This document shows positions 1 through 64,000 of a DNA stretch of 64,000 nt, piece by piece. The DNA is taken from the NCBI GenBank assembly GCA_963755715.1, contig CAVWLW010000043.1, positions 32,001 through 96,000 on the forward strand, read 5' to 3'. The stretch is from an uncultured delta proteobacterium (GTDB taxonomy: Bacteria > Desulfobacterota > Binatia > UBA9968). A model generated the notes under the pieces. That model ran no database searches. It had not been told where the DNA came from and saw only the letters and a list, made by a program, of their open reading frames with translations. The translations under genes and the position numbers were made by a program. Each line of letters opens with the position of its first letter. The first letter of the stretch is position 1.

Positions 1-447
1 CTGCGCTTCGTGTCGATCTACGGTCCCGGCAAAGAAGCGCGCCATGGACCTTTGTCGTTTTACGGCCAATTGATCGAGCGAGCGCGCAGCGGCGAGACGT
101 GGGTGATTCCGCAGGGCGGCGATCAGCTCAACGACGCGGTTTACGTCGGCGACGTGGGGCGCGCGGTTTATCTTGGCATAAAAGCACCGGCGCCGAGCGC
201 ATGGACTTTTAATATCGGCACGGGGATGGCTTCGACGCCAAGAGATTTCTTGAATGCGGCGGCCAAATTATTTCCCGATCACAAGATCGAGCTCGGTCCC
301 GGACCGAGCAAGCTCGGCCGCAGCAAGCAAAGTTATTGCGTCTTCGATATTTCAGCCGCGGAAAAGAACCTCGGTTATGAGCCGGCCTACGACGTGGCGC
401 GCGGCGTGCGCGATTACGTGACTACGCTGGAGCGGCTCGGACGTTAA
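1..447 (+). CDS. NAD-dependent epimerase/dehydratase (extended SDR), C-terminal part, 5' end outside window
   Basis: Frame open from base 1: LRFVSIYGPG...DAVYVGDV...FNIGTG...DISAAEKNLGYEP, typical extended-SDR C-terminal motifs. Confidence 0.85.
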   Translation: MRFVSIYGPGKEARHGPLSFYGQLIERARSGETWVIPQGGDQLNDAVYVGDVGRAVYLGIKAPAPSAWTFNIGTGMASTPRDFLNAAAKLFPDHKIELGPGPSKLGRSKQSYCVFDISAAEKNLGYEPAYDVARGVRDYVTTLERLGR

Positions 448-497
448 AGTGAGAGCCATCAAATTCGTTTGAATAGACTTTTGTTGGAGAATGCATA

Positions 498-1565
498 ATG
501 CCAAGCCTTGCCTCGAATCTTATTGAAGTCGAAGACAGTTGGGAAGCGGTCAACGATTGGTTTTGCGCAGAGAAGCTGAGCGACGGCTTGCCGATCGTGC
601 CACCGACGCCGGAGCGGGTTGAAAAAATGCTCGGTGCGACCCGGCGCGATCCGCAGGAGATTATTGGGCCCATCCCGCCCAAGTGGGCGCCTTGCTCGAT
701 TGAAAAAATCGCGATCAACGCTGTCATGGCTGGATGTTTGCCTGAATATCTGCCGGTGATTATCGCCGCGGTGGAAGCGATCTGCGAGCCGCGCTTCAAT
801 CTTTACGGCGTGCAGGCGACGACCGGTTACGTCGGGCCGGCGCTGTTGCTCAACGGTCCGATCAGAAAACAGCTCAACGTCAATTGCGACTCTGGTGTGT
901 TTGGCCCCGGCTTTCGTTCCAATGCGACCATCGGCCGTGCCATGCGTTTGATTTTGATCACGGTCGGCGGCGGCTATCCGGGCGACACGGATCGATCGAC
1001 GTTTGGCTGGCCGGGCAAATACACCATGTGCTTCGGCGAAAACCAGGAGAAAAGTCCCTGGGAGCCGTACCACGTCGAATTCGGTTTTAAGCCGGAAGAA
1101 AGTTCCGTGACCGTTTTCGGCATCAATGGATTCCTGCCGATTCACACCGCAGGCAATCGCGGCGAGCAGGCGCTCTCGTCATTGGCCGAAGTGATCAAGA
1201 TGCATCACGGTGTGAGTCATCTCGACGTCGGCAGCTTCGGCGGTGGCACGCCGTTGATTGCGCTCGGCATCGAGGACGCCGAGATCATGGCGCGCGACGG
1301 TATCACCAAGAAGCAGGTCAAGGATTACTTGTGGGAGCATGCGTCGCTCAAGTTCTCCGAGATTCCCGCGCGCCGGAAAGGGCACAAGAGTGATGACGAA
1401 CTATTAAAAGACGCGCCGCACGTCACGCCGGACAGGGTCGTCCATCTGTCATCGAAGTCGGAAGACATCATGGTCATCGTCGTCGGCGGCAAGCACCGAC
1501 ACTCGGTATTCCTACCCATGTGGACGGGGCGGAACACGCTGTGTGTGATAAAGCCCATTCGATAG
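498..1565 (+). CDS. Conserved hypothetical protein of the DGLPIVPPT family (often found next to UGSC-type/thioredoxin-like proteins)
   Basis: 355 aa, RBS GGAG; motifs SDGLPIVPPTPERVEKML, EKIAINAVMAGC, NATIGRA, FGENQEKSPW. Confidence 0.7.
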   Translation: MPSLASNLIEVEDSWEAVNDWFCAEKLSDGLPIVPPTPERVEKMLGATRRDPQEIIGPIPPKWAPCSIEKIAINAVMAGCLPEYLPVIIAAVEAICEPRFNLYGVQATTGYVGPALLLNGPIRKQLNVNCDSGVFGPGFRSNATIGRAMRLILITVGGGYPGDTDRSTFGWPGKYTMCFGENQEKSPWEPYHVEFGFKPEESSVTVFGINGFLPIHTAGNRGEQALSSLAEVIKMHHGVSHLDVGSFGGGTPLIALGIEDAEIMARDGITKKQVKDYLWEHASLKFSEIPARRKGHKSDDELLKDAPHVTPDRVVHLSSKSEDIMVIVVGGKHRHSVFLPMWTGRNTLCVIKPIR

Positions 1566-1634
1566 CAATTGGAGTACTGGAGTGATGGGAGGATGGTGCT
1601 TTCGGTCATGGGAATCGAGGATGGAGGATTGAGG

Positions 1635-2609
1635 ATGGGTCGCGCCGCGGCGATTCTTATGTTTGCGGTTGTGCTGGCGACGCCTTGCGCGGCACAGGAG
1701 AAAGTTCGCTTTCCGATCGGCGAGTCTTCGAAGACTTTGAGTTACGGTCCGCTTTGGGTGGCTGGGAAGATGGGTTTCTTCGACAAGGAAGGCTTGGAGG
1801 TGCCGATCGTTACCATGCGCGGGTCGCCGTTGACGATTCAAGCGCTGACCGCCGATTCCATCTACGTTGCCAATGCGACGGTCGACACGCTCATCAGCGC
1901 CTATGAGAAGGGAGCCGATATTACGATGATCGGCGGCCTGATCAACGGCCTCGGTTTGAGCATGATCGGCGGCAAGCCGTACAAAACCTACGCGGATCTG
2001 CGCGGGACGACGATCGGCACGCAGACACTGACCTCCGGCACCGGCTTCGCTTTGCGCCTAGTGTTAAAGGTCCATGGTTTAGAATATCCGCGCGATTACG
2101 CGCTGCTCAATATCGGCGGCGCTGCCGACCGCTATCAGGCATTAACCTCCGGCCAAATTTCCTCGGCGCCTGTCGGGGTGCCGCTCGATCTCGTCGCCAA
2201 GCAACAGGGTTTCAATATCATCGGTTACTTCGCCGATGACCAGCCCAATTTTCAGTTCAACGTCTACATCGTCAAACGCTCCTGGGCCGAAAAAAACCGG
2301 CCGCTGGTGGTGCGCTTCATGAAAGCGATGGTGTCGACAATGCGCTGGATGATGGACAATCGCGAGGCTGCCTGCGGCTATTTGTCGAAGGAGATGGTGA
2401 TTAGCGCGGACCACTGCCGTTACGCTTCCGACTATAACTGGAAAAGCCGAATCTGGGATCGCAACGCCGATCTTAACGTCGAAGGCGTGCGCACGCTGAT
2501 CAAAATCACCGCCGAGCAAGGCACACTCAAGGAGCCGTTGCCGCAACCGGCGAAGTACATCGATCAGAGTTATCTCAAGCAAGCGCTGGCGGAAATTGGT
2601 AAGAGGTAA
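1635..2609 (+). CDS. ABC transporter substrate-binding protein, NMT1/SsuA-like
   Basis: Signal peptide (..CAAQEK), GFFDKEGLEV, DLRGTTIG, C-terminal YIDQSYL; start moved to the ATG at 1635 after GAGG. Confidence 0.85.
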   Translation: MGRAAAILMFAVVLATPCAAQEKVRFPIGESSKTLSYGPLWVAGKMGFFDKEGLEVPIVTMRGSPLTIQALTADSIYVANATVDTLISAYEKGADITMIGGLINGLGLSMIGGKPYKTYADLRGTTIGTQTLTSGTGFALRLVLKVHGLEYPRDYALLNIGGAADRYQALTSGQISSAPVGVPLDLVAKQQGFNIIGYFADDQPNFQFNVYIVKRSWAEKNRPLVVRFMKAMVSTMRWMMDNREAACGYLSKEMVISADHCRYASDYNWKSRIWDRNADLNVEGVRTLIKITAEQGTLKEPLPQPAKYIDQSYLKQALAEIGKR

Positions 2610-2636
2610 GGGGTGAGGCGTCAGGAGTAAGGAGAT

Positions 2637-3641
2637 TTGATGAATTCGCGCGGCATGATTGCAGGAATGATACTGTTGATCGGTTTTTTGTTCGTGTGGC
2701 GACCGGCGACGGCTCAAGACAAAGTCAGAATGGGTCTCAGCTCCGTGAGCGGGCTGCATAGCGCAGTGTGGGTTGCGGAACAGAAGGGCTTGTTTCGTAA
2801 GCATGGGATTGACGCTGAAGTCATCGTGACGGGTCAGGGTGGCACAGCGGGAATCAGCGCGCTGCTCGCCAACGACGTCCAGATAGTCAATTCAGCGGGT
2901 GATGTTCTGGTTGCGGCGGCGTTGCGCGGCGGTGACACCGTGATGATCGCGGGCGTCGTCAACAAAGGGCTGCAGCGATTGGTCACCAAACCGGAGATCA
3001 AAACGCCGGCGGACTTGAAGGGCAAGCGGATCGGTGTCACCCGGATCGGCGCGGTTTCTCATTCGGTTCTGCTGATGATGCTGCAGCAGTGGAAAATGAG
3101 CCCCAGCGACGTGCAGGTCATGCAGCTCGGCTCGTCGCCGAGTATGCTGGCGAGCCTCGACAAAGGCGGCATCGAGGGCGCGGTGCTGACGATTCCGTCG
3201 ATGTTCGTCGCCGAGGACCGCGGCTATCGTGTCTTGCTCGATATGGGGGATACGGACATTTATTATCTGCACACGATGGTCGCGACGACCCGCCAATACA
3301 TCAAGAACAATCGCGATAAGGTTTTGCGTTTTCTCAAAGGATACTTGGAAGGCATCGCCTTCGTGAAGCAACACAAGAAGGAAAGTCTGGATATCGTCAA
3401 GAAAAAACTTCGGCTTGGCCCGGAGCAGGAACGCAACCTAGAACGTTCCCTCGATTTATTGATCGCAAAATATTACGAGAACGTCCCCTATCCGTCGATG
3501 CGCGGCGTCGAGACTGTGTTGGGCTTCGTCGAAAAAGATAATCCCAAGGCCAAGAGCGCGGATCCAAAATCGTTCGTCGACGATAGCCTGCTGCGCGAGA
3601 TCGAAGCCAGCGGGTTCGTCAAAACGTTGTACCAACGCTAG
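2637..3641 (+). CDS. ABC transporter substrate-binding protein, NMT1/SsuA-like
   Basis: Signal peptide, GLFRKHGID, DLKGKRIGVTRIG, FVDDSLL. Confidence 0.88.
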   Translation: MMNSRGMIAGMILLIGFLFVWRPATAQDKVRMGLSSVSGLHSAVWVAEQKGLFRKHGIDAEVIVTGQGGTAGISALLANDVQIVNSAGDVLVAAALRGGDTVMIAGVVNKGLQRLVTKPEIKTPADLKGKRIGVTRIGAVSHSVLLMMLQQWKMSPSDVQVMQLGSSPSMLASLDKGGIEGAVLTIPSMFVAEDRGYRVLLDMGDTDIYYLHTMVATTRQYIKNNRDKVLRFLKGYLEGIAFVKQHKKESLDIVKKKLRLGPEQERNLERSLDLLIAKYYENVPYPSMRGVETVLGFVEKDNPKAKSADPKSFVDDSLLREIEASGFVKTLYQR

Positions 3642-3665
3642 AAAACATTCGCTTCTGGCACGCCG

Positions 3666-4661
3666 ATGAAAACGCTTTGGTTTAGTTTCGTTGCCGCCGG
3701 CTGCGCGCTTATTAATCACACCGACGCCTTTGCGCAAGACAAAATAAGAGTGGGATTGAGCTCGGTGAGCGCCCTTCATGGCGCCATGTGGGTCGCCGAA
3801 CAAAAAGGCCTCTTTCGTAAGCATGGCATCGAAACGGAAATCATCGTTACCGGCCAGGGTGCTACGGCTGGTATCGGCGCGCTGCTCGCCAACGATATCC
3901 AGATCGCCAGTGCCGGGGGAGATTCTCTGGTGAACGCCGCCTTGCGCGGCGGCGAGACCGTGATAATCGCTGCCGGTGTCAATAAAGGGTTGAACAGGAT
4001 TATGGTGCGGTCGGATATCAAAACTCCGGCGGACCTTAAAGGAAGAAAGATCGGCGCGACTCGCATCGGCGCGGTGTCTCACTCGGTTCTTTTGATGATG
4101 CTCAAACGCTGGAACATGAGCGCGACAGACGTTCAAGTTCTTCAGCTCGGATCTTCGCCGAACATGCTCCAAGCCTTGGACAAGGGCGGCATCGATGGGG
4201 CTGTGATGACGATCCCCTTCGTATTCATCGCCGAGGATCGCGGGTTTCGCGTCTTAGTCGATCTGGCGGAAACGGATATTTACTATCTTCACACCATGAT
4301 CGCTTCCACGCGAAGCTACATCAAGGCCAATCGCGACAACGCGCTAAGATTTCTCAAGGGTTTCTTGGAGGGCATCGCCTATTTCAAGCATAACAAAAAG
4401 GAGAGTCTCGAAATCGTCAGAAAGAAGCTTCGTGTCAACGCAGAGCAAGAGCGGAATCTCGAACGCTCTTACGACCTTCTGGCTACGAAATACTACGAAG
4501 CCACGCCTTATCCCTCGCTGCGCGGCGTCGAGACGGTGCTCGGATTACTCGAAAAAGATAATCCGAAGGCAAAGAGCGCCGATCCAAAATCATTTGTCGA
4601 TGACAGTCTATTGCGCGAAATCGATCAGAGCGGTTTTATCAAAAAACTTTACGAACGTTAG
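3666..4661 (+). CDS. ABC transporter substrate-binding protein, NMT1/SsuA-like; tandem paralog of 2637..3641
   Basis: Long identical peptide runs with the upstream gene (e.g. TRIGAVSHSVLLMML, TDIYYLHTM, KDNPKAKSADPKSFVDDSLLREI). Confidence 0.88.
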   Translation: MKTLWFSFVAAGCALINHTDAFAQDKIRVGLSSVSALHGAMWVAEQKGLFRKHGIETEIIVTGQGATAGIGALLANDIQIASAGGDSLVNAALRGGETVIIAAGVNKGLNRIMVRSDIKTPADLKGRKIGATRIGAVSHSVLLMMLKRWNMSATDVQVLQLGSSPNMLQALDKGGIDGAVMTIPFVFIAEDRGFRVLVDLAETDIYYLHTMIASTRSYIKANRDNALRFLKGFLEGIAYFKHNKKESLEIVRKKLRVNAEQERNLERSYDLLATKYYEATPYPSLRGVETVLGLLEKDNPKAKSADPKSFVDDSLLREIDQSGFIKKLYER

Positions 4662-5349
4662 TCGCTACGACAAATAAAAATCCTCCACGGTAAAATTGCT
4701 GCTCCGTCGTTTATAAGCGTTTGCATCGATTGTCCTCAGTCTTTCACCGCTAATTCTTCTTTTCATCCGAACCAAACCTTCCGTCCGCAGCAGCGCGTAT
4801 TTCCATCACCCTGATTCATTCGTTTCTTCGTTCCGTCCGGCGTGCCCATCGATACGGCACAATAAAAATTGTCGGTGAGTGAATGAGATCTTCGGTTTCT
4901 GTTCGTTTTTGCCCTTCCGGGGTTCACCGATCGCCGCAAGCATGGCAGTAAAATTTGGCAGTTTCTGTTGCGACTTTCCGCAAAATCGCATTCAAAAAAC
5001 CATTGGCCCGCTGGAGTTTATTAGAGTCACCTAAAACACCGCGATGGCACGAAAAGTGCTCGATTGTCGACGAACAAGCGGGACACACTCAAGTCATGAT
5101 TGGTATCAATTCCATCACCCTTTGTCGGCGATCATCGGAGGGAATGTGAGGGAGTTAAAGGAGTATGCTGATCATGACGATTATTCTTGTAGTGCACATG
5201 TAGAGCCATTGGCCGGAAACATTATGCGGAGTTCACAGTTGCTGAATTTATTATGACAAGGGAGCCCGCCTGGATACTACCAGCCGGGCTCTTGCTTCTT
5301 TTGGCGTAGCGCTCTGAGCACGGCGATAGCGAGCCGAGTGTCTTTACCG

Positions 5350-6714
<1,365 letters not shown>

Positions 6715-6795
6715 AATTAATAAACGACCCTGTAGGAAGCTTAAAGTTTGGACGGGGAAAAGGAATCCACAGAACCCAAGGAAAAGAGGTCGAAA

Positions 6796-7167
6796 ATGCC
6801 GACAAAATCGATTTTGATCGTTGATAACAATCCAGTGAACTTAAAGCTCATCCGCGTGCTGCTTGCCGGTGAGGGGTACGACGTGCATACGGCCGGCGAC
6901 GCCGACGAAGCGTTGCGCGTGCTAAAAAACTTGAGTCCGCAACTGATCCTCATGGACGTGCAATTGCCCGGTATCGATGGCCTCGAGCTAACGCGTCGGT
7001 TAAAGGCGGATCCGGCGACTCGCGATATCAAAATCCTCGGCTTGACCGCCTATGCGATGAAAGGGGATCGAGAAAAAATATTGGCGGCCGGCTGCGACGG
7101 CTATATCGCGAAGCCCATCGATACGCGTGCGCTCCCCGGCCTGCTGGAACATTATTTCGAAAGCTAA
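6796..7167 (+). CDS. Single-domain response regulator (DivK-like)
   Basis: ILIVDNN, LILMDVQLPGIDG, LTAYAMKGDREKILAAGCDGYIAKP. Confidence 0.9.
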   Translation: MPTKSILIVDNNPVNLKLIRVLLAGEGYDVHTAGDADEALRVLKNLSPQLILMDVQLPGIDGLELTRRLKADPATRDIKILGLTAYAMKGDREKILAAGCDGYIAKPIDTRALPGLLEHYFES

Positions 7168-7199
7168 CCGCGGCTTTGGACTCCGATGCGTGAACCCTT

Positions 7200-9925
7200 A
7201 TGACTCCTATGAAAATTCTCGTGGTTGAAGATAACCCGATCTCGCGAAAGCTTACCCGTCTTGCGCTGGAAACAGAAGGTTTCGGTGTGATTGAGGCCGC
7301 CAACGGCCAATCCGCGATTGACGCTGTCACGCGCGACCACCCAGATCTGATCCTGCAGGATCTTTTGCTTCCCGACTTGGACGGCTTCGAACTCGTACAT
7401 CGGTTGCATGAATTGACACAAGCCGAAAGGGTGCCGATCTTGGCGCTCATGGGTCTCATCGCCGCGGGCGATGAAAAGAAGCTGCCGACGGCGCCATTCG
7501 CGGATTATTTGTTTAAGCCGGTGGAGCCGTCGTTTTTAGTCAGCACGGTGCGCGGCCATTTGGCCGCCAGTCGGACCTCGGAACACATGCCGGGATCCGG
7601 ACGGGTCGTTTTGGCCGTCGATGATGACCCGAAACAATTGAAACTGTTGTCCACTTATCTCGCCAATCTCGGTTTCGGTGTGACGACGGCAAAAGACGGC
7701 GCTGAAGCGCTGACAAAAGCCGAAACGACGCTGCCCGATGCCGTGATCAGCGATGTTTTGATGCCGCGCATCGACGGCTTCGAGCTCTGCCGATCCCTCC
7801 GCAAACATGAACGACTGGGCAAAATTCCCATCGTGTTGTTGACGAACAGCTATGATGACGCCGCGGATCAGCGATCTGGCGGCCGCCAGCGGCGCCAACG
7901 CGCTGATCCATCGAACTCCCGATTGCAACGAGGCGGTCGAAATCCTGCTCGCCAGTCTCAATCATCCGGCGCCGTCGCCCGTGCCGGATGACGGGCACTT
8001 CGAAGCCGGACACAAAGAGAGCCTGATGCGGCAACTCAATCGACAAGCCCGGCTCAACGTCGATTTGGCGCGCCGCTGTGCGGCGCAGAGCGCTCAGCTC
8101 TCCGTGCTCGCGAGCGCCGCGCAAAATTTTATGAAACCGGGCCAGAGCATTGAAGGTCTGCTCTCGGAGATCTTGGCGCACTATCTGGCCGTCATTAGCT
8201 TTTCCCGTGGCGCGGTATATCTGGTCGATGGCGCTTCGCATCTCAAGTTGTCGGGGCAGATCGGCTTTCCGCAGTCGAGCGAATCGGCCTTGACGGAATT
8301 TTTCGGCAGCGCGGACGTTGCTGCGCGAAGTCATGGCTTGCGAAGAGCCGACGATGTTCAGCACGCCGGCCGCCGATGCGCGCTTTCAAGCTCTCTTGAC
8401 CCATGCCGCGGTCAGGTCCGTCATTATCGCGCCTCTGTCTTTTGAGGGCCGCGCGCTCGGCGTCATTGCGCTGTTTTCCGAAACCCGAGAGCTTTACCCG
8501 GAATGGGTCTATCTTTCCAAACTCATTCACGGTCAAATCAGCCAAGCCGTAGCGCTCTGGCAAACCATTTTCCAGTTAAAATATTTGGCCGAGTACGATC
8601 CTCTCACCGGGATGGCGAATCGCTCGCGCTTGACCGAGCGTTTGCAGCAGCTTCTCGGCGCCGAAAAGGCGCCCCTTGAGCTGGCGCTGTTGCGCGTCAA
8701 CATCGACCGCTTCGAAGAGATCAATAATGCGTTGAGTTACCGCAACGGCGACGAATTGCTGCGCCAGTTCGGCGTCCGCTTGCAACAAGCTCTCACTCAC
8801 GCAGACATGATTGCGCGCCTGGGCGCCGACGAGTTCGGGGTCATCGTCGCGGCTACCGGCGTGTCGCAGACGGCATCGGATATTGCGCATTCGATCACCG
8901 AGGCAATCGAGACCCCGTTCGTGATCGACGGTCTTCCCTTGGATGTGCATGCGAGTATCGGCATCGCGCTCGCTCCCGAGCATGCCGACAATGCCGATGA
9001 CCTACTGCGCCGCGCCGACATGGCTATGCGGGCGGCCAAACGCTCGACGGCGGGTTTCATCGTTTATGGCGCCAGCATCGATCAGTACGACCCGCGGCGG
9101 TTGACGCTGATGGGCGAACTCAGTTTTGCCATCGAGAACGACGAGCTGGCGATCTATTACCAACCTAAGGTGAGCTTCAAGACCAACCGCATCGTCGGTG
9201 TCGAGGCGCTGTTGCGCTGGCAGCATCCGCAGCGCGGCATGATCGCGCCGGATCAAATTATCCCGCTGGCAGAGAAGACCGGCGCGATCCAGCGTTTGAC
9301 CGAATGGGTGCTTGGCAGCGCATCGCGCCAAGCCGCGGCCTGGCGGCGTGCGGGGATCGACATCGGAGTCGCCATCAATCTATCCACCCGCAACCTGATC
9401 GAACCGGCATTTCCCAACCGGGTGATGGCCATGCTTGATCGCGACGAAACGACGGCGGGGCGGATTACCCTGGAAATCACCGAGAGCGCTTTGATGGCCG
9501 ATCCCTCGAAGGCGAGAAAGGCGCTGATGTTTCTTAGTCAGCAAGGCATCCGGTTTTCGATCGATGATTTTGGCACCGGCTACTCATCCCTCGCGTATCT
9601 CAAACATTTGCCGGTGAGCGAAATCAAAATCGACAAAATTTTTGTTTCGACCATGATGACCGACACCGACAACGCTACGATTGTCCGCTCCACCATCGAC
9701 CTCGGCCACAATCTTGGCCTGTCGGTCGTTGCGGAAGGAGTGGAAGACCGACAAACGTGGGAGCAGCTCAGCCTTTTGGGGTGTGACCACGCGCAGGGTT
9801 ATTACCTCAGCCGACCTTTGCCTGTCGATCAGTTGGAACGCTGGCTCAAGGAGTCGAACTGGGGAATTGCTCGGCAGGCTCGTGCCGGATCAATAATCGA
9901 TCGCCATGATCATTCACGCCTATGA
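7200..9925 (+). CDS. REC-REC-GAF-GGDEF-EAL c-di-GMP signalling protein, split by two frameshifts (~7870, ~8318)
   Basis: Three overlapping ORFs (7200..7991, 7852..8445, 8318..9925) join into a coherent domain order; YDPLTG, RLGADEF, VEALLRW, DDFGTGYSS, AEGVE. Confidence 0.85.
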
Positions 9926-10358
9926 AACAAGAGTACCATTCACAATCGGGGTCGGCCAAAAGTCGCGCGGGATAAGCACGGTAGGTGCGTGGGGGCGATC
10001 GGCGGCAGATTAGCTAAATCCGCCTCGGCCGTTTTTTCGCGTTCGGTGCGCGCTGCCGCGTTAGTCTTCTACATCTTGAGCAGGTATCTAAAATGGGCAC
10101 GGGCTTTGGAAGTCGACCTGCTTCTGCATTTCCTGCTCGGCCGGTTCGTTTCGATCTGCTCTCGGCGCCGCCGTAATTAAAAGGTCACATCGACAAGAAT
10201 GAACGATTTGGCGATGATGAAAATCTTGCTTGAAACAGCGTTGCTCCTTAAATGGCAGGCAATATCCTAGTTATTCCAAAGGACTACTAGATGTCGGATC
10301 GACTCTATTCGAGTCGCGGCTATTATCCTGCGGCACTATTCCTGCTTAATAGAAGCGC

Positions 10359-10802
10359 GTGGCGGAAAAAAAGAAGAGAATACTCATCGTTGAAGACAAC
10401 GCTGACTGCCGCGAACTGCTCAGACTGATAATCACCAGACAGCTAGGCTGCGAAGTCGTCGAGGCGGCCACGGGACTCGCAGCCGTTGATCAAGCGAGCG
10501 CCACGCACCCCGATCTGATCCTCATGGACCTCGGCTTGCCCGGAATAAGCGGCGTTGAAGCAACCGAGCGCATCAAGGCGAATCCCGCCATCAAGGACAT
10601 ACCGATCGTAATCAATACCGCTTTTAACGCCACTGATCTCACAAGGCGCGCGCTCGCCGCAGGCGCTGCAGAGATTTTACACAAACCTATCGAGCTAATG
10701 GTTTTGCGCGATACTCTTCACAAATATTTGTCGAAGGAGTCGAGTGCCAGCGAAAGTGTCGTGGATCGAATTGAATCAAAGTTCGTTGAGTGCGAAAGGT
10801 AA
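10359..10802 (+). CDS. Single-domain response regulator
   Basis: ILIVEDN, DLILMDLGLPGISG, INTA, HKP. Confidence 0.88.
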   Translation: MAEKKKRILIVEDNADCRELLRLIITRQLGCEVVEAATGLAAVDQASATHPDLILMDLGLPGISGVEATERIKANPAIKDIPIVINTAFNATDLTRRALAAGAAEILHKPIELMVLRDTLHKYLSKESSASESVVDRIESKFVECER

Positions 10803-11265
10803 ATAGATGCTGACCCGCTGATACCATGCATGTTCGTTCGCAATTCTTGATTTCGACAACCTGTACGTAAAGTTAATGTTTCTTGCCGGTGGCAGCCTGC
10901 CGAAAGATGTCTGGCAAAGACGATATCATCCTGTTCGATCCGCGTATTCTGAGTCGCGCCGAAGATCGTTGAAAACGATAGGTTTAACCAAAAGACATTG
11001 CTCATCGGTCATTTCGCGACGTTGCGACTCATCGACCGGCCTACATCCCTTGTAATCGAGCGTCTTTCTCACCTGTAATCTCATAATAACAACGCTCTCT
11101 CGTTGCGCGTGTCTGAGCAGAGACCCGAACGCTTCCACCTTCGTGAGGCGGACGTAAAAGCGCGAGAGATACGGTATTGCGTGACTCGTTGATTCCGTAG
11201 CTCGATTTCCCCTATATCAGTCTTCTTGTCATCGCTGCGGACCACAGCGATGACTCTCGTTTCCC

Positions 11266-11295
11266 TTGACAATTCCCTGACGGCTTGAATAAGGT
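11266..11295 (+). promoter_or_regulatory. Putative sigma70 promoter of the hydratase-lyase operon
   Basis: TTGACA-18 bp-TAAGGT, then GAGGAGG RBS before the GTG at 11327. Confidence 0.5.
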
Positions 11296-11326
11296 CATGA
11301 CAAATTCGTTGAGGAGGTATTAAACC

Positions 11327-12166
11327 GTGGCCGCAACATTATGGAAAGAATATAAGACCGTTAAAGTAGAAAAAGAGGATGGCATCAGCTGGTGCATTCT
11401 CAATCGTCCTGAGAAACGCAATGCGATGAACCCGCAGCTTCATTATGACATGCTCGAAGCGCTCACCGAGTTGGAAGTTGACAAAGACACCAAGGTTCTG
11501 GTGATCACCGGCGCCGGGCCGAGTTGGTGCGCTGGGCAGGATCTGCGCGAATACTTCCGTGGCACCGACAACAATCCGCTCGAACGGCGCAAGGCGAGCT
11601 GGGCGTCTCAGGAATGGCGCTGGCGCAAACTCTTCTACTACCCGAAACCGACCATCGCGATGGTGAACGGCTTCTGTTTTGGCGGCGCTTTCACACCACT
11701 GATCGCCTGCGATTTTGCGATTGCCGCCGAGGATGCGACCTTTGGGCTGAGCGAAGTCAATTGGGGTATTTTTCCAGGCGGGTTGGTGAGCCGGGTTTTG
11801 GCCGACGCGATGTGCTACCGCGACGCCATGTGGGCGATCATGACCGGCGACCCGTTCGACGGCAAGAAAGCCGCTGAGATGAAGCTGATCAACTACGCCG
11901 TGCCGAAGGAAAAATTGCGCGAGGAGACGATCGGCCTGGCGCAAAAGCTGATGAAAAAGAACCCGCAGGTGCTGCGCGCTGCAAAGGAAGTCTACAAGTA
12001 TTGCCGCACCATGGATTACAGCCAGGCTGAAGAATACATGAGCGCGAAAGGCACGGCGCTTCGTCTCACCGATCCGGAAAAGGGCCGTGAGACCGGCATG
12101 GAGCAATTTCTCGACAAGAAAACCTATCGTCCTGGACTGGGCGAATACAACCGCGACGCGAAATAG
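11327..12166 (+). CDS. ech: p-Hydroxycinnamoyl-CoA hydratase/lyase (HCHL, crotonase family)
   Basis: Colinear with Pseudomonas HCHL as recalled: LNRPEKRNAM, DLREYFR, PTIAMVNGFCFGG, FGLSEVNWG, KNPQVLRAAK, GMEQFLDKKTYRPGL. Confidence 0.85.
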   Translation: MAATLWKEYKTVKVEKEDGISWCILNRPEKRNAMNPQLHYDMLEALTELEVDKDTKVLVITGAGPSWCAGQDLREYFRGTDNNPLERRKASWASQEWRWRKLFYYPKPTIAMVNGFCFGGAFTPLIACDFAIAAEDATFGLSEVNWGIFPGGLVSRVLADAMCYRDAMWAIMTGDPFDGKKAAEMKLINYAVPKEKLREETIGLAQKLMKKNPQVLRAAKEVYKYCRTMDYSQAEEYMSAKGTALRLTDPEKGRETGMEQFLDKKTYRPGLGEYNRDAK

Positions 12167-12171
12167 CGAGA

Positions 12172-12294
12172 AAATGGATAATGGAGAATTGAGAATGGAG
12201 AATTAAAGTCAGGTGTTTTGCGCTCGTAGTACGCTTGCGCCCTCTACCTCTAAATTCTCCTCTCTCTCCCATTATCCATTATCAATTATCCATT
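12172..12294. repeat. Inverted arrays of heptamer repeats (AATGGAG/AATTGAG ... CCATTAT/CAATTAT)
   Basis: Left arm 12172-12204 and complementary right arm 12253-12294 fill the intergenic spacer. Confidence 0.75.
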
Positions 12295-12308
12295 AATTGG
12301 GAGCACCG

Positions 12309-13472
12309 GTGGATTTCAATCTCCCCGAAGAACTGCAAGTTCTAAAAGACACGGTGCGTAAGTTCGTCGATCGCGAGCTGATCCCGCTCGAGCGTGAGTG
12401 CCGCCCCGAAGGCGAAGACATGCCCGAGCAATACATCAAGCCACTGCAAGAAAAGGCCAAGGCGATCGGTCTCTGGCTCCTCGACGTGCCGCAGGAATAT
12501 GGCGGCGCCGGCCTCGATCTGATGAGCCGGTGCGTGATCATGGAGGAAGTAGCGCGTACGGTGGCCATACCGTTTCGCTACGCGCCGATCTTCGGGCCGG
12601 AAGTGCGACCGGTGCTGTTTCACTGCAACGAAGAACAGAAGCCGCGCTTTCTTCTTCCGGTGATTCGCGGCGAAAAAAGAATTTGCTTCGCGCAGACCGA
12701 ACCGGATGCCGGCAGCGATCCGTCGGGCATGAAGACGCGCGCGGTGCGCGACGGCGATTATTACATCATTAACGGGACAAAGCGGTTTATCACCGCCGCC
12801 AAAACCGCCGATTATGCGCAGGTCATTGCGGTTACCGATCCGCAAAAGGGCGCGCGCGGTGGCGTGAGTTGCTTCGTCGTCGACATGAAAGCGCCGGGCG
12901 TCACCTTGGAGCGGTTGTGGCCGACGATGATGGGCGATACGCCGGGGCAAATTCATTTTGAAAACGTGCGCGTGCCGGCAGCCGACAGGATCGGCCAGGA
13001 AGGTGAAGGTTTTTCCATCGCGCAAGGATGGATTCAGGAAGGGCGCATCCGTGGTCACGGCGCGCGACCCGTCGGCATCGCATCGCGCGCTCTCGACATG
13101 ATGATCGAATATTCCAAAGTGCGCACGACTTTCGGCCGGCCGCTGGCGGACAGACAAGCGATTCAATTTATGATTGCCGATTCGGCCATGGAACTGCACG
13201 CTTGCCGTTTAATGGTTTATGAATGCGCTTGGCGCCACGACCGCGGCGAAGACATTCGCCAGCTTTCTTATATGACCAAGATTCAGTGCGCTGAAATGGC
13301 GAGCCGGGTCGTCGACCGCTCGATCCAGGTGCACGGCGGATTGGGACTGATGCGCGAATTGCCGCTCGAATGGTGGTACCGCCAGGTGCGCAGTATTCGC
13401 ATCACCGAAGGCACGCCGGAAGTTTTGCGCTGGCGCTTGGCGCAGCATATCATTAAAAATCATAAGGGATGA
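12309..13472 (+). CDS. Acyl-CoA dehydrogenase
   Basis: CFAQTEPDAGSD, INGTKRFIT, RTTFGRPLADRQAIQFMIAD, QVHGGLG, RITEGTPE. Confidence 0.92.
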   Translation: MDFNLPEELQVLKDTVRKFVDRELIPLERECRPEGEDMPEQYIKPLQEKAKAIGLWLLDVPQEYGGAGLDLMSRCVIMEEVARTVAIPFRYAPIFGPEVRPVLFHCNEEQKPRFLLPVIRGEKRICFAQTEPDAGSDPSGMKTRAVRDGDYYIINGTKRFITAAKTADYAQVIAVTDPQKGARGGVSCFVVDMKAPGVTLERLWPTMMGDTPGQIHFENVRVPAADRIGQEGEGFSIAQGWIQEGRIRGHGARPVGIASRALDMMIEYSKVRTTFGRPLADRQAIQFMIADSAMELHACRLMVYECAWRHDRGEDIRQLSYMTKIQCAEMASRVVDRSIQVHGGLGLMRELPLEWWYRQVRSIRITEGTPEVLRWRLAQHIIKNHKG

Positions 13473-13480
13473 TTTACCCG

Positions 13481-13550
13481 TCGAGGATGGAAGATTGAGG
13501 ATGGCGGATCGCATTCTTTCAATCTTCGATCCTCGATCGTCCATCCTCGA
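13481..13550. repeat. Inverted heptamer array (TCGAGGA/TGGAAGA ... TCCTCGA)
   Basis: TCGAGGATGGAAGATTGAGGATGG pairs with CAATCTTCGATCCTCGATCGTCCATCCTCGA. Confidence 0.75.
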
Positions 13551-13569
13551 TTGATAATCAGAACTACTC

Positions 13570-14778
13570 ATGACTGACATCGCTCAACCCATGGCGTTAC
13601 TCGCCGGCTACCGCGTTCTCGACCTGAGCTCTTCCATGGGCGCCTTTTGCGGCAAGCTGCTGCGCGATCTTGGGATGGACGTGGTCAAGGTCGAACCGCC
13701 CACCGGCGATGCGATGCGCGCTGAACCTCCCTTTGCGAAAGGTCATGTCCATCGCGAAGGCAGCCTGCGTTTCGCCTATCTAAACGCCGGTAAGCGCAGC
13801 ATCACGTTGAACATTGCCAAGCCAAGCGGGCGGAACATGCTGCTCGACTTGGTTGAGCGGGCGGACGTGGTGGTGGAAGATTTTGCGCCCGGTCATCTTG
13901 CTAGTTTGGGGCTTGATTATGAGACGCTGATCGAACGGAAAAAGAACTTAGTTTTGGTTTCGGTGAGCGGCTTTGGCCAGGACGGTCCCTACGCGCAATA
14001 CAAGACGCCCGATATCGTCGGCAACGCCATGGGCGGTTTACTTTACATCAGCGGCGATCCGACGATGACGCCATGCAATCCGCCGGAGACGCAGTCGTAC
14101 TATTACGCGAGTTTGTTTGCCTCCTACGGAGTCATGCTGGCGCTCTGGCAGCGCGAGACGCGCGGCATCGGCGCCTGGATCGACGCGTCGATTCAAGCGA
14201 GCATGGCGCTGCATGAACATGTCGCGTTCAATTATTCCGCCGAGGGCAGGGTGATGAAGCGCGCCGGCAGCCAGCACCAGCACAACGCGCCGGCGAATTT
14301 GTTCCAATGCAAGAACGGTTGGATTGCTCTCTTCGTCACCCAAACGCACTGGCCGCTATTGCTCAAACTCTGGGGTGATCACGATCCGGCGCTCGATGAT
14401 CCGAAATGGATCAACAGCAACCTGCGCCGCCAGCACGCCGACTACATCAACGCGCAGGTGACGTCGTTCACGTCGCGCTTTCTCAAAGAAGATCTCGCTG
14501 AGATGATGCAGAAAAATGGCATCCCCGGCTTACCGGTGAATTCGCCGTCGGATTTTATGAAGGACCCGCACATTCAAGCGCGCGGATTCTTCAGCGCCGT
14601 CAACCATCCCGTGCTCGGCACTTTTCAGCAACCGGGGAATTGCTTCATGGTCAACGGCAGCCGCACCGAAGCATCACCCGCGCCGCTTTTAGGGCAGCAC
14701 AATCAGCAGGTCTTCTGTGGCGAGCTCGGTTTGGGCGAGAAGGAGTTGGCGGTATTGGCGGCGGAGAAAGTCATTTGA
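13570..14778 (+). CDS. Family III CoA-transferase (CaiB/BaiF), BbsE-like subunit with no obvious catalytic Asp
   Basis: RVLDLS, VVKVEPPTGD, LNAGKRSITL, SGFGQDGPY, APLLGQH; PETQSYYYAS where the catalytic Asp is expected. Confidence 0.85.
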   Translation: MTDIAQPMALLAGYRVLDLSSSMGAFCGKLLRDLGMDVVKVEPPTGDAMRAEPPFAKGHVHREGSLRFAYLNAGKRSITLNIAKPSGRNMLLDLVERADVVVEDFAPGHLASLGLDYETLIERKKNLVLVSVSGFGQDGPYAQYKTPDIVGNAMGGLLYISGDPTMTPCNPPETQSYYYASLFASYGVMLALWQRETRGIGAWIDASIQASMALHEHVAFNYSAEGRVMKRAGSQHQHNAPANLFQCKNGWIALFVTQTHWPLLLKLWGDHDPALDDPKWINSNLRRQHADYINAQVTSFTSRFLKEDLAEMMQKNGIPGLPVNSPSDFMKDPHIQARGFFSAVNHPVLGTFQQPGNCFMVNGSRTEASPAPLLGQHNQQVFCGELGLGEKELAVLAAEKVI

Positions 14779-14781
14779 AGA

Positions 14782-14886
14782 AATTGAAAATGGAGAATGG
14801 AGAATTGAGAATGGCGGATGCTGAAAAGCACGGTCAGCCAATTTGGCTCGTCGTAATTTTCAATTTTCAATTCTCCATTTTCAATT
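14782..14886. repeat. Inverted heptamer arrays (AATTGAA/AATGGAG ... TTCAATT/CTCCATT)
   Basis: Same family as 12172..12294; arms 14782-14814 and 14855-14886. Confidence 0.78.
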
Positions 14887-14895
14887 ATTAGATTC

Positions 14896-16107
14896 ATGTC
14901 ACCCAACGAAATTCTAAAAGGCGTGCGAGTTTTGGCTTTCACCACCGGCTATGCCGGTCCGTACGCCGGCCGCTTGCTCGCAAGCTACGGCGCAGAGGTG
15001 ATCAAGATAGAGTCGAAGAAGGGCGGGCTCGATACTTTTCGCCATTACGGCCAGCACAAAGACATCGACGCGGCGCCGCGCTTTATCGAATGCAATCTCG
15101 GCGTGCGCTCGATGGCGATCAATCTGAAACACCCAACGGGAGGGCGACTGATCCGCGAGCTCGCCGGCAAATCGGATGCAGTCTTGCAGAATTTCCGTCC
15201 TAGGGTATTGGATAAATTGGGTTTAGGTGATGATGACCTGAGAAAAGCTAATCCAAAACTTGTGATTGTTAAACTGCCCGGCTTCGGCAGTGAAGGGCCG
15301 AAGAGCAGCTACGGCACCTGGGGGTTCAACCTTACGGCGTTTTCCGGAATGACCTATCTCTGGAATCATCCCGAGCAGGATCGCCCGATCGGCAGCCAGG
15401 GTGTGTATCCCGATCATTTGGGTTTCGTCATGGGGCCAACGCTGCTTGTCGCGGCACTGCTCAATAGCCGGCGCACCGGCAAGGGCGTGACCATCGATCT
15501 AGCGCAGATCGAAGGAACCGCGGCCGTTTTGGGGACGACGTATTTGGAAACATCGGTTAACGGCGACGATCCACAACCAAAGGGAAATCATTACGCCGCT
15601 GCCGCGCCGCATGGCTGTTACCGCTGCCAAGGCGAAGACCGCTGGTGCGTGATTTCAGCGCGCGACGATGACGAATGGCGCGCTTTCTGCCGAGTGATCG
15701 GCCGCGGTGAGTTGGTGAGCGATGCACGCTTTGTGAATTTACAGGCGCGCCTTAACAACCGCGCGGAACTTGACGGCATCGTACAACAATGGACCGAAGC
15801 GCGACCGGCGGAAGAAGTTATGGACCAGCTGCAAACTGCCGGCGTTCCCGCGGGTGTGGTGCAGACCGGCGCCGATCTTTTGCAGGATGTCCAACTGCGG
15901 CATAGAAATTATTTTTCGCCTTTCGCCGATTCGCTGATCGGTCCGTTTGAAATTCCGCGCAGCGGTTTCTTGTTTCGCGGCATGAACGAAGAGCCTCTGC
16001 GCTTACCCAACCGACTCGGCGCAGACAATGACCCAATCCTGAGCGAGCTGCTCGGTTATGACCGAGCGACCATCGAGCAATGGCGCCAGGAAGAAATCCT
16101 CACGTAG
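14896..16107 (+). CDS. Family III CoA-transferase, BbsF-like subunit
   Basis: YAGPYAGRLLASYGAEVIKIES, NFRP, PGFGSEGP, VYPDHLG (catalytic Asp), APHGCYRCQGEDRW. Confidence 0.88.
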   Translation: MSPNEILKGVRVLAFTTGYAGPYAGRLLASYGAEVIKIESKKGGLDTFRHYGQHKDIDAAPRFIECNLGVRSMAINLKHPTGGRLIRELAGKSDAVLQNFRPRVLDKLGLGDDDLRKANPKLVIVKLPGFGSEGPKSSYGTWGFNLTAFSGMTYLWNHPEQDRPIGSQGVYPDHLGFVMGPTLLVAALLNSRRTGKGVTIDLAQIEGTAAVLGTTYLETSVNGDDPQPKGNHYAAAAPHGCYRCQGEDRWCVISARDDDEWRAFCRVIGRGELVSDARFVNLQARLNNRAELDGIVQQWTEARPAEEVMDQLQTAGVPAGVVQTGADLLQDVQLRHRNYFSPFADSLIGPFEIPRSGFLFRGMNEEPLRLPNRLGADNDPILSELLGYDRATIEQWRQEEILT

Positions 16108-16186
16108 CGGCGCGGTTCACGCTTGGGAAGTAGAGTCGTTGTACAAATCCTAGCGCTTTATGTCGCTATCGTGAAATTGGCCGCGG

Positions 16187-16293
16187 TGTCATTCTGAACG
16201 ACAGTGAAGAATCCCGACCGAATCAGCGGTTGTAAAAGACGAGATTCTTCGGCGGAGTTTATCCTGAGAAGATCGAAGGGCCTCAGGATGACA
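16187..16293. repeat. REP-like palindromic element (TGTCAT...ATGACA family) with a 27-nt insert in its right hairpin
   Basis: TGTCATTCTGA...TCAGGATGACA termini; homologous to 51049..51132. Confidence 0.8.
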
Positions 16294-16338
16294 TAGGCCA
16301 GGGCTTAGCAAATTTCTCGCTCACATCGGGGAGAACCC

Positions 16339-17320
16339 ATGTTCGGATTGCTCGCTTCCCTCGCGCTTTTAGTCGCGCTCGTTAGCCAAGCTCCGATCAT
16401 CCAGGCTCAAGAAACCGTTAAACTCCGCGCCAGCGTAGTGGCGAAAACGTTCGGCTTCGGCCCGGTCTGGGTGGCGTCGAGGCAGGGATTTTTCAATCAG
16501 CAAAAGCTCGATGTCGAGGTTCTGTTGATCCGCGGCTCGGACGTTTCCACGCAAGCTTTGGCCGGTGGCTCGCTGCAAGTTTCCGGCGCATCGTCCGATG
16601 CGCCGATCGCTGCCTTTGACCGTGGCTTGGACATGGTGATTATCGGCGGCATCATCAACGGCCTCAGCCAGTCGATCATGGCCGGCAAAAATTATAAAAC
16701 CTACGACGATCTGCGCGGCGCCACACTTGGCGCTAACAGCCTCACTGCCGGGGACAGCGTTCGCTTTCCGGCGCGTGCTCAAGGCCAAGGGATTGGAGTA
16801 TCCGCGCGATTACAAATTGATTAACGTCGGCGGAACGCCACAGGCGCTCGCGGCGTTGGCCTCGGGCCAGATTGCGGCGGCGCCGCTCTCGTTGCCGGTG
16901 AATTTTGTGGCCGAGGAGCAGGGATTCAATACCATCGGCCGCTTCATCGATGTGATCCCGCACTATCAGCTCTCGGTCTACTCCGTGCTTCGGCCTTGGG
17001 CGGAAAAAAATCGCGCCGTTGTCGTGCGTTTCATGAAGTCGGTCGCGCTGGCGGCACGCTGGATTTACGCGAATAAAGAAGCCGCGACCGATTTGCTCGC
17101 CAAGGAGATGGGCCTCAAGCGCGAATACGCGCGCAAAGGATGGGAGTTCTACACCGAAAAGGGATTATGGAGTCCGGTGGGCGACGTGACGCTCGACGGA
17201 CTCGGCATCGTCGCGCAGATCTACGCGGAACAGAATCAGTTAAAGGCCTCGCCCAATCCGGCCAAGTTTGTCGACCAAAGTTATTTGCGCGCGGCGCTGA
17301 AAGAAATTGACGGAAGATAG
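16339..17320 (+). CDS. NMT1/SsuA-like substrate-binding protein, frameshifted near 16750
   Basis: ORFs 16339..16824 and 16727..17320 join into a paralog of 1635..2609 (GLEYPRDY, SGQI, FVDQSYL). Confidence 0.85.
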
Positions 17321-17439
17321 AATCCCGGTCGTTCACGTCGTTCCAGTTGTTACGGATGTGTTACGTCATTCTTCATGGCGCGACGCGCCGATCCCTTGAA
17401 TATTTTTCGGCGTGACCCTAAACTCGGCGATCATGTTGG

Positions 17440-17990
17440 TTGGATCCTCCTAGAGTGATAAACCCGCCCAAGACTCTCAAGACCGAACGCTTACGACTGA
17501 GAAAAGCAAAACTTTCCGATGCCGAGGCGATCTTTCGCCAGTATGCTCAAGATCCGGAAGTCATCAAATACGTCAGTTGGCGCGCGCACAGAGACCTAGA
17601 AGAAACGCGCGAGTACATGCGCATGTGCCAGCTCGCCTGGGACGTGGGCAAAGCGTTTCACTGGGTCATCGAGCAAACGAAGACAAGCAAGTGATCGGCA
17701 TGATGATCGCCAGAGTGAGTGGCGAAAAATGGGAGTTGGGTTACGTTTTAGCGCGCGCTCACTGGGGCCGAGGCTATATGACTGAAGCGCTCAAAGGGCT
17801 GGTCGCGTGGGCGCTTAAACAACAAGATATCTATCGCATCTGGGCGGTCTGCGATGTCGATAACATGGCTTCCGCCCGGGTCATGGAAAAGGCCGGCATG
17901 CAGCGCGAAGGGATATTGCGGCGCTGGTCAGTGCACCCCAATCTTAGCAACGAGCCGCGTGACTCCTATTGTTACGCTATTGTTAAATGA
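17440..17990 (+). CDS. GNAT N-acetyltransferase (RimJ/RimL-like), frameshifted near 17676
   Basis: LKTERLRLR, ELGYVLARAHWGRGYMTEA, NMASARVMEKAGM. Confidence 0.85.
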
Positions 17991-18049
17991 AGGAGAACAG
18001 ATTGGAGCAATGAAGTGTTGGAGTGATGGAAAAGGCGTGGTGGATTAAT

Positions 18050-19036
18050 ATGGCAAACCCGTTGGCGAGCATCTTTGCGCTACTGTTCATCCTATTCAGC
18101 GCGGTGAGTGTTTCAGCTCAAGATCGCGTGCGCGTCGGATGGGCGGCGATGACCGCATCGCACACGCCGCTCTGGGTGGCGCAAGACAGAGGCTTCTTGG
18201 CTAAACAAGGGTTGGCCGTCGAGTCGATTTTTTTTGGCGCCGGTCCGCCGGCGATGCAGGCGCTGGTGGCGGGCGATCTCGATATCGTCGTTACGTCCGC
18301 GCCTAACGTCGTCAATCCGCGTCTCGGCGGCGTTGATGCGGTGATGATCCTGTCGATCATCCCGACGTTTATCGACCATATCGTCAGTGCGGCGAACATC
18401 ACGACCACCGAGCAGTTGCGCGGCAAGATCGGCTCGGTCAATCGTTTCGGCAGCATCTCGGAGATGGGGTTGCGGCTTTCGCTGCGGCGACTGGGCATCG
18501 ATCCGGAAAAGGACGTGACGATCGTGCCCGCGGGCGGGAATCCCGAGCGGCTCGCGTCTATTTCTCGAGGGATTTCTCAGTTTACGATCATGAGTGAACC
18601 GTTTGTCAGAGAGGCCGAAAAGCTTGGACTGCGCAATCTAGTCAGCATGGCCAATTTGAAAATCCCGCTCCATGGCAACGGTGTGGTGACGCGGGAGGCG
18701 ATCATCAAGAACAAAAGGCCGATGGTCGCAAAATTTGTCCGCGGCATCACCGAAGCTATTTACTTTATCAAGAACGATAAGGAATCGACCAAGGCAATTA
18801 TCGGCAAGTATACTCGATTCACCGACCCGGAAGGCCTGGAGCGCACTTATAGAAATCACGTGGGTGTTTTGTTGGACGTGCCGTACGCCGATCCGGTCGG
18901 CATCAAGACTCTGCTGGATGATATGGCTCCGCGCAATCCCAAAGCAGCGGCAGCGGATCCGAAGGCATTTGTCGACGCCAGCTTCGTTCATGAGATGGAA
19001 ACCAGCGGGTTCCTCAAGCAGCTGCAAAAACGGTAG
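18050..19036 (+). CDS. NMT1/SsuA-like substrate-binding protein
   Basis: Signal peptide (VSAQDRVRVG), GFLAKQGL, QLRGKIG, FVDASFV. Confidence 0.87.
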   Translation: MANPLASIFALLFILFSAVSVSAQDRVRVGWAAMTASHTPLWVAQDRGFLAKQGLAVESIFFGAGPPAMQALVAGDLDIVVTSAPNVVNPRLGGVDAVMILSIIPTFIDHIVSAANITTTEQLRGKIGSVNRFGSISEMGLRLSLRRLGIDPEKDVTIVPAGGNPERLASISRGISQFTIMSEPFVREAEKLGLRNLVSMANLKIPLHGNGVVTREAIIKNKRPMVAKFVRGITEAIYFIKNDKESTKAIIGKYTRFTDPEGLERTYRNHVGVLLDVPYADPVGIKTLLDDMAPRNPKAAAADPKAFVDASFVHEMETSGFLKQLQKR

Positions 19037-19038
19037 GA

Positions 19039-19065
19039 AGGCAATAGGCATCAGGCAATAGGCAA
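19039..19065. repeat. Heptamer tandem AGGCAAT-AGGCATC-AGGCAAT-AGGCAA, identical to 21923..21949
   Basis: Exact 27-bp match between the two sites. Confidence 0.8.
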
Positions 19066-19153
19066 CTGTAGGATAAAGGCAAAAGTAAAAAGGTGAAATA
19101 AGAGACGAAATTCTAAAGCGGCAATAAACGTTCTTAGCCACGGAGGTCGCGAT

Positions 19154-20149
19154 ATGATCGCGCGAGTCGTTCGTCGATGCTGTTCGTTAGTGATCGCTTT
19201 TTTGTGTATCAGCTCCCCCGCGGTGGCCGCCGAGAAACTTGTCGGCCTTCAATCCGCGCCTAGCATCGCCATGGCCGTGCCATGGTTCGCCGAGGTAGCG
19301 CGGCTTTATCCGAAATACGATCTCGACTTTCAACTGGTTTATATCGCCTCGTCGGGCATCGTCACTGCCGCGATGAGCGGCGGCAACGGCAGTGTGGCGA
19401 TCGTCGGCGGCGAAGGACCGATCCGCGCGTTCCTGAGCGGCAATACCGATTTCGTTTTCATCGGTTCGGTGAAGAACGTTCTTACTCACAGCATCATGGG
19501 CAAGGGCGACATCAGGCGTCCCGAGGATTTGAGAGGCAAGCGCATCGGCGTCGGTCGCATCGGCGGCAACTCGCACTATTTCACCCAATTGGCGATGCGC
19601 CAAAAGGGTCTTGATCCGCTCAAGGATGCCAACTTGATTCAAACCGGCGGCGCGCCGGAAACTTTTTTGGCGCTTGCGACGGGCGCCGTCGACGCGGCCT
19701 CGATAACGACGCCGCAGGACACGCGCGCGGCGTTTCAGGGCTTCAACTACGTCATCGACGGCCGTGAGATCAAGCCGCCGTACGTCGCCACCGGGTTTGT
19801 TACGCTGCGCTCGGTCATCGCTAAACGGCCGAAGGTGATCAGCCAGTTCATGCACATGATGGCCGAGTCTTACAAAATCATGGTCACCGACCGCGAGTTG
19901 GCGTTTCGACTGATGGCCAAAAAAATTGGTCTCACCGACCGAAAAGTTTTCGACGCAGCTTACACGGCAGAATTGAAAGTGCTGGAGCCGCGATTGGACA
20001 TCAAACCAATCGCAATCCAAGCAACTCTCGACGAGATTGCCAAGACCGATCCACGTGCCAAGCAAGTAAAAGCGGAGCAGTTGATCGACCGGCGCTTTCT
20101 CGATGAGATGGAGAAGGACGGGACCTTTGAACGGCTTGGGATGCGGTGA
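19154..20149 (+). CDS. NMT1/SsuA-like substrate-binding protein
   Basis: RBS GGAGG, signal peptide, DLRGKRIGVGRIG, IQTGGAPET, LIDRRFL. Confidence 0.87.
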   Translation: MIARVVRRCCSLVIAFLCISSPAVAAEKLVGLQSAPSIAMAVPWFAEVARLYPKYDLDFQLVYIASSGIVTAAMSGGNGSVAIVGGEGPIRAFLSGNTDFVFIGSVKNVLTHSIMGKGDIRRPEDLRGKRIGVGRIGGNSHYFTQLAMRQKGLDPLKDANLIQTGGAPETFLALATGAVDAASITTPQDTRAAFQGFNYVIDGREIKPPYVATGFVTLRSVIAKRPKVISQFMHMMAESYKIMVTDRELAFRLMAKKIGLTDRKVFDAAYTAELKVLEPRLDIKPIAIQATLDEIAKTDPRAKQVKAEQLIDRRFLDEMEKDGTFERLGMR

Positions 20150-20219
20150 TTCGTTCTTATTTTCGATCGCTGACGGGCTCGACGTGACAAATCGACAAAA
20201 AAATTCCAAAGCGTATTTT

Positions 20220-20609
20220 CTAGGCGAACAAATAGGTGCGCAGAACATCACGCAGCATCGGCAATTGAAATGGTTTGTACAAAACCTCTACGGCCCCTGC
20301 ATTGAGCGCGCGGCTGATCCGCTCTTCAACGTTGCAGTCCATTGTCCAGCCGGTATTGATTACCACCGGTATGTTTCGGGTGGACATATTTTTTTTCAAT
20401 CGCGCCGTTACTTCATCGCCGTTCATGCCGGCCAAGCGTACGTCCATGATGATCAAATCGGGATGTAGGCTGGAAGCTTTCTCTATGGCATCGAGACCCG
20501 TAGCTGCTTCGAAGACTTCGTGGCCCAAACCTTTGATAAATGTTCGGATCGATTCTCGAAAGGCGTCATTGCTGTCGACGATCAGTATTTTCTTGGCTGT
20601 GTTCCACAT
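20220..20609 (-). CDS. Single-domain response regulator
   Basis: ILIVDSN, DLIIMDVRLAGMNG, INTG, YKP; similar to 10359..10802; start uncertain. Confidence 0.8.
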   Translation of the reverse strand: MWNTAKKILIVDSNDAFRESIRTFIKGLGHEVFEAATGLDAIEKASSLHPDLIIMDVRLAGMNGDEVTARLKKNMSTRNIPVVINTGWTMDCNVEERISRALNAGAVEVLYKPFQLPMLRDVLRTYLFA

Positions 20610-20840
20610 ACAGCGGAGTAAACGCACAAAGGATGCCAGCCGGTACAAAAGGCGTCCTTTTGGTATTTTCGTTCCGGTATCGGCCATCGTGAGGTATTGC
20701 GCGGTAAAAGTTGGATAGAGGAACTCCGTCTGGAAAGTAGAAGTTTCCCGTAATCGGTTATTTTTACGACGTGTATTTGTCCAACGAATAGAAGATCGAG
20801 AACCGGTCCGTGTTCCCTATCGATCCTCCATCATCGACTG

Positions 20841-21851
20841 CTAATTGAGCTCCAATCCCACCACCTTCGCTGGATTCTTCGTACACACCGTGTAAAGCTC
20901 GTCCTGATTTAACCCGAACGCTTCCATGTAGCCGCGCACCAGGCGCATGGCTTCGACCGAGTCGGGGAAAAGTGGTTCGCCGGCATCACTGGACAACGTG
21001 AAATGCTCGGGGCCGACTTCGCGGATCGTGTTGTACATGATCTGCGGATCGACGCCGAGGAGCGGCGACAGTTCGTCCCACGTGAAGTTGAACAGAATTC
21101 CTACAGGTGCCAGCTCCTTCATCATTTTCGGCGAGAGGTTCAAGAACGGGCTATAGGGGTGATCGATGACGGCGCGCTTGAGGCCGACCTTGTCGACTTC
21201 TTCGGCAAGCTTATAAATTTCCGAATGGGTCGCATGGCCGAAAAAAAGCGCGACGTTGCGGTCGGCGCAGAGGTGCACGATGTCGCGGATTTCTGGCTTC
21301 AATTTGCCGTTCTCGTCGAGATCATAGTGGCCGACCTGCATGGCCTCATCCCAAGGAATTGGTCCCGTCCATCCAGGCGTGTTGCGGCTTTGAACGAAAT
21401 GTCCGTAGGTGCCGACCGTGCTCATGGTAATCACGTGGGTGAAGACGGGCAGCCAGACTGCGGCGATGCCGCGATCGATCATCTCGCTTACCGTCTTGGC
21501 CGAGATCGGCGCCATTTGCCGGCCGCACACGTAGCTTGACCAGCAGGTGATCGGAGTGACGCCTTCTTTTTCCGCCCAGCGATTGACATCGTCCTGGACG
21601 TCTTGCGTGGCTTTAACCGGATCGTCACCCGGTATGCTCTTGAAAAGCAGCCCTTTCATTTCCGCCAGCGAGGCGCGGCGCGCGAGATCGTAGGGATCTT
21701 GCTGGCCCTCGTGAGTATGGCAATGGATGTCGATGGCGTCTTTGACTTTGATATGCGGCGGATGCACGACGCCGGGTTTGTATTGCGTGCGCGCTGCGTA
21801 GGAGGTGACGCACCGTTCGTGCGTCGGGGTAGAAACGATATTTTGGGCCAT
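20841..21851 (-). CDS. DUF6282-like metal-dependent TIM-barrel (amidohydrolase/PHP-like) protein
   Basis: AIDIHCHTH, LFKS, FFGH, VIDHP, LSSDAG, KNPAKVVG; start MAQNIV after AGGAG. Confidence 0.75.
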   Translation of the reverse strand: MAQNIVSTPTHERCVTSYAARTQYKPGVVHPPHIKVKDAIDIHCHTHEGQQDPYDLARRASLAEMKGLLFKSIPGDDPVKATQDVQDDVNRWAEKEGVTPITCWSSYVCGRQMAPISAKTVSEMIDRGIAAVWLPVFTHVITMSTVGTYGHFVQSRNTPGWTGPIPWDEAMQVGHYDLDENGKLKPEIRDIVHLCADRNVALFFGHATHSEIYKLAEEVDKVGLKRAVIDHPYSPFLNLSPKMMKELAPVGILFNFTWDELSPLLGVDPQIMYNTIREVGPEHFTLSSDAGEPLFPDSVEAMRLVRGYMEAFGLNQDELYTVCTKNPAKVVGLELN

Positions 21852-21922
21852 GGCTTCCTTCTCCTTTGCCTGATGAAGGAATGTTGCTACAGACTTGGTG
21901 AGTTTGTCAAAGTGTTTAAGGG

Positions 21923-21949
21923 AGGCAATAGGCATCAGGCAATAGGCAA
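21923..21949. repeat. Heptamer tandem identical to 19039..19065
   Basis: AGGCAATAGGCATCAGGCAATAGGCAA. Confidence 0.8.
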
Positions 21950-22071
21950 ATAGTTTCGGAGGCGGAAGGAAACGGAGATAATTCTTGTTGGTTTTTATCG
22001 GCGCGTTGTGTAAGAACGGTTCGGTTGTTTTGGCTATCTCTGAACTTTCTCTCTTCACGGAGGACGACGTC

Positions 22072-23085
22072 ATGAAGGCAAACAGCTTCTTTCCACGTTC
22101 GTTGGCGCCCGGTCTTGTGCTCGCGTCGATTTTACTCCTGCCGGGCGCGCCCGCTTTTGCGGCGGATAAAATCAATTTGATCTACACAGCGCGAGTCATG
22201 TCTCAAGCGTATCCGTGGATGGCTCAGGATCTCGGGCTCTTTAAAAAATATGATCTAGACGTTCCCGTGGTTTTCGTGACGCCGGGTGCGCCGTCGGTGG
22301 CGGCCATTCTGTCGGGGGACAGCGAGATCGCGGTGATCGGCGCGGCGAGCATTACGCGCCCCTGGGTGCAGGGAAACAAAGACCCGGTTTTTGTTGGTGA
22401 AATAAAAAGTCTGCTCACTCATAGCATCATTGCAAAACCGGATATCAAGCGGCCCGAACAGTTGAAGGGCAAGAGAATCGGCGTGTCGCGCATCGGCAGC
22501 AACCCGCATTATTTCGCCGTGCAGGCGCTGCGCCATTTCGGCATCGAATCGCGCGAGGTGAGCTATATTCAGGCCGGCGGCGCGCCCGAAACATTGGCTG
22601 CGTTAGTCGCGCAAGGGATCGACGCGGCGGTTTTGACCGTGCCGACCGATGCGCAGGCGCTCAAGCTCGGTTATCACTACGTCGTCTACGGTCCCGATTT
22701 GAAAATCGCCTACGCCGCCACGACGCTCATCACGCGCCGGTCGATCATCGCCAAGCGGGGCCCGGTCATTGGCCGCTTCATGCGCGCCATGGCGGAAACC
22801 GCCAAGATCATGCACACGGACAAAGATCTCACCTTCAAGATCCTGGGAAAGTATCTACGCATCGACGACCGAACATTGCTCGACGCGAGCTACAATGTCG
22901 AAATCAAAGCGCTCGAGCCGAGACTTGCTCTCAAACACGAGGGAATCCAGTCGACGCTCGACGAGATCGCGCCCACCGAGCCGCGCGCCAAGACCGTCAA
23001 GCCGCAGGAGATGATCGATACGCGCTATCTCGATGAGATGGAGAAGAGCGGGTTTTTCGATCAGATCTGGGGTGGGAAGAAGTGA
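22072..23085 (+). CDS. NMT1/SsuA-like substrate-binding protein, paralog of 19154..20149
   Basis: RBS GGAGG, signal peptide, LTHSI, IQAGGAPET, LEPRL, TLDEIA. Confidence 0.87.
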   Translation: MKANSFFPRSLAPGLVLASILLLPGAPAFAADKINLIYTARVMSQAYPWMAQDLGLFKKYDLDVPVVFVTPGAPSVAAILSGDSEIAVIGAASITRPWVQGNKDPVFVGEIKSLLTHSIIAKPDIKRPEQLKGKRIGVSRIGSNPHYFAVQALRHFGIESREVSYIQAGGAPETLAALVAQGIDAAVLTVPTDAQALKLGYHYVVYGPDLKIAYAATTLITRRSIIAKRGPVIGRFMRAMAETAKIMHTDKDLTFKILGKYLRIDDRTLLDASYNVEIKALEPRLALKHEGIQSTLDEIAPTEPRAKTVKPQEMIDTRYLDEMEKSGFFDQIWGGKK

Positions 23086-23171
23086 AAGGCTTGAGGCGAC
23101 AGGCAAGTCAAAAAAAATGGCAGCGCATGTTGTCATGCGCTGCCATACATATTCACTGTATCCGTTGCTCG

Positions 23172-24128
23172 CTAAGCTTGTTGCACCGCTGAAAGCTTCC
23201 ATGTGTTCGGCCCAACCGGGCGGGTGAACGTCCAATACTCTTCGAACTTGATCGGATCGGAGTTGCTGCCGCTGACGACGTCGCCGGTCTTGGTATCGAC
23301 GGTGTAGTCGAGAAGGTTAGCGTGCAGGCGGACGGTGATAAAATCCGCGCCGTTTTCCGTCCACGCTTCACTGACCTCGCTTTCCTGCAGGGCGATATTC
23401 TCCATCCGATTTTGCTGCCCCCGTGCCCGTTGTTGGCTTAATTCCTGTTGCCAGTTTTGCATCAACTCCGTGCCGCATAGCGAGCTCAGTACGGTGGTAT
23501 CTTGCTTATTCCACGCGCCTTGGACTCTGAAGAAGAGGTCCTGCGCCGTTTTGAGGAAGCGATCGGGATCGAAGCTTCGGTCCATCAACATGAGCGAGCG
23601 ATAATCGATATCGTTATTAGCCACCGGCGCTTCCTGGCTCGTCGTATATTGCGTATAGGGTTGGCTATTTTGATACTGCATCGTGCCGAAGCCTGACGCG
23701 ACCGCGGGGCTGCGGAACTTGCGGTAGAGGAAATAAGCCAAACCGCCGAGCAATAGAACCTCCATCATGCCGAATCCGCTGCCGCCAAGTCCCCCGAGAC
23801 CACCGGCATTCGCGATCCCTGAGAAAAGCATCGAGCCAAGGAATCCGCCCAAGACTGCCGTGCCCAGGCCGCGCATGAACCCGCCGGGCTGAGGCGCGAG
23901 CGGGCCGGGTTGTTGCGGTGATGGAGCAGCCTCTCTTCGGGTCTGCGAGGGGCTGGTTGGCTGCGTCGGCCGAGCCGGCGATTGATAACTTCTGGAGCCG
24001 CGAAAACCGCCTGATGTGCCGCCGCCGGCGCGCGCTTCGGCGTAATTCTCCAAAACGATTTGCGAGAGCCCGACGACGGCGAAAAGGCCCAACGCCAGGA
24101 GCATAATTATACGTTTCGAAACCACCAT
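23172..24128 (-). CDS. Tim44-like domain membrane protein
   Basis: AEARAGGG..GFRGSRS, Gly-rich TM segment, FFRVQGAW, KFEEYWTFTRP..WKLSAVQQ. Confidence 0.88.
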   Translation of the reverse strand: MVVSKRIIMLLALGLFAVVGLSQIVLENYAEARAGGGTSGGFRGSRSYQSPARPTQPTSPSQTRREAAPSPQQPGPLAPQPGGFMRGLGTAVLGGFLGSMLFSGIANAGGLGGLGGSGFGMMEVLLLGGLAYFLYRKFRSPAVASGFGTMQYQNSQPYTQYTTSQEAPVANNDIDYRSLMLMDRSFDPDRFLKTAQDLFFRVQGAWNKQDTTVLSSLCGTELMQNWQQELSQQRARGQQNRMENIALQESEVSEAWTENGADFITVRLHANLLDYTVDTKTGDVVSGSNSDPIKFEEYWTFTRPVGPNTWKLSAVQQA

Positions 24129-24155
24129 AGGATTGTCCTCCTTAAGTTAAAGCGA

Positions 24156-24183
24156 AGTCTATGCGCACGAAAGCTAATGTCAA
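24156..24183 (-). promoter_or_regulatory. Putative sigma70 promoter of the Tim44-like gene
   Basis: Minus strand TTGACA-16 bp-TAGACT, then AGGAGG RBS. Confidence 0.5.
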
Positions 24184-24300
24184 GACTAGGCTCAGATCAT
24201 CCAACTGCGATGGAATGGTTTGACGGCGAGCCGCGATTTTTCGTATGAAGAGACTTCTCGGTCCAATCGGTCAGGGATTTCATAAGAAAAGGGGACCGCT

Positions 24301-25317
24301 ATGACGTACGGATCACGGCACGCCTTTTGGTTCGCCGTATTGACGCTGAGCTGGTTTCAATCGGCGCCGACATTCGCCCAAACCAAGATCAACATTGGCG
24401 TCGCGGCGATGAGCCCGCGGACGATTCCTTTGTTGATTGCACAAGAACAGGGTCTTTTCGCTAAACAAGGTATTGAAGCGCGCATCGTCTTGATCAAAGG
24501 CGCGCCCATACTCGTCGCCAGTCTCATCTCTGGTGACCTCGAGGTCGGTTACACCGGCGGCACCTCGGTGCTCGGCGCGGCGGCGCAGGGGCCGTACCTA
24601 AAAATTCTCTCCTCGATCTCCAGCAAGCTCACGCATACGATGCTCGCTAATCCGAGTCTCAAGACCGTCGAGCAACTGCGCGGCAAGCGCTTCGGCATCC
24701 AGAGCATGGGCGGCACCACCTGGATGCACACCATCCTGGGCCTTGAATATGTCGGCCTCGACGTCAAACGGGACAATATTAACATACTGATGATCGGCGA
24801 CTCGGTGCTGATCGGCCAGGCGCTGGAGGCCGGCCGGGTGGATGCTGCGGTGCTCGATGGCGTGCTGGCGCGGCGGCTGATCAATAAAGGTTTCTCGGTC
24901 ATCGTCGATCTCACGCCCGCCAATATTCCCATGGTCAATCAGGCCGTGGTCGTCGCGCCCGATTTCGTGCAAAAGCGACCGGAGCTCGCCGAAAAGATTC
25001 TCATGGTACTGGTGGATAGCCTGGCGTTTACGCTTGCGCCGATGAACAAAAGCGTCGTCGTCAAGACTATCATGCGCCGGCTCCAGATCGACGACCCAAA
25101 GATCGCCGAGGAAGGTTATCAGGATCTCATGACGAGCATCGAGCGCAAGCCGTTTCCTTCGCTCGAAGGTCTGCGCAATATCCGCCGTCTCATGGCGACG
25201 CAAAATCCTAAAGCCGCAAACGTCAAGGTCGAAGATCTGATCGATGCCCGGATCATCCGCAAGCTCGATGACAACGGTTATATGGATAAAGTCGCGGCGG
25301 GTTATGGGCTGAAGTAG
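24301..25317 (+). CDS. NMT1/SsuA-like substrate-binding protein
   Basis: Signal peptide, GLFAKQGIE, QLRGKRFGIQSMGG, LIDARII. Confidence 0.87.
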   Translation: MTYGSRHAFWFAVLTLSWFQSAPTFAQTKINIGVAAMSPRTIPLLIAQEQGLFAKQGIEARIVLIKGAPILVASLISGDLEVGYTGGTSVLGAAAQGPYLKILSSISSKLTHTMLANPSLKTVEQLRGKRFGIQSMGGTTWMHTILGLEYVGLDVKRDNINILMIGDSVLIGQALEAGRVDAAVLDGVLARRLINKGFSVIVDLTPANIPMVNQAVVVAPDFVQKRPELAEKILMVLVDSLAFTLAPMNKSVVVKTIMRRLQIDDPKIAEEGYQDLMTSIERKPFPSLEGLRNIRRLMATQNPKAANVKVEDLIDARIIRKLDDNGYMDKVAAGYGLK

Positions 25318-25587
25318 ATAGCGGCCCCCGTCGAAATCAATTCGAGAGAGAGTCGTAAAATTTTCTCTAAGGCCACCCGTTTGTAGGCATCTGCTCCAAG
25401 ACTTGCCGCTTTCAAAGCCTTGTTAGCGACCGGAATTTCTTTTCCTTCGGGAGCGAATCGAGCGACCGCTGCAAGTGATTGACAACGATACCAAGCGTCA
25501 AAACGTTTTCCGCGAGGATTAATGCCTTGTCAAAATCAACACGAACGGCCTTTAATACTTTGGCGCGCTCGTCTGCCGCACTCATCG

Positions 25588-25959
25588 CTATCCACGCAAG
25601 CGGGACAACGCCATCCGCATTGGCAAGATTTCCCGGGTCAACGGATTGAGCATGAAACCGAGAGTTTCGAGCGTGACCGCTCCCAGCAACGCGCCGTCGT
25701 TCTCTTGACCTAACACGACTGGTGATGTGGCTGCTTCGCCGCGGATTTCAAATCGGCACTCGGAAACACCACGCTCGATCGGCGTGCCGTCTGCCAGCGT
25801 GAACTCCACCTCGCGCTCAGCTTTGAGCCGTAGGGCCCGCCAGATTTCCTCGGGAAGCACCGAATAGATTGCTCCCGAGTCGACGAGAAACCGCACGTTA
25901 CGGGCCGGTCCACGGCCGTCGGGCCGGCGTAATCGCGCTGGTACATAGGTGACACCCAT
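25588..25959 (-). CDS. Clan AA (retropepsin-like) aspartyl protease
   Basis: FLVDSGA active-site motif, TLADG, ALLGAVTLE. Confidence 0.85.
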   Translation of the reverse strand: MGVTYVPARLRRPDGRGPARNVRFLVDSGAIYSVLPEEIWRALRLKAEREVEFTLADGTPIERGVSECRFEIRGEAATSPVVLGQENDGALLGAVTLETLGFMLNPLTREILPMRMALSRLRG

Positions 25960-26379
25960 GTTTTCAGCGTATAGTACGATCCTTTTGCGGTCAAATCACG
26001 GCGTAAAGGTGGTTCGAAGGTTGCTGTTGCTCCTGCAATGGGCGGCATTCAGGGCGGATCCGACGAAGTCGGCGTGAAACCTACTAAAGTCAGTCAGGAG
26101 AATATTTATCAGGCGAATATCCTTTCAAGGATCGTCAACCGTGCTCCTGCCCGTCCATTCTCTTCGTCGCGTTAGGTGAATCACGAAGCATCGATTGCGC
26201 CGGTTCCGGTTTGCTCAACGAGCGGGACGTAATCGTACTCGCCGACGCCCTGAAGCACGAGGAAGGTTGCGGAGTGATCCCCGCCGGGTCAGTGCATTAT
26301 CAATGAACCTGCCGACGAATCGGCTGATCGTCATCATCGCGCGGTCGAATTGTCGAAAGAGGTTTCTTTGGAAACTTGT

Positions 26380-28335
26380 TTACGGAATGATCGTGCCGGA
26401 TTCGGTGACAGCTCGGGGAACGTGCTCACGCCGACTCCATTCCCACGCGACGACGGCGGCGCCCAGCGCGAAGCCGACAAAGTCGGCGAGGAGAAGAACG
26501 TTGCTCGTCGAGGGCAGGAGCAGCAGGATCGCGGCTAGCCAGAGAAGTCCGCGTGTAATCCAGCTCAAGGGGCGGAATAAATAACCGGCGCAGCCGGCGC
26601 CGAGAAGAATCACGCCAACGACAGCGGTGACAACTGCGATAAGGATCTCTTTCAATGTGCCCATCAGAATCAGCGGTGGATGGAGCGCGAAAATAAACGG
26701 GACAATGTAAGCCGCGATGCCGAGGCGCATGGCGGTCCAGCCGGTTTGCCAGAAATTGGCCTGGGCCATGGACGCGGCGATATAAACCGGCAGGCAGTCG
26801 GGCGGGGTGATCAGAGAGACCATGCCGAAGTAGAATAGAAATAGATGAGCGGCGAGCGGCGGTATGCCTAGCTGCACGAGGGCCGGCGCGGCGAGCACCG
26901 CTAGCGTGATGTACACGACCGTCGTCGGCAGCGGCAATCCTAAGAATAAACATCCCAACGCGGTAATAATCAGCAGCAGGAAAACATTGTTGCCGGAGAG
27001 AGTCACGAGCAGAAGCGAGATTTTGAAGGTGAAACCGGAAAGATGAAGCGCGCCGATGACGATGCCCGCGAGCGCTGTGATGACGGCGATGTCGAGTATA
27101 ATTTTGCCGGTTTCTTCCAGCGCGGCGACGATTTTCTGGAAAGAGGGGCGGGTTTCTTTCTGCAGCGCGCCGACGACGAAGACGACGATCACCGCGACCA
27201 TTCCCGCTTTGCCGGCTTCCCAATTCTCGATCATGAGCGTGTAGACGAGGATCGACAGCGGAATCAGAAACACCCACCCCGATTTGATGATTTTGCGAAA
27301 TTTGGGAATCTGATCAGCGGGAAGTCCCGCTAAGCCACGCTTTGCGGCTTCCAAATCGATCTGCGTGAACAGCGCCAGATAGTACAGGCAAGCGGGAATC
27401 GCAGCGGCGAGCGCCACTTGGCCGTAAGGGATGGCGAGAAACTCCGCCATGAGAAACGCCGCGGCACCCATCACCGGCGGCATGATCTGTCCGCCGTTGG
27501 ACGCCACCGCTTCGATGGCCGCGGCCATGTGGGCGGGGAAGCCGGTGCGTTTCATCAGCGGAATGGTAATCGCGCCGTCGACCACGACGTTGGCGACGGC
27601 GCTGCCGGACACCGTGCCGAAAAGCGCGGAAGAAACGACCGAAACTTTCGCCGGACCGCCGCGATAGCGGCCGGTGGCGATGAGCGCGAGATCGGTAAGA
27701 AATTTATCGCCGCCGACGGCGTAAAGCGCTTGCCCGAACAAAATGAACGCGACGACGACGCCGGCGGCGACGTCGATGGGCAAACCCAACATTGCGTTGG
27801 AGTCGAGATAGAGATAGCTCGCGATGCGCGCCCACGAGGGGCTCTTAGAGTAGAAAATTCCCGGCAAAAACTCGGCGAATTTCGTGTACAGAATGACGCC
27901 GAGGGCGAGCCAAGCGAGCGTGCCGCCGGCAACGCGGCGCGTAGCTTCGATAACCAGGATGAGCGCGAGTCCGCCGAAGATCCAGCGGTCAGGCGAGAGC
28001 ACGCCGAGCCGGTACGCGATCGTTGGATATAAAATCGTGACGTAAAGTCCAATCGCCATCCCGCCGAGGGCGAGAAACCAATCGTACCACGGCACGTGAT
28101 CGCCGGATTGTTTCGGATACGTTTTGACCGCGAGAAAAACCGCGCAAAGCGACAACGCTAGAAAGAGCGCAAGATACTGCTGCTTGAAAAAGGTGATCTC
28201 GAAATAGTTATGAACTTCCAGCGCCCACAATGATCCCAGCACCGTGCTCGAGATCAACAAAGCGCGCAGCAGTTTTGCCGGCGCGCCCGTAAGCGTGCGA
28301 AAACGACCGGGAGAAGCGGCGAGTTCATCGCTCAT
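26380..28335 (-). CDS. TRAP transporter fused 4TM/12TM permease (TAXI type)
   Basis: RGGPAKVSVVSSALFGTVSGSAVANV, EAVASNGGQIMPPVMGAAAF, LITPP. Confidence 0.92.
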   Translation of the reverse strand: MSDELAASPGRFRTLTGAPAKLLRALLISSTVLGSLWALEVHNYFEITFFKQQYLALFLALSLCAVFLAVKTYPKQSGDHVPWYDWFLALGGMAIGLYVTILYPTIAYRLGVLSPDRWIFGGLALILVIEATRRVAGGTLAWLALGVILYTKFAEFLPGIFYSKSPSWARIASYLYLDSNAMLGLPIDVAAGVVVAFILFGQALYAVGGDKFLTDLALIATGRYRGGPAKVSVVSSALFGTVSGSAVANVVVDGAITIPLMKRTGFPAHMAAAIEAVASNGGQIMPPVMGAAAFLMAEFLAIPYGQVALAAAIPACLYYLALFTQIDLEAAKRGLAGLPADQIPKFRKIIKSGWVFLIPLSILVYTLMIENWEAGKAGMVAVIVVFVVGALQKETRPSFQKIVAALEETGKIILDIAVITALAGIVIGALHLSGFTFKISLLLVTLSGNNVFLLLIITALGCLFLGLPLPTTVVYITLAVLAAPALVQLGIPPLAAHLFLFYFGMVSLITPPDCLPVYIAASMAQANFWQTGWTAMRLGIAAYIVPFIFALHPPLILMGTLKEILIAVVTAVVGVILLGAGCAGYLFRPLSWITRGLLWLAAILLLLPSTSNVLLLADFVGFALGAAVVAWEWSRREHVPRAVTESGTIIP

Positions 28336-28442
28336 GATTTTGAAGATCGGGTCAGTTCAAAACGTCAAGCCGTTCAAATCGTTCAAACCGTACTCGGAAA
28401 AATTCCGGGAGATTCGTATAGCCGCTCCGCACCGTTGCTCGC

Positions 28443-29463
28443 TTACGGGTTAATTGCCAGCAGGCGCTTTTGCGCTTCGTCCATTTTGGCGTTCCAGAGA
28501 TTTTTCTCTTTATAAAATTGTACGGCCGCGGGATGATACGGGATTGTGATATCGGATGAGGCGGCGCGCTCGCGGGTCCACTCTTGAAACTGCGGGATTT
28601 AACGGCGGCAGTTTGTCGATGTTGTCCCAGATCGCTTTCAGCGAATGCGCGACGACTTCGTTGGCCAATCCTTTGTGCCCAACCATGTAAATGTCATAAG
28701 CAAGCACACAGGTGTCGCCGACGATGCCAGTGGATGAACCTGCCTTGAGCGTGATGAGATAATATCCCGGAACCGCGTTCCTCACGCGCGCGTCGCCTTG
28801 AGCTGAGCAGTCCAGCGACAGAAAGCGCACACCGACGGCCGCATCGGCCTCTTTTATCTTGGCGACGCCGATGGCGTGATTGCTGACGTCGGCGCGTCCC
28901 TGAATCAGCGCGTCGACGCCGTCGTTAACGGCGGGAACGGGCACGACTTTGACATCGTCCCAAGTAAGCCCCGCATTCGCCAGCTCAGTGTAGACATGGT
29001 ACCAGATCGCGATATTCGCGGGATATTCTCCGGTCACGCTTTTCCCCTTGATGTCGTGGACTGTCTTTATCGGCGAATCTTTTCTGACCACCAGACTTAC
29101 CGATAACGGCGAGCCGCGCATGATCAATCTTGTGTTCGGCACGTGCGGCAAGGGATTTTTGCCGCTGATTTTTAACTTCGCCGGTCCTTGATAGCCGAGG
29201 TTCATTTCGACGGCGTTGACGATGCCGAAGTCGATTTCGCCGCTATCGAGCAACGGTAGGAAGGTGCTGCTGCCGGTATAAGGCTGCACGATCGACTGCA
29301 TCGGCCCGGCGCCGCTGATCACTTTTGCCAAACCGGCGCTGACGGCATAGAAAGCGGTGCCCGCGGGGTTGGTGCCGATGGTCGTCGAAGCCGGCAGCTT
29401 TTGGGCGCGGGCGGAGTTGTGGGTGAGTAACAGCGCGATGATTGCCGCCGTTAGTACTTTCAT
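28443..29463 (-). CDS. TAXI-family TRAP solute receptor, frameshifted near 28600
   Basis: IGTNPAGT, QPYTGS; shifted frame continues QFQEWTRERA..IPYHPAAVQFYKEKNLW..LLAINP*. Confidence 0.85.
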
Positions 29464-29556
29464 TGCTTGTCTTATCACCTCGCCCTCCTCTGGAATGCCG
29501 GCGTAAAGTCTAGCGTCCAGCGTTAACTCGTGACCCAAGACGCATCGATCGAATCT

Positions 29557-30579
29557 TTACGGATTCATGGCCAATAATTTTTTCTGCGCTTCATCCATTT
29601 TTTCTGACCACACGCCGCTGTCTTTGAAGTAGCGAATCGCGGCGGGATGATAGGGGATAGTGACTTCAGGATCGACGGCGCGTGCTTTTGTCCATTCCGC
29701 GAAGCCAGGATGAAACTGCGGTAATTTTTCCACGTTCACCCAAATCGCCTGGAGAACGTTTCGAACCACGGCGTCGGGCAACGCTTTATGGCCGACGAGA
29801 TAGATGTCGTAGGTATAAGCGCAGGTATCTTCGACAATGCCGGTTGACGAGCCCGCTTTGACGACGGACAGATAGTATCCCGGCACCGCTTTCTTGATTC
29901 GCGCTTCGCCCTGTTTTGAGCAATCGAGCGGAATGTAGCGAATACCGATGGCCGCGTCGGCCTCTTTCACTTTCGCCGAACCGATGGCGTGGGTGGTAAC
30001 GTCGGCGCGTCCCTGAATGAGCGCGTCGACGCCCTCGTTGACCGCCGGCACCGGCACGACTTTAACGTCGTTCCACGTCAAACCACCATTCGAGAGCGAG
30101 CCGAAGACGTTATACCAAACGGCAAGCTGCGCCGGATACTCGCCCGTGACACGCCTGCCTTTGACATCGCCGATGGTTTTGATCGGTGAGTCTTTTTTGA
30201 CGATGAGGCTGCTGCGGAGCGGCGAGCCGCGCATGAGCAAGCGCGAGCTCGGCACATGAGGAAAAGGGTTTCTTCCGCCGACCTTAAGCTTTTGGCCCTG
30301 GTACACCATTCCCATATCGACCGCGTTGACGACGCCCAATTCGAGCTCGCCGCTGTCGAACAGTGGCACGAACGTGCTCGTGCCCGCGTAGGGTTGGACT
30401 TGCGCCTGCATCGGCGATGCTTCGCTGACGACTTTAGCCAGGCCGCTCGCCAATGCGTAGAAGAGTGAGCCGGGCGGGTTGGAGCCTATCGCCACGGATT
30501 TCGGTAACTGCTGCGCGCGGCCTTCAGTTGCGAAAAGGAAAGTTGCCAAAACTAAACAATAGAAAAATTGACGACCCAT
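29557..30579 (-). CDS. TAXI-family TRAP solute receptor, tandem paralog
   Basis: IGSNPPGS, QPYAGT, VKVVPVPAVN, IPYHPAAIRYF. Confidence 0.9.
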   Translation of the reverse strand: MGRQFFYCLVLATFLFATEGRAQQLPKSVAIGSNPPGSLFYALASGLAKVVSEASPMQAQVQPYAGTSTFVPLFDSGELELGVVNAVDMGMVYQGQKLKVGGRNPFPHVPSSRLLMRGSPLRSSLIVKKDSPIKTIGDVKGRRVTGEYPAQLAVWYNVFGSLSNGGLTWNDVKVVPVPAVNEGVDALIQGRADVTTHAIGSAKVKEADAAIGIRYIPLDCSKQGEARIKKAVPGYYLSVVKAGSSTGIVEDTCAYTYDIYLVGHKALPDAVVRNVLQAIWVNVEKLPQFHPGFAEWTKARAVDPEVTIPYHPAAIRYFKDSGVWSEKMDEAQKKLLAMNP

Positions 30580-30698
30580 GGAGCCTCCTCGGTAAAGTGG
30601 CGATCAATTTAGATCGAATGCATTTTTCGGTCAATGGCGATGTGTCTGTGATAAGGAGTTGCGAGTTATTCTCTGAAGTGGACTATTCGATGTCCGCA

Positions 30699-30808
30699 TT
30701 CGTCATTCCCGCATGTTTTTAGCGGGAATCCAGACGAACTCTGGTGCCGACCGGTATCCAGGTCGTGTTCGGCAAAACCTGGATTGCCGCCTCCGCGGCA
30801 ATGACGAA
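30699..30808. repeat. REP-like element (GTCATTCCCGC..GCGGGAATCCA / TGGATTGCCGC..GCGGCAATGAC)
   Basis: Two inverted hairpin units with complementary ends. Confidence 0.78.
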
Positions 30809-30870
30809 CGAGTCTCAATTTAGAACCTTTCGACGTGTAGCTACCTTCGTTCGACGAGATGCACGACAAT

Positions 30871-31956
30871 TCACTCGGGACGTGTCGCACCCAAATGCTT
30901 CGCTAAAAAATCACCGATGGCCGGACGGTAGCGGAACGGCATGTTGTTGCAGACGTGATTGCCGCCTTCGAGCAAGAGCCACTCTTTTGGGCCCGACGCC
31001 TCGTCATAAATCCGTTTTGCCTGCTCCACCGGCACGAAGTCCTTGTCGCCGTGGACGACCAGGAGCGGGCAGCGGATCTTAGGCGCCAACCCTTCGAGCG
31101 TGCAGCGGCTGTGCAGGTCGACTAGTTTCTGTTTGTCGTAGACCTTCCAGATATGCGCGATGCGCGCGAACTCGAAAGGATCTTCGAGACGATTGAGCAC
31201 CCGAGTGCGATCGTACATGCCGCCGGCGAACGCGCAGGCTTTGATGCGCGCGTCGCACGCAGCCGAGCGCGGCGCGAGATAGCCGCCCATGCTCGGACCG
31301 AAGACGCCGATCCGGCCCGCGTCGACGCCAGGCAGTTTTTCAAGGTAATCGATCACGGCCGAAGTCGCGCGCTCGAACTCGACGATCAGTCCGCCTTGAA
31401 ACCAGCTTTCGCCTTGTCCCGGCCCGTCGAAGGTGAAGGTCGCCATGCCGCGGCGCAGAAAACCGTCTTCCATTGTCCGCGCTTCTTCTTTGGTCGATTC
31501 CAAACCCGAGATAATCATGACCACCGGCGGCTTGGTGATTCCCGATGGCACGCGCAGGTAGGATGCCATGCGAAAATTTTCAAACGGCACTTCGTGGCGC
31601 ACCGCCGGCGGATTCAAGTACGGCGCCGCCTTGGCGTAGCATTCGACGCGCTTCTTTGCCGCAGGAATATACTCGTCGAGATTTTGCGGGGAGTTGTTGC
31701 AACCGAAGTGATACGCCATGGACGCCATTAAATATGATTCGGTGGCGCTCTCCCGATTGCCTTCTGCTTCGGCTTTACGCGCGAACTCTTCGTGTCCGGC
31801 AGCGGTCGCGCACCACTCGCGACACCAGTCGTCCCAAGTTCCAATGCGCTCACCGGTCGTCATCAGATCGTTGTAATCGATCCCCTGAACGATCATGCGC
31901 GGCGCCCAGGTTTTCAGAACGTGATCAACGGTCGGGTCGGGATGTTTGGCGAGCAT
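30871..31956 (-). CDS. Alpha/beta hydrolase, 2,6-dihydroxypseudooxynicotine hydrolase / FrsA-like
   Basis: ISGLESTKEE, FDGPGQGE, GPSMGG nucleophile, HGDKD, GGNHVCNN. Confidence 0.85.
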   Translation of the reverse strand: MLAKHPDPTVDHVLKTWAPRMIVQGIDYNDLMTTGERIGTWDDWCREWCATAAGHEEFARKAEAEGNRESATESYLMASMAYHFGCNNSPQNLDEYIPAAKKRVECYAKAAPYLNPPAVRHEVPFENFRMASYLRVPSGITKPPVVMIISGLESTKEEARTMEDGFLRRGMATFTFDGPGQGESWFQGGLIVEFERATSAVIDYLEKLPGVDAGRIGVFGPSMGGYLAPRSAACDARIKACAFAGGMYDRTRVLNRLEDPFEFARIAHIWKVYDKQKLVDLHSRCTLEGLAPKIRCPLLVVHGDKDFVPVEQAKRIYDEASGPKEWLLLEGGNHVCNNMPFRYRPAIGDFLAKHLGATRPE

Positions 31957-32117
31957 GTGACGGCCTCCTTGTTTGATAGCGGGAAGTTTTCACGGAAACT
32001 TGGCGATACCCGTGATCGAGCTTTACGTTGGAATGCGGAAAGATTGCAACTTGTCCCTGTTCGCTGGCGACCGTCGCTATCCAGCGTGAACCTCAGTACA
32101 GCCGGGTACAGGTTGTC

Positions 32118-32180
32118 GTCTAACGCCCGGCTTGACGCGCGCTCGCTTCGCGGGCGTCGCTGTCCAAGCCGCGGTTAGAG
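32118..32180 (-). mobile_element. Integron attC recombination site (63 bp)
   Basis: Minus strand: CTCTAAC-CGCGG-CTTGGAC...GTCAAG-CCGGGC-GTTAGAC; R boxes, L boxes with one extrahelical G and a central hairpin; begins just after the stop codon of 32185..32985. Confidence 0.85.
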
Positions 32181-32184
32181 AGCA

Positions 32185-32985
32185 TCATTTGAGCGGAGCG
32201 ACAATAACGCCGCGTAAACCGGCTCTCTCGATCGCGGATTTGACCAGACCCTCGGATTTCGCGTCCTCAATGAACTGGCGCGCGTATGCCACGCCGAGAT
32301 CCCGTCCCTTCGGCATCGCCATAGCGTGCGGATCGATGCCGGGCCGACCGTCGAGAACCCGAGAACCAGGCAATTGATTCGACAATTCGAACAGGACTGG
32401 CTTGATGCTGCCCATTACATCTGCTTTCCCGGATTTCAGCGCCTCCAATGCACCAGGGTTGCTTGATGCTCGGATCATCACAGCATTTTTTAGCGTGCGA
32501 GAAAAAAAGCTATCCGGGCCGGACTTCTCCTGCACGGCAACTCGAATCCCGGGGCGATCCATATCAGCCATTGTTGAGATGGAAGAACCGCCAGGGATGA
32601 GGTAGCCGAATTCGACTTCCATGTGCAGCGCGCTGAAATCCCACTCCTTCGCCCGCTCAGGACTAAACCCAACAAAGGCGACGTCCCAAGCGCCGGATTT
32701 TCCGCTGTCGAGCAGGGCTCCGACTGATGGGTACATAACCGGCTCAAACGGAACCCCTATACGCCGGGCCAACTCTTTTCCGAGGTCAAATGCTACCCCC
32801 TTCATCTCACCCGACGCGGAGTCCTGTATTACGTTCAAGGGATTGCCAAGCTGGAGCGCAACGCGAAGCTTGCCGGTTGGAGCCACAGCCTGTCGCGCTT
32901 CCGGTGTAGGGGCGGTATTGATGCCCGCACAGCCCGTAACCAGCAGTCCAAGTATCGCAGTCATCACCCAGTGAGTCGTTCGCAT
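32185..32985 (-). CDS. Family 3 (amino acid-type) ABC substrate-binding lipoprotein carried on a gene cassette
   Basis: Lipobox VTGC, APTGKLRVAL, DLGKELARRIGVP, WDVAF, FIEDAKSEG; RBS AGGGAGG. Confidence 0.87.
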   Translation of the reverse strand: MRTTHWVMTAILGLLVTGCAGINTAPTPEARQAVAPTGKLRVALQLGNPLNVIQDSASGEMKGVAFDLGKELARRIGVPFEPVMYPSVGALLDSGKSGAWDVAFVGFSPERAKEWDFSALHMEVEFGYLIPGGSSISTMADMDRPGIRVAVQEKSGPDSFFSRTLKNAVMIRASSNPGALEALKSGKADVMGSIKPVLFELSNQLPGSRVLDGRPGIDPHAMAMPKGRDLGVAYARQFIEDAKSEGLVKSAIERAGLRGVIVAPLK

Positions 32986-33009
32986 TGTGTCCTCCCTTAA
33001 AGTTACCGT

Positions 33010-33040
33010 TGCTCTCTAACTATTAACTGAGCCGCTTAGG
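33010..33040 (-). mobile_element. Right half / core site of an upstream attC (5' boundary of the cassette)
   Basis: Minus strand GCGGCTCAGTTAATA-GTTAGAGAGCA; the 11-mer is the exact complement of TGCTCTCTAAC at the cassette 3' end. Confidence 0.7.
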
Positions 33041-33266
33041 CCGCGCCGTTGCTGACCGCCTATCCCGGACCGCTCTACGATCGATTCAAACGGATATCGT
33101 ACGAAATATGCCTCTTCTGCAAAAATCCTGTCAAGATTTTGTGCGTGGGAAATGCCGCCAACTTGGCGGGCTATCCCAATATTGGCCGGCCGCCTAGTTC
33201 TGGTCTGGCTGTCAAAAGCCCAGTACTCAGAGTACGGACAACAATCCGTGACTATTCGTCCTTGAT

Positions 33267-34570
33267 CTAACTCACCACCGTCAGCTCCCACGGATAGCCG
33301 TCGACGCACTCGGGTTCGCCGTCGGTGATGATAAACGTGTGGCCGAAGAAGATGCCGAACATGCCGTCGGCGGTGACGGCGTTGGGCTCGATCACGAGCA
33401 CCATGCCGGGCTGGAGCACCTGCTCGTATTCTTCGGCCTGGAAATGGTCAGTGAAGATGTGCGGCTCGGAGCTGACGAAGTCGATGCCGTGAATATGTAT
33501 GGGGCGAGACTGAACGCCTTTCTGCGCGATAAAATTGCGCGGCTTCGACTAACTCGTTCAGATGATGGCCCGCCCGCGCGACGGCGACCATTTTTTCAAA
33601 GCCGGGCAGCACGATGTCGTCGAAGAAGCGGCGTATCTCTTTCGGCGGCTCGCCGATGCAGACCGGCGAGCCGATCTGCGCGCTGTAGCCGCGGTAACCG
33701 GCGGCAAGCTCCATGATGACGATATCGCCGTTGCTGAGCACGCGGCCCGAAGGACGCGGATTGCCGAAGATCAACGCGGGATTTCTCATCGGCGTGGAGC
33801 CGATAATCGCGAAGTCGACGTCTCCGCCGCCTTCGAGAATGGCGCCGGCTGCGGCGGCTTTGAGCTGGTATTCGGTCACGCCGGGCCGGCAACGGTCTGC
33901 CAGCGCCTCGCAGCGCGTTCTCACAGAGCTTGCCCGCCTTACGGATGCACTGAAGCTCTTCGTCACTTTTCTTGTAGACCAACTCATGCATTAGGCCCGA
34001 CTCGAAACTGAAGCTAGCGTTGGGCAGTGCCTCTCTCAGCGCATTGTACTGGTTGACGGGAAGATAATCGTGAAAGCGCGGGTCGACTTCCAAGATGCCG
34101 ATCTTGCCGCGTTCGAGACCGAGCTCTTTGATGCGCTCGATCATCACTTCCGCGAAGCGTCCGCCGCGCGACTGGCGCACGTCTTTGATGGCGCTTTCTC
34201 TGCGAGTCGCTTCGATGTGCGTGCCGCCCATCGAATAGATCAACGTCGGCTCGCCTTCGAGAGGGAAGACGACGTAATTCGCCATGGCGTGCCATTCCCA
34301 ATGGCCGGAGAGCCAGAGCATGCCACCGCCGAAGCTCCAGTGATTCGGCCCGCCGGGCACGATCACGCAGTCCAGGCCGCGCTCACGCATCTTGGATTTC
34401 AGCGCTTCATAGCGTCGCTGATATTCGCGCATCGGAAAATTTTTCATAGACTGCGTCGCGATAGTACGGCGAATCCACCATGTTGTTGAAGACGCGCCAG
34501 TCGTCGAGCTGATTTTTGATCTCAGCGAATGGGTAAGCCGGCATTTGGGTTCTCGCTCTTGCTCTCTCAT
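33267..34570 (-). CDS. M24 (Xaa-Pro peptidase/creatinase-like) family protein, several frameshifts
   Basis: EYQRRYEALKSKMRERGLD, KSDEELQCIRKAG, RPGVTEYQL, GDIVIMEL, HGID, LQPGMVLVIEPN across three frames. Confidence 0.8.
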
Positions 34571-34613
34571 CCGCGTTCGTGATTTGTGTTCGTCACGATC
34601 ACGAAGCACGATC

Positions 34614-35681
34614 TCAATCCGCACAGCCTTTGATCTTCGTTGGCCCGCCCACGGCTTTCAGCGCCTCCTCTCCCAGCTTGATGTCTACGACACGCTCGTA
34701 ACTAGGCTTTTTCTCCGCTGGGATGTCGCCGTTTTCGATGGCGTTTTCAACGGACCAGTCCGTACGATCTTTTGAGAAGCCGGTGTTTACGCTCCAGACG
34801 CAATTTTTGACCAGGTTGTCATAGGCAAAGCTCACCGCATCCTGCGGCTTTTTCGTTGCGTTGACCATGATGGGAATCACCTTTTCCTTCTGCGTGTAAA
34901 TTATTCTGTTCGCCTCAATCAAGGCGGAAACGGTATCACGCACCAGTGCCCGCTCGCGCGCGAGTTGGCTATCACCGGCACCGTAGGCGTTAAAAAAATA
35001 CTTAGGCATGAGATCGACGAGTTGAGCCAACACGTGCACGCCGGGCTTTTCTTTTTGCGCCAGGTAGACATCTTCGGGGTGGAGCGCGACGCCGTTTAGC
35101 TGGCCCGCGATCAATCCGGGTAGACGGCCGGCCGTGCCCTGGGAGATGAACTGCACGTCTTCGACTTTGAGTCCGGCCGTTTTCAACACTTCGCGGCCCA
35201 TGACCCAATTAAAGCTTCCCACTCCACCGCCGGCTGCGCTGAGACGCTTGCCCTTCAAGTCCACGGCGGTTTTGACGTCTTCACTTACCACGTAAGCTTG
35301 TGGGAGGCGTGGCGCCATGCCCCAAATCTGCTTCGCGGTCATCCCTTGGGCGATGGCGGTGGCATTCATCGACGCCATGGTTCCGCCTTTAGCGACGGCG
35401 ACCAGATTGGTGGCCGAGAGGCCGCCTTCAAATTCAATAATCTCAGCTTCGATGCAGTGGCTTGCGAAAATGCCTAGGTCGCGGGCGACATAAACCGGAG
35501 TGTGAACCACGTTGGGCGGGGCGACAGAGACGCCGAGCTTTACCTTGCGCATTTCTTTACACGCCGGTTTCGGCTGTGCGGCAGCCATTTGCACCCCGAA
35601 CGGGAGGATGCAAAGGACCAGTGCTCCGATGCCCGCAAGGCTCATCGAGCCGTTAGCCTTTACCATGCTGTGATTTCTCAT
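34614..35681 (-). CDS. NitT/TauT (NMT1-like) ABC substrate-binding protein
   Basis: RBS GAGGAGG, signal peptide, DLKGKRLS, next to the permease and ATPase. Confidence 0.85.
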   Translation of the reverse strand: MRNHSMVKANGSMSLAGIGALVLCILPFGVQMAAAQPKPACKEMRKVKLGVSVAPPNVVHTPVYVARDLGIFASHCIEAEIIEFEGGLSATNLVAVAKGGTMASMNATAIAQGMTAKQIWGMAPRLPQAYVVSEDVKTAVDLKGKRLSAAGGGVGSFNWVMGREVLKTAGLKVEDVQFISQGTAGRLPGLIAGQLNGVALHPEDVYLAQKEKPGVHVLAQLVDLMPKYFFNAYGAGDSQLARERALVRDTVSALIEANRIIYTQKEKVIPIMVNATKKPQDAVSFAYDNLVKNCVWSVNTGFSKDRTDWSVENAIENGDIPAEKKPSYERVVDIKLGEEALKAVGGPTKIKGCAD

Positions 35682-35702
35682 CGTCTGCCTCCTCTTTTTT
35701 AA

Positions 35703-36586
35703 TCATTCTCTTCCGGCGTGATGCATCCAAGGCGTGACGCGCCGTTCGATGACGCGCAGCAATCCCGTCAGGGTAATGCCGAGAACACCCAGCGTGACTA
35801 TCGGCACAAACATCGCGTCCGTGCGGTAAATGCTCGCATAGCGGGAAATAAGATAACCAATGCCGGTGATCGCGGTGTAGAGATCGGCGAGCACCATGCC
35901 GATCAGTCCGCGGCCGATGGACAAGCCTCAGACCGGCACGATGAAAGGCACCGCCGCGGGCAAGACAATGTGAATCCAGAGCTGGCGCTCGCTGCAGCGA
36001 AAGGCGCGTCCGACTTCGGTGAGACGGTTGCATCGACATTTTTTACGCCTTGATGGGTGTTGATGACAATCGGAAAAAAGGTGAAAAGAAAAACCACGGC
36101 GATCTTGGCGGTGATCTCAAAGCCGAACCACAGGACCAATACCGGGACAGAGCGACGGATGGGATCGAATAGAGCGCCGTAATGTAGGTATCGAGCGCGA
36201 CATCAACGACCCAAAAGCGCGCCATGATGAGTCCCAGGGCGATGCCGAAAACCGTCGCCAAACCGAGACCGGCGAACAGTACGATGAGACTCTGGGAAAG
36301 ATATTTCCACAGTTCGCCGCTGGCGATCATTTTGGCGGCTGCGGCTGGCGACGGCGGTCGGATAGGTAAATAAAATGGGATTGATATTTCGGCCCAAATA
36401 TTCCCAGGCGCTCAGCACGACGGCGAGAGAAACGACGCGGATCGCGATCTGGCCGCCGTCCACTGTCGCTGTTGGACAGCGTTTGCCCGTTCCCGGGCCG
36501 CTCGTTGTTCGGCGCTGACCTCAGGATCTGATAGCCGGCGGTGCAGCGCGGGCTGACGCTGTACTCTCCGCCTGTGTGACGCTCAT
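35703..36586 (-). CDS. NitT/TauT ABC permease, several frameshifts
   Basis: Fragments AWEYLG..PTAV, LYSIPSVA, FFPIVINT..GV, IGRGLIGMVLAD..GIGYLI; ATG overlaps the ATPase stop. Confidence 0.78.
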
Positions 36587-37357
36587 AGACCTCCTCGACG
36601 ACTGTAGGGCGCAGCTCCTCCCAAATATAATTGCGCAATTCGGTGTAGTGCGCATGAGACGCGCACAGCGGCCGGGTCGCGCGGCCGTTTAAAATCGACC
36701 GGCAAGATCTCCTTCACTCGGCCCGGCCGGGACGCCATGACTGCCACGCGGTCCCCCAACACAATCGCCTCGTCGATCGAGTGGGTAATGAAAAGCATGG
36801 TCTTGCGTTCGCGCTCGTGGAGCTGGAGAATTCCTCTTGAAGCACCTCGCGCGTCTGGGCATCCACCGAGGCGAAGGGCTCGTCCATCAGTAGAATCTCA
36901 GGGTCGATCGCGAGGGCGCGCGCCAGGCCGACGCGCTGCTGCATGCCGCCGCTGAGCTGGTAGGGATAATGAGTTTCGAATCCGGTCAAGACCGACCAGC
37001 TTGATGTAGACGGACGGTTCGCTCTTTGATCAGCTGGCGTGGTGCCCCGCGATCTGAGCCCGAAGGCGACATTTTCGGCGACAGTCTTCCACGGCAATAG
37101 GCCAAATGTTGGAAGACGATAGCGATGCCCTCGCGCGGTCGAACTTACCGGCTGGCCGTCGATCAGAATCCGTCCTGACTCGAGCGCAGAAGACCGCCGA
37201 TGCATCGCAGTAAAGTCGTCTTGCCGCAGCCGGAAGGGCCGACCACGCAGAGAACTTCTTTGCTTTTTATTTGCAGATCGACATTGCGAAAGGCGACGAC
37301 CGATCCTTCGAGGAAGAGCTTACTGGCGCGATCGACAATGATCTTTACGTCGGGCAT
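36583..37357 (-). CDS. NitT/TauT ABC ATP-binding protein, several frameshifts
   Basis: [39 protein letters not shown] in different frames. Confidence 0.85.
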
Positions 37358-37397
37358 AGAAAGAGGTTAACGCGTATCTCAGTTGGACAATGCCAGC

Positions 37398-38396
37398 TCA
37401 TTTCGCTTCCGGTATCTCGATTTTGCCGACGCGCTTGATGGCGTCCGCCAGCATTTTTGCGTCTTTGTCCCAGAACTTTTGAAATTCCGGCGCGTCGAGA
37501 TAGGCGATCGGCGTCTCGAGCTTTTCCATGGCCGTTTTGAATTCGGTACTGCTCACCGCCTGTTTCACGGATTCGCGGATGGTTTTCATCACCGCCGCCG
37601 GGGTTCCGCGCGGCGCAAACAGCCCGGCCCAGATGTAAAACTCGATGTCGTATCCAAGTTCCTTGAACGTAGCGACATCCGGCAGGGAAGCGACTCTTTT
37701 GGCGCCCCAGCCGGCGAGCGGCCTCAGCTTTCCTGCCTTAATGTGCGGGATCACCACCGCGGGTCCGGAGGCGAGGGTGTCGACGTGACCCCCGAGGAGC
37801 GCTGTGAGCGCGGGACCCGCTCCCGAGTAAGGAACATGCTTGAGATTGATTCCGGCGCCATGAGTGAGCATCTCCATCGCCATGTGCAGGGTGCCATACA
37901 CGCCGGAGGAAGAATAGGATATTTCTCCCGGCCGCTTCTTGGCGTCATCGACAAACTCCTTCACGCTTTTCCACGGTCGGCTCGCGTTGACGACGAAGAT
38001 CGTCGGATCGGCGGAGATTAGCGCGATGGGAATGAGCTGGTCCATGGTGTAGGCGGGCTTGCGGTCGAAGAGCTTGTCCGCTTCCGGAATAATCGAGATG
38101 CTCGAAAGAGCCATGAGCAAATTGTAGCCGTCGGGTTTGCTGTTGGCGACAAAGGACATGCCCACCGCGCCCGCTGCGCCGGTCTTGTTCACTACGACAA
38201 CGGGATTTTTCAGGACCTTCTCCAGAGCGGCCGCCACGGGACGCGCGGTAAGATCGGCAACTCCGCCGGGAGGAAAAGGCGCGACGATGGTAACCGGACG
38301 GTCCGGGTATTTTTCTTGCGCGGAAACTGTCACCGCCAGGACGAGCAAAATCATCAAAGGGAGTAAAAGAAAATATCGTCGGTATGAGCGCATCAT
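37398..38396 (-). CDS. tctC: Tripartite tricarboxylate transporter substrate-binding protein (Bug/TctC)
   Basis: YPDRPVTIVAPFPPGGVAD, NKTGAAG, HVPYSGAGPA, WAGLFAPRGTP. Confidence 0.92.
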   Translation of the reverse strand: MMRSYRRYFLLLPLMILLVLAVTVSAQEKYPDRPVTIVAPFPPGGVADLTARPVAAALEKVLKNPVVVVNKTGAAGAVGMSFVANSKPDGYNLLMALSSISIIPEADKLFDRKPAYTMDQLIPIALISADPTIFVVNASRPWKSVKEFVDDAKKRPGEISYSSSGVYGTLHMAMEMLTHGAGINLKHVPYSGAGPALTALLGGHVDTLASGPAVVIPHIKAGKLRPLAGWGAKRVASLPDVATFKELGYDIEFYIWAGLFAPRGTPAAVMKTIRESVKQAVSSTEFKTAMEKLETPIAYLDAPEFQKFWDKDAKMLADAIKRVGKIEIPEAK

Positions 38397-38417
38397 TCAC
38401 CTCCGATGGTCGGTCTG

Positions 38418-39953
38418 TCAAAGCTTTTCTGCCTCACTTGTGGCGTCTATTCCGAGCTTCTGCCGCCAATCAAGGGTTTTCCTGAGGAACGGCAGGAGGC
38501 TGAGCAGCAGGAGCACAAATCCACAAAACAGCATCACCGACGCGATCGGCCGATTGACGAAGATCGCGTAGCTCCCCGAGGACATGGCCAGCGATTGGCG
38601 AAAGCTCATCTCCAGCATCGGCGCGAGTATGAGCCCCAATACTACCGGCGCGGTCTCGAAGTCAAACTTGCGAAGCAAATAGCCGAGCGCGCCCATCGCA
38701 GTCATGATGCCGACGTCGACGGCACTGCCATTGACCGCGTAAACACCGAGAACGCAAAACATCAGGATCGCGGGATAGAGTAACGGGTAAGGCACTCGCA
38801 ATATATTGACGAAGAGTCCCACCAGGGGAAGGTTGAAGATCAACAGCATCACGTTACCGACGTACATGCTGGCGATAAAACCCCAGAAAAGCTCAGGCTG
38901 CTGAGAGATCAGCAGCGGCCCAGGCGAAATTCCATGCACCATCATGGCGGCGATCATCACCGCGGGTATCGGTCCGGAAGGAAGACCGAGAGCGAGCATG
39001 GGAACAAAGGCGCCGGACGTGGCGGAGTTATTAGCCGACTCGGGGCCGGCGACGCCTTCGATGGCGCCGTGTCCGAAGCGCTCCGGGTGTTTGGCAAGAC
39101 GTCGCTCCACGGCGTAGGAAACGAACGATGCGATGATATGAGCGGAGCCGGGAATGATGCCGATGAAGAAGCCGAGCACCGTTCCTCGCCCGATCGGCCA
39201 GATCGAGTCGCGCCATTCCTCGGCCGAGGGAAGGAGGTCTTTCAGTTTGGGCTTTTTGACTTCAGGGGCAGTGGGTTGACCCGCGGTCAGCAGAATTTCA
39301 GAGAGACCGAACAGTCCCACGGCCACCGGAACGACGCCGATACCGTCACCCAGTTCGACCAAGCCATAGCTAAAGCGAAAGAAGCCCGTCATCGGATCGA
39401 TGCCGATCATGCCCAGGAGAAGCCCCAGTGCCGCCATCGCGAGAGACTTGAGCATGGAACCGCCGCTCATATAGGCGAGCACTAGTAGGCCGAGCATGAG
39501 AAGGGCGAAATACTCGGGCGGTCCGAAGCGAAGCGCGAAGTTGGCTAAAGGCGGAGCCAGCAGCATGAGGCCAACGATGCTGACCGTCCCGGCGACATAG
39601 GAGCCAATGGCGGCAATCGCCAGCGCAGGTCCGGCGCGGCCTTTGCGCGTCATCTCGTATCCGTCGATGCAAGTCATGACGGATGCCGCTTCGCCGGGAA
39701 TCCGCATCAGGATTGAAGTGGTCGAACCGCCGTACATCGCGCCATAGTAGATGCCGGCGAGGAGTACGATCGCCGAGGTAGCGTCAAGACCGAAAGAAGC
39801 GGGAAGCAGCAAGCTGATGCCGGCGAGCGGACCGATGCCCGGCAAGACGCCGACCAGAGTGCCGACAATACAGCCGACAAAGGCGTAGAGGAGGACGCTA
39901 GGCGCAAGCGCCACTGAAAAACCGATGTAAAGATTGTGCAACGTTTCGGTCAT
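38418..39953 (-). CDS. tctA: Tripartite tricarboxylate transporter large permease
   Basis: [36 protein letters not shown]. Confidence 0.93.
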
Positions 39954-39967
39954 GGATGCCGAAGAGA

Positions 39968-40291
39968 GTTGAGGATTGACGATCGAGGATCGAAGATGGC
40001 AAATCGCGGATTGAACATATCGATGCTTAATGTTCCCTTTCGGAGATGCTTGAAATCCCTCGCCCCTTCGACGCTGCTCAGGGCATGCTGCAGGCAAAGT
40101 GAAAGTTCGTCATGCCGGTGAAAACCGGCATCCAGGTTCGTTTTTGGCTCAAGTTCAACACCCGCCTGGATTCCGGCGTGCGCCGGAAAGACAGAAAAAC
40201 AGTCGACTTTCAGTCGACCACGCCAGAATCCTCGGCTTGTAGCTCAGGGTCGTTGAGTCGTCCGTACTCAATCCTCCATTCTCCATCCTCG
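39968..40291. repeat. Composite repeat spacer between tctA and tctB: heptamer arms enclosing two REP-like units
   Basis: TGAGGAT/CGAGGAT arm ~39968-40015; CCCTTCGAC..GCTCAGGGC unit 40064-40089; GTCATGCCGG..CCGGCATCCA/TGGATTCCGG unit 40108-40194; complementary arm CAATCCTCCATTCTCCATCCTCG ~40268-40291. Confidence 0.75.
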
Positions 40292-40296
40292 GTTCT

Positions 40297-40737
40297 TCAA
40301 AATCCCCACGGTCCTTGCGGCAGGGGCACCCGCAAGGTGGTGTAGAAAAGGAAGTACGAACCGAAAGCCAAGCTAGAGGCGAATACCAGCGACAACGCCC
40401 AGCCGCGTTTCTCCACGACTTTGAGGAGAAAGCCGAGCATGAGGAGCACGGTGAGACGATAGCCGAGACGCTCAATGGCAAAGACAGCGAAGACGCACGC
40501 GGCCAAAATCGCCAAGGCATGGCGCCACTCCGTCCAGCGAAGTGATGATAGCGAGGGTGCACGCCCAGCGGTGAATATGAGGAGAACTCCAAAGATCAGA
40601 AGTAGCGAGGCCAAAAGAACGGGAACGTATGCTGGTCCGGGTTGGCGAAAAGTTCCGAGCGGAAGATGACGGCTCTCCAAAATCACGAGCAGCGCAAATA
40701 GCACGAGGATGCTCGCAGAAATCCGGTCGCGTGTCAT
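40297..40737 (-). CDS. tctB: Tripartite tricarboxylate transporter small permease
   Basis: LPLGTFRQPGPAYVP, ERLGY, LRVPLPQG; four TM segments. Confidence 0.88.
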   Translation of the reverse strand: MTRDRISASILVLFALLVILESRHLPLGTFRQPGPAYVPVLLASLLLIFGVLLIFTAGRAPSLSSLRWTEWRHALAILAACVFAVFAIERLGYRLTVLLMLGFLLKVVEKRGWALSLVFASSLAFGSYFLFYTTLRVPLPQGPWGF

Positions 40738-40810
40738 CGTGAGGATAGATTGTGACAAGTTGGCGGCGAGGCCGCCAGAACATCTCTCGAATCTCTTAAC
40801 AACTCCGCAT

Positions 40811-41963
40811 TTATCGGCCCCACAACTCTTTGCTCGCAAGCCGCGCGCCTTCGGCCATGGCTTCGAATTTCGCCCAGCAGATTTGTGGGCTGCCGACCCT
40901 CGGGCCGAGGCCGCAATCGGTGCCGGCCATGACGTTTTCGCGCCCGACGATTTTGGCGTAGCGCACGAGGCGGTCGGCGATCGCTTGCGGATGTTCGACG
41001 ATGTCCGTGGCGTGGCCGACGACGCCGGGGACGAGCACTTTGCCTGCGGGCAACTTCACTTCTTCCCAAACGCGCCACTCGTGTTCGTGGCGCGGGATTG
41101 GCCGCTTCGATGGAAATCGTGTTGCGCTTTAACTTTAAGATCAGGTCGATGATATCGCGCAGCGGGATGTCATATTTGTGAGGGCCATGATAGCTGCCCC
41201 AACAGGTGTGAAAGCGCACCCGGTCCGGCGGGATGTCACGTAAGCCGTGATTGAGCGCGTCGACGCGCAGAGCGGCATACTTGCGATATTCCGGGACGCT
41301 CATTTTCGACATGAACTGCCAGCCGTCGGGCAGATCGGGGTCGTCGATTTGCAGCAAAAAGCCGGCGTCGACGATCGCTTTGTATTCCTCGTGCATAGCG
41401 TCGGTAATGGCGACCAAGTAGGCTTCATCATTCGGATAGTAATCGTTCTTCATCCAGTGTTCGATGGTGCCGGGTGCAATGGCGGGAAGAAAAGCTTCTT
41501 CGTAAGTCTGGCCTTGCAGGCTCGCTTTGAAATCCTCGATTTCCGCTTTCAGCGATTCGTGGCCGACATACTTGAGCGGCGCGTTGCAGAAAACTCGCCT
41601 CAGGTTGTCGCCACGATGATAAGTCCGACTATGAAAATAATCGCTGAACTCGGTTAGATCGCGCGCATATATCGTCGAAGGAAGATCTTCGGGCTTTACT
41701 TCTCGTTCGCTAAAGCCGCTCAGCCGTTCGCGCGCGTAGCGGGAGAAATTGGACTTACCCACCTCGCCGTCGTTTATAACATCGAGGCCGCAAGTGATTT
41801 GCTTCTTGACGATGTCGGCGACCGCGCCGCGTACCCGTTTACCAAAGGCGTCCTTGTCGACGGGCTTTCCCGCGATCTGCGCGTTATGCATTTCTTTCAA
41901 ATCTGGTGGTTGCGGCAGCGCGCCGGCATGGGTGGTTAGAATGCGATCGGTGCTGTATTTCAT
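40811..41963 (-). CDS. Cobalamin-independent methionine synthase II-like (MetE C-terminal) protein, frameshifted near 41095
   Basis: ILTTHAGALP, INDGE, LQIDDP, HTCWGSYHGPH, EAANP, AGTDCG. Confidence 0.87.
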
Positions 41964-41987
41964 AGTGCCTCCCTTGAATTACGGTTT

Positions 41988-42067
41988 TGTCATTTCGAGG
42001 CGAAGCGGAGAAATCTTTCTGCGACCGAAGAAAAAACTTAGATCCCTCACTTTTGTTCGGGATGACA
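41988..42067. repeat. REP-like element, TGTCAT...ATGACA family
   Basis: TGTCATTTCGAGGCGAAGCGGAGAAATCT...AGATCCCTCAC..TTCGGGATGACA. Confidence 0.75.
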
Positions 42068-42094
42068 GTCTGCAACTTCCGGTCGCTTATCGCT

Positions 42095-43089
42095 TCACTT
42101 GAATGAGTCACTTACTTTCTGTGCGAAGCTAAAATCAAATACCCGTTCGGGCGGCGGCAGTTCCTTTGGCTTAACGCGCTGGGCCGCGACGGCAATCATC
42201 TCGCGCTGGACCTTTTCATCGACGGTTCCCGTTTGCAAATAATATTGGACTGCGGCCTCGTAGATACGCTCGGCAAAGCGGTCGCGATCCTTGCCGAGAT
42301 CGAGGTAGGGGCCTTTGATGAACTCGACGGCATATCTTCTTGTCACTACGAATCAGCCGGAGAGAGCGTTGGGTCACGCGAATCATTTTGGTCGACCAGC
42401 TCGGGTCGTTCGTTGATAATTGCTTTGGTCGTCGTCAGCCCGCCTTGCACGGCGCGGTAAAAGTCGGCGCCGGAGGCGAGCTTACGAAATCCCTCATCAA
42501 CGGCAAGAAAGTTCTGCGGAATCTGGAGCATGGTGGCATCAATGGTGCCGGCCTTCAAAGCTACATACATCACGTCGCTCGTGCCCAAAGGAAGAAAAGT
42601 AACTTGCTCCTGCGGAACCTTGTTGGCAAGAAAAATCTCGCGGGCGAGAGTTTCGGCCAGGGCGCCGAACGCCGTAATGCCGAGCTTTTTGCCGCGCATT
42701 TGTTGGAGGTTGGTGATGCTCGGCGCAGCGAGCAGATCGAAGGAGGGTTTGTCGCTCATAGCGAAGACGACCCGCACATCGATGCCGCTTAGCGCGGCGA
42801 CGATGGCCGTCCCGGTCGCCGTGCCGAAATCGATGCCGCCGGCCAGCATCGCCGGAATTGTTTGGGCCGCTTTCATAAAAATAAGTTCGGGCTCTAAACC
42901 CTCTTCTCGGAAATAGCCGCGGTCGCGGGCGATAATAAACGGCATGTCCAAAATACTCCGCGAAACATAGCCGATGCGCACAGGAGCCAATTTAGCGGAT
43001 TTTTCCGCAGACCAGAGGTTATCGTAGTGCGATGCGAGTGCGGCGAGGACGATTAAAAGCGATAGCAAAAAACGGGTCTTACATTTCAT
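42095..43089 (-). CDS. NMT1/SsuA-like substrate-binding protein, frameshifted near 42345-42390
   Basis: RIGYVSRS, GYFREEGLE, MRGKKLG, VFDFSF. Confidence 0.83.
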
Positions 43090-43160
43090 GTTTTCACCAT
43101 CCGATTGGCCGTTGATTGCGGCGAACACGAAACTCGAAACCCGAAACTAGAAATACTTTT

Positions 43161-43829
43161 TTACGCGTAGGCGTCATAGATGCCCTCGAACTTGGCGAGC
43201 TTGAAACGCACCATGTTTTTGGCGGCGGCGCGCACCAGTTCTTTCTCGCGATCCGAATTGGCGTTGCGCGCGATCGTCTCGGCGGCCATCGCCGTGTGTT
43301 CCTGGTCGACTTTGCCGTGCACGATGAAAAAAGTCCGGGCTCGGCTATCGAGGCCGTAATGCTTCTCCAGCGCTGCATCGAATTCGTCCGAATATCGCTG
43401 AACCATGGTTTCGTTGACTAGCGCACCGGCGCGGGTCTCCGCCGCTGTGCCGAGAAACATGCCGCGGATGATCGCTGCCGTGTGGGCGACGCACTCGAAG
43501 ATCATGATTTCCTTGTCGAAATCTTCGTCGGTCAAACCCATGGCTTGGCCGAATCGTTTCATCAACGCGGGATGGGACGATTCTTCGACGAAGAGTTCGA
43601 CGAACTGATTGTACGCAGGCGGGTTGCTGGCATTTTTCACCATACAAAATGCGAGCCCTTTGTTGATCGCGTGATTGGACAGATAGTGCTGCATGGCAAA
43701 GCCGGCGAGGCGCTTCTTGGAAAGCTTGCCCGCGCGCAGCTCGCTGAAATACCGGCTGTTCATTAGCTGGTCGACGCCCGGCAATATAATTTCACGCAAC
43801 ACGGACTCGACGAAAGCTTCGTTTCCCAT
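43161..43829 (-). CDS. Heme-oxygenase-like helical diiron protein (CADD/PqqC/TenA superfamily)
   Basis: GKLSKKRL..FAMQHY, EESSH, VNE, FFIVHGKVDQEH. Confidence 0.8.
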   Translation of the reverse strand: MGNEAFVESVLREIILPGVDQLMNSRYFSELRAGKLSKKRLAGFAMQHYLSNHAINKGLAFCMVKNASNPPAYNQFVELFVEESSHPALMKRFGQAMGLTDEDFDKEIMIFECVAHTAAIIRGMFLGTAAETRAGALVNETMVQRYSDEFDAALEKHYGLDSRARTFFIVHGKVDQEHTAMAAETIARNANSDREKELVRAAAKNMVRFKLAKFEGIYDAYA

Positions 43830-43941
43830 AATAACTCCTTAGATCCTTTAAGGTTGAGGCACGGAAACATTCTCAGAGGAGAAAAGGAGTGTCAAGGGTG
43901 AATTTCGCCAGCCCGCGCCTGCGAAATTTGGCCAACCTTGG

Positions 43942-43971
43942 TTGACAGCCCGGCGTGAGCCTCCTTATATT
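43942..43971 (+). promoter_or_regulatory. Putative sigma70 promoter of the rightward cluster
   Basis: TTGACA-18 bp-TATATT; a divergent TTGACA lies at 43890-43895 on the minus strand. Confidence 0.55.
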
Positions 43972-44067
43972 CGGTTGCGCCGCCAGTGGACCGCGGACGC
44001 GGCGGCAATCGACAGATTCAAAGGCGTAGGAATCTCTTGAAGCCAGACAATTTTGAGAGGATATAAA

Positions 44068-44910
44068 ATGGCCACCGCAACGCTCAACGGCGTGGACACG
44101 TACTATGAAGTACAGGGGCAGGGTGAACCGGTGCTACTCGTGCCGGCTTCTTGGTGGCCGTCGGATACGTGGAACGTCGGCGCGGTGCCTTTTCTGTCGC
44201 AACGATTTAAAACCATCGTCTTCGATTGCCGCGGCACCGGCCGAAGCGGCAAGCCGAAAGACGGCTACACGGTCGAGCAGTTCTCTCAAGATTGCATCGC
44301 TTTGTTGGCGCATCTCGGCGTGTCGCGCTGCCACGCCGTCGGGTTTGCTCTCGGCGGACAGGTCGTGCAAGCGATGGCCATCGAGCGCCCCGATCTGGTG
44401 GCAACATTGACTATCGCAGCCTCCGGCGCGGGGGCGAAAACGCTCGCTGGCGGACCGCGCAGCTTGTCGCCCGATACGGAGCGCGAAATCCGCGACATCG
44501 GCTTTGAGCGTTACATCCGCAACTACATCGAGAACGACACGATGGCGTTTACCCCAAAATTCTATCGCGAACATCCGGAAGTGGTGGCGGCCCTCGCCGA
44601 TGCCGTTTGGTCTGGGCAGAGCACGGTGGAGATGTTTCGCCGCCACGAAGACGCTCGCCTCACTTGGGACACTTTGGCGAAAGCCGCCGACGTGAAAGTG
44701 CCGGCGTTGATTCTCTGCGGCGCGGACGACGACGTGAGCCGGCGCGGCAGCACGCCCGTCGGAACGGCAAAGCGTCTCGCCGAGGCGACGCCTGGCTGCG
44801 AATTATTTTTGATTCCGAACACGAAACATATGACTTTTTGGGACGGCGCCGGCGGGTTGGTTGCACTGCAGGAGTTTCTGGTTCGCCACCCGATTGGAGC
44901 AACGCGGTGA
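44068..44910 (+). CDS. Alpha/beta-hydrolase fold protein, Ala at nucleophile elbow (paralog 1)
   Basis: YYEVQGQGEP, DCRGTGRS, GFALGG, LCGADDD, KHMTFWDG. Confidence 0.85.
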   Translation: MATATLNGVDTYYEVQGQGEPVLLVPASWWPSDTWNVGAVPFLSQRFKTIVFDCRGTGRSGKPKDGYTVEQFSQDCIALLAHLGVSRCHAVGFALGGQVVQAMAIERPDLVATLTIAASGAGAKTLAGGPRSLSPDTEREIRDIGFERYIRNYIENDTMAFTPKFYREHPEVVAALADAVWSGQSTVEMFRRHEDARLTWDTLAKAADVKVPALILCGADDDVSRRGSTPVGTAKRLAEATPGCELFLIPNTKHMTFWDGAGGLVALQEFLVRHPIGATR

Positions 44911-45920
44911 TTTTCTCGCCCGAACTCTTCAAGAGATTTCTGCGCAATGCATTCCTGGGTTTCATTGGTTGCTGCCTTTTTGTCGCTGTCCTGGCGACCG
45001 TCGTCGAAGCGCAAACCAAAAAAGTTCGCGTGGCGGTTCCCGGCTATACCATAGCGGTGCTGTCGTTTCTCGCCGCAAAGATGAACGGCTATTACGCTGG
45101 GGAAGGTTTGGACGTTGAGCTGATCGCGATGCGCGCACCCACGGCGAATTTGGCGCTCATCGGCGGCAACGTCGAGTTTTCCGCAGTTCCGCTGGCCGGG
45201 CTTACGACCGCGCTGCGCGGCGCACCGTTAAAATTGATTTTCTGCCAGTTCGACAAACCGCAGCATTCGCTTTACGCCAAGCCGGAGTTTCCCAACATCA
45301 AGGCGTTGCGGGGAAAGAAGGTCGCCGTTTCGGGTCTCGGCACCATCGACGATATTTTGCTGCGCGAAGCGCTCGGCGGGGGCGGTGTCGATCCCGCACG
45401 GGATGTCACGGTTCTCGCGATGGGTGCGGCGGACACCCGATTTAGCGCTCTTGTCAGCGGCGCCATCGATGCGTCGATGCTGATCGCGCCGACGTCTTTT
45501 TACGCCAAGGATCAGGGATTCCGAGAATTGGTCGCGTTCCAAGATTTGGGATTTGTTCTGCCCAGCGGCGGTATCGTTGCTCGTGACGAAACCTTAAAGA
45601 ACGATCCGATCACTGCGGAACGATTTGTCCGGGCAACAATTATGGGTTTCTTGTTCATGCGCGACAATCGTCCGGGAACGCTCAAGGTCATGTCGCGAAT
45701 GCTTCGAATTGATGAGTCGACAGCGGCCAAGCTTTATGACTCGTCTCGGCCGACTCTGACAAACGACGGCACGGTCACGGGAGAGTCGGAAAAAAAGATG
45801 ACCGGTATGGTCCTCAAAATTGCCGGCGTCAAAGAAGCTCCGCCGACGGATAAGCTCTATGACTTCTCGCTTGTGAAGAAAGCCCATGCGGCGTTACAAG
45901 CAAAAGGCTGGCGCCCATAA
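44907..45920 (+). CDS. NMT1/SsuA-like substrate-binding protein
   Basis: GTG overlaps the upstream TGA; GYYAGEGLDVE, ALRGKKVAVSGLG, LYDFSLV. Confidence 0.85.
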   Translation: MIFSPELFKRFLRNAFLGFIGCCLFVAVLATVVEAQTKKVRVAVPGYTIAVLSFLAAKMNGYYAGEGLDVELIAMRAPTANLALIGGNVEFSAVPLAGLTTALRGAPLKLIFCQFDKPQHSLYAKPEFPNIKALRGKKVAVSGLGTIDDILLREALGGGGVDPARDVTVLAMGAADTRFSALVSGAIDASMLIAPTSFYAKDQGFRELVAFQDLGFVLPSGGIVARDETLKNDPITAERFVRATIMGFLFMRDNRPGTLKVMSRMLRIDESTAAKLYDSSRPTLTNDGTVTGESEKKMTGMVLKIAGVKEAPPTDKLYDFSLVKKAHAALQAKGWRP

Positions 45921-45966
45921 CCAAGGCGCATTGTGAAATCGAGCAAAGAGACTAGCGAGGTTGAAC

Positions 45967-46800
45967 ATGCCTAGCGCGAAAATCGGCGACATCGACATCT
46001 ACTATGAAGAGCAAGGACAGGGCGAGCCGGTGCTGCTCGCCCCGCCGTCGTGGTGGCCGAGCGATACCTGGAAGGTCAGCGTCGTGCCGTTTTTGTCGAA
46101 GCATTACCGCACAATCATTTTTGATTGCCGCGGTACGGGCTACAGCAGCAAGCCCGATCATGGATACAACATCGAGCAGTTTGCCAAGGATTGTGCCGGG
46201 CTGCTGGGATACTTAAAAGTATCGCGCTGTCACGCGGCAGGTTTTGCGCTGGGCGGGCAAATCGCGCAGGCGCTGGCGATTCAGCGACCCGATCTCGTCG
46301 CTACGTTGACCATTGCAGCAGCGGGCGCGGGAACGAAAGCGACCGACGGCGGGCCGCGGGTGATCAGAAATACCGACGAGGAAGAGATTCGTGAGCACGG
46401 CTTCGAGCGCTTCATTCGCGGTCACGTCGAGAATACTCACATGGCGTTCAATGCCACCTTCTACGATGCCCATCCGGAAGTGGTCAAAGCGCTTTCGGAT
46501 GCGTTGTGGCGGCGTCAGACGAGTCCGGAGCAACATCGATATCACTACGAGGCCCGACGCACCTGGGATACATTAGGCAACGCGGCGAAAGTAAAAGTGC
46601 CGACGCTGATACTTTGCGGCGCGCAGGACGACGTCAATCGCGGCGGCAGTACGCCTGTCGGCACGGCGCGCAAACTCGGCGAATTGGTTCCCGGCAGCGA
46701 GCTTGCGCTTGTGCCTGACGTGAAACATATGACTTTTTGGGACGGCGACGGCGCGCTCATCGCGCTGCAGGATTTTTTGCAAAGGCATCGCATTCAATGA
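45967..46800 (+). CDS. Alpha/beta-hydrolase fold protein, Ala at nucleophile elbow (paralog 2)
   Basis: PPSWWPSDTW, DCRGTGYS, GFALGG, LCGAQDD, KHMTFWDG. Confidence 0.85.
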   Translation: MPSAKIGDIDIYYEEQGQGEPVLLAPPSWWPSDTWKVSVVPFLSKHYRTIIFDCRGTGYSSKPDHGYNIEQFAKDCAGLLGYLKVSRCHAAGFALGGQIAQALAIQRPDLVATLTIAAAGAGTKATDGGPRVIRNTDEEEIREHGFERFIRGHVENTHMAFNATFYDAHPEVVKALSDALWRRQTSPEQHRYHYEARRTWDTLGNAAKVKVPTLILCGAQDDVNRGGSTPVGTARKLGELVPGSELALVPDVKHMTFWDGDGALIALQDFLQRHRIQ

Positions 46801-46851
46801 CGTGAACCTTGAACGTTTGAACTCTTGAACCAGCGGAGGATGAATCGAGTC

Positions 46852-47912
46852 ATGAAACTGCGAAATTTCACAGCTGGCATCGTTATGATGCTCGTGAGCG
46901 GATTCGCCGGTGGCTGTGGGCTACGGCCAAGACAAGAGCCAAGGCCGGTAGTGACGGGATCACGCAACTTTATAACGCCGCCAAGAAGGAAGGCACGGTA
47001 GTCATCTGGGGACCGACGGACGCGATTATTTATCAACGCATGCAGGAGGTGCTGGATAAACAGTATCCGGGCATCAAGATCGAGCACTTCGAAAGCATCC
47101 CCGAACCGCTCGTGCAGCGCATCATCGCCGAAAGCCAAGCGGGGAAGCCGGCCGCGGTGGACGTCATTCAGTCCGGTTCGCTGCGCGCGTTGCGGCCGTT
47201 GATCGATCGCGACATGCTGGCGCCTTATCCGGGATGGGAGAAAGACTTTGGCCTCGACGCCGTATACGCCAACCAACGCTTTGTCGGCGCTTATAATCTT
47301 ACCTTGCCGATTTCTTACAACACGAAAATGGTGAGCGCCAAGGAAGCGCCGAAAAGCTGGGAAGATCTCGCCGATCCGAAGTGGAAGGGAAAGAAGATAA
47401 TTATCGAGGCCCGACTGGTGCCATTTGCCATGCTCGGAACCGAGTGGGGCAAACCGAAGGCAAGCGAATTGGTCAAGAAAATTCTCTCCCAGCAACCGCT
47501 CATCGTTCAGGGCGGCACCACCGTCGCCAATGCGCTTGCCGGCGGTCAAGTTTCGATTGCCGTCGGCACTTACGCTTACACCATCGAGCGCTTGAAGAAA
47601 CAGGGCGCGGCAGTGGACTGGATCGCCGTCTCACCTCTGCCCGTGCTGACTTCCGCAGAGGGAGTTCTCAAGACTGCAGCTCATCCAAATGCCGGGCGTT
47701 TCTTCGCCGGGTGGATGGGAACGCCCGAAGGGCAAAAGATCAGATACGCGACCCAGGGACAGGCCATGGAGGTGGGCAGAAACGCGATCGGCAACGTTGC
47801 CGAGAGAATCAAGAGCCAGCAGCCCGCGATCATATTGGAAACCGATAAGACCTTTGCGTCGATCTTGGAAATCCAACGCGAGTTGGGAAAATTGCTCGGC
47901 GCGCTGCGGTAA
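46852..47912 (+). CDS. Fe(III)/polyamine-type (AfuA-like) extracellular solute-binding protein, frameshift near 46920
   Basis: Signal peptide MKLRNF.., AAKKEGTVVIWG, YNTKMV..APKSWEDLADPKWKG, AHPNAGRFF. Confidence 0.8.
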
Positions 47913-47924
47913 GAATAATCGCGA

Positions 47925-48008
47925 TGTCATCCTGAGGCGCAGCCTGCAGGCCTCTACGCCGAGTTGGCCTCACGTTAATCGAGATCCGTCGCTTTGCTCA
48001 GGATGACA
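47925..48008. repeat. REP-like element, TGTCAT...ATGACA family
   Basis: TGTCATCCTGAG...CTCAGGATGACA, perfect 12-bp terminal inverted repeat. Confidence 0.8.
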
Positions 48009-48034
48009 CGATGTAAAAACGTGGAGCTGCTAAA

Positions 48035-49805
48035 TTGAACGTCGCGATGAAGCGCGGATTCAAGCGTTGGAATTCTGGCCAGGGCGCGCATCTACCGTTC
48101 GGACCCTTGACCTTCGGCTTGACGGTAATCGCCGTTTCTTATCTCGTTCTCGTTCCCTTGCTCATGCTGCTCTACGCCAGCATCAAAAGCACGGAGGACA
48201 AGCTGCCGTTCGAGTCCACGGCTACCACTCTCGGCAATTACACGGCCGTTTTCACCAGTCCGGCAACGCTGCCGATTTTTCTCAACACGCTGCTTTTTAC
48301 CGCGGGCTCGCTTGCGATCGGACTGCCGTTGGCGATTCTCCTGGCCTGGTTGGTCGAGCGGACCGCCATTCCGGCGCGCGCGTGGATCGGCAATTTGATT
48401 CTCGTGCCGATGACGGTGCCGTCGCTGCTGTCGGCGATCGCATGGGTCCAGCTGCTCGATCCGCGCAACGGTCTGGTCAACGTCGTCTTGCGCGGCCTGT
48501 TCGGATTGCAATCCGACACTGGGCCCTTCGACATCTACACGCTCTCGGGAATGTGCTTTGTGCAGGGCCTCAGGCTGGTGCCGTCGGCGTATTTGATGAT
48601 CGCGGCATCTTTTCGCGCCATGGACCCATCGTTGGAAGAACAAAGCGCGATGGCGGGGCAGAACGTCGCGCAGACCACACTGCGCGTGACTCTGCCGATC
48701 ATGCGGCCGGCGCTGCTCGCTGCGCTGATCTATTTCATCATCGTCGTGATCGAGTCTTTCGACATTCCGGGACTGCTCGGATTTACAGCCCGCATCCGCG
48801 TACTGAGCACGGCGATTTATTGGGCGACCCATTCGGAAGTCGGGCTGCCCGACTATGGGTTGGCGTCGGCCTTGGGAGCGATCATTTTAGTCGTCGCTCT
48901 GATGTTGATGTGGGGCTACCAGCGCTTGACCGCGCACCAAGAGCGCTTTGCCACCATCACCGGCAAGGGTTACCGGCCGCGCCAGGTGAATCTCGGCCCA
49001 TGGCGGATGACGGCAACGGCGTTCTGCGCGGTTTACATTATGATCGCCGTGCTATTGCCTTTTCTCATGCTGCTGTGGAGCAGCGTGCAACCGTTCTATG
49101 CAACACCGTCGGCGGAATCGCTGGCGCGGGTCACTTTTGAAGGTTACACCAAGATTTGGCGCGACGGCAGCGTCGTGCGCGCCCTGTGGAATACCCTCGC
49201 GCTTGCGCTGGTCACTTCAATGGCGACGATGCTGTTGGCCGTGCTCGTCAGCTGGTTCGTCGTGCGGCGCGGCAGACAAGCGGACGGCATGGCCAAGTAT
49301 CTCGCCACGGTTTCGTTTCTGCCGCAATGCGTGCCGAGCATCGTGATCGGTCTCGCGTTCATTTTCGTCTACGTGCGCTTCCCCATTCCGATTTACGGCA
49401 CCCTCTGGATCATCGCGCTGGCGATGACGACGCGCTATCTCGCGTATAGCTCGCGGGCGACGACGGCGGCGCTCATGCAGGTGCACGGCGAGCTCGAAGA
49501 AGCGTCGCAGATGGCCGGCGCGCCGTGGCTGCGAACGCTGCGGCGGATCACGATGCCGTTGCTGGCGCCGGCAATGATCAATGTGTTTCTTTGGGTCGCG
49601 GTCCATGCGATGCAAGAGTTGTCGATGGCCTTGATGCTCTACAATCCGAGCACCGTCGTCGTCTCGACGATGATCTGGAGCATGTGGCAGAACGGCCGAA
49701 CCGCCGACGCGGCGGTTTTGGGCGTTGTGTTAATCTTTCTGTCGGCGGTGCTGCTGGCCTGCTGGCCAGATCGTTTCGATAATGCGGCGCGGCGCGCATT
49801 CCTAG
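48035..49805 (+). CDS. Fe(III)-type (FbpB/AfuB-like) ABC permease
   Basis: Two EAA-type loops (MDPSLEEQS, HGELEEAS), FATITGKGYRP; removing one base near 49759 gives a natural end ..AGQIVSIMRRGAHS*. Confidence 0.85.
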
Positions 49806-49816
49806 CGGGATACTTC

Positions 49817-50914
49817 GTGATCAGCGTAAGAGATTTGGAGAAAACGTTCGCCGGTGCTAAGGGCGAAGTGCGCGCCCTGCGAGGCGTGTCGTTCGAGGTC
49901 GGCAAGGGAGAATTATTCACTTTGCTCGGTCCCAGCGGTTGCGGCAAGACGACGACGTTGCGCTGTATCGCCGGATTGGAGCAACCCTTGTTCGGTGAAA
50001 TCATTATCAACGACCGCAAAGTGTTCAGCGCCAACGATGGTACTTTCATACCGCCCGAGCAGCGTCACATCGGCATGGTTTTTCAATCCTACGCGATTTG
50101 GCCGCACATGACGGTGTTTCAAAACGTCGCCTATCCACTGGCCAACTCCGCTAAACGGAGTGAAATCAACGACCGGGTGGGCGGAATACTCGATCGCCTA
50201 AGCCTCGGCGCTTTGGCAGACCGGCTGGCACCGAATTTAAGCGGGGGACAGCAGCAGCGCGTCGCGTTGGCGCGGGCGCTCGTTGCGCAACCGCAGATTC
50301 TTTTGCTCGATGAACCGTTGAGTAACCTGGACGCGAAGTTGCGCGAACAGATGCGTTTCGAGCTCAAATCGCTGCAGGAGGCATTTGGTATTACCGCAGT
50401 TTATGTGACCCACGACCAAGAAGAGGCGCTGGCGCTGTCGGATCGCATCGGCTTGATGCACGAGGGCACACTGCTCGAAGTCGGCGCGCCGGCGGACCTT
50501 TATTTGCGGCCGGCGCACAAGATCACCGCGGATTTTCTCGGCACAGCCAATTTTGTCCCGGCACAGGCCGACGTCCGTGGCGGTATGACATCGGAGGAGC
50601 TGGTCGTGTGTTCGCCGATCGGTAATTTTGTCGCGCGGCGCAGTGCCGAATGGCAGGGAGGCGACGCCGTGCTGCTGTTTTTCCGTCCGGAAAACGTTGA
50701 CTTCAATAATGAATCGGATTTGTCGAGCAACGGTAAAAACATGGCGACGGGAAAGATAGAGCGGGTCACTTTTTTAGGTAATTCCGCTGACGTGGTGATT
50801 CGCTGCGGCACAATCGCATTGCGTGCACGCGTCCATCCGACGCGTGCGCCGGAGGCGGGGAAACTGGTTCGTTTTTCCGTAGCGCCGGAGTCGTGCATTA
50901 TTTTTCCGGCGTAG
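49817..50914 (+). CDS. ABC ATP-binding protein (FbpC/PotA-like, TOBE domain)
   Basis: [45 protein letters not shown]. Confidence 0.9.
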   Translation: MISVRDLEKTFAGAKGEVRALRGVSFEVGKGELFTLLGPSGCGKTTTLRCIAGLEQPLFGEIIINDRKVFSANDGTFIPPEQRHIGMVFQSYAIWPHMTVFQNVAYPLANSAKRSEINDRVGGILDRLSLGALADRLAPNLSGGQQQRVALARALVAQPQILLLDEPLSNLDAKLREQMRFELKSLQEAFGITAVYVTHDQEEALALSDRIGLMHEGTLLEVGAPADLYLRPAHKITADFLGTANFVPAQADVRGGMTSEELVVCSPIGNFVARRSAEWQGGDAVLLFFRPENVDFNNESDLSSNGKNMATGKIERVTFLGNSADVVIRCGTIALRARVHPTRAPEAGKLVRFSVAPESCIIFPA

Positions 50915-50965
50915 GAAATTCGCTTGCGCTGAGAATGCAATTGAAAAATCCGGTTGAGATCATGT

Positions 50966-50989
50966 GTAGGGGCGTGTGGCACACGCCCT
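50966..50989. repeat. GTAG-type REP hairpin
   Basis: GTAGGGGCGTGTGGCACACGCCCT. Confidence 0.7.
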
Positions 50990-51048
50990 CTTTTTGGCAC
51001 GGTCTTCCCCCGTCGAAGACTGTGCTGCAATTACGAAAGGGACCGAGA

Positions 51049-51132
51049 TGTCATCCTGAACGACAGTGAAGAGTCTCGACCGATCGATAAGTTACAAAAG
51101 GCGAGATCCTTCGGCTTCGCCTCAGGATGACA
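51049..51132. repeat. REP-like element, TGTCAT...ATGACA family
   Basis: TGTCATCCTGAACGACAGTGAAGA...AGATCCTTCGGCTTCGCCTCAGGATGACA. Confidence 0.8.
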
Positions 51133-51252
51133 TGGGACACAAGTCTCTCGAGCGGAGAGAGGTTACGGTCGGTGCTCGCGAGAAGCTTTCCGTAAAACCA
51201 GGCCAAGTTTGTGGGCTGAGATGGAGACAGTCGCGTCATTAGGAGCAGTGGC

Positions 51253-52204
51253 ATGACTTCAAGAAATAGTTCGAATGACAAGGATCAGCGGAACAGCATC
51301 GAGTGGCGGCTCTATACCAACATGCTGACGACGCGGCTCTTCGAAGAGGCGCTGGTTCGCTGGGAGCATGAGGGGAAACATTCGGCGCAGACTTTTCCGA
51401 GCAAGGGGCAGGAAGCGATTGCGGTGGGAACTTGCTTGGCGTTGGAAAAAGGCGACGATGTCATTCCGTCTTTTCGAACCCGCGGTGCGATGATCGCGAT
51501 GGGAGTGAGCGTTGTCGAGCAGCTGCGCGAGTTTTTTCACACGCCGTTCGCTGTGGGAGATGCGCGCGACGCGCCGCATCACGCGTCGTGGCCGGAGCGC
51601 GGCGTGATGCCGGGCTCGACGATGATCGGCGGGCACCTGGCGATGGCCGCGGGCATCGCGTTAGCCGATCAATGCAATCGGGCCGGCAATGTCAGCGTCG
51701 CTTTTTTCGGCGATGGCACGCTCGGTTCCGGAGATCTGTATGAGACCATGCATATCGCCGGAGCGTGGAATTTACCGTTGATACTGGTCTGCGAGAACAA
51801 TGGTTGGGAGATGGCGACGACCTGGTCGAAGGTGCGCAAGACGCGGTCGCTGATCCCTTACGCCGAGCCGTTCGGTTTCGCCGACGCGCAACGTCGACGG
51901 CAATGATGCTTTGGACGTGTATCATTCGGCGCGCTGGGCGCGGTCGACTGCATTAAGCGGCCAGCCGGTGTTTCTCGATTGCATCACCTTTCGTCTCGGA
52001 CTCTATAGCTCTCACTTCGGCGAGGTGCGACAGGGCATTGAACCCGATCTCGCTGAAGCCGAACGACGCGATCCGTTGAAGCGCATGGCAGAATGGTTGA
52101 TCGAACACTGTGCTGTGTCAGCTCAAGACCTTGAGAAGGTGCGCCAAGAAGAAGAACAACGGATCGAAAAAACATTCGAGCAAGTCGCGAGGGAAATGAA
52201 ATAG
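51253..52204 (+). CDS. ThDP-dependent dehydrogenase E1 alpha-like subunit, frameshifted near 51890
   Basis: RLFEE, GQEAIAVG, ThDP motif FFGDG...CENN, shifted frame VDGNDALDV..RDPL. Confidence 0.85.
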
Positions 52205-52225
52205 ACAAAAGATTGAATTGTCTTT

Positions 52226-52252
52226 GTAGGGGCAACCCTCCGTGGTTGCCCT
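52226..52252. repeat. GTAG-type REP hairpin
   Basis: GTAGGGGCAACCCTCCGTGGTTGCCCT. Confidence 0.72.
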
Positions 52253-52300
52253 TTCAGACGTCAAATATGCGAAAGGCGCAACGGAAGGGAAGAGCTACAG

Positions 52301-53251
52301 ATGTCGACATTGAATTACCGCGATGCGGTCGCCAAGGCACTGCAAGATTCCATGCGCGAGGAGCCGCGCTTGATTATCATCGGACAGAACATTGCCAGCC
52401 ACGCGCTCAAGCAATTGGCCGATACCTACGGCACGGAACGAGTGCGCGATTCGTCGATCAGCGAGAGCGCGATGGTCGGTATGGCCGTCGGCGCGGCGAT
52501 GAAAGGCATGAAAGTCGTGGTCATGATCGCCTACGCCGACATCGCGTCGGTGTGCCATATGGCGATCGTGCAGAGCGCGGCAAAACTTCATTATCTGACC
52601 AACGGTCGTCTAAAGTGTCCCGTGATCATCCGGTTGCCGATCGCGCGTTTTCGCGGCCATGGGCCGGAAGGGAACGAAGTCGGCGCGTCGTGGTTTTACA
52701 ATGTGCCGGATTTGAACATCGCCATGCCGGGCTCGACGAGTGAAGCTTACTGGATTTTTCGCGAGGCATTGCAACGGCCAACGCCGACGCTGTTTTTCGA
52801 AGATCGCTCGATTCACTTGCGATCGGGAGAAGTGAACGACACTAATCCCGGGAGCAAAGCGCGGGTCACTCGCTCCGGCGGCAAGTTAACCATCATCGCG
52901 GCGGGCCGGACCGCTGCGCTAGCTGAAGACGCTGCGGATGAATTGGCCAATCAAGGAATTCGCGACGCCGTCGAAATCGTGAGCCTGGGTTTCATCAAGC
53001 CGTTGGATAAGGAAACCGTGCTCAAGTCCTCAAGTAAGACGGGCAGAGTTTTGATCGTGCAGGACGAGCCCGCTGTGTCCGGCTACGCGCCCTACGTCCG
53101 GTGCGTGCTCGATGAATTACCCGCGACGAAACTTGCGCTGGCGCCGCGCATTCTCGCCGGCGCAGACCAGTATCTGCCGTACTGGGATGAGCGGCCGTTT
53201 TTGCCTTCTGTGGAAGGTGTGATGGCCGCGGCAAAGGATTTGATGCGATGA
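52301..53251 (+). CDS. ThDP-dependent dehydrogenase E1 beta-like subunit
   Basis: YGTERVRDSSISESAMVGMAVGAA, PTLFFE, IKPLDKETV..SKTGRVLIVQD. Confidence 0.87.
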   Translation: MSTLNYRDAVAKALQDSMREEPRLIIIGQNIASHALKQLADTYGTERVRDSSISESAMVGMAVGAAMKGMKVVVMIAYADIASVCHMAIVQSAAKLHYLTNGRLKCPVIIRLPIARFRGHGPEGNEVGASWFYNVPDLNIAMPGSTSEAYWIFREALQRPTPTLFFEDRSIHLRSGEVNDTNPGSKARVTRSGGKLTIIAAGRTAALAEDAADELANQGIRDAVEIVSLGFIKPLDKETVLKSSSKTGRVLIVQDEPAVSGYAPYVRCVLDELPATKLALAPRILAGADQYLPYWDERPFLPSVEGVMAAAKDLMR

Positions 53252-54270
53252 AAACATACAGCGAAATTCTACTGCTGACTGGCGCGCTAGCGGTGCTAGG
53301 TTTTGGACACGCGATCGCTCAAGTGGCGAATCCTGAACTGCTCGCCCAGGCGAAGAAGGAAGGGCGGGTGACTTGGTACACCACTGTTTCCATCCCTGAG
53401 AGCAAGCAATTCATGGACATGTTTGAGAAACAGTATCCGTTCATAAAAGTGGATCTGCTTCGTTCCGGCTCCGGGCCGCTGGTCAATCGCATTGTCAGCG
53501 AGTACGCGGCAAAGACCTACGCCGCGGACGTCCTGCACGGCATGTCCAGCCGGGGCGGATTCACCGTGCTCAAGCAAAGAAATATCATCGGCCGCTACGA
53601 CTCGCCCGAGCGCAAATATTATTCCGCCGACCTCAAGGACAAGGATGGATTCTGGTCGTCTACCTTTCAGAACACGTTTGTATTGGCTTATAACAAGCGC
53701 AACGTAAAACCTGACGATGTTCCGAAAACCTACGAGGATTTGCTGAAGCCCACGTGGAAGGGCAGGCAGATCATCAACGACACGGACAACTTCGAATGGT
53801 TCGACGGGCTGCTTAAGTTTTGGGGCCGCGATAAAGGCATGGCCTATTTCAAGCGGCTGGCGCAGCAAGACCAGATCTTTCAGCGCGGCGCGCGGGGGCG
53901 CATCCAACTCGTGGCGGCAGGCGAAGCGCCGCTGACGATCGGCTACGGTCCGCATGCGCAAAGTTTCGTCAACCAGGGCGCGCCCATCGAGTGGGTGCCG
54001 TTGGAGCCGGTCGTAGTGATCGTGAACAGCATCAGTATCGCGCAGCGCGCGCCGCATCCGGCGGCGGCAAAACTGTTTATCGACTTTCTGCTCTCCAAAA
54101 CGGCACAGACGAAATTACGCGAGATGAGCAGGATTCCATCGCGCAGCGATGTCGAATCGGACCCACCTCGTCTCATCAAGGGCTTCAAAAAAGTCGTTCA
54201 GGACATCGAAAACGAGAGCATGTCCGAGTCGATCAAGCTCTTTCAGCAAACGTTTAGTTTGGCTCCTTGA
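53248..54270 (+). CDS. Fe(III)/polyamine-type extracellular solute-binding protein
   Basis: Signal peptide, AKKEGRVTWYT, FEKQYPFIKV, PKTYEDLL, APHPAAAKLFIDF. Confidence 0.87.
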   Translation: MKTYSEILLLTGALAVLGFGHAIAQVANPELLAQAKKEGRVTWYTTVSIPESKQFMDMFEKQYPFIKVDLLRSGSGPLVNRIVSEYAAKTYAADVLHGMSSRGGFTVLKQRNIIGRYDSPERKYYSADLKDKDGFWSSTFQNTFVLAYNKRNVKPDDVPKTYEDLLKPTWKGRQIINDTDNFEWFDGLLKFWGRDKGMAYFKRLAQQDQIFQRGARGRIQLVAAGEAPLTIGYGPHAQSFVNQGAPIEWVPLEPVVVIVNSISIAQRAPHPAAAKLFIDFLLSKTAQTKLREMSRIPSRSDVESDPPRLIKGFKKVVQDIENESMSESIKLFQQTFSLAP

Positions 54271-54397
54271 TAGCAAATAAACTGGTTCAACACGTTCAAA
54301 TCGTTCGCAGGCGGAACGGTGCCTCGCAGTTGCGATCGAGCGGTATGGGGCATTGGCCAACTCAAGATAACGTTTTGAAGATTTATTGGGGAAGACA

Positions 54398-55237
54398 ATG
54401 GCGATTGCGAATGTAAATGGCGTCGAGATTTACTATGAAACACAAGGGAGCGGAGAGCCGGTTCTGCTGGTTCCGCCGAGCTGGTGGCCGTGCGCAACGT
54501 GGAACGTCGTTGTAGTTCCGATCCTTTCGCGGCGCTATCGCACGATCATCTATGACGGCCGCGGGACGGGACGAAGCGGTAAGCCCAAGGATGATTACAC
54601 CGTACGTCAGTTCGCCGCCGATGGCATCGAGCTTCTGAAGCAGCTCGGTATTACCCGATGTCACGTCGTTGGCTTCGCGATTGGCGGTCAGATCGTGCAG
54701 GCGATGGCGATCGATCGGCCCGATCTCATCGCGAGTCTGACGATCGCCGCCACCGGTCCGGGCTCGCGACGGCTCGATGGGACACCGCGGGAAGTCGGAC
54801 CGGAAGCTTTACAGGACATCGAGAAGATCGGCTTCGAGAAATACATCCGCACGCATATCGACAACGACCACATGGCGTACAATCCCGATTACTACCGCGA
54901 CCATCGCGAAGTGGCCGCAAGTTTGGCGCAGGCGCTGTGGTCGGGGCAAAGCACGGTCGAGCAGTATCATATCCATGAACAAGCGCGGCCTAGCTGGGAT
55001 ACTTTAGCCGAAGCGCCGAAGGTAAAAGTGCCGACGCTGGTTCTTTGCGGCGCGGACGATGGCGTCGAACGGCGCGGCAGCACGCCCGCGGCGACCGCGA
55101 AGATGCTGGCGCCGTTGATTCCGGGAGCGGAGTTAGCGCTGATTCCAAAGACCAGACATATGACGTTCTGGGATGGCGACGGCGCGCTGATCGCGTTACA
55201 AGGTTTCTTGGCGCGCCATCCGATCCGCACACATTGA
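54398..55237 (+). CDS. Alpha/beta-hydrolase fold protein, Ala at nucleophile elbow (paralog 3)
   Basis: PPSWWPCATW, DGRGTGRS, GFAIGG, LCGADD, RHMTFWDG. Confidence 0.85.
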   Translation: MAIANVNGVEIYYETQGSGEPVLLVPPSWWPCATWNVVVVPILSRRYRTIIYDGRGTGRSGKPKDDYTVRQFAADGIELLKQLGITRCHVVGFAIGGQIVQAMAIDRPDLIASLTIAATGPGSRRLDGTPREVGPEALQDIEKIGFEKYIRTHIDNDHMAYNPDYYRDHREVAASLAQALWSGQSTVEQYHIHEQARPSWDTLAEAPKVKVPTLVLCGADDGVERRGSTPAATAKMLAPLIPGAELALIPKTRHMTFWDGDGALIALQGFLARHPIRTH

Positions 55238-55498
55238 ACCTCGCCGGAAATAGTTCCCGCCGGCACACGACGTAGGGCGCGATTCATCCCGCCTGAGAGA
55301 AGATCGGCAATTCTTGCTGCACAGAAGCCAAAATAAAGGGGCGGGTTTCAAACATATCCCCCTCACGTCCAACAAGTTTCATAAACTTCTAACTACACGG
55401 AAAGACAACACAGTGAAAAGTCGCAAAGCCGGCTAATGTCGATCTTTGTGCATTAACTATCGTGAAGTTTTCGAGAAGTCCGGAAGGGGGCTCGCTCG

Positions 55499-55535
55499 AA
55501 AAAATGGCCCCCGAGAGCTGGAACTCTCAGAGGCC
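55499..55535 (-). terminator. Putative intrinsic terminator downstream of the PDZ lipoprotein gene
   Basis: Minus strand GGCCTCTGAGAG-TTCCAG-CTCTCGGGGGCC-ATTTTTT. Confidence 0.6.
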
Positions 55536-55659
55536 GGAAAGGTTTGACGATATCGCAATTATTATTTCCGCATGGGGCGGAAATAGCGAGATGGTGAACG
55601 CGATCTATGTCCGGTGACGCATTATCACTTGATCACCTTGTCCGCCCGCGCCAGCAAGG

Positions 55660-56415
55660 CTATGGATTGAGCTGCACAGTCTTCTCAAGGCGCTGGCCGC
55701 GGCGAACGATTGATAAGGCAACCTGCTTGCCTCCATGCTCACGGAGAAGTTCGTTAAACGCTTGAGCATTGGCGATTGCAACGCCGTCTACAGCGATTAC
55801 CACGTCGCCTATCTGCAAATCCGCATTAAAGGCCGGGCTCTCATCAACGACTAATCGGACCACTGCGCCCTGGTTGGTTTGGAGTTCTTGGCGTTCTGCG
55901 TCGTTGAGGTCACGGCTCAACGCACCTAGTCGGAACCGTTGCTTCACGAAGTAGACCGCGCCATAGTCTGACAGGGCAATTGTGGCCGGCACATAGGATG
56001 TGATGTCATCGAGAGCCCTGCTGGAGTCTTTGGGGGCCCTTGTTAGTATCGTAATCGGAATGTCATAAGTCACCGTCCCGGCGTACCTAGGATTCAGAAT
56101 TAGTACCAGGTCCGCACCTACGTCCTGTGCCTGACGAACAGCTGAATCCTCCGACTCAGGGTGACCGGTCTTGAACATTGAGTTGCCAATCATGATGTAG
56201 CCGCGCTTTGCGTAGGCATCAAGAATCATCTTGCTGTCGCCGCGCTCTGCGCGCTCCACGATGGGTGTAGCCGGTGGTGGCGCCACACGTATAGCCGCTA
56301 CAGCCTCCGGAGTCGCACCCTGCGCCTGCTTGTAGAACTCCTTGTATCCACTACATGCAGTGAGGAATAACGTAAAGAAAAGAGGAAGGAACGGACTCGA
56401 AAGTGCCTTGATCAC
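55660..56415 (-). CDS. PDZ-domain lipoprotein
   Basis: Lipobox LTAC, RBS AGGAGG, PDZ motif VVDESPAFNADLQIGDVVIAVDG. Confidence 0.82.
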   Translation of the reverse strand: MIKALSSPFLPLFFTLFLTACSGYKEFYKQAQGATPEAVAAIRVAPPPATPIVERAERGDSKMILDAYAKRGYIMIGNSMFKTGHPESEDSAVRQAQDVGADLVLILNPRYAGTVTYDIPITILTRAPKDSSRALDDITSYVPATIALSDYGAVYFVKQRFRLGALSRDLNDAERQELQTNQGAVVRLVVDESPAFNADLQIGDVVIAVDGVAIANAQAFNELLREHGGKQVALSIVRRGQRLEKTVQLNP

Positions 56416-56424
56416 AGGAGCCTC

Positions 56425-56551
56425 CTTGCTCTGCGGCTGGTGAGAGCCCCGAGATGTAACTAATCCGCGGGATGTTGGTGGGTCGCTGCGCTTCGGCTCG
56501 ATGAATTGAGACGAGAAGCAGAACCGGGAGCAGCCAAAACTTTCTATTCAT
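56425..56551 (-). pseudogene. N-terminal remnant of an ABC_sub_bind-type substrate-binding protein
   Basis: MNRKFWLLPVLLLVSIHRAEAQRPTNIPRISYISGLS is the typical start of that family, cut off at the PDZ gene RBS. Confidence 0.6.
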
Positions 56552-57108
56552 AGCCAGCCCTTCACCGCAATGGATATGCCACAAAGGCGGGCGATATTAA
56601 AATCAGTATTTTTTATCGCGAGAACAGTCGTTGAGCGTGGCGATTCGACAACAGGAGCTGTATCAGATTTGATTCGTGGGGTGAACGACAGCTCTCACCG
56701 ATCACAACGCCTTTCGCCCAAACAGCCACCGACCGGTAACAATCGTTAGATAGGCGAACGCCAAACCCAAGGCGATGCTCACCATAAAGGCGAACGGATT
56801 GACCCATCGCGCTACAACAACGAAGGCCAAAACATTGGCCACGAAAATGTAGGCGTAGAACTTGACGGCGTACGGCATGAAGCCGGGGGTTTATCGTTGA
56901 TGGGGTTGGATTGCAACCCGACGCCGGAGAGGGCGCCGGATTTATTGAGCCATCGCCTCAAGCATTAGGAACAATAGATAGCCGACCAATATTGTGGCGA
57001 TGATAACGAAAGGGTGAGATTCAACCCATCGGTGGCGGTCGGCGGCCGGTTGCTTTCTTTCCTCAACCTGCGCTAGAAGAACCTTCTGCGGTCACGGAGG
57101 TTGGCGAT

Positions 57109-57366
57109 ATGGCCGTTGATAAACGTAAGGCGCTTCAACCCGTCCTGGATAGCATCGAAAAGGGATGGCAGATCATAAAGCCGTCTCCCCTGAATCCGGA
57201 TGACCTCGACACCGAATGCATTTTTCAACACAGAGCAGCAGGACACGAACAAGTAAGAATTGTTATTGATAATAGCCTTTTCCGACTCAGCAACATATCC
57301 GAACTTCAAGACCTCGTTCGATCAGTAATCAAACCTGGCCCTAACATTTACTTAGCGAGACCGTAG
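57109..57366 (+). CDS. Hypothetical protein (85 aa)
   Basis: ATG with GGAGG RBS; no recognised motif. Confidence 0.5.
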   Translation: MAVDKRKALQPVLDSIEKGWQIIKPSPLNPDDLDTECIFQHRAAGHEQVRIVIDNSLFRLSNISELQDLVRSVIKPGPNIYLARP

Positions 57367-57616
57367 GCCCGGCTCTTTCAATTTCAACCACTGGCGACAA
57401 ATCCGGTTTTCCATCGTCGATCCATTTTTTGGCGAATGTAAGGCCTTCTATTTCCGCTTTTTGTCGTACACGAAATCTGCGCTTATCAGTTAACTTAATA
57501 AGCCTTCCTTTGCCGTCTTCACTCCAAATTACCTTAATGCGTGGTTCCCACTGACGCGTAGCAGGCACCGGCGCAGTTGAAACAATGATGTTGTGACCTT
57601 TATGGCTTTCGTTCAT
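57341..57616 (-). CDS. Small hypothetical protein, 'WID' (CV_2116-like) family
   Basis: HKGHNI..WEP..F..KAEIEGLTFAKKWID. Confidence 0.6.
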   Translation of the reverse strand: MNESHKGHNIIVSTAPVPATRQWEPRIKVIWSEDGKGRLIKLTDKRRFRVRQKAEIEGLTFAKKWIDDGKPDLSPVVEIERAGPTVSLSKC

Positions 57617-57687
57617 GAGGCTTCCTTCTTAGTCGAATTATTTCTCTGAAGAGAAATTGTCTTTGATTAGGTATTTGGGAGCAAGCT

Positions 57688-58180
57688 TTATCGCTGGATT
57701 GCAACCTGATACCGGCGAGGGCGCCGGATCTTTGGAGCGGTGAGCGGAAAGTAAAAGTGAAATTTAGTCACGGTTGAGCAGTTCGGCACAGCGCGATACG
57801 TCCCACCATCCCCAGGTGTCACGCGTGATCTCGATGCGTTTGACCGTCCCATCAGCAGCCGGCAAAAGCGAACCTCGCAAATAATCGGAATCGTAGTCGC
57901 TGGCGTGTAGCTTGAATTGCCCTGAATCTGCCCGTACTTATTTACCGTTCCAGAGAAATTCGACGAGCCAGGGAGCGTAAGCGAATTCATGCCCGAGTGC
58001 CAAGTGTAGAACTTGTCGCCGTTCGATAATGCGTACTCACTGACTGGTGGACCATAGCTGATAAAAAATTGATCGATGTGCCGGCCTGTATAACGTTCAC
58101 CCGAGCGATCCAGCCACGCCCTGCGTTGTGGTGCAGGCTGCTAAAAATAAAGCGCCGGCAAGCAATGCTCGATAGGGCAT
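57688..58180 (-). pseudogene. Frameshifted or truncated lipoprotein gene
   Basis: MPYRALLAGALFLAACTT lipobox, then another frame GRHIDQFFISYGPP..YTW..CEVRF. Confidence 0.5.
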
Positions 58181-58691
58181 GGAGCGGCGTTTAAGGGCTA
58201 GGCGGCTTTAGCGGATCGCAAATCTTTTTTGCTAGATCGAGGCCGCGTCTTGCATCCGTGAGGTCCTCTATGTTGCTTTTGATCTGGCTTTTCTTTTCCT
58301 CTAGTCGTCTGATCATTCATCCGTCAATTCCTGCGCCGTATAGTCCTTTAGGTTAGCCATCAGTGACCTCCAAGCCCGACGATTTAGCGCGATCATGTAC
58401 CGCACACCAGGAGAAAGCAGTCCTTCAGTTGCCGCCGATCGCACCGGCGCCCAATTTGATCACGCCCGCGGGTGCGTGTTCGCGTGCACGCTCTTCACTT
58501 GGCGAATCGCCACGCCCGTATAAATTTCCGTGGTGATGATCGAAGCGCGTGACCTGCTAGAGAAGGGGTAGACAGAGACCACCCTGAGTGGGTAGTATGA
58601 AAGTTGCTACCGAAACTTAATTGCGTTTTTCTTACTACACCTCGCCAGGCCAGTCAGGGCCGGAACGCCTTACAAATGGGGAGTTCTGCGC

Positions 58692-58916
58692 ATGTCTACC
58701 GTACTGTATAGAAAATACTATACGTTAATCTCTCGACCACGCTATGATGAGAAGTTTCGCCTCTGGTTTCCGTACGCTAGTATCTCTTGGTATGGCGACA
58801 CGTTTCATTATCAGCAGTTCAAAGACTTTGAAAAGTCATTCCAGACAGAAGAACAAGCGTTAGCTTTTGGCTTCGGCGCTGCTCGCAGTTGGATTGACGA
58901 GCATAAGTCAGACTGA
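58692..58916 (+). CDS. Small hypothetical protein, 'WID' (CV_2116-like) family
   Basis: RBS GGGAG; YRKYYTL..WFP..FQTEEQALAFGFGAARSWID. Confidence 0.65.
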   Translation: MSTVLYRKYYTLISRPRYDEKFRLWFPYASISWYGDTFHYQQFKDFEKSFQTEEQALAFGFGAARSWIDEHKSD

Positions 58917-58950
58917 ACTACGACAGCGAAATTATTTGGCTTATCTCTTT

Positions 58951-59406
58951 TTACTGCCGTTGCCGGAAGTGATCCGCAAACTTTTGTGAATTCGGCAAAA
59001 AAGTTGTAGAGCATGAAGGACGCGAGCCATCGGGTGTTGCCGAGCTATTCCGACTGAGTTGACCGATGGCTTCTTTAGAAAATGCCCCGTGTAATCCGCT
59101 GGAGTGGTCTTGTAGTCTTTGGCTTTGTTCCAAAAGTGCTTCGGTAGATGGTGGCATTTGCCGCTCCCGATGGCTCACTCTTGGGGATTCCAAAATCTGC
59201 TTATCAATCCATTGTCGTCCCAGTATAAAACCAAGCTCGATTGCCTTTTCTTGGATAATAAAAGCGTGGTGGGTCAGGATTGTGTTTAGAACTCCGGCGG
59301 AATCACCGCGCCGTATTTCCACAACCGGAGTGAATTGATACTGGTTTGGCGTATCGAAGATAACAGAAACGGAAATGAGATGCCCGCTGTATTTTAGGTT
59401 GGCCAC
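58951..59406 (-). CDS. Hypothetical protein with N-terminal 'WID' (CV_2116-like) domain
   Basis: RBS AGGAG; YSGHLI..FTP..F..EKAIELGFILGRQWID. Confidence 0.55.
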   Translation of the reverse strand: MANLKYSGHLISVSVIFDTPNQYQFTPVVEIRRGDSAGVLNTILTHHAFIIQEKAIELGFILGRQWIDKQILESPRVSHRERQMPPSTEALLEQSQRLQDHSSGLHGAFSKEAIGQLSRNSSATPDGSRPSCSTTFLPNSQKFADHFRQRQ

Positions 59407-59645
59407 AACTCCTTACCTCTTTTCCCGTGGGGGCTTCCGGCCATCACTGGCCCGGCGCTTTAAGCTCTCACGTCTATTCTAACTTAAACATTAGCTATGG
59501 CAGGCCGCGAACGGCGTCGGTCTAATATTTAGACACTTTTGGAAAAAAAAGAGCCGTCAAACGTAGACACCTTGCTTACTTGATCACCTGAAGAATCTGA
59601 TACGCTATCGCGCCGCTCAGCATGTGGCAATATAAATAACCAGTT

Positions 59646-59858
59646 TCATCCAATTCTTTTTTGTGTCCTTGACAAACGATCAGAGGCACGATGGCTGAGC
59701 GAGTTTGGTGATTTAATGGACTCCATCGTCTCTTTAGCACGAGCAATGACTTTTCTTGATTCTTGGAAATCTTTTTGAAAGGCTTCGCGCAGTATGCGAG
59801 ACTCTTCTTGTAGTCGTCTGTTGATCCTCCAAAAGTTTATCGATGTGGGTTGTGGCAT
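59646..59858 (-). CDS. Small helical hypothetical protein
   Basis: RBS GAGGAGG, 70 aa, coiled-coil-like. Confidence 0.45.
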   Translation of the reverse strand: MPQPTSINFWRINRRLQEESRILREAFQKDFQESRKVIARAKETMESIKSPNSLSHRASDRLSRTQKRIG

Positions 59859-60303
59859 TGGAACCTCCTCTGTCGGTTAGGGCTTGCGCTCCCGGTCCTA
59901 TGGGCCGGCAAATGGATAAGCTCAAACGGTTGTTGGATCTGCCAAGTTTAGGCTTGGATGCGCAACCAAAGTAATCTTTTTGGGAAGGTCCAACCACTGA
60001 GAATTATTCCAAGTCTGCGCTTCATTTCCGGTTCGGGTGGTATTCCGGTTATACTCAACTTCAATGAGGTGTTTCTTCGCTTCGATTTCTACTGACCATG
60101 TCCTGTCCATTATGATCCTCCAAAATGGGTGGGCTGGTAGGCCCACCGTCCAAAAATTTCATAACGCAATTCAATTCGTGAGCTAAACGTACGCCAATGG
60201 GTAGGAATTGCTGTCCAATAGTAGACAATTTTCGGAAAATTATTGTAGGCTTTGAGCTCTCCGCAAGCAGCCCACGAGCAGCGCCCGTCCTGTGCGCATT
60301 GCT

Positions 60304-60490
60304 TTAGTTCTTGAAGACTACGGCAAAAAATTTCTGCGTTGCCGCCCAACGCCCGCACATTGGCTTGGTCATTGGCCGGCGAGTCCGGTGTGCTGAAAGC
60401 CTGATCGGCGCCACTGTAGAGTTCCAGTTGCCAATCGACCTGGGTCTGGCACAGCTCCTTGATCGCGAGATCGTAAGCATCCCGATCTTC
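60304..60490 (-). pseudogene. C-terminal remnant of a dienelactone hydrolase family gene
   Basis: KELCQTQVDWQLELYSGADQAFSTP..ANVRA/WAATQKFFAVVF* across a frameshift; Gln at the catalytic His position. Confidence 0.6.
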
Positions 60491-60733
60491 CTATCTATGG
60501 GACCATGAACCGATCGGCGGGAATGCGAGCAATCGATGCGGCGCGGGGCGGTGGGCAGAAAATAAGCGTCAGCATTGATGACGGAAAATAACGGCCGGCA
60601 AGCGGCGTTCAAAGTTCAAGGTCAGATTAGAAACCCGGAATCGGTTCAAAACGTTCGAACAGTCTGCCCTGAGTTAATCGGCATCCATCTTTGCTGACAA
60701 ACGACATGCGCAGAGAAACCGCTTAAGCACTTG

Positions 60734-61258
60734 CTATTTCTTCTCTGCGCTTTTCTCGGCGGGAATCACCTCTGCCTCGATTTTAACAGGAGCGACGCCG
60801 CCCTTGGTCATGCCCAATTCTTTTGCTGCGCCTTTTGAAAGGTCGATATCACGCCCTTTAACGTAAGGGCCGCGATCGTTGATTTTGACATCTACAGAGG
60901 TTCCGTTTTCCAGGTTCGTAACGGTAGCCTTCGTTCCCAGCGGCAAGGTCGGATGAGCTGCAGTTTTTTCGTTTTGATCGAATTTTTCTCCGGTCGCTGT
61001 TTTCTTACCATGGAAACCGGGGCCATAAAATGAAGCTTCCCCAACCTGTTCGACAATCGGCTTGCCGTCGCTGCCTTTATTGACAGTAACTTTGTCCTTC
61101 ACCAAATCCTGGCTGCCTTCGGCCTTTTCGGTATGTTCCACTTTTCGTTTTACTTTTTCTGCGATCTTTTTGGCCTCTTTGGTGTCCTTGTCCTCGCTTG
61201 AGACGGTTCCGCTCAAGGCCAGGGAGATTAGAAGAGGAATCAGAATGCGTGTAGCCAT
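60734..61258 (-). CDS. rlpA: RlpA-family (DPBB) lytic transglycosylase without SPOR domain
   Basis: GEASFYGPGFHGKKTATGE, TAAHPTLPLGT, INDRGPYVKGRDIDLS. Confidence 0.9.
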   Translation of the reverse strand: MATRILIPLLISLALSGTVSSEDKDTKEAKKIAEKVKRKVEHTEKAEGSQDLVKDKVTVNKGSDGKPIVEQVGEASFYGPGFHGKKTATGEKFDQNEKTAAHPTLPLGTKATVTNLENGTSVDVKINDRGPYVKGRDIDLSKGAAKELGMTKGGVAPVKIEAEVIPAEKSAEKK

Positions 61259-61471
61259 AAGTATTCTCCATTTTGCTCCTCGTCGGCCTACGAAAATGGC
61301 GCTGCAAGAGCAACAGGGCCACGATTCACATACCCGGCGCAAAATTGTTACTGATACTTATTGGCAAGCCGTGTACCAACGACGGAATCGCTTGGAAATC
61401 TATTAGAAATCAAAGGGCGGAGGGCGTGTTTTCAGAAGGAGGGTCTTATACTTTGGAGGAAATTGACCTTA

Positions 61472-61861
61472 ATGATCGAAAAGTTTGTCGGCCAATTCCC
61501 CCCCGGCGCGAAGCTTGTGGAAATGCGCATGCTGCGTCTTCTTGTGAGGTTTTTTTCGAGGCATGGGTTTCGCGTCTTGCAGGCCACGGACGGAGAACAG
61601 GCGCTCGAAATTTATCGTCGTGAGGCGAGAGAAATAGACGCGGTACTCCTGGACGTTCGACTTCCCAAAAAGACAGGCGATCAGGTGTTTCGCGAAATGA
61701 GGACTGTGAACCCCGCTGTTAAAGTAGTTTTGGCAAGTGGCTATCTAGACCCGAAAATCAAAACTGACATGACGTCGGCGGGCATCAAATACTTTGTGGA
61801 CAAGCCCTACGTCCTTAATGATCTGCTAGTCATCGTTGAGAATATGCTTTCAAACGGATGA
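61472..61861 (+). CDS. Single-domain response regulator with a degraded N-terminal acidic pocket
   Basis: ATDGEQAL, VLLDVRLPKKTG, LASGY, DKPY; LVEMRML where LVVEDE is expected. Confidence 0.65.
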   Translation: MIEKFVGQFPPGAKLVEMRMLRLLVRFFSRHGFRVLQATDGEQALEIYRREAREIDAVLLDVRLPKKTGDQVFREMRTVNPAVKVVLASGYLDPKIKTDMTSAGIKYFVDKPYVLNDLLVIVENMLSNG

Positions 61862-62031
61862 CCGTAGGTTTTGTTCATGCGCTTCTTTAAAACGGACCTT
61901 AGATGATGCTTCCGTACGAGCGTGGCAATGATCGAGGCGAATTACTGCGCGAGACAACAACTCAATCCGGACAACCCGGGCCATCGAGAAGTCTTCGAGA
62001 AGTTGGCCAGAAATTTCAATGATATTATGGT

Positions 62032-62062
62032 TGTGGGGGCGGGTTTCAAACCCGCCCCCACA
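62032..62062. repeat. Perfect REP-like palindrome between convergent genes
   Basis: TGTGGGGGCGGGTTT-C-AAACCCGCCCCCACA; degenerate copy at ~55337-55361. Confidence 0.75.
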
Positions 62063-62086
62063 TAAGCCGCTCGTCGTGAAATTTGT

Positions 62087-62944
62087 CTATGCGAATTTTG
62101 CGGTCACCAGCATCGAAAGCTTGCCTTCGCCATCCAATGCCCAGAGCTTGGCTTCGCGGCCGTCCGCCGACGGTGATCCCGCGAGGGTAACCTTGCCGCT
62201 GGTATCGTACACCGAGCGCAGATTTTGAAAATCGAAGTTCGTCATACGGCGATTCGGCATTTCCCTGCGGCACATCTCCATGAGCAACTGCGAGATCAGC
62301 GAGCTCTGTACGACCAGCCCAGGGAGTTTTTCCACCTTGGTCACGTAGTCGCGGTCATAGTGAATACGGTGACTGTTGAACCGGATCGCCGAGAAACGAA
62401 AGAGCAGCGGCGCATTGGGCTCGACGACTTGTTGCCATTTGGCTTCTCCGGGGACGGCGGGCGCCGATTTCGGCGCGGCTTCGGCGCGTTGCTCGCTGAG
62501 CATGCACGTATCTCGCTCTTCGACCACGCAAAGGCCGCGCCCGGTCGAGAGACTCTTACGTTCCACGACTGTTGCCATCGCGCCCTGGGGACCCTCGTCG
62601 ATCTGGATATCGCCAATTTCGGTTTTGCACGTGACGTCGTCCCCGACGCAGAGCGGTGCATGAAACGAAACGCGCGTCCCGGCGATGCGCCGGCGCGGCA
62701 ACGGAATCGGCGGCGCGATGCCGCCACCCGAGGCCTGCCCGTCCGTGCGCATCTTGTCGGGTCGATGCGACGCGGGGAAGAGGCCACCGTACCAACCGGG
62801 CGGAATCGGCGCGCCTTTTTCCAGCGGTGGATTCTCCAGTCCCAAAGTCGCGGCAAATTTTACTAGCATCGACGCGGTGACCACGTCATTAGCGGTTTCA
62901 CTCTTGCCGATGTAACTTTTGAAGCTTTCCAAAGATTCAGCCAT
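62087..62944 (-). CDS. MaoC/hotdog dehydratase, mesaconyl-C4-CoA hydratase-like
   Basis: PPIPLPRRRIAG, LFRFSAIRFNSHRIHYD, PGLVVQ; RBS GGAGG; minus-strand TTGACA-18-TACGCT at 62978-63007. Confidence 0.85.
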   Translation of the reverse strand: MAESLESFKSYIGKSETANDVVTASMLVKFAATLGLENPPLEKGAPIPPGWYGGLFPASHRPDKMRTDGQASGGGIAPPIPLPRRRIAGTRVSFHAPLCVGDDVTCKTEIGDIQIDEGPQGAMATVVERKSLSTGRGLCVVEERDTCMLSEQRAEAAPKSAPAVPGEAKWQQVVEPNAPLLFRFSAIRFNSHRIHYDRDYVTKVEKLPGLVVQSSLISQLLMEMCRREMPNRRMTNFDFQNLRSVYDTSGKVTLAGSPSADGREAKLWALDGEGKLSMLVTAKFA

Positions 62945-63123
62945 ACGCGTTACCTCCAGCGATATTGTATGTCGCGGAGCGTAGTCCGCGGAGGTTTGCC
63001 ATGTCAAGGCACCACGCAAGGGAAAGTATGCAATGTAATCTGGATCGAGATTTTTGCATGTAAGTTTTTTTCGTCTATGGTACGGAATACTCCGTAGCTT
63101 TACAGCAATGGAGGACCCTTCGG

Positions 63124-64000
63124 ATGAAAATAATTCATCGGCTTTTTTTCGGGGCAATGATTTTGTTCGGCATCGGCTGTGCCGCTTCCTTGTCCTCGCC
63201 GATTGCCGACCCACGCGCCGACCGTGAAAGAATGTCTGCCACTGACGATCCGGGTTGCACGGCGTCGACCTTGGTCTCTACAGGCGGAGCGTTTCCTAAA
63301 GATTCCCGAACGCTGGCGATCCGCTGGACGGGTTACACCAATTACGAGCTGGCCTACAACGGCCAGATAATTCTACTCGACGCTCATTTCGATCGAGGCA
63401 GTATGTTCCCGCCATTGGGATTTACTGCCGCCGATATCAAGCGAGCGAACGTCATCTTGCTCGGCCACGGTCATCTCGACCATATGTCGGATGCCGCGTC
63501 TGTCGGCGCCAGAACCGGTGCGATTGTGGTTGGCGCGCCGGTCACGACGGACAAGCTAAAAACCCAGGCCATTGATCCGAAACAGATCCGGACCGTCACC
63601 GGTCGCGGCGGCGAACTGCTCGAATTTCCCGGATACAAAGTCGAACCGATTCTTGGCCCGCCACGGTGAGCCGCCGAAAAATGTGACGGAGGCGTTCGAC
63701 AACGCGCTCAAGGCCACAGCGCCGGCGCCGACCAAAGAACAAATAGCCGAGCGCAACAAGATCCGAGAACGCGGCACCAACGATCCGCGCGTTGTTACGG
63801 AAGGAACGATTGCCTACCTGATTACACTGGATAACGGATTTCGCATCATGTTTCGCGACAGCGGTGGAGTGATCACGGACTACGAGAAAGCTGCGATGGC
63901 CCGAGTCGGACGTGTGGATGTCGCACTGGTCGCCGTGTCGGCGTCATTTCTGCACACCCTTACGTCGCAGCGGGCGCTGGAGCATGTCCGGACGTATAAA
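63124..64000 (+). CDS. Metallo-beta-lactamase fold lipoprotein, frameshift near 63658, runs off the window
   Basis: Lipobox GIGC, ILLDAHF, GHGHLDHMSD, shifted frame GRHGEPP..AYLITL..FRDSGG. Confidence 0.82.

Follow-up and report, generated by a model that had tools for sequence, protein, structure and literature searches.

[quoted passage not shown] PMC3531081 describes a natural Ala at the elbow of RutD, and it also records non-catalytic members of the fold, often with a conserved His. Tomato methylketone synthase 1 (MKS1) has Ala87 at its elbow (GHALG) and a His base, and decarboxylates 3-keto acids without an acyl-enzyme (PMC3531081 and PMC10548524). According to PMC10548524, AqdC and other quinolone dioxygenases combine a natural Ala elbow with a His-Asp dyad, and in HOD, whose acid/base pair is D126-His251, the Ala elbow of the S101A variant stabilizes O2. 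Because RutD, AqdC and MKS1 are already known, the family that we describe here, ABH, is a new independent case of a known sort.

The window, a 64,000-nucleotide stretch of one contig from an uncultured bacterium of the class Binatia, holds three ABH genes on the + strand: ABH1 (44068..44910), ABH2 (45967..46800) and its fellow paralog ABH3 (54398..55237). ABH2 and ABH3 are 64% and 65% identical to ABH1 in our alignment. All three open reading frames are uninterrupted (44053..44910, 45961..46800 and 54386..55237), and reading from the ATG codons at 44068, 45967 and 54398 gives proteins of 280, 277 and 279 aa, in line with more than 100 close homologs of this length. [quoted passage not shown]

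The original prediction was that all three paralogs have Ala in place of the nucleophile, and this is what we find. The elbow peptides read HAVGFALGGQ in ABH1, HAAGFALGGQ in ABH2 and HVVGFAIGGQ in ABH3, with Ala94 encoded by GCT (44347-44349), GCG (46246-46248) and GCG (54677-54679), and GFALGG of ABH2 aligns on GVSMGG of the esterase Est1 (PDB 6eb3; HMMER/phmmer alignment). In the AlphaFold model, residue 94 lies between strand 88-93 and helix 95-106, so the strand-5 elbow has Ala and neither Ser, Cys nor Asp. The other two catalytic positions are occupied: the acid after strand 7 and the His after strand 8 (Asp221 and His254 in ABH1) align with DD and H of Est1 and RutD. P[AP]SWWP (26-31), RxGSTP (225-230) and HMTFWDG (254-260) are common to ABH1-3, as had been predicted. 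The proposed acid motif, CGAxDD, does not hold for ABH3, which reads CGADDG; the motif shared by all three is CGAxD, and its invariant Asp is D221. Likewise, P[AP]SWWP is present but cannot be said to replace an HG oxyanion loop, as HG is already missing from Ser-bearing relatives (MGLGAP in Est1, SGTGWP in the sister clade). What is specific to the family in this loop is the change of G29 to W rather than loss of HG.

If the Ala were due to chance or a sequencing slip, then it should not recur across the family. A94 is found in 197/197 non-identical core family sequences and GFAxGG in 120/120 close homologs among the matches listed, and on these grounds we dismiss both explanations. No close homolog has Ser at the elbow; the nearest Ser-bearing relatives are at most about 37% identical. 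Neither of the refuting observations named with the original prediction, another nucleophile at the elbow or Ser in most close homologs, was thus made. D221 and H254 are each kept in 196/197 of the core sequences, and S28, C217 and T256 at 98% or above, with the counts at positions 28-30 and 254-258 partly circular because loci were fetched and picked by SWWP and HMTFW patterns. Positions conserved at 97% or above map to the cap and to the loops that form the canonical active site. Across 16 ortholog pairs dN/dS is 0.056-0.144 (0.127 in the sole pair with unsaturated dS), showing that ABH proteins are under strong purifying selection. The family, which is conserved, lineage-restricted and soil-bacterial, was found in 31/301 sampled genomes, from two families of one order of Binatia.

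To place the loss of Ser, we used a tree of 62 rows from which the elbow columns had been removed. Of the 50 rows in one clade (SH-aLRT 99), 21 have Ser and the other 29, grouped with support 94, do not (28 Ala, 1 Thr); the 24-row core family within this clade is supported at 100. On this tree Ser gave way to Ala once, at the root of a clade whose sister keeps GHSMGG, and Ser-bearing sister paralogs are still found in the same genome. Collectively, the invariant Ala, the low dN/dS and the single switch bear out the earlier view of a selected subfamily. Compared with the Ser sister, the core family and its 35-39%-identical Ala relatives carry G29W, H93F/Y, S94A, loss of R98 (R98Q), H200W/Y, G225R, H230P/Q and G255M. 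In the step that removed Ser, several polar pocket residues thus became aromatic or hydrophobic and an Arg shifted from 98 to 225, with both His254 and Asp221 retained; in the 35-39%-identical relatives, the dyad positions hold H in 6/6 and D or E in 5/6. The same residue comparison of the core and these relatives with the Ser sister reveals no potential nucleophile gained at the Ser-to-Ala node.

The closest protein of solved structure, by both sequence and fold comparison, is Est1, a metagenomic esterase (PDB 6eb3, 8v16), with a phmmer E of 3e-31 at 27-29% identity and a VIA Z of 33.6 (rmsd 2.0 over 253 residues). Est1 matches ABH in fold and length, likewise has no HG in its oxyanion loop, and places acid and His at the same positions, but it has the Ser nucleophile of GVSMGG, lacks W29/W30 and has no counterpart to the RxGST insertion, five residues that follow the acid loop in ABH. 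The 3-oxoadipate enol-lactonase PcaD (TIGR02427; PDB 2xua; Z 31.9 to the ABH model) is the best NCBIfam model for ABH1-3, or within 0.2 bits of the best. Public pipelines label family members '3-oxoadipate enol-lactonase' or 'pimeloyl-ACP methyl ester carboxylesterase', and neither name suits a nucleophile-less protein scoring far below the family cut-offs. PcaD is a Ser hydrolase. The automatic PcaD name is wrong, because ABH1-3 score 92.7, 110.7 and 104.5 bits, far under the equivalog cut-off of 255.85, have Ala where PcaD has Ser, and have no pca genes near them by Pfam of the neighbors.

RutD from E. coli, a putative aminoacrylate hydrolase (TIGR03611; PDB 3v48), lies in the same structural neighborhood (Z 29.4) and is like ABH in its natural Ala elbow, VVGHALGA of the K-12 protein aligning on GFALGG at A94, with Asp and His kept. 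It is 20% identical and has no SWWP or RxGSTP motif, and ABH1-3 reach 63.3, 54.0 and 67.3 bits against a TIGR03611 cut-off of 238.5; a rut operon context (RutA, RutB, RutC) was not found around the ABH genes at 29.5-56.4 kb. As a Ser-bearing sister clade lies between them in the tree, the Ala elbow of the ABH family arose independently of RutD. MKS1, compared by description only, differs in being a plant protein of the SABP2/hydroxynitrile-lyase branch. Its acid is Asn.

ABH1 is transcribed divergently from a gene for a heme-oxygenase-like protein (43161..43829, - strand; Haem_oxygenas_2 E 7.6e-17, weaker TENA/PqqC), whose nearest NCBIfam model is CADD (TIGR04305) at 60 bits versus a cut-off of 200. 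Beyond it on the same strand lie an SsuA/NMT1-like substrate-binding protein (42098..43128; Pfam NMT1, and NCBIfam SsuA_fam for the ortholog in locus L003), with an apparent frameshift near 42340-42388, and a MetE-like protein (Meth_synt_2 by Pfam; 40814..41963), traced by tblastn with the L003 ortholog in frames -3 and -1; the latter gene is split over two frames near 41095 and encodes 383 aa in intact relatives. On the + strand, a second NMT1-like substrate-binding protein (44949..45920; Pfam), missing from some relatives in our locus maps, sits between ABH1 and ABH2. Contigs from four RNA libraries map on ABH1, the NMT1 gene and ABH2, which is weak evidence of transcription. Downstream of ABH2 on this strand are SBPa, an Fe3+/PhnS2-type substrate-binding protein (46914..47912; Pfam SBP_bac_8/1/6, extent by tblastn), and a region (48035..50914) encoding a two-domain ABC permease (about 48035-49756) and an ABC ATPase with TOBE (49817-50914), identified by Pfam and PhnU2/PhnT2-like by NCBIfam below cut-off. 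Permease and ATPase form one 959-aa frame in the window and two genes (592 and 364 aa) in relatives, as in the L003 ORFs. Still on the + strand follow the alpha subunit of a TPP-dependent E1 (51253..52198; Pfam E1_dh), with an apparent frameshift at about 51884-51891 and 329 aa in relatives, the E1 beta subunit (52301..53251; Transket_pyr and Transketolase_C) and, directly upstream of ABH3, SBPb, a second Fe3+-type substrate-binding protein (53248..54270; SBP_bac_6 E 2.3e-20).

This gene order is repeated in at least 10 relatives. The conserved part of the ABH cluster is a PhnSTU2/Fe3+-type ABC importer with a MetE-like protein, to which the window's cluster type adds E1 alpha/beta and the CADD-like di-iron protein. 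A cognate ABC permease or ATPase lies within 8 kb of ABH in 34/42 loci (those of at least 15 kb). Beyond the transporter the context differs, with E1 alpha in 14/42 loci and the heme-oxygenase-like gene in 11/42; group-B loci have M24 and OCD genes in their place, and there a MetE-like gene adjoins ABH (L018) and an ABH gene lies directly 5' of the ABC ATPase gene. MetE-like genes belong to a multi-copy family and are widespread in the class, at 186/301 genomes in a tally including G499, G474 and G504. Adjacency to substrate-binding-protein genes carries little weight by itself, because these occupy 575 loci in this genome. Luciferase-like monooxygenase, isochorismatase and RidA domains were not found by Pfam in the neighbors at 29.5-56.4 kb.

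Together, these data suggest that the ABH family probably performs non-hydrolytic chemistry on an imported compound. In the specific form that we favor, to which we assign roughly even probability, ABH1-3 would be cytoplasmic proteins that descend from Ser-type esterase/lactonase-like ancestors and now work without an acyl-enzyme, in a Trp-rich pocket where the His-Asp pair is the general base. The substrate may be an imported metabolite, probably one bearing a carboxylate. Candidate reactions include decarboxylation or tautomerization as in MKS1, hydrolysis as in RutD, with activated water attacking an enamine or imine, and addition of O2 to a deprotonated substrate as in AqdC. Among paralog-specific positions, 17/32 fall within residues 124-190, and as the differences cluster in the cap domain, the three proteins could act on related substrates or in successive steps.

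Could the ABH proteins instead be non-catalytic, serving as a cytoplasmic ligand-binding receptor, a buffer, or an accessory of the ABC importer or the E1, with a purely structural His-Asp pair? Loss of the nucleophile and a remodeled pocket fit such pseudoenzymes, as do the non-catalytic fold members in which His is often conserved (PMC3531081) and the group-B gene directly 5' of the ATPase gene, and three co-conserved paralogs could form an assembly. We consider this somewhat unlikely, since the dyad persists across deep divergence, out to the 35-39%-identical relatives, and several proteins of this fold with a natural Ala elbow are enzymes; that no fusion of ABH to a signaling or transporter domain was found is weak evidence in the same direction. 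At the other extreme, decaying pseudogenes or an assembly artefact would account for the frame breaks in three neighboring genes of the window, but no ABH gene is broken, the Ala recurs throughout the family in many assemblies and studies, and dN/dS is about 0.1, leaving this explanation with negligible probability.

A catalytic alternative, anticipated by the original prediction, is a cofactor-independent dioxygenase of the HOD/QDO/AqdC kind, in which the dyad would take a proton from an enol or hydroxy-heteroaromatic substrate and the deprotonated compound would react with O2 sitting at an Ala 'hydrophobic elbow'. The analogy is valid in that these enzymes share the fold and a His-Asp general base with a dispensable nucleophile, with natural Ala in AqdC and O2 stabilization in HOD S101A (PMC10548524); the ABH pocket has turned Trp-rich and apolar, and an O2-using di-iron-type protein neighbors ABH in group-A clusters. 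In the structural comparison, the closest structures are Est1, PcaD, esterases and perhydrolases; the best 50 rows listed by Foldseek or VIA are esterases, lactonases and perhydrolases, with no HOD-family member among them. BLASTP to HOD gives 26.2 bits over 93 residues (E 5e-4 in a single comparison; 18% identity in the alignment). The HOD acid D126 follows strand 6, where the ABH counterpart, TIAASGAG, has no acid, and HOD is without the strand-7 segment that carries D221; the HOD elbow is H-S-H (H100, H102), against F93 and L/I95 in ABH. Genes for the catabolism of aromatics or heterocycles were not seen adjoining ABH. By sequence and by acid position, the ABH family is unrelated to HOD/AqdC beyond the common fold, and we regard a dioxygenase of this kind as improbable. 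That the ABH proteins are still covalent hydrolases with a nucleophile elsewhere, such as Cys217, Thr256 or the oxyanion-loop Ser28, is highly improbable despite the strong conservation of all three in the core family. The Ser-bearing sister clade conserves S/T28 just as well (T in 22/25), so this residue is no replacement, and the 35-39%-identical Ala relatives either lack C88, C217 and T256 or do not conserve them.

The ABH family is a clean natural example of re-purposing of the hydrolase fold, in which one Ser-to-Ala switch came with about eight coordinated changes in the pocket; sister paralogs that still have Ser are there for comparison in the same genome. A bolder reading, which we consider quite unlikely, is that ABH catalyzes a reaction class new to this fold, together with the CADD-like di-iron protein and the lipoyl-less E1 alpha/beta of the cluster. 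In one version, E2 would be replaced by an acyl or 'active aldehyde' transferase or lyase that relies on His-Asp and has no nucleophile; in another, ABH would be a new cofactor-independent decarboxylase or oxygenase. If true, either version would define an undescribed catabolic pathway in Binatia, for a soil compound taken up by the cluster's multi-receptor ABC system. More generally, if the ABH proteins are catalytic, they would be a fourth independent Ala-elbow lineage beside RutD, the AqdC-type dioxygenases and MKS1, and would point to an uncharacterized import-and-conversion pathway in uncultured, abundant soil bacteria.

ABH1 (44053..44910, plus strand), ABH2 (45961..46800, plus strand) and ABH3 (54386..55237, plus strand), the three alpha/beta-hydrolase-fold paralogs, are intact frames of 280, 277 and 279 amino acids from their ATG, the same length as many homologs. 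ABH2 and ABH3 are 64% and 65% identical to ABH1, and all three score well over the cut-offs of Pfam Abhydrolase_1 and Abhydrolase_6. The nucleophile elbow reads G-F-A-L-G-G in two copies and G-F-A-I-G-G in one, with Ala94 encoded by GCT, GCG and GCG in ABH1, ABH2 and ABH3. In a HMMER alignment with Est1 (6eb3, E 3e-31), the closest solved protein, GVSMGG falls exactly under GFALGG, and in an AlphaFold model (mean pLDDT 95.4) residue 94 lies between strand 88-93 and helix 95-106. With intact frames and Ala at the elbow, the original prediction of three paralogs without a catalytic nucleophile holds. The motifs that it described were found in each paralog for P[AP]SWWP, RxGSTP and HMTFWDG; its acid motif, CGAxDD, was slightly too strict and is better written CGAxD, as ABH3 reads CGADDG.

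The Ala elbow is a fixed trait of the family rather than a sequencing slip, as had been proposed. GFAxGG is present in all 120 listed close homologs (81-100% identity to ABH1), and Ala94 is found in 197/197 non-identical sequences, pooled from ABH1-3, close homologs of at least 270 amino acids and full-length frames from 78 public-genome loci. Within this pool F93, G96, S28, W29, W30 and P31 are also conserved in 197/197 each, and D221 and H254 in 196/197 each. As HMTFWDG and SWWP..TW were the peptide patterns used to retrieve the loci, and the frames were chosen with related motifs, the counts at positions 28-30 and 254-258 are partly circular; those at positions 93, 94 and 221 are untouched by this. 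Across 16 ortholog pairs dN/dS was 0.056-0.144, with dS above 1 in 15 of them and a dN/dS of 0.127 in the single unsaturated pair (dS 0.43). Positions conserved within ortholog groups but differing between them fall largely in the cap, residues 124-190 (17 of 32, with the ABH3 group represented by two members only).

A search of 1.84 billion cluster representatives returned 53 proteins at E <= 1e-30. Here the core family, ABH1-3 and their close kin, comprised one full-length protein (62% identity) and fragments, and the next full-length relatives were 33-39% identical. Among 107 representatives of 230-345 amino acids aligned for elbow comparison, non-Ser elbows formed three groups only: the core-family representative; a group at 35-40% identity with Ala (P0131, P0132, P0135, P0152 and P0153) or Thr (P0134); and one unrelated case, P0187. 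All others had Ser except P0148 and P0178, truncated or garbled rows in which the elbow did not align. P0187 is a second, independent instance of the Ala elbow (GFALGG): it branches alone, away from the clade described below, its oxyanion loop is ordinary and the RxGSTP insertion is missing. The long proteins among the representatives were tandem Ser-type hydrolases, and no fused forms were found at E <= 1e-30 among proteins of 491-2000 amino acids, a search that the tool itself rates as weak evidence.

We then placed 62 rows of our choosing (the three window proteins, 7 close homologs, 14 locus frames and 38 representatives) in a tree from a quick IQ-TREE search, with elbow columns taken out and SH-aLRT as the only support measure. 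A 50-row clade (support 99) comprises a Ser branch of 21 rows (90) and a non-Ser branch of 29 (94), with the 24 core-family rows together (100). A single switch, at the root of the non-Ser branch, is enough to account for these data. With this single switch, the fixed Ala94 and the low dN/dS, the proposal of a selected subfamily is well supported. The window's own genome holds exactly three Ala copies, ABH1-3. Outside the window it has at least eight Ser-bearing sister paralogs with a GHSMGGR elbow (C32:75473, C5:48190, C64:16952, C41:51630, C13:83301, C2:85363, C2:86245 and C13:57775), most of them a few hundred bases from an NMT1- or Fe3+-type binding-protein gene.

Usual motifs of the Ser sister clade are SGTG[WY]P, GHSMGGR and H-G-F-F-W-E, with G-[ST]-G-S-H after the acid loop. 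Relative to it, the non-Ser clade has exchanged G29 for W, H93 for F/Y, S94 for A, H200 for W/Y, G225 for R, H230 for P/Q and G255 for M, and has lost R98 (Q in the core family). In the active-site loops, four side chains that are polar or charged in the sister have thereby become apolar, and an Arg has turned up at a different position. The comparison of the two clades yielded no candidate nucleophile acquired at the switch node. As read from the alignment, these replacements show that the pocket changed in concert with the single Ser-to-Ala switch, while His and Asp were retained.

Ranking of structures by Foldseek and VIA-align placed Est1 (6eb3/8v16) at the top (Z 33.6, rmsd 2.0 over 253 residues), followed by the PcaD enol-lactonase 2xua (Z 31.9), a Thermogutta esterase (Z 31.5), the P. 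fluorescens aryl esterase and haloperoxidases (Z about 30) and RutD 3v48 (Z 29.4). The top NCBIfam models, PcaD and bifunctional PcaDC, gave 93-111 bits, well short of the PcaD cut-off of 255.85, and the RutD model gave 54-67 bits against a cut-off of 238.5. Because these scores are so far under the cut-offs, the pipeline names '3-oxoadipate enol-lactonase' and 'pimeloyl-ACP methyl ester carboxylesterase' carried by homologs are unjustified. The names attached to ten relatives are generic pipeline names, and the ESM Atlas gave generic hydrolase clusters only, mostly Binatota. The annotated E. coli RutD aligns VVGHALGA over GFALGG and keeps Asp and His, at 20% identity; GHALG elbows in RutD and in MKS1 (Ala87) are described in PMC3531081.

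The gene cluster was defined by Pfam and NCBIfam matches in the window and in L003, a relative's locus with intact genes. On the minus strand lie a MetE-like protein (383 amino acids), an SsuA/NMT1-like binding protein and a CADD-like heme-oxygenase-fold protein. Divergent from these, on the plus strand, are ABH1, an optional second NMT1-like binding protein, ABH2, a PhnS2/Fe3+-type binding protein (SBPa), a two-domain permease, an ATPase with a TOBE domain, E1 alpha and E1 beta of a TPP-dependent enzyme, a second binding protein (SBPb) and ABH3. The neighbour genes all score far under the NCBIfam cut-offs of characterised families, and there is no E2 or E3 gene in the cluster. AcoC joins a lipoyl domain to a hydrolase-fold domain, which made it a lead to a possible partnership of the ABH proteins with the lipoyl-less E1; the AcoC-type E2 model NF011457 had no match above cut-off in the window's genome or 14 control genomes. 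The same gene order recurs in at least ten relatives. In a second locus type, on complete chromosomes labelled Candidatus Binatia, a single ABH copy (62-67% identical) lies directly upstream of its cognate ATPase gene, near M24/creatinase-like and ornithine-cyclodeaminase-like genes or a convergent MetE-like/permease/binding-protein unit.

Among 42 loci 15 kb or longer, some of which overlap on one contig, 34 had a cognate permease or ATPase gene within 8 kb, compared with 17 for the MetE-like gene, 14 for E1 alpha and 11 for the heme-oxygenase-like gene. The ABC importer is thus the stable partner, and context outside the transporter varies between loci. The MetE-like (Meth_synt_2) family is multi-copy, with 6 matches in the window's genome and matches in 186/301 class genomes at E <= 1e-60 (a tally that includes the unpublished G499, G474 and G504), making its phylogenetic profile uninformative. 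Binding-protein genes are extremely expanded in this genome: tblastn (E <= 1e-8, at least 40% coverage, overlaps merged) gave about 407 NMT1/SsuA-like and 168 Fe3+/PhnS-type loci in 7.4 Mb, roughly one per 13 kb. While 11/21 relatives lie within 330 bp of such a gene, compared with about 15-16% of random positions (binomial P 1.3e-4), we give this little weight, as the paralogs are not independent and the genes are very dense. We also rejected thiamine salvage. Its TenA-like, NMT1/THI5-like and ThiP-like matches are superficial, since the heme-oxygenase-like protein is matched better by Haem_oxygenas_2/CADD than by TenA, the ThiP match is weak, and NMT1-like genes are so numerous. A literature search on Binatia and binding proteins found nothing useful.

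Apparent frame breaks occur in the window at 41095 (MetE-like), 42340-42388 (first NMT1-like) and 51884-51891 (E1 alpha), and permease and ATPase form one 959-amino-acid frame (junction 49756-49817). Relatives have intact, separate genes at these four places, and the break sites show no obvious homopolymers; the breaks may be assembly error or real decay. Upstream of the cluster, on the minus strand, is a complete TctC, TctA, TctB tripartite tricarboxylate transporter set (37398-40839). The minus strand also holds an FrsA-like esterase (30871-31956) and a 342-amino-acid protein matching Creatinase_N only, with no M24 catalytic domain detected (33596-34624). From 56400 to 60700, G+C is 0.49-0.51 compared with about 0.57, and there are only short frames, of which 57341-57616 (minus), 58692-58916 (plus) and 58951-59406 (minus) have a common segment containing 'W-I-D'. 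Scanning 55.2-64 kb and 40-64 kb for Rfam families and tRNAs gave no matches.

By title, most of the records that hold the loci are MAGs of Candidatus Binatia or of a 'delta proteobacterium', and a few go under other labels. At E <= 1e-60, 31/301 sampled genomes of the window's class match, its own included, all in two families of one order (11/25 and 19/21); the other 18 families have none (0/254). Across the phylum, where only ten of 301 sampled genomes belonged to this class, the window's genome alone matched. In 14 soil or rhizosphere DNA runs (7 studies), 60% or more of the words sampled from the stretch were present. From 4 RNA libraries (4 studies) come short contigs that lie on ABH1 (its 3' part), the NMT1 gene and ABH2, one being 272 nt with a single mismatch (46307-46578), and the elbow codons lie outside them. 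They are weak evidence for transcription of this stretch, as DNA carry-over is possible.

What might the ABH proteins do? As their N-termini lack a signal peptide, they are probably cytoplasmic, and there they would act on an imported compound by nucleophile-free general-base chemistry, a reading with an even chance of being right. The relocated Arg and apolar pocket suggest a substrate carboxylate on a hydrophobic scaffold. Precedent comes from the HOD-type dioxygenases, in which, according to PMC10548524, H251-D126 of HOD acts as the general base and the nucleophile is dispensable. That the ABH proteins are HOD-like dioxygenases specifically is nonetheless improbable. The same paper reports a natural Ala elbow in AqdC and other dioxygenases, and O2 stabilised at the oxyanion hole in HOD S101A. 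However, the comparison with HOD and AqdC raised by the original prediction revealed no specific kinship to HOD: BLASTP against the HOD of an annotated record reaches no more than 26 bits, the HOD elbow is H-S-H, the strand-7 acid segment is missing from HOD, and its acid follows strand 6, where the ABH family reads TIAASGAG.

A pure binder instead of an enzyme is a serious minority possibility, about half as probable as general-base action; retention of His and Asp speaks against it, though the ESTHER authors warn that a conserved His is no proof of activity. A displaced nucleophile is less probable even than the dioxygenase, as S/T28 is already conserved in the Ser sister (T in 22/25) and C88, C217 and T256 belong to the core family alone. 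Decay or artefact is scarcely credible with intact frames, invariant Ala94 and dN/dS of this order. The ABH family belongs to none of HOD/AqdC, MKS1 and RutD and would at most work like them, its Ala apparently having arisen independently of those enzymes. Collectively, our data show that the Ser-to-Ala switch was single and selected and that linkage of the ABH genes to an ABC importer is stable. The ABH family is a real, well-defined, uncharacterised subfamily, and a new, independent case of the already known 'Ala-elbow' alpha/beta-hydrolase-fold proteins.
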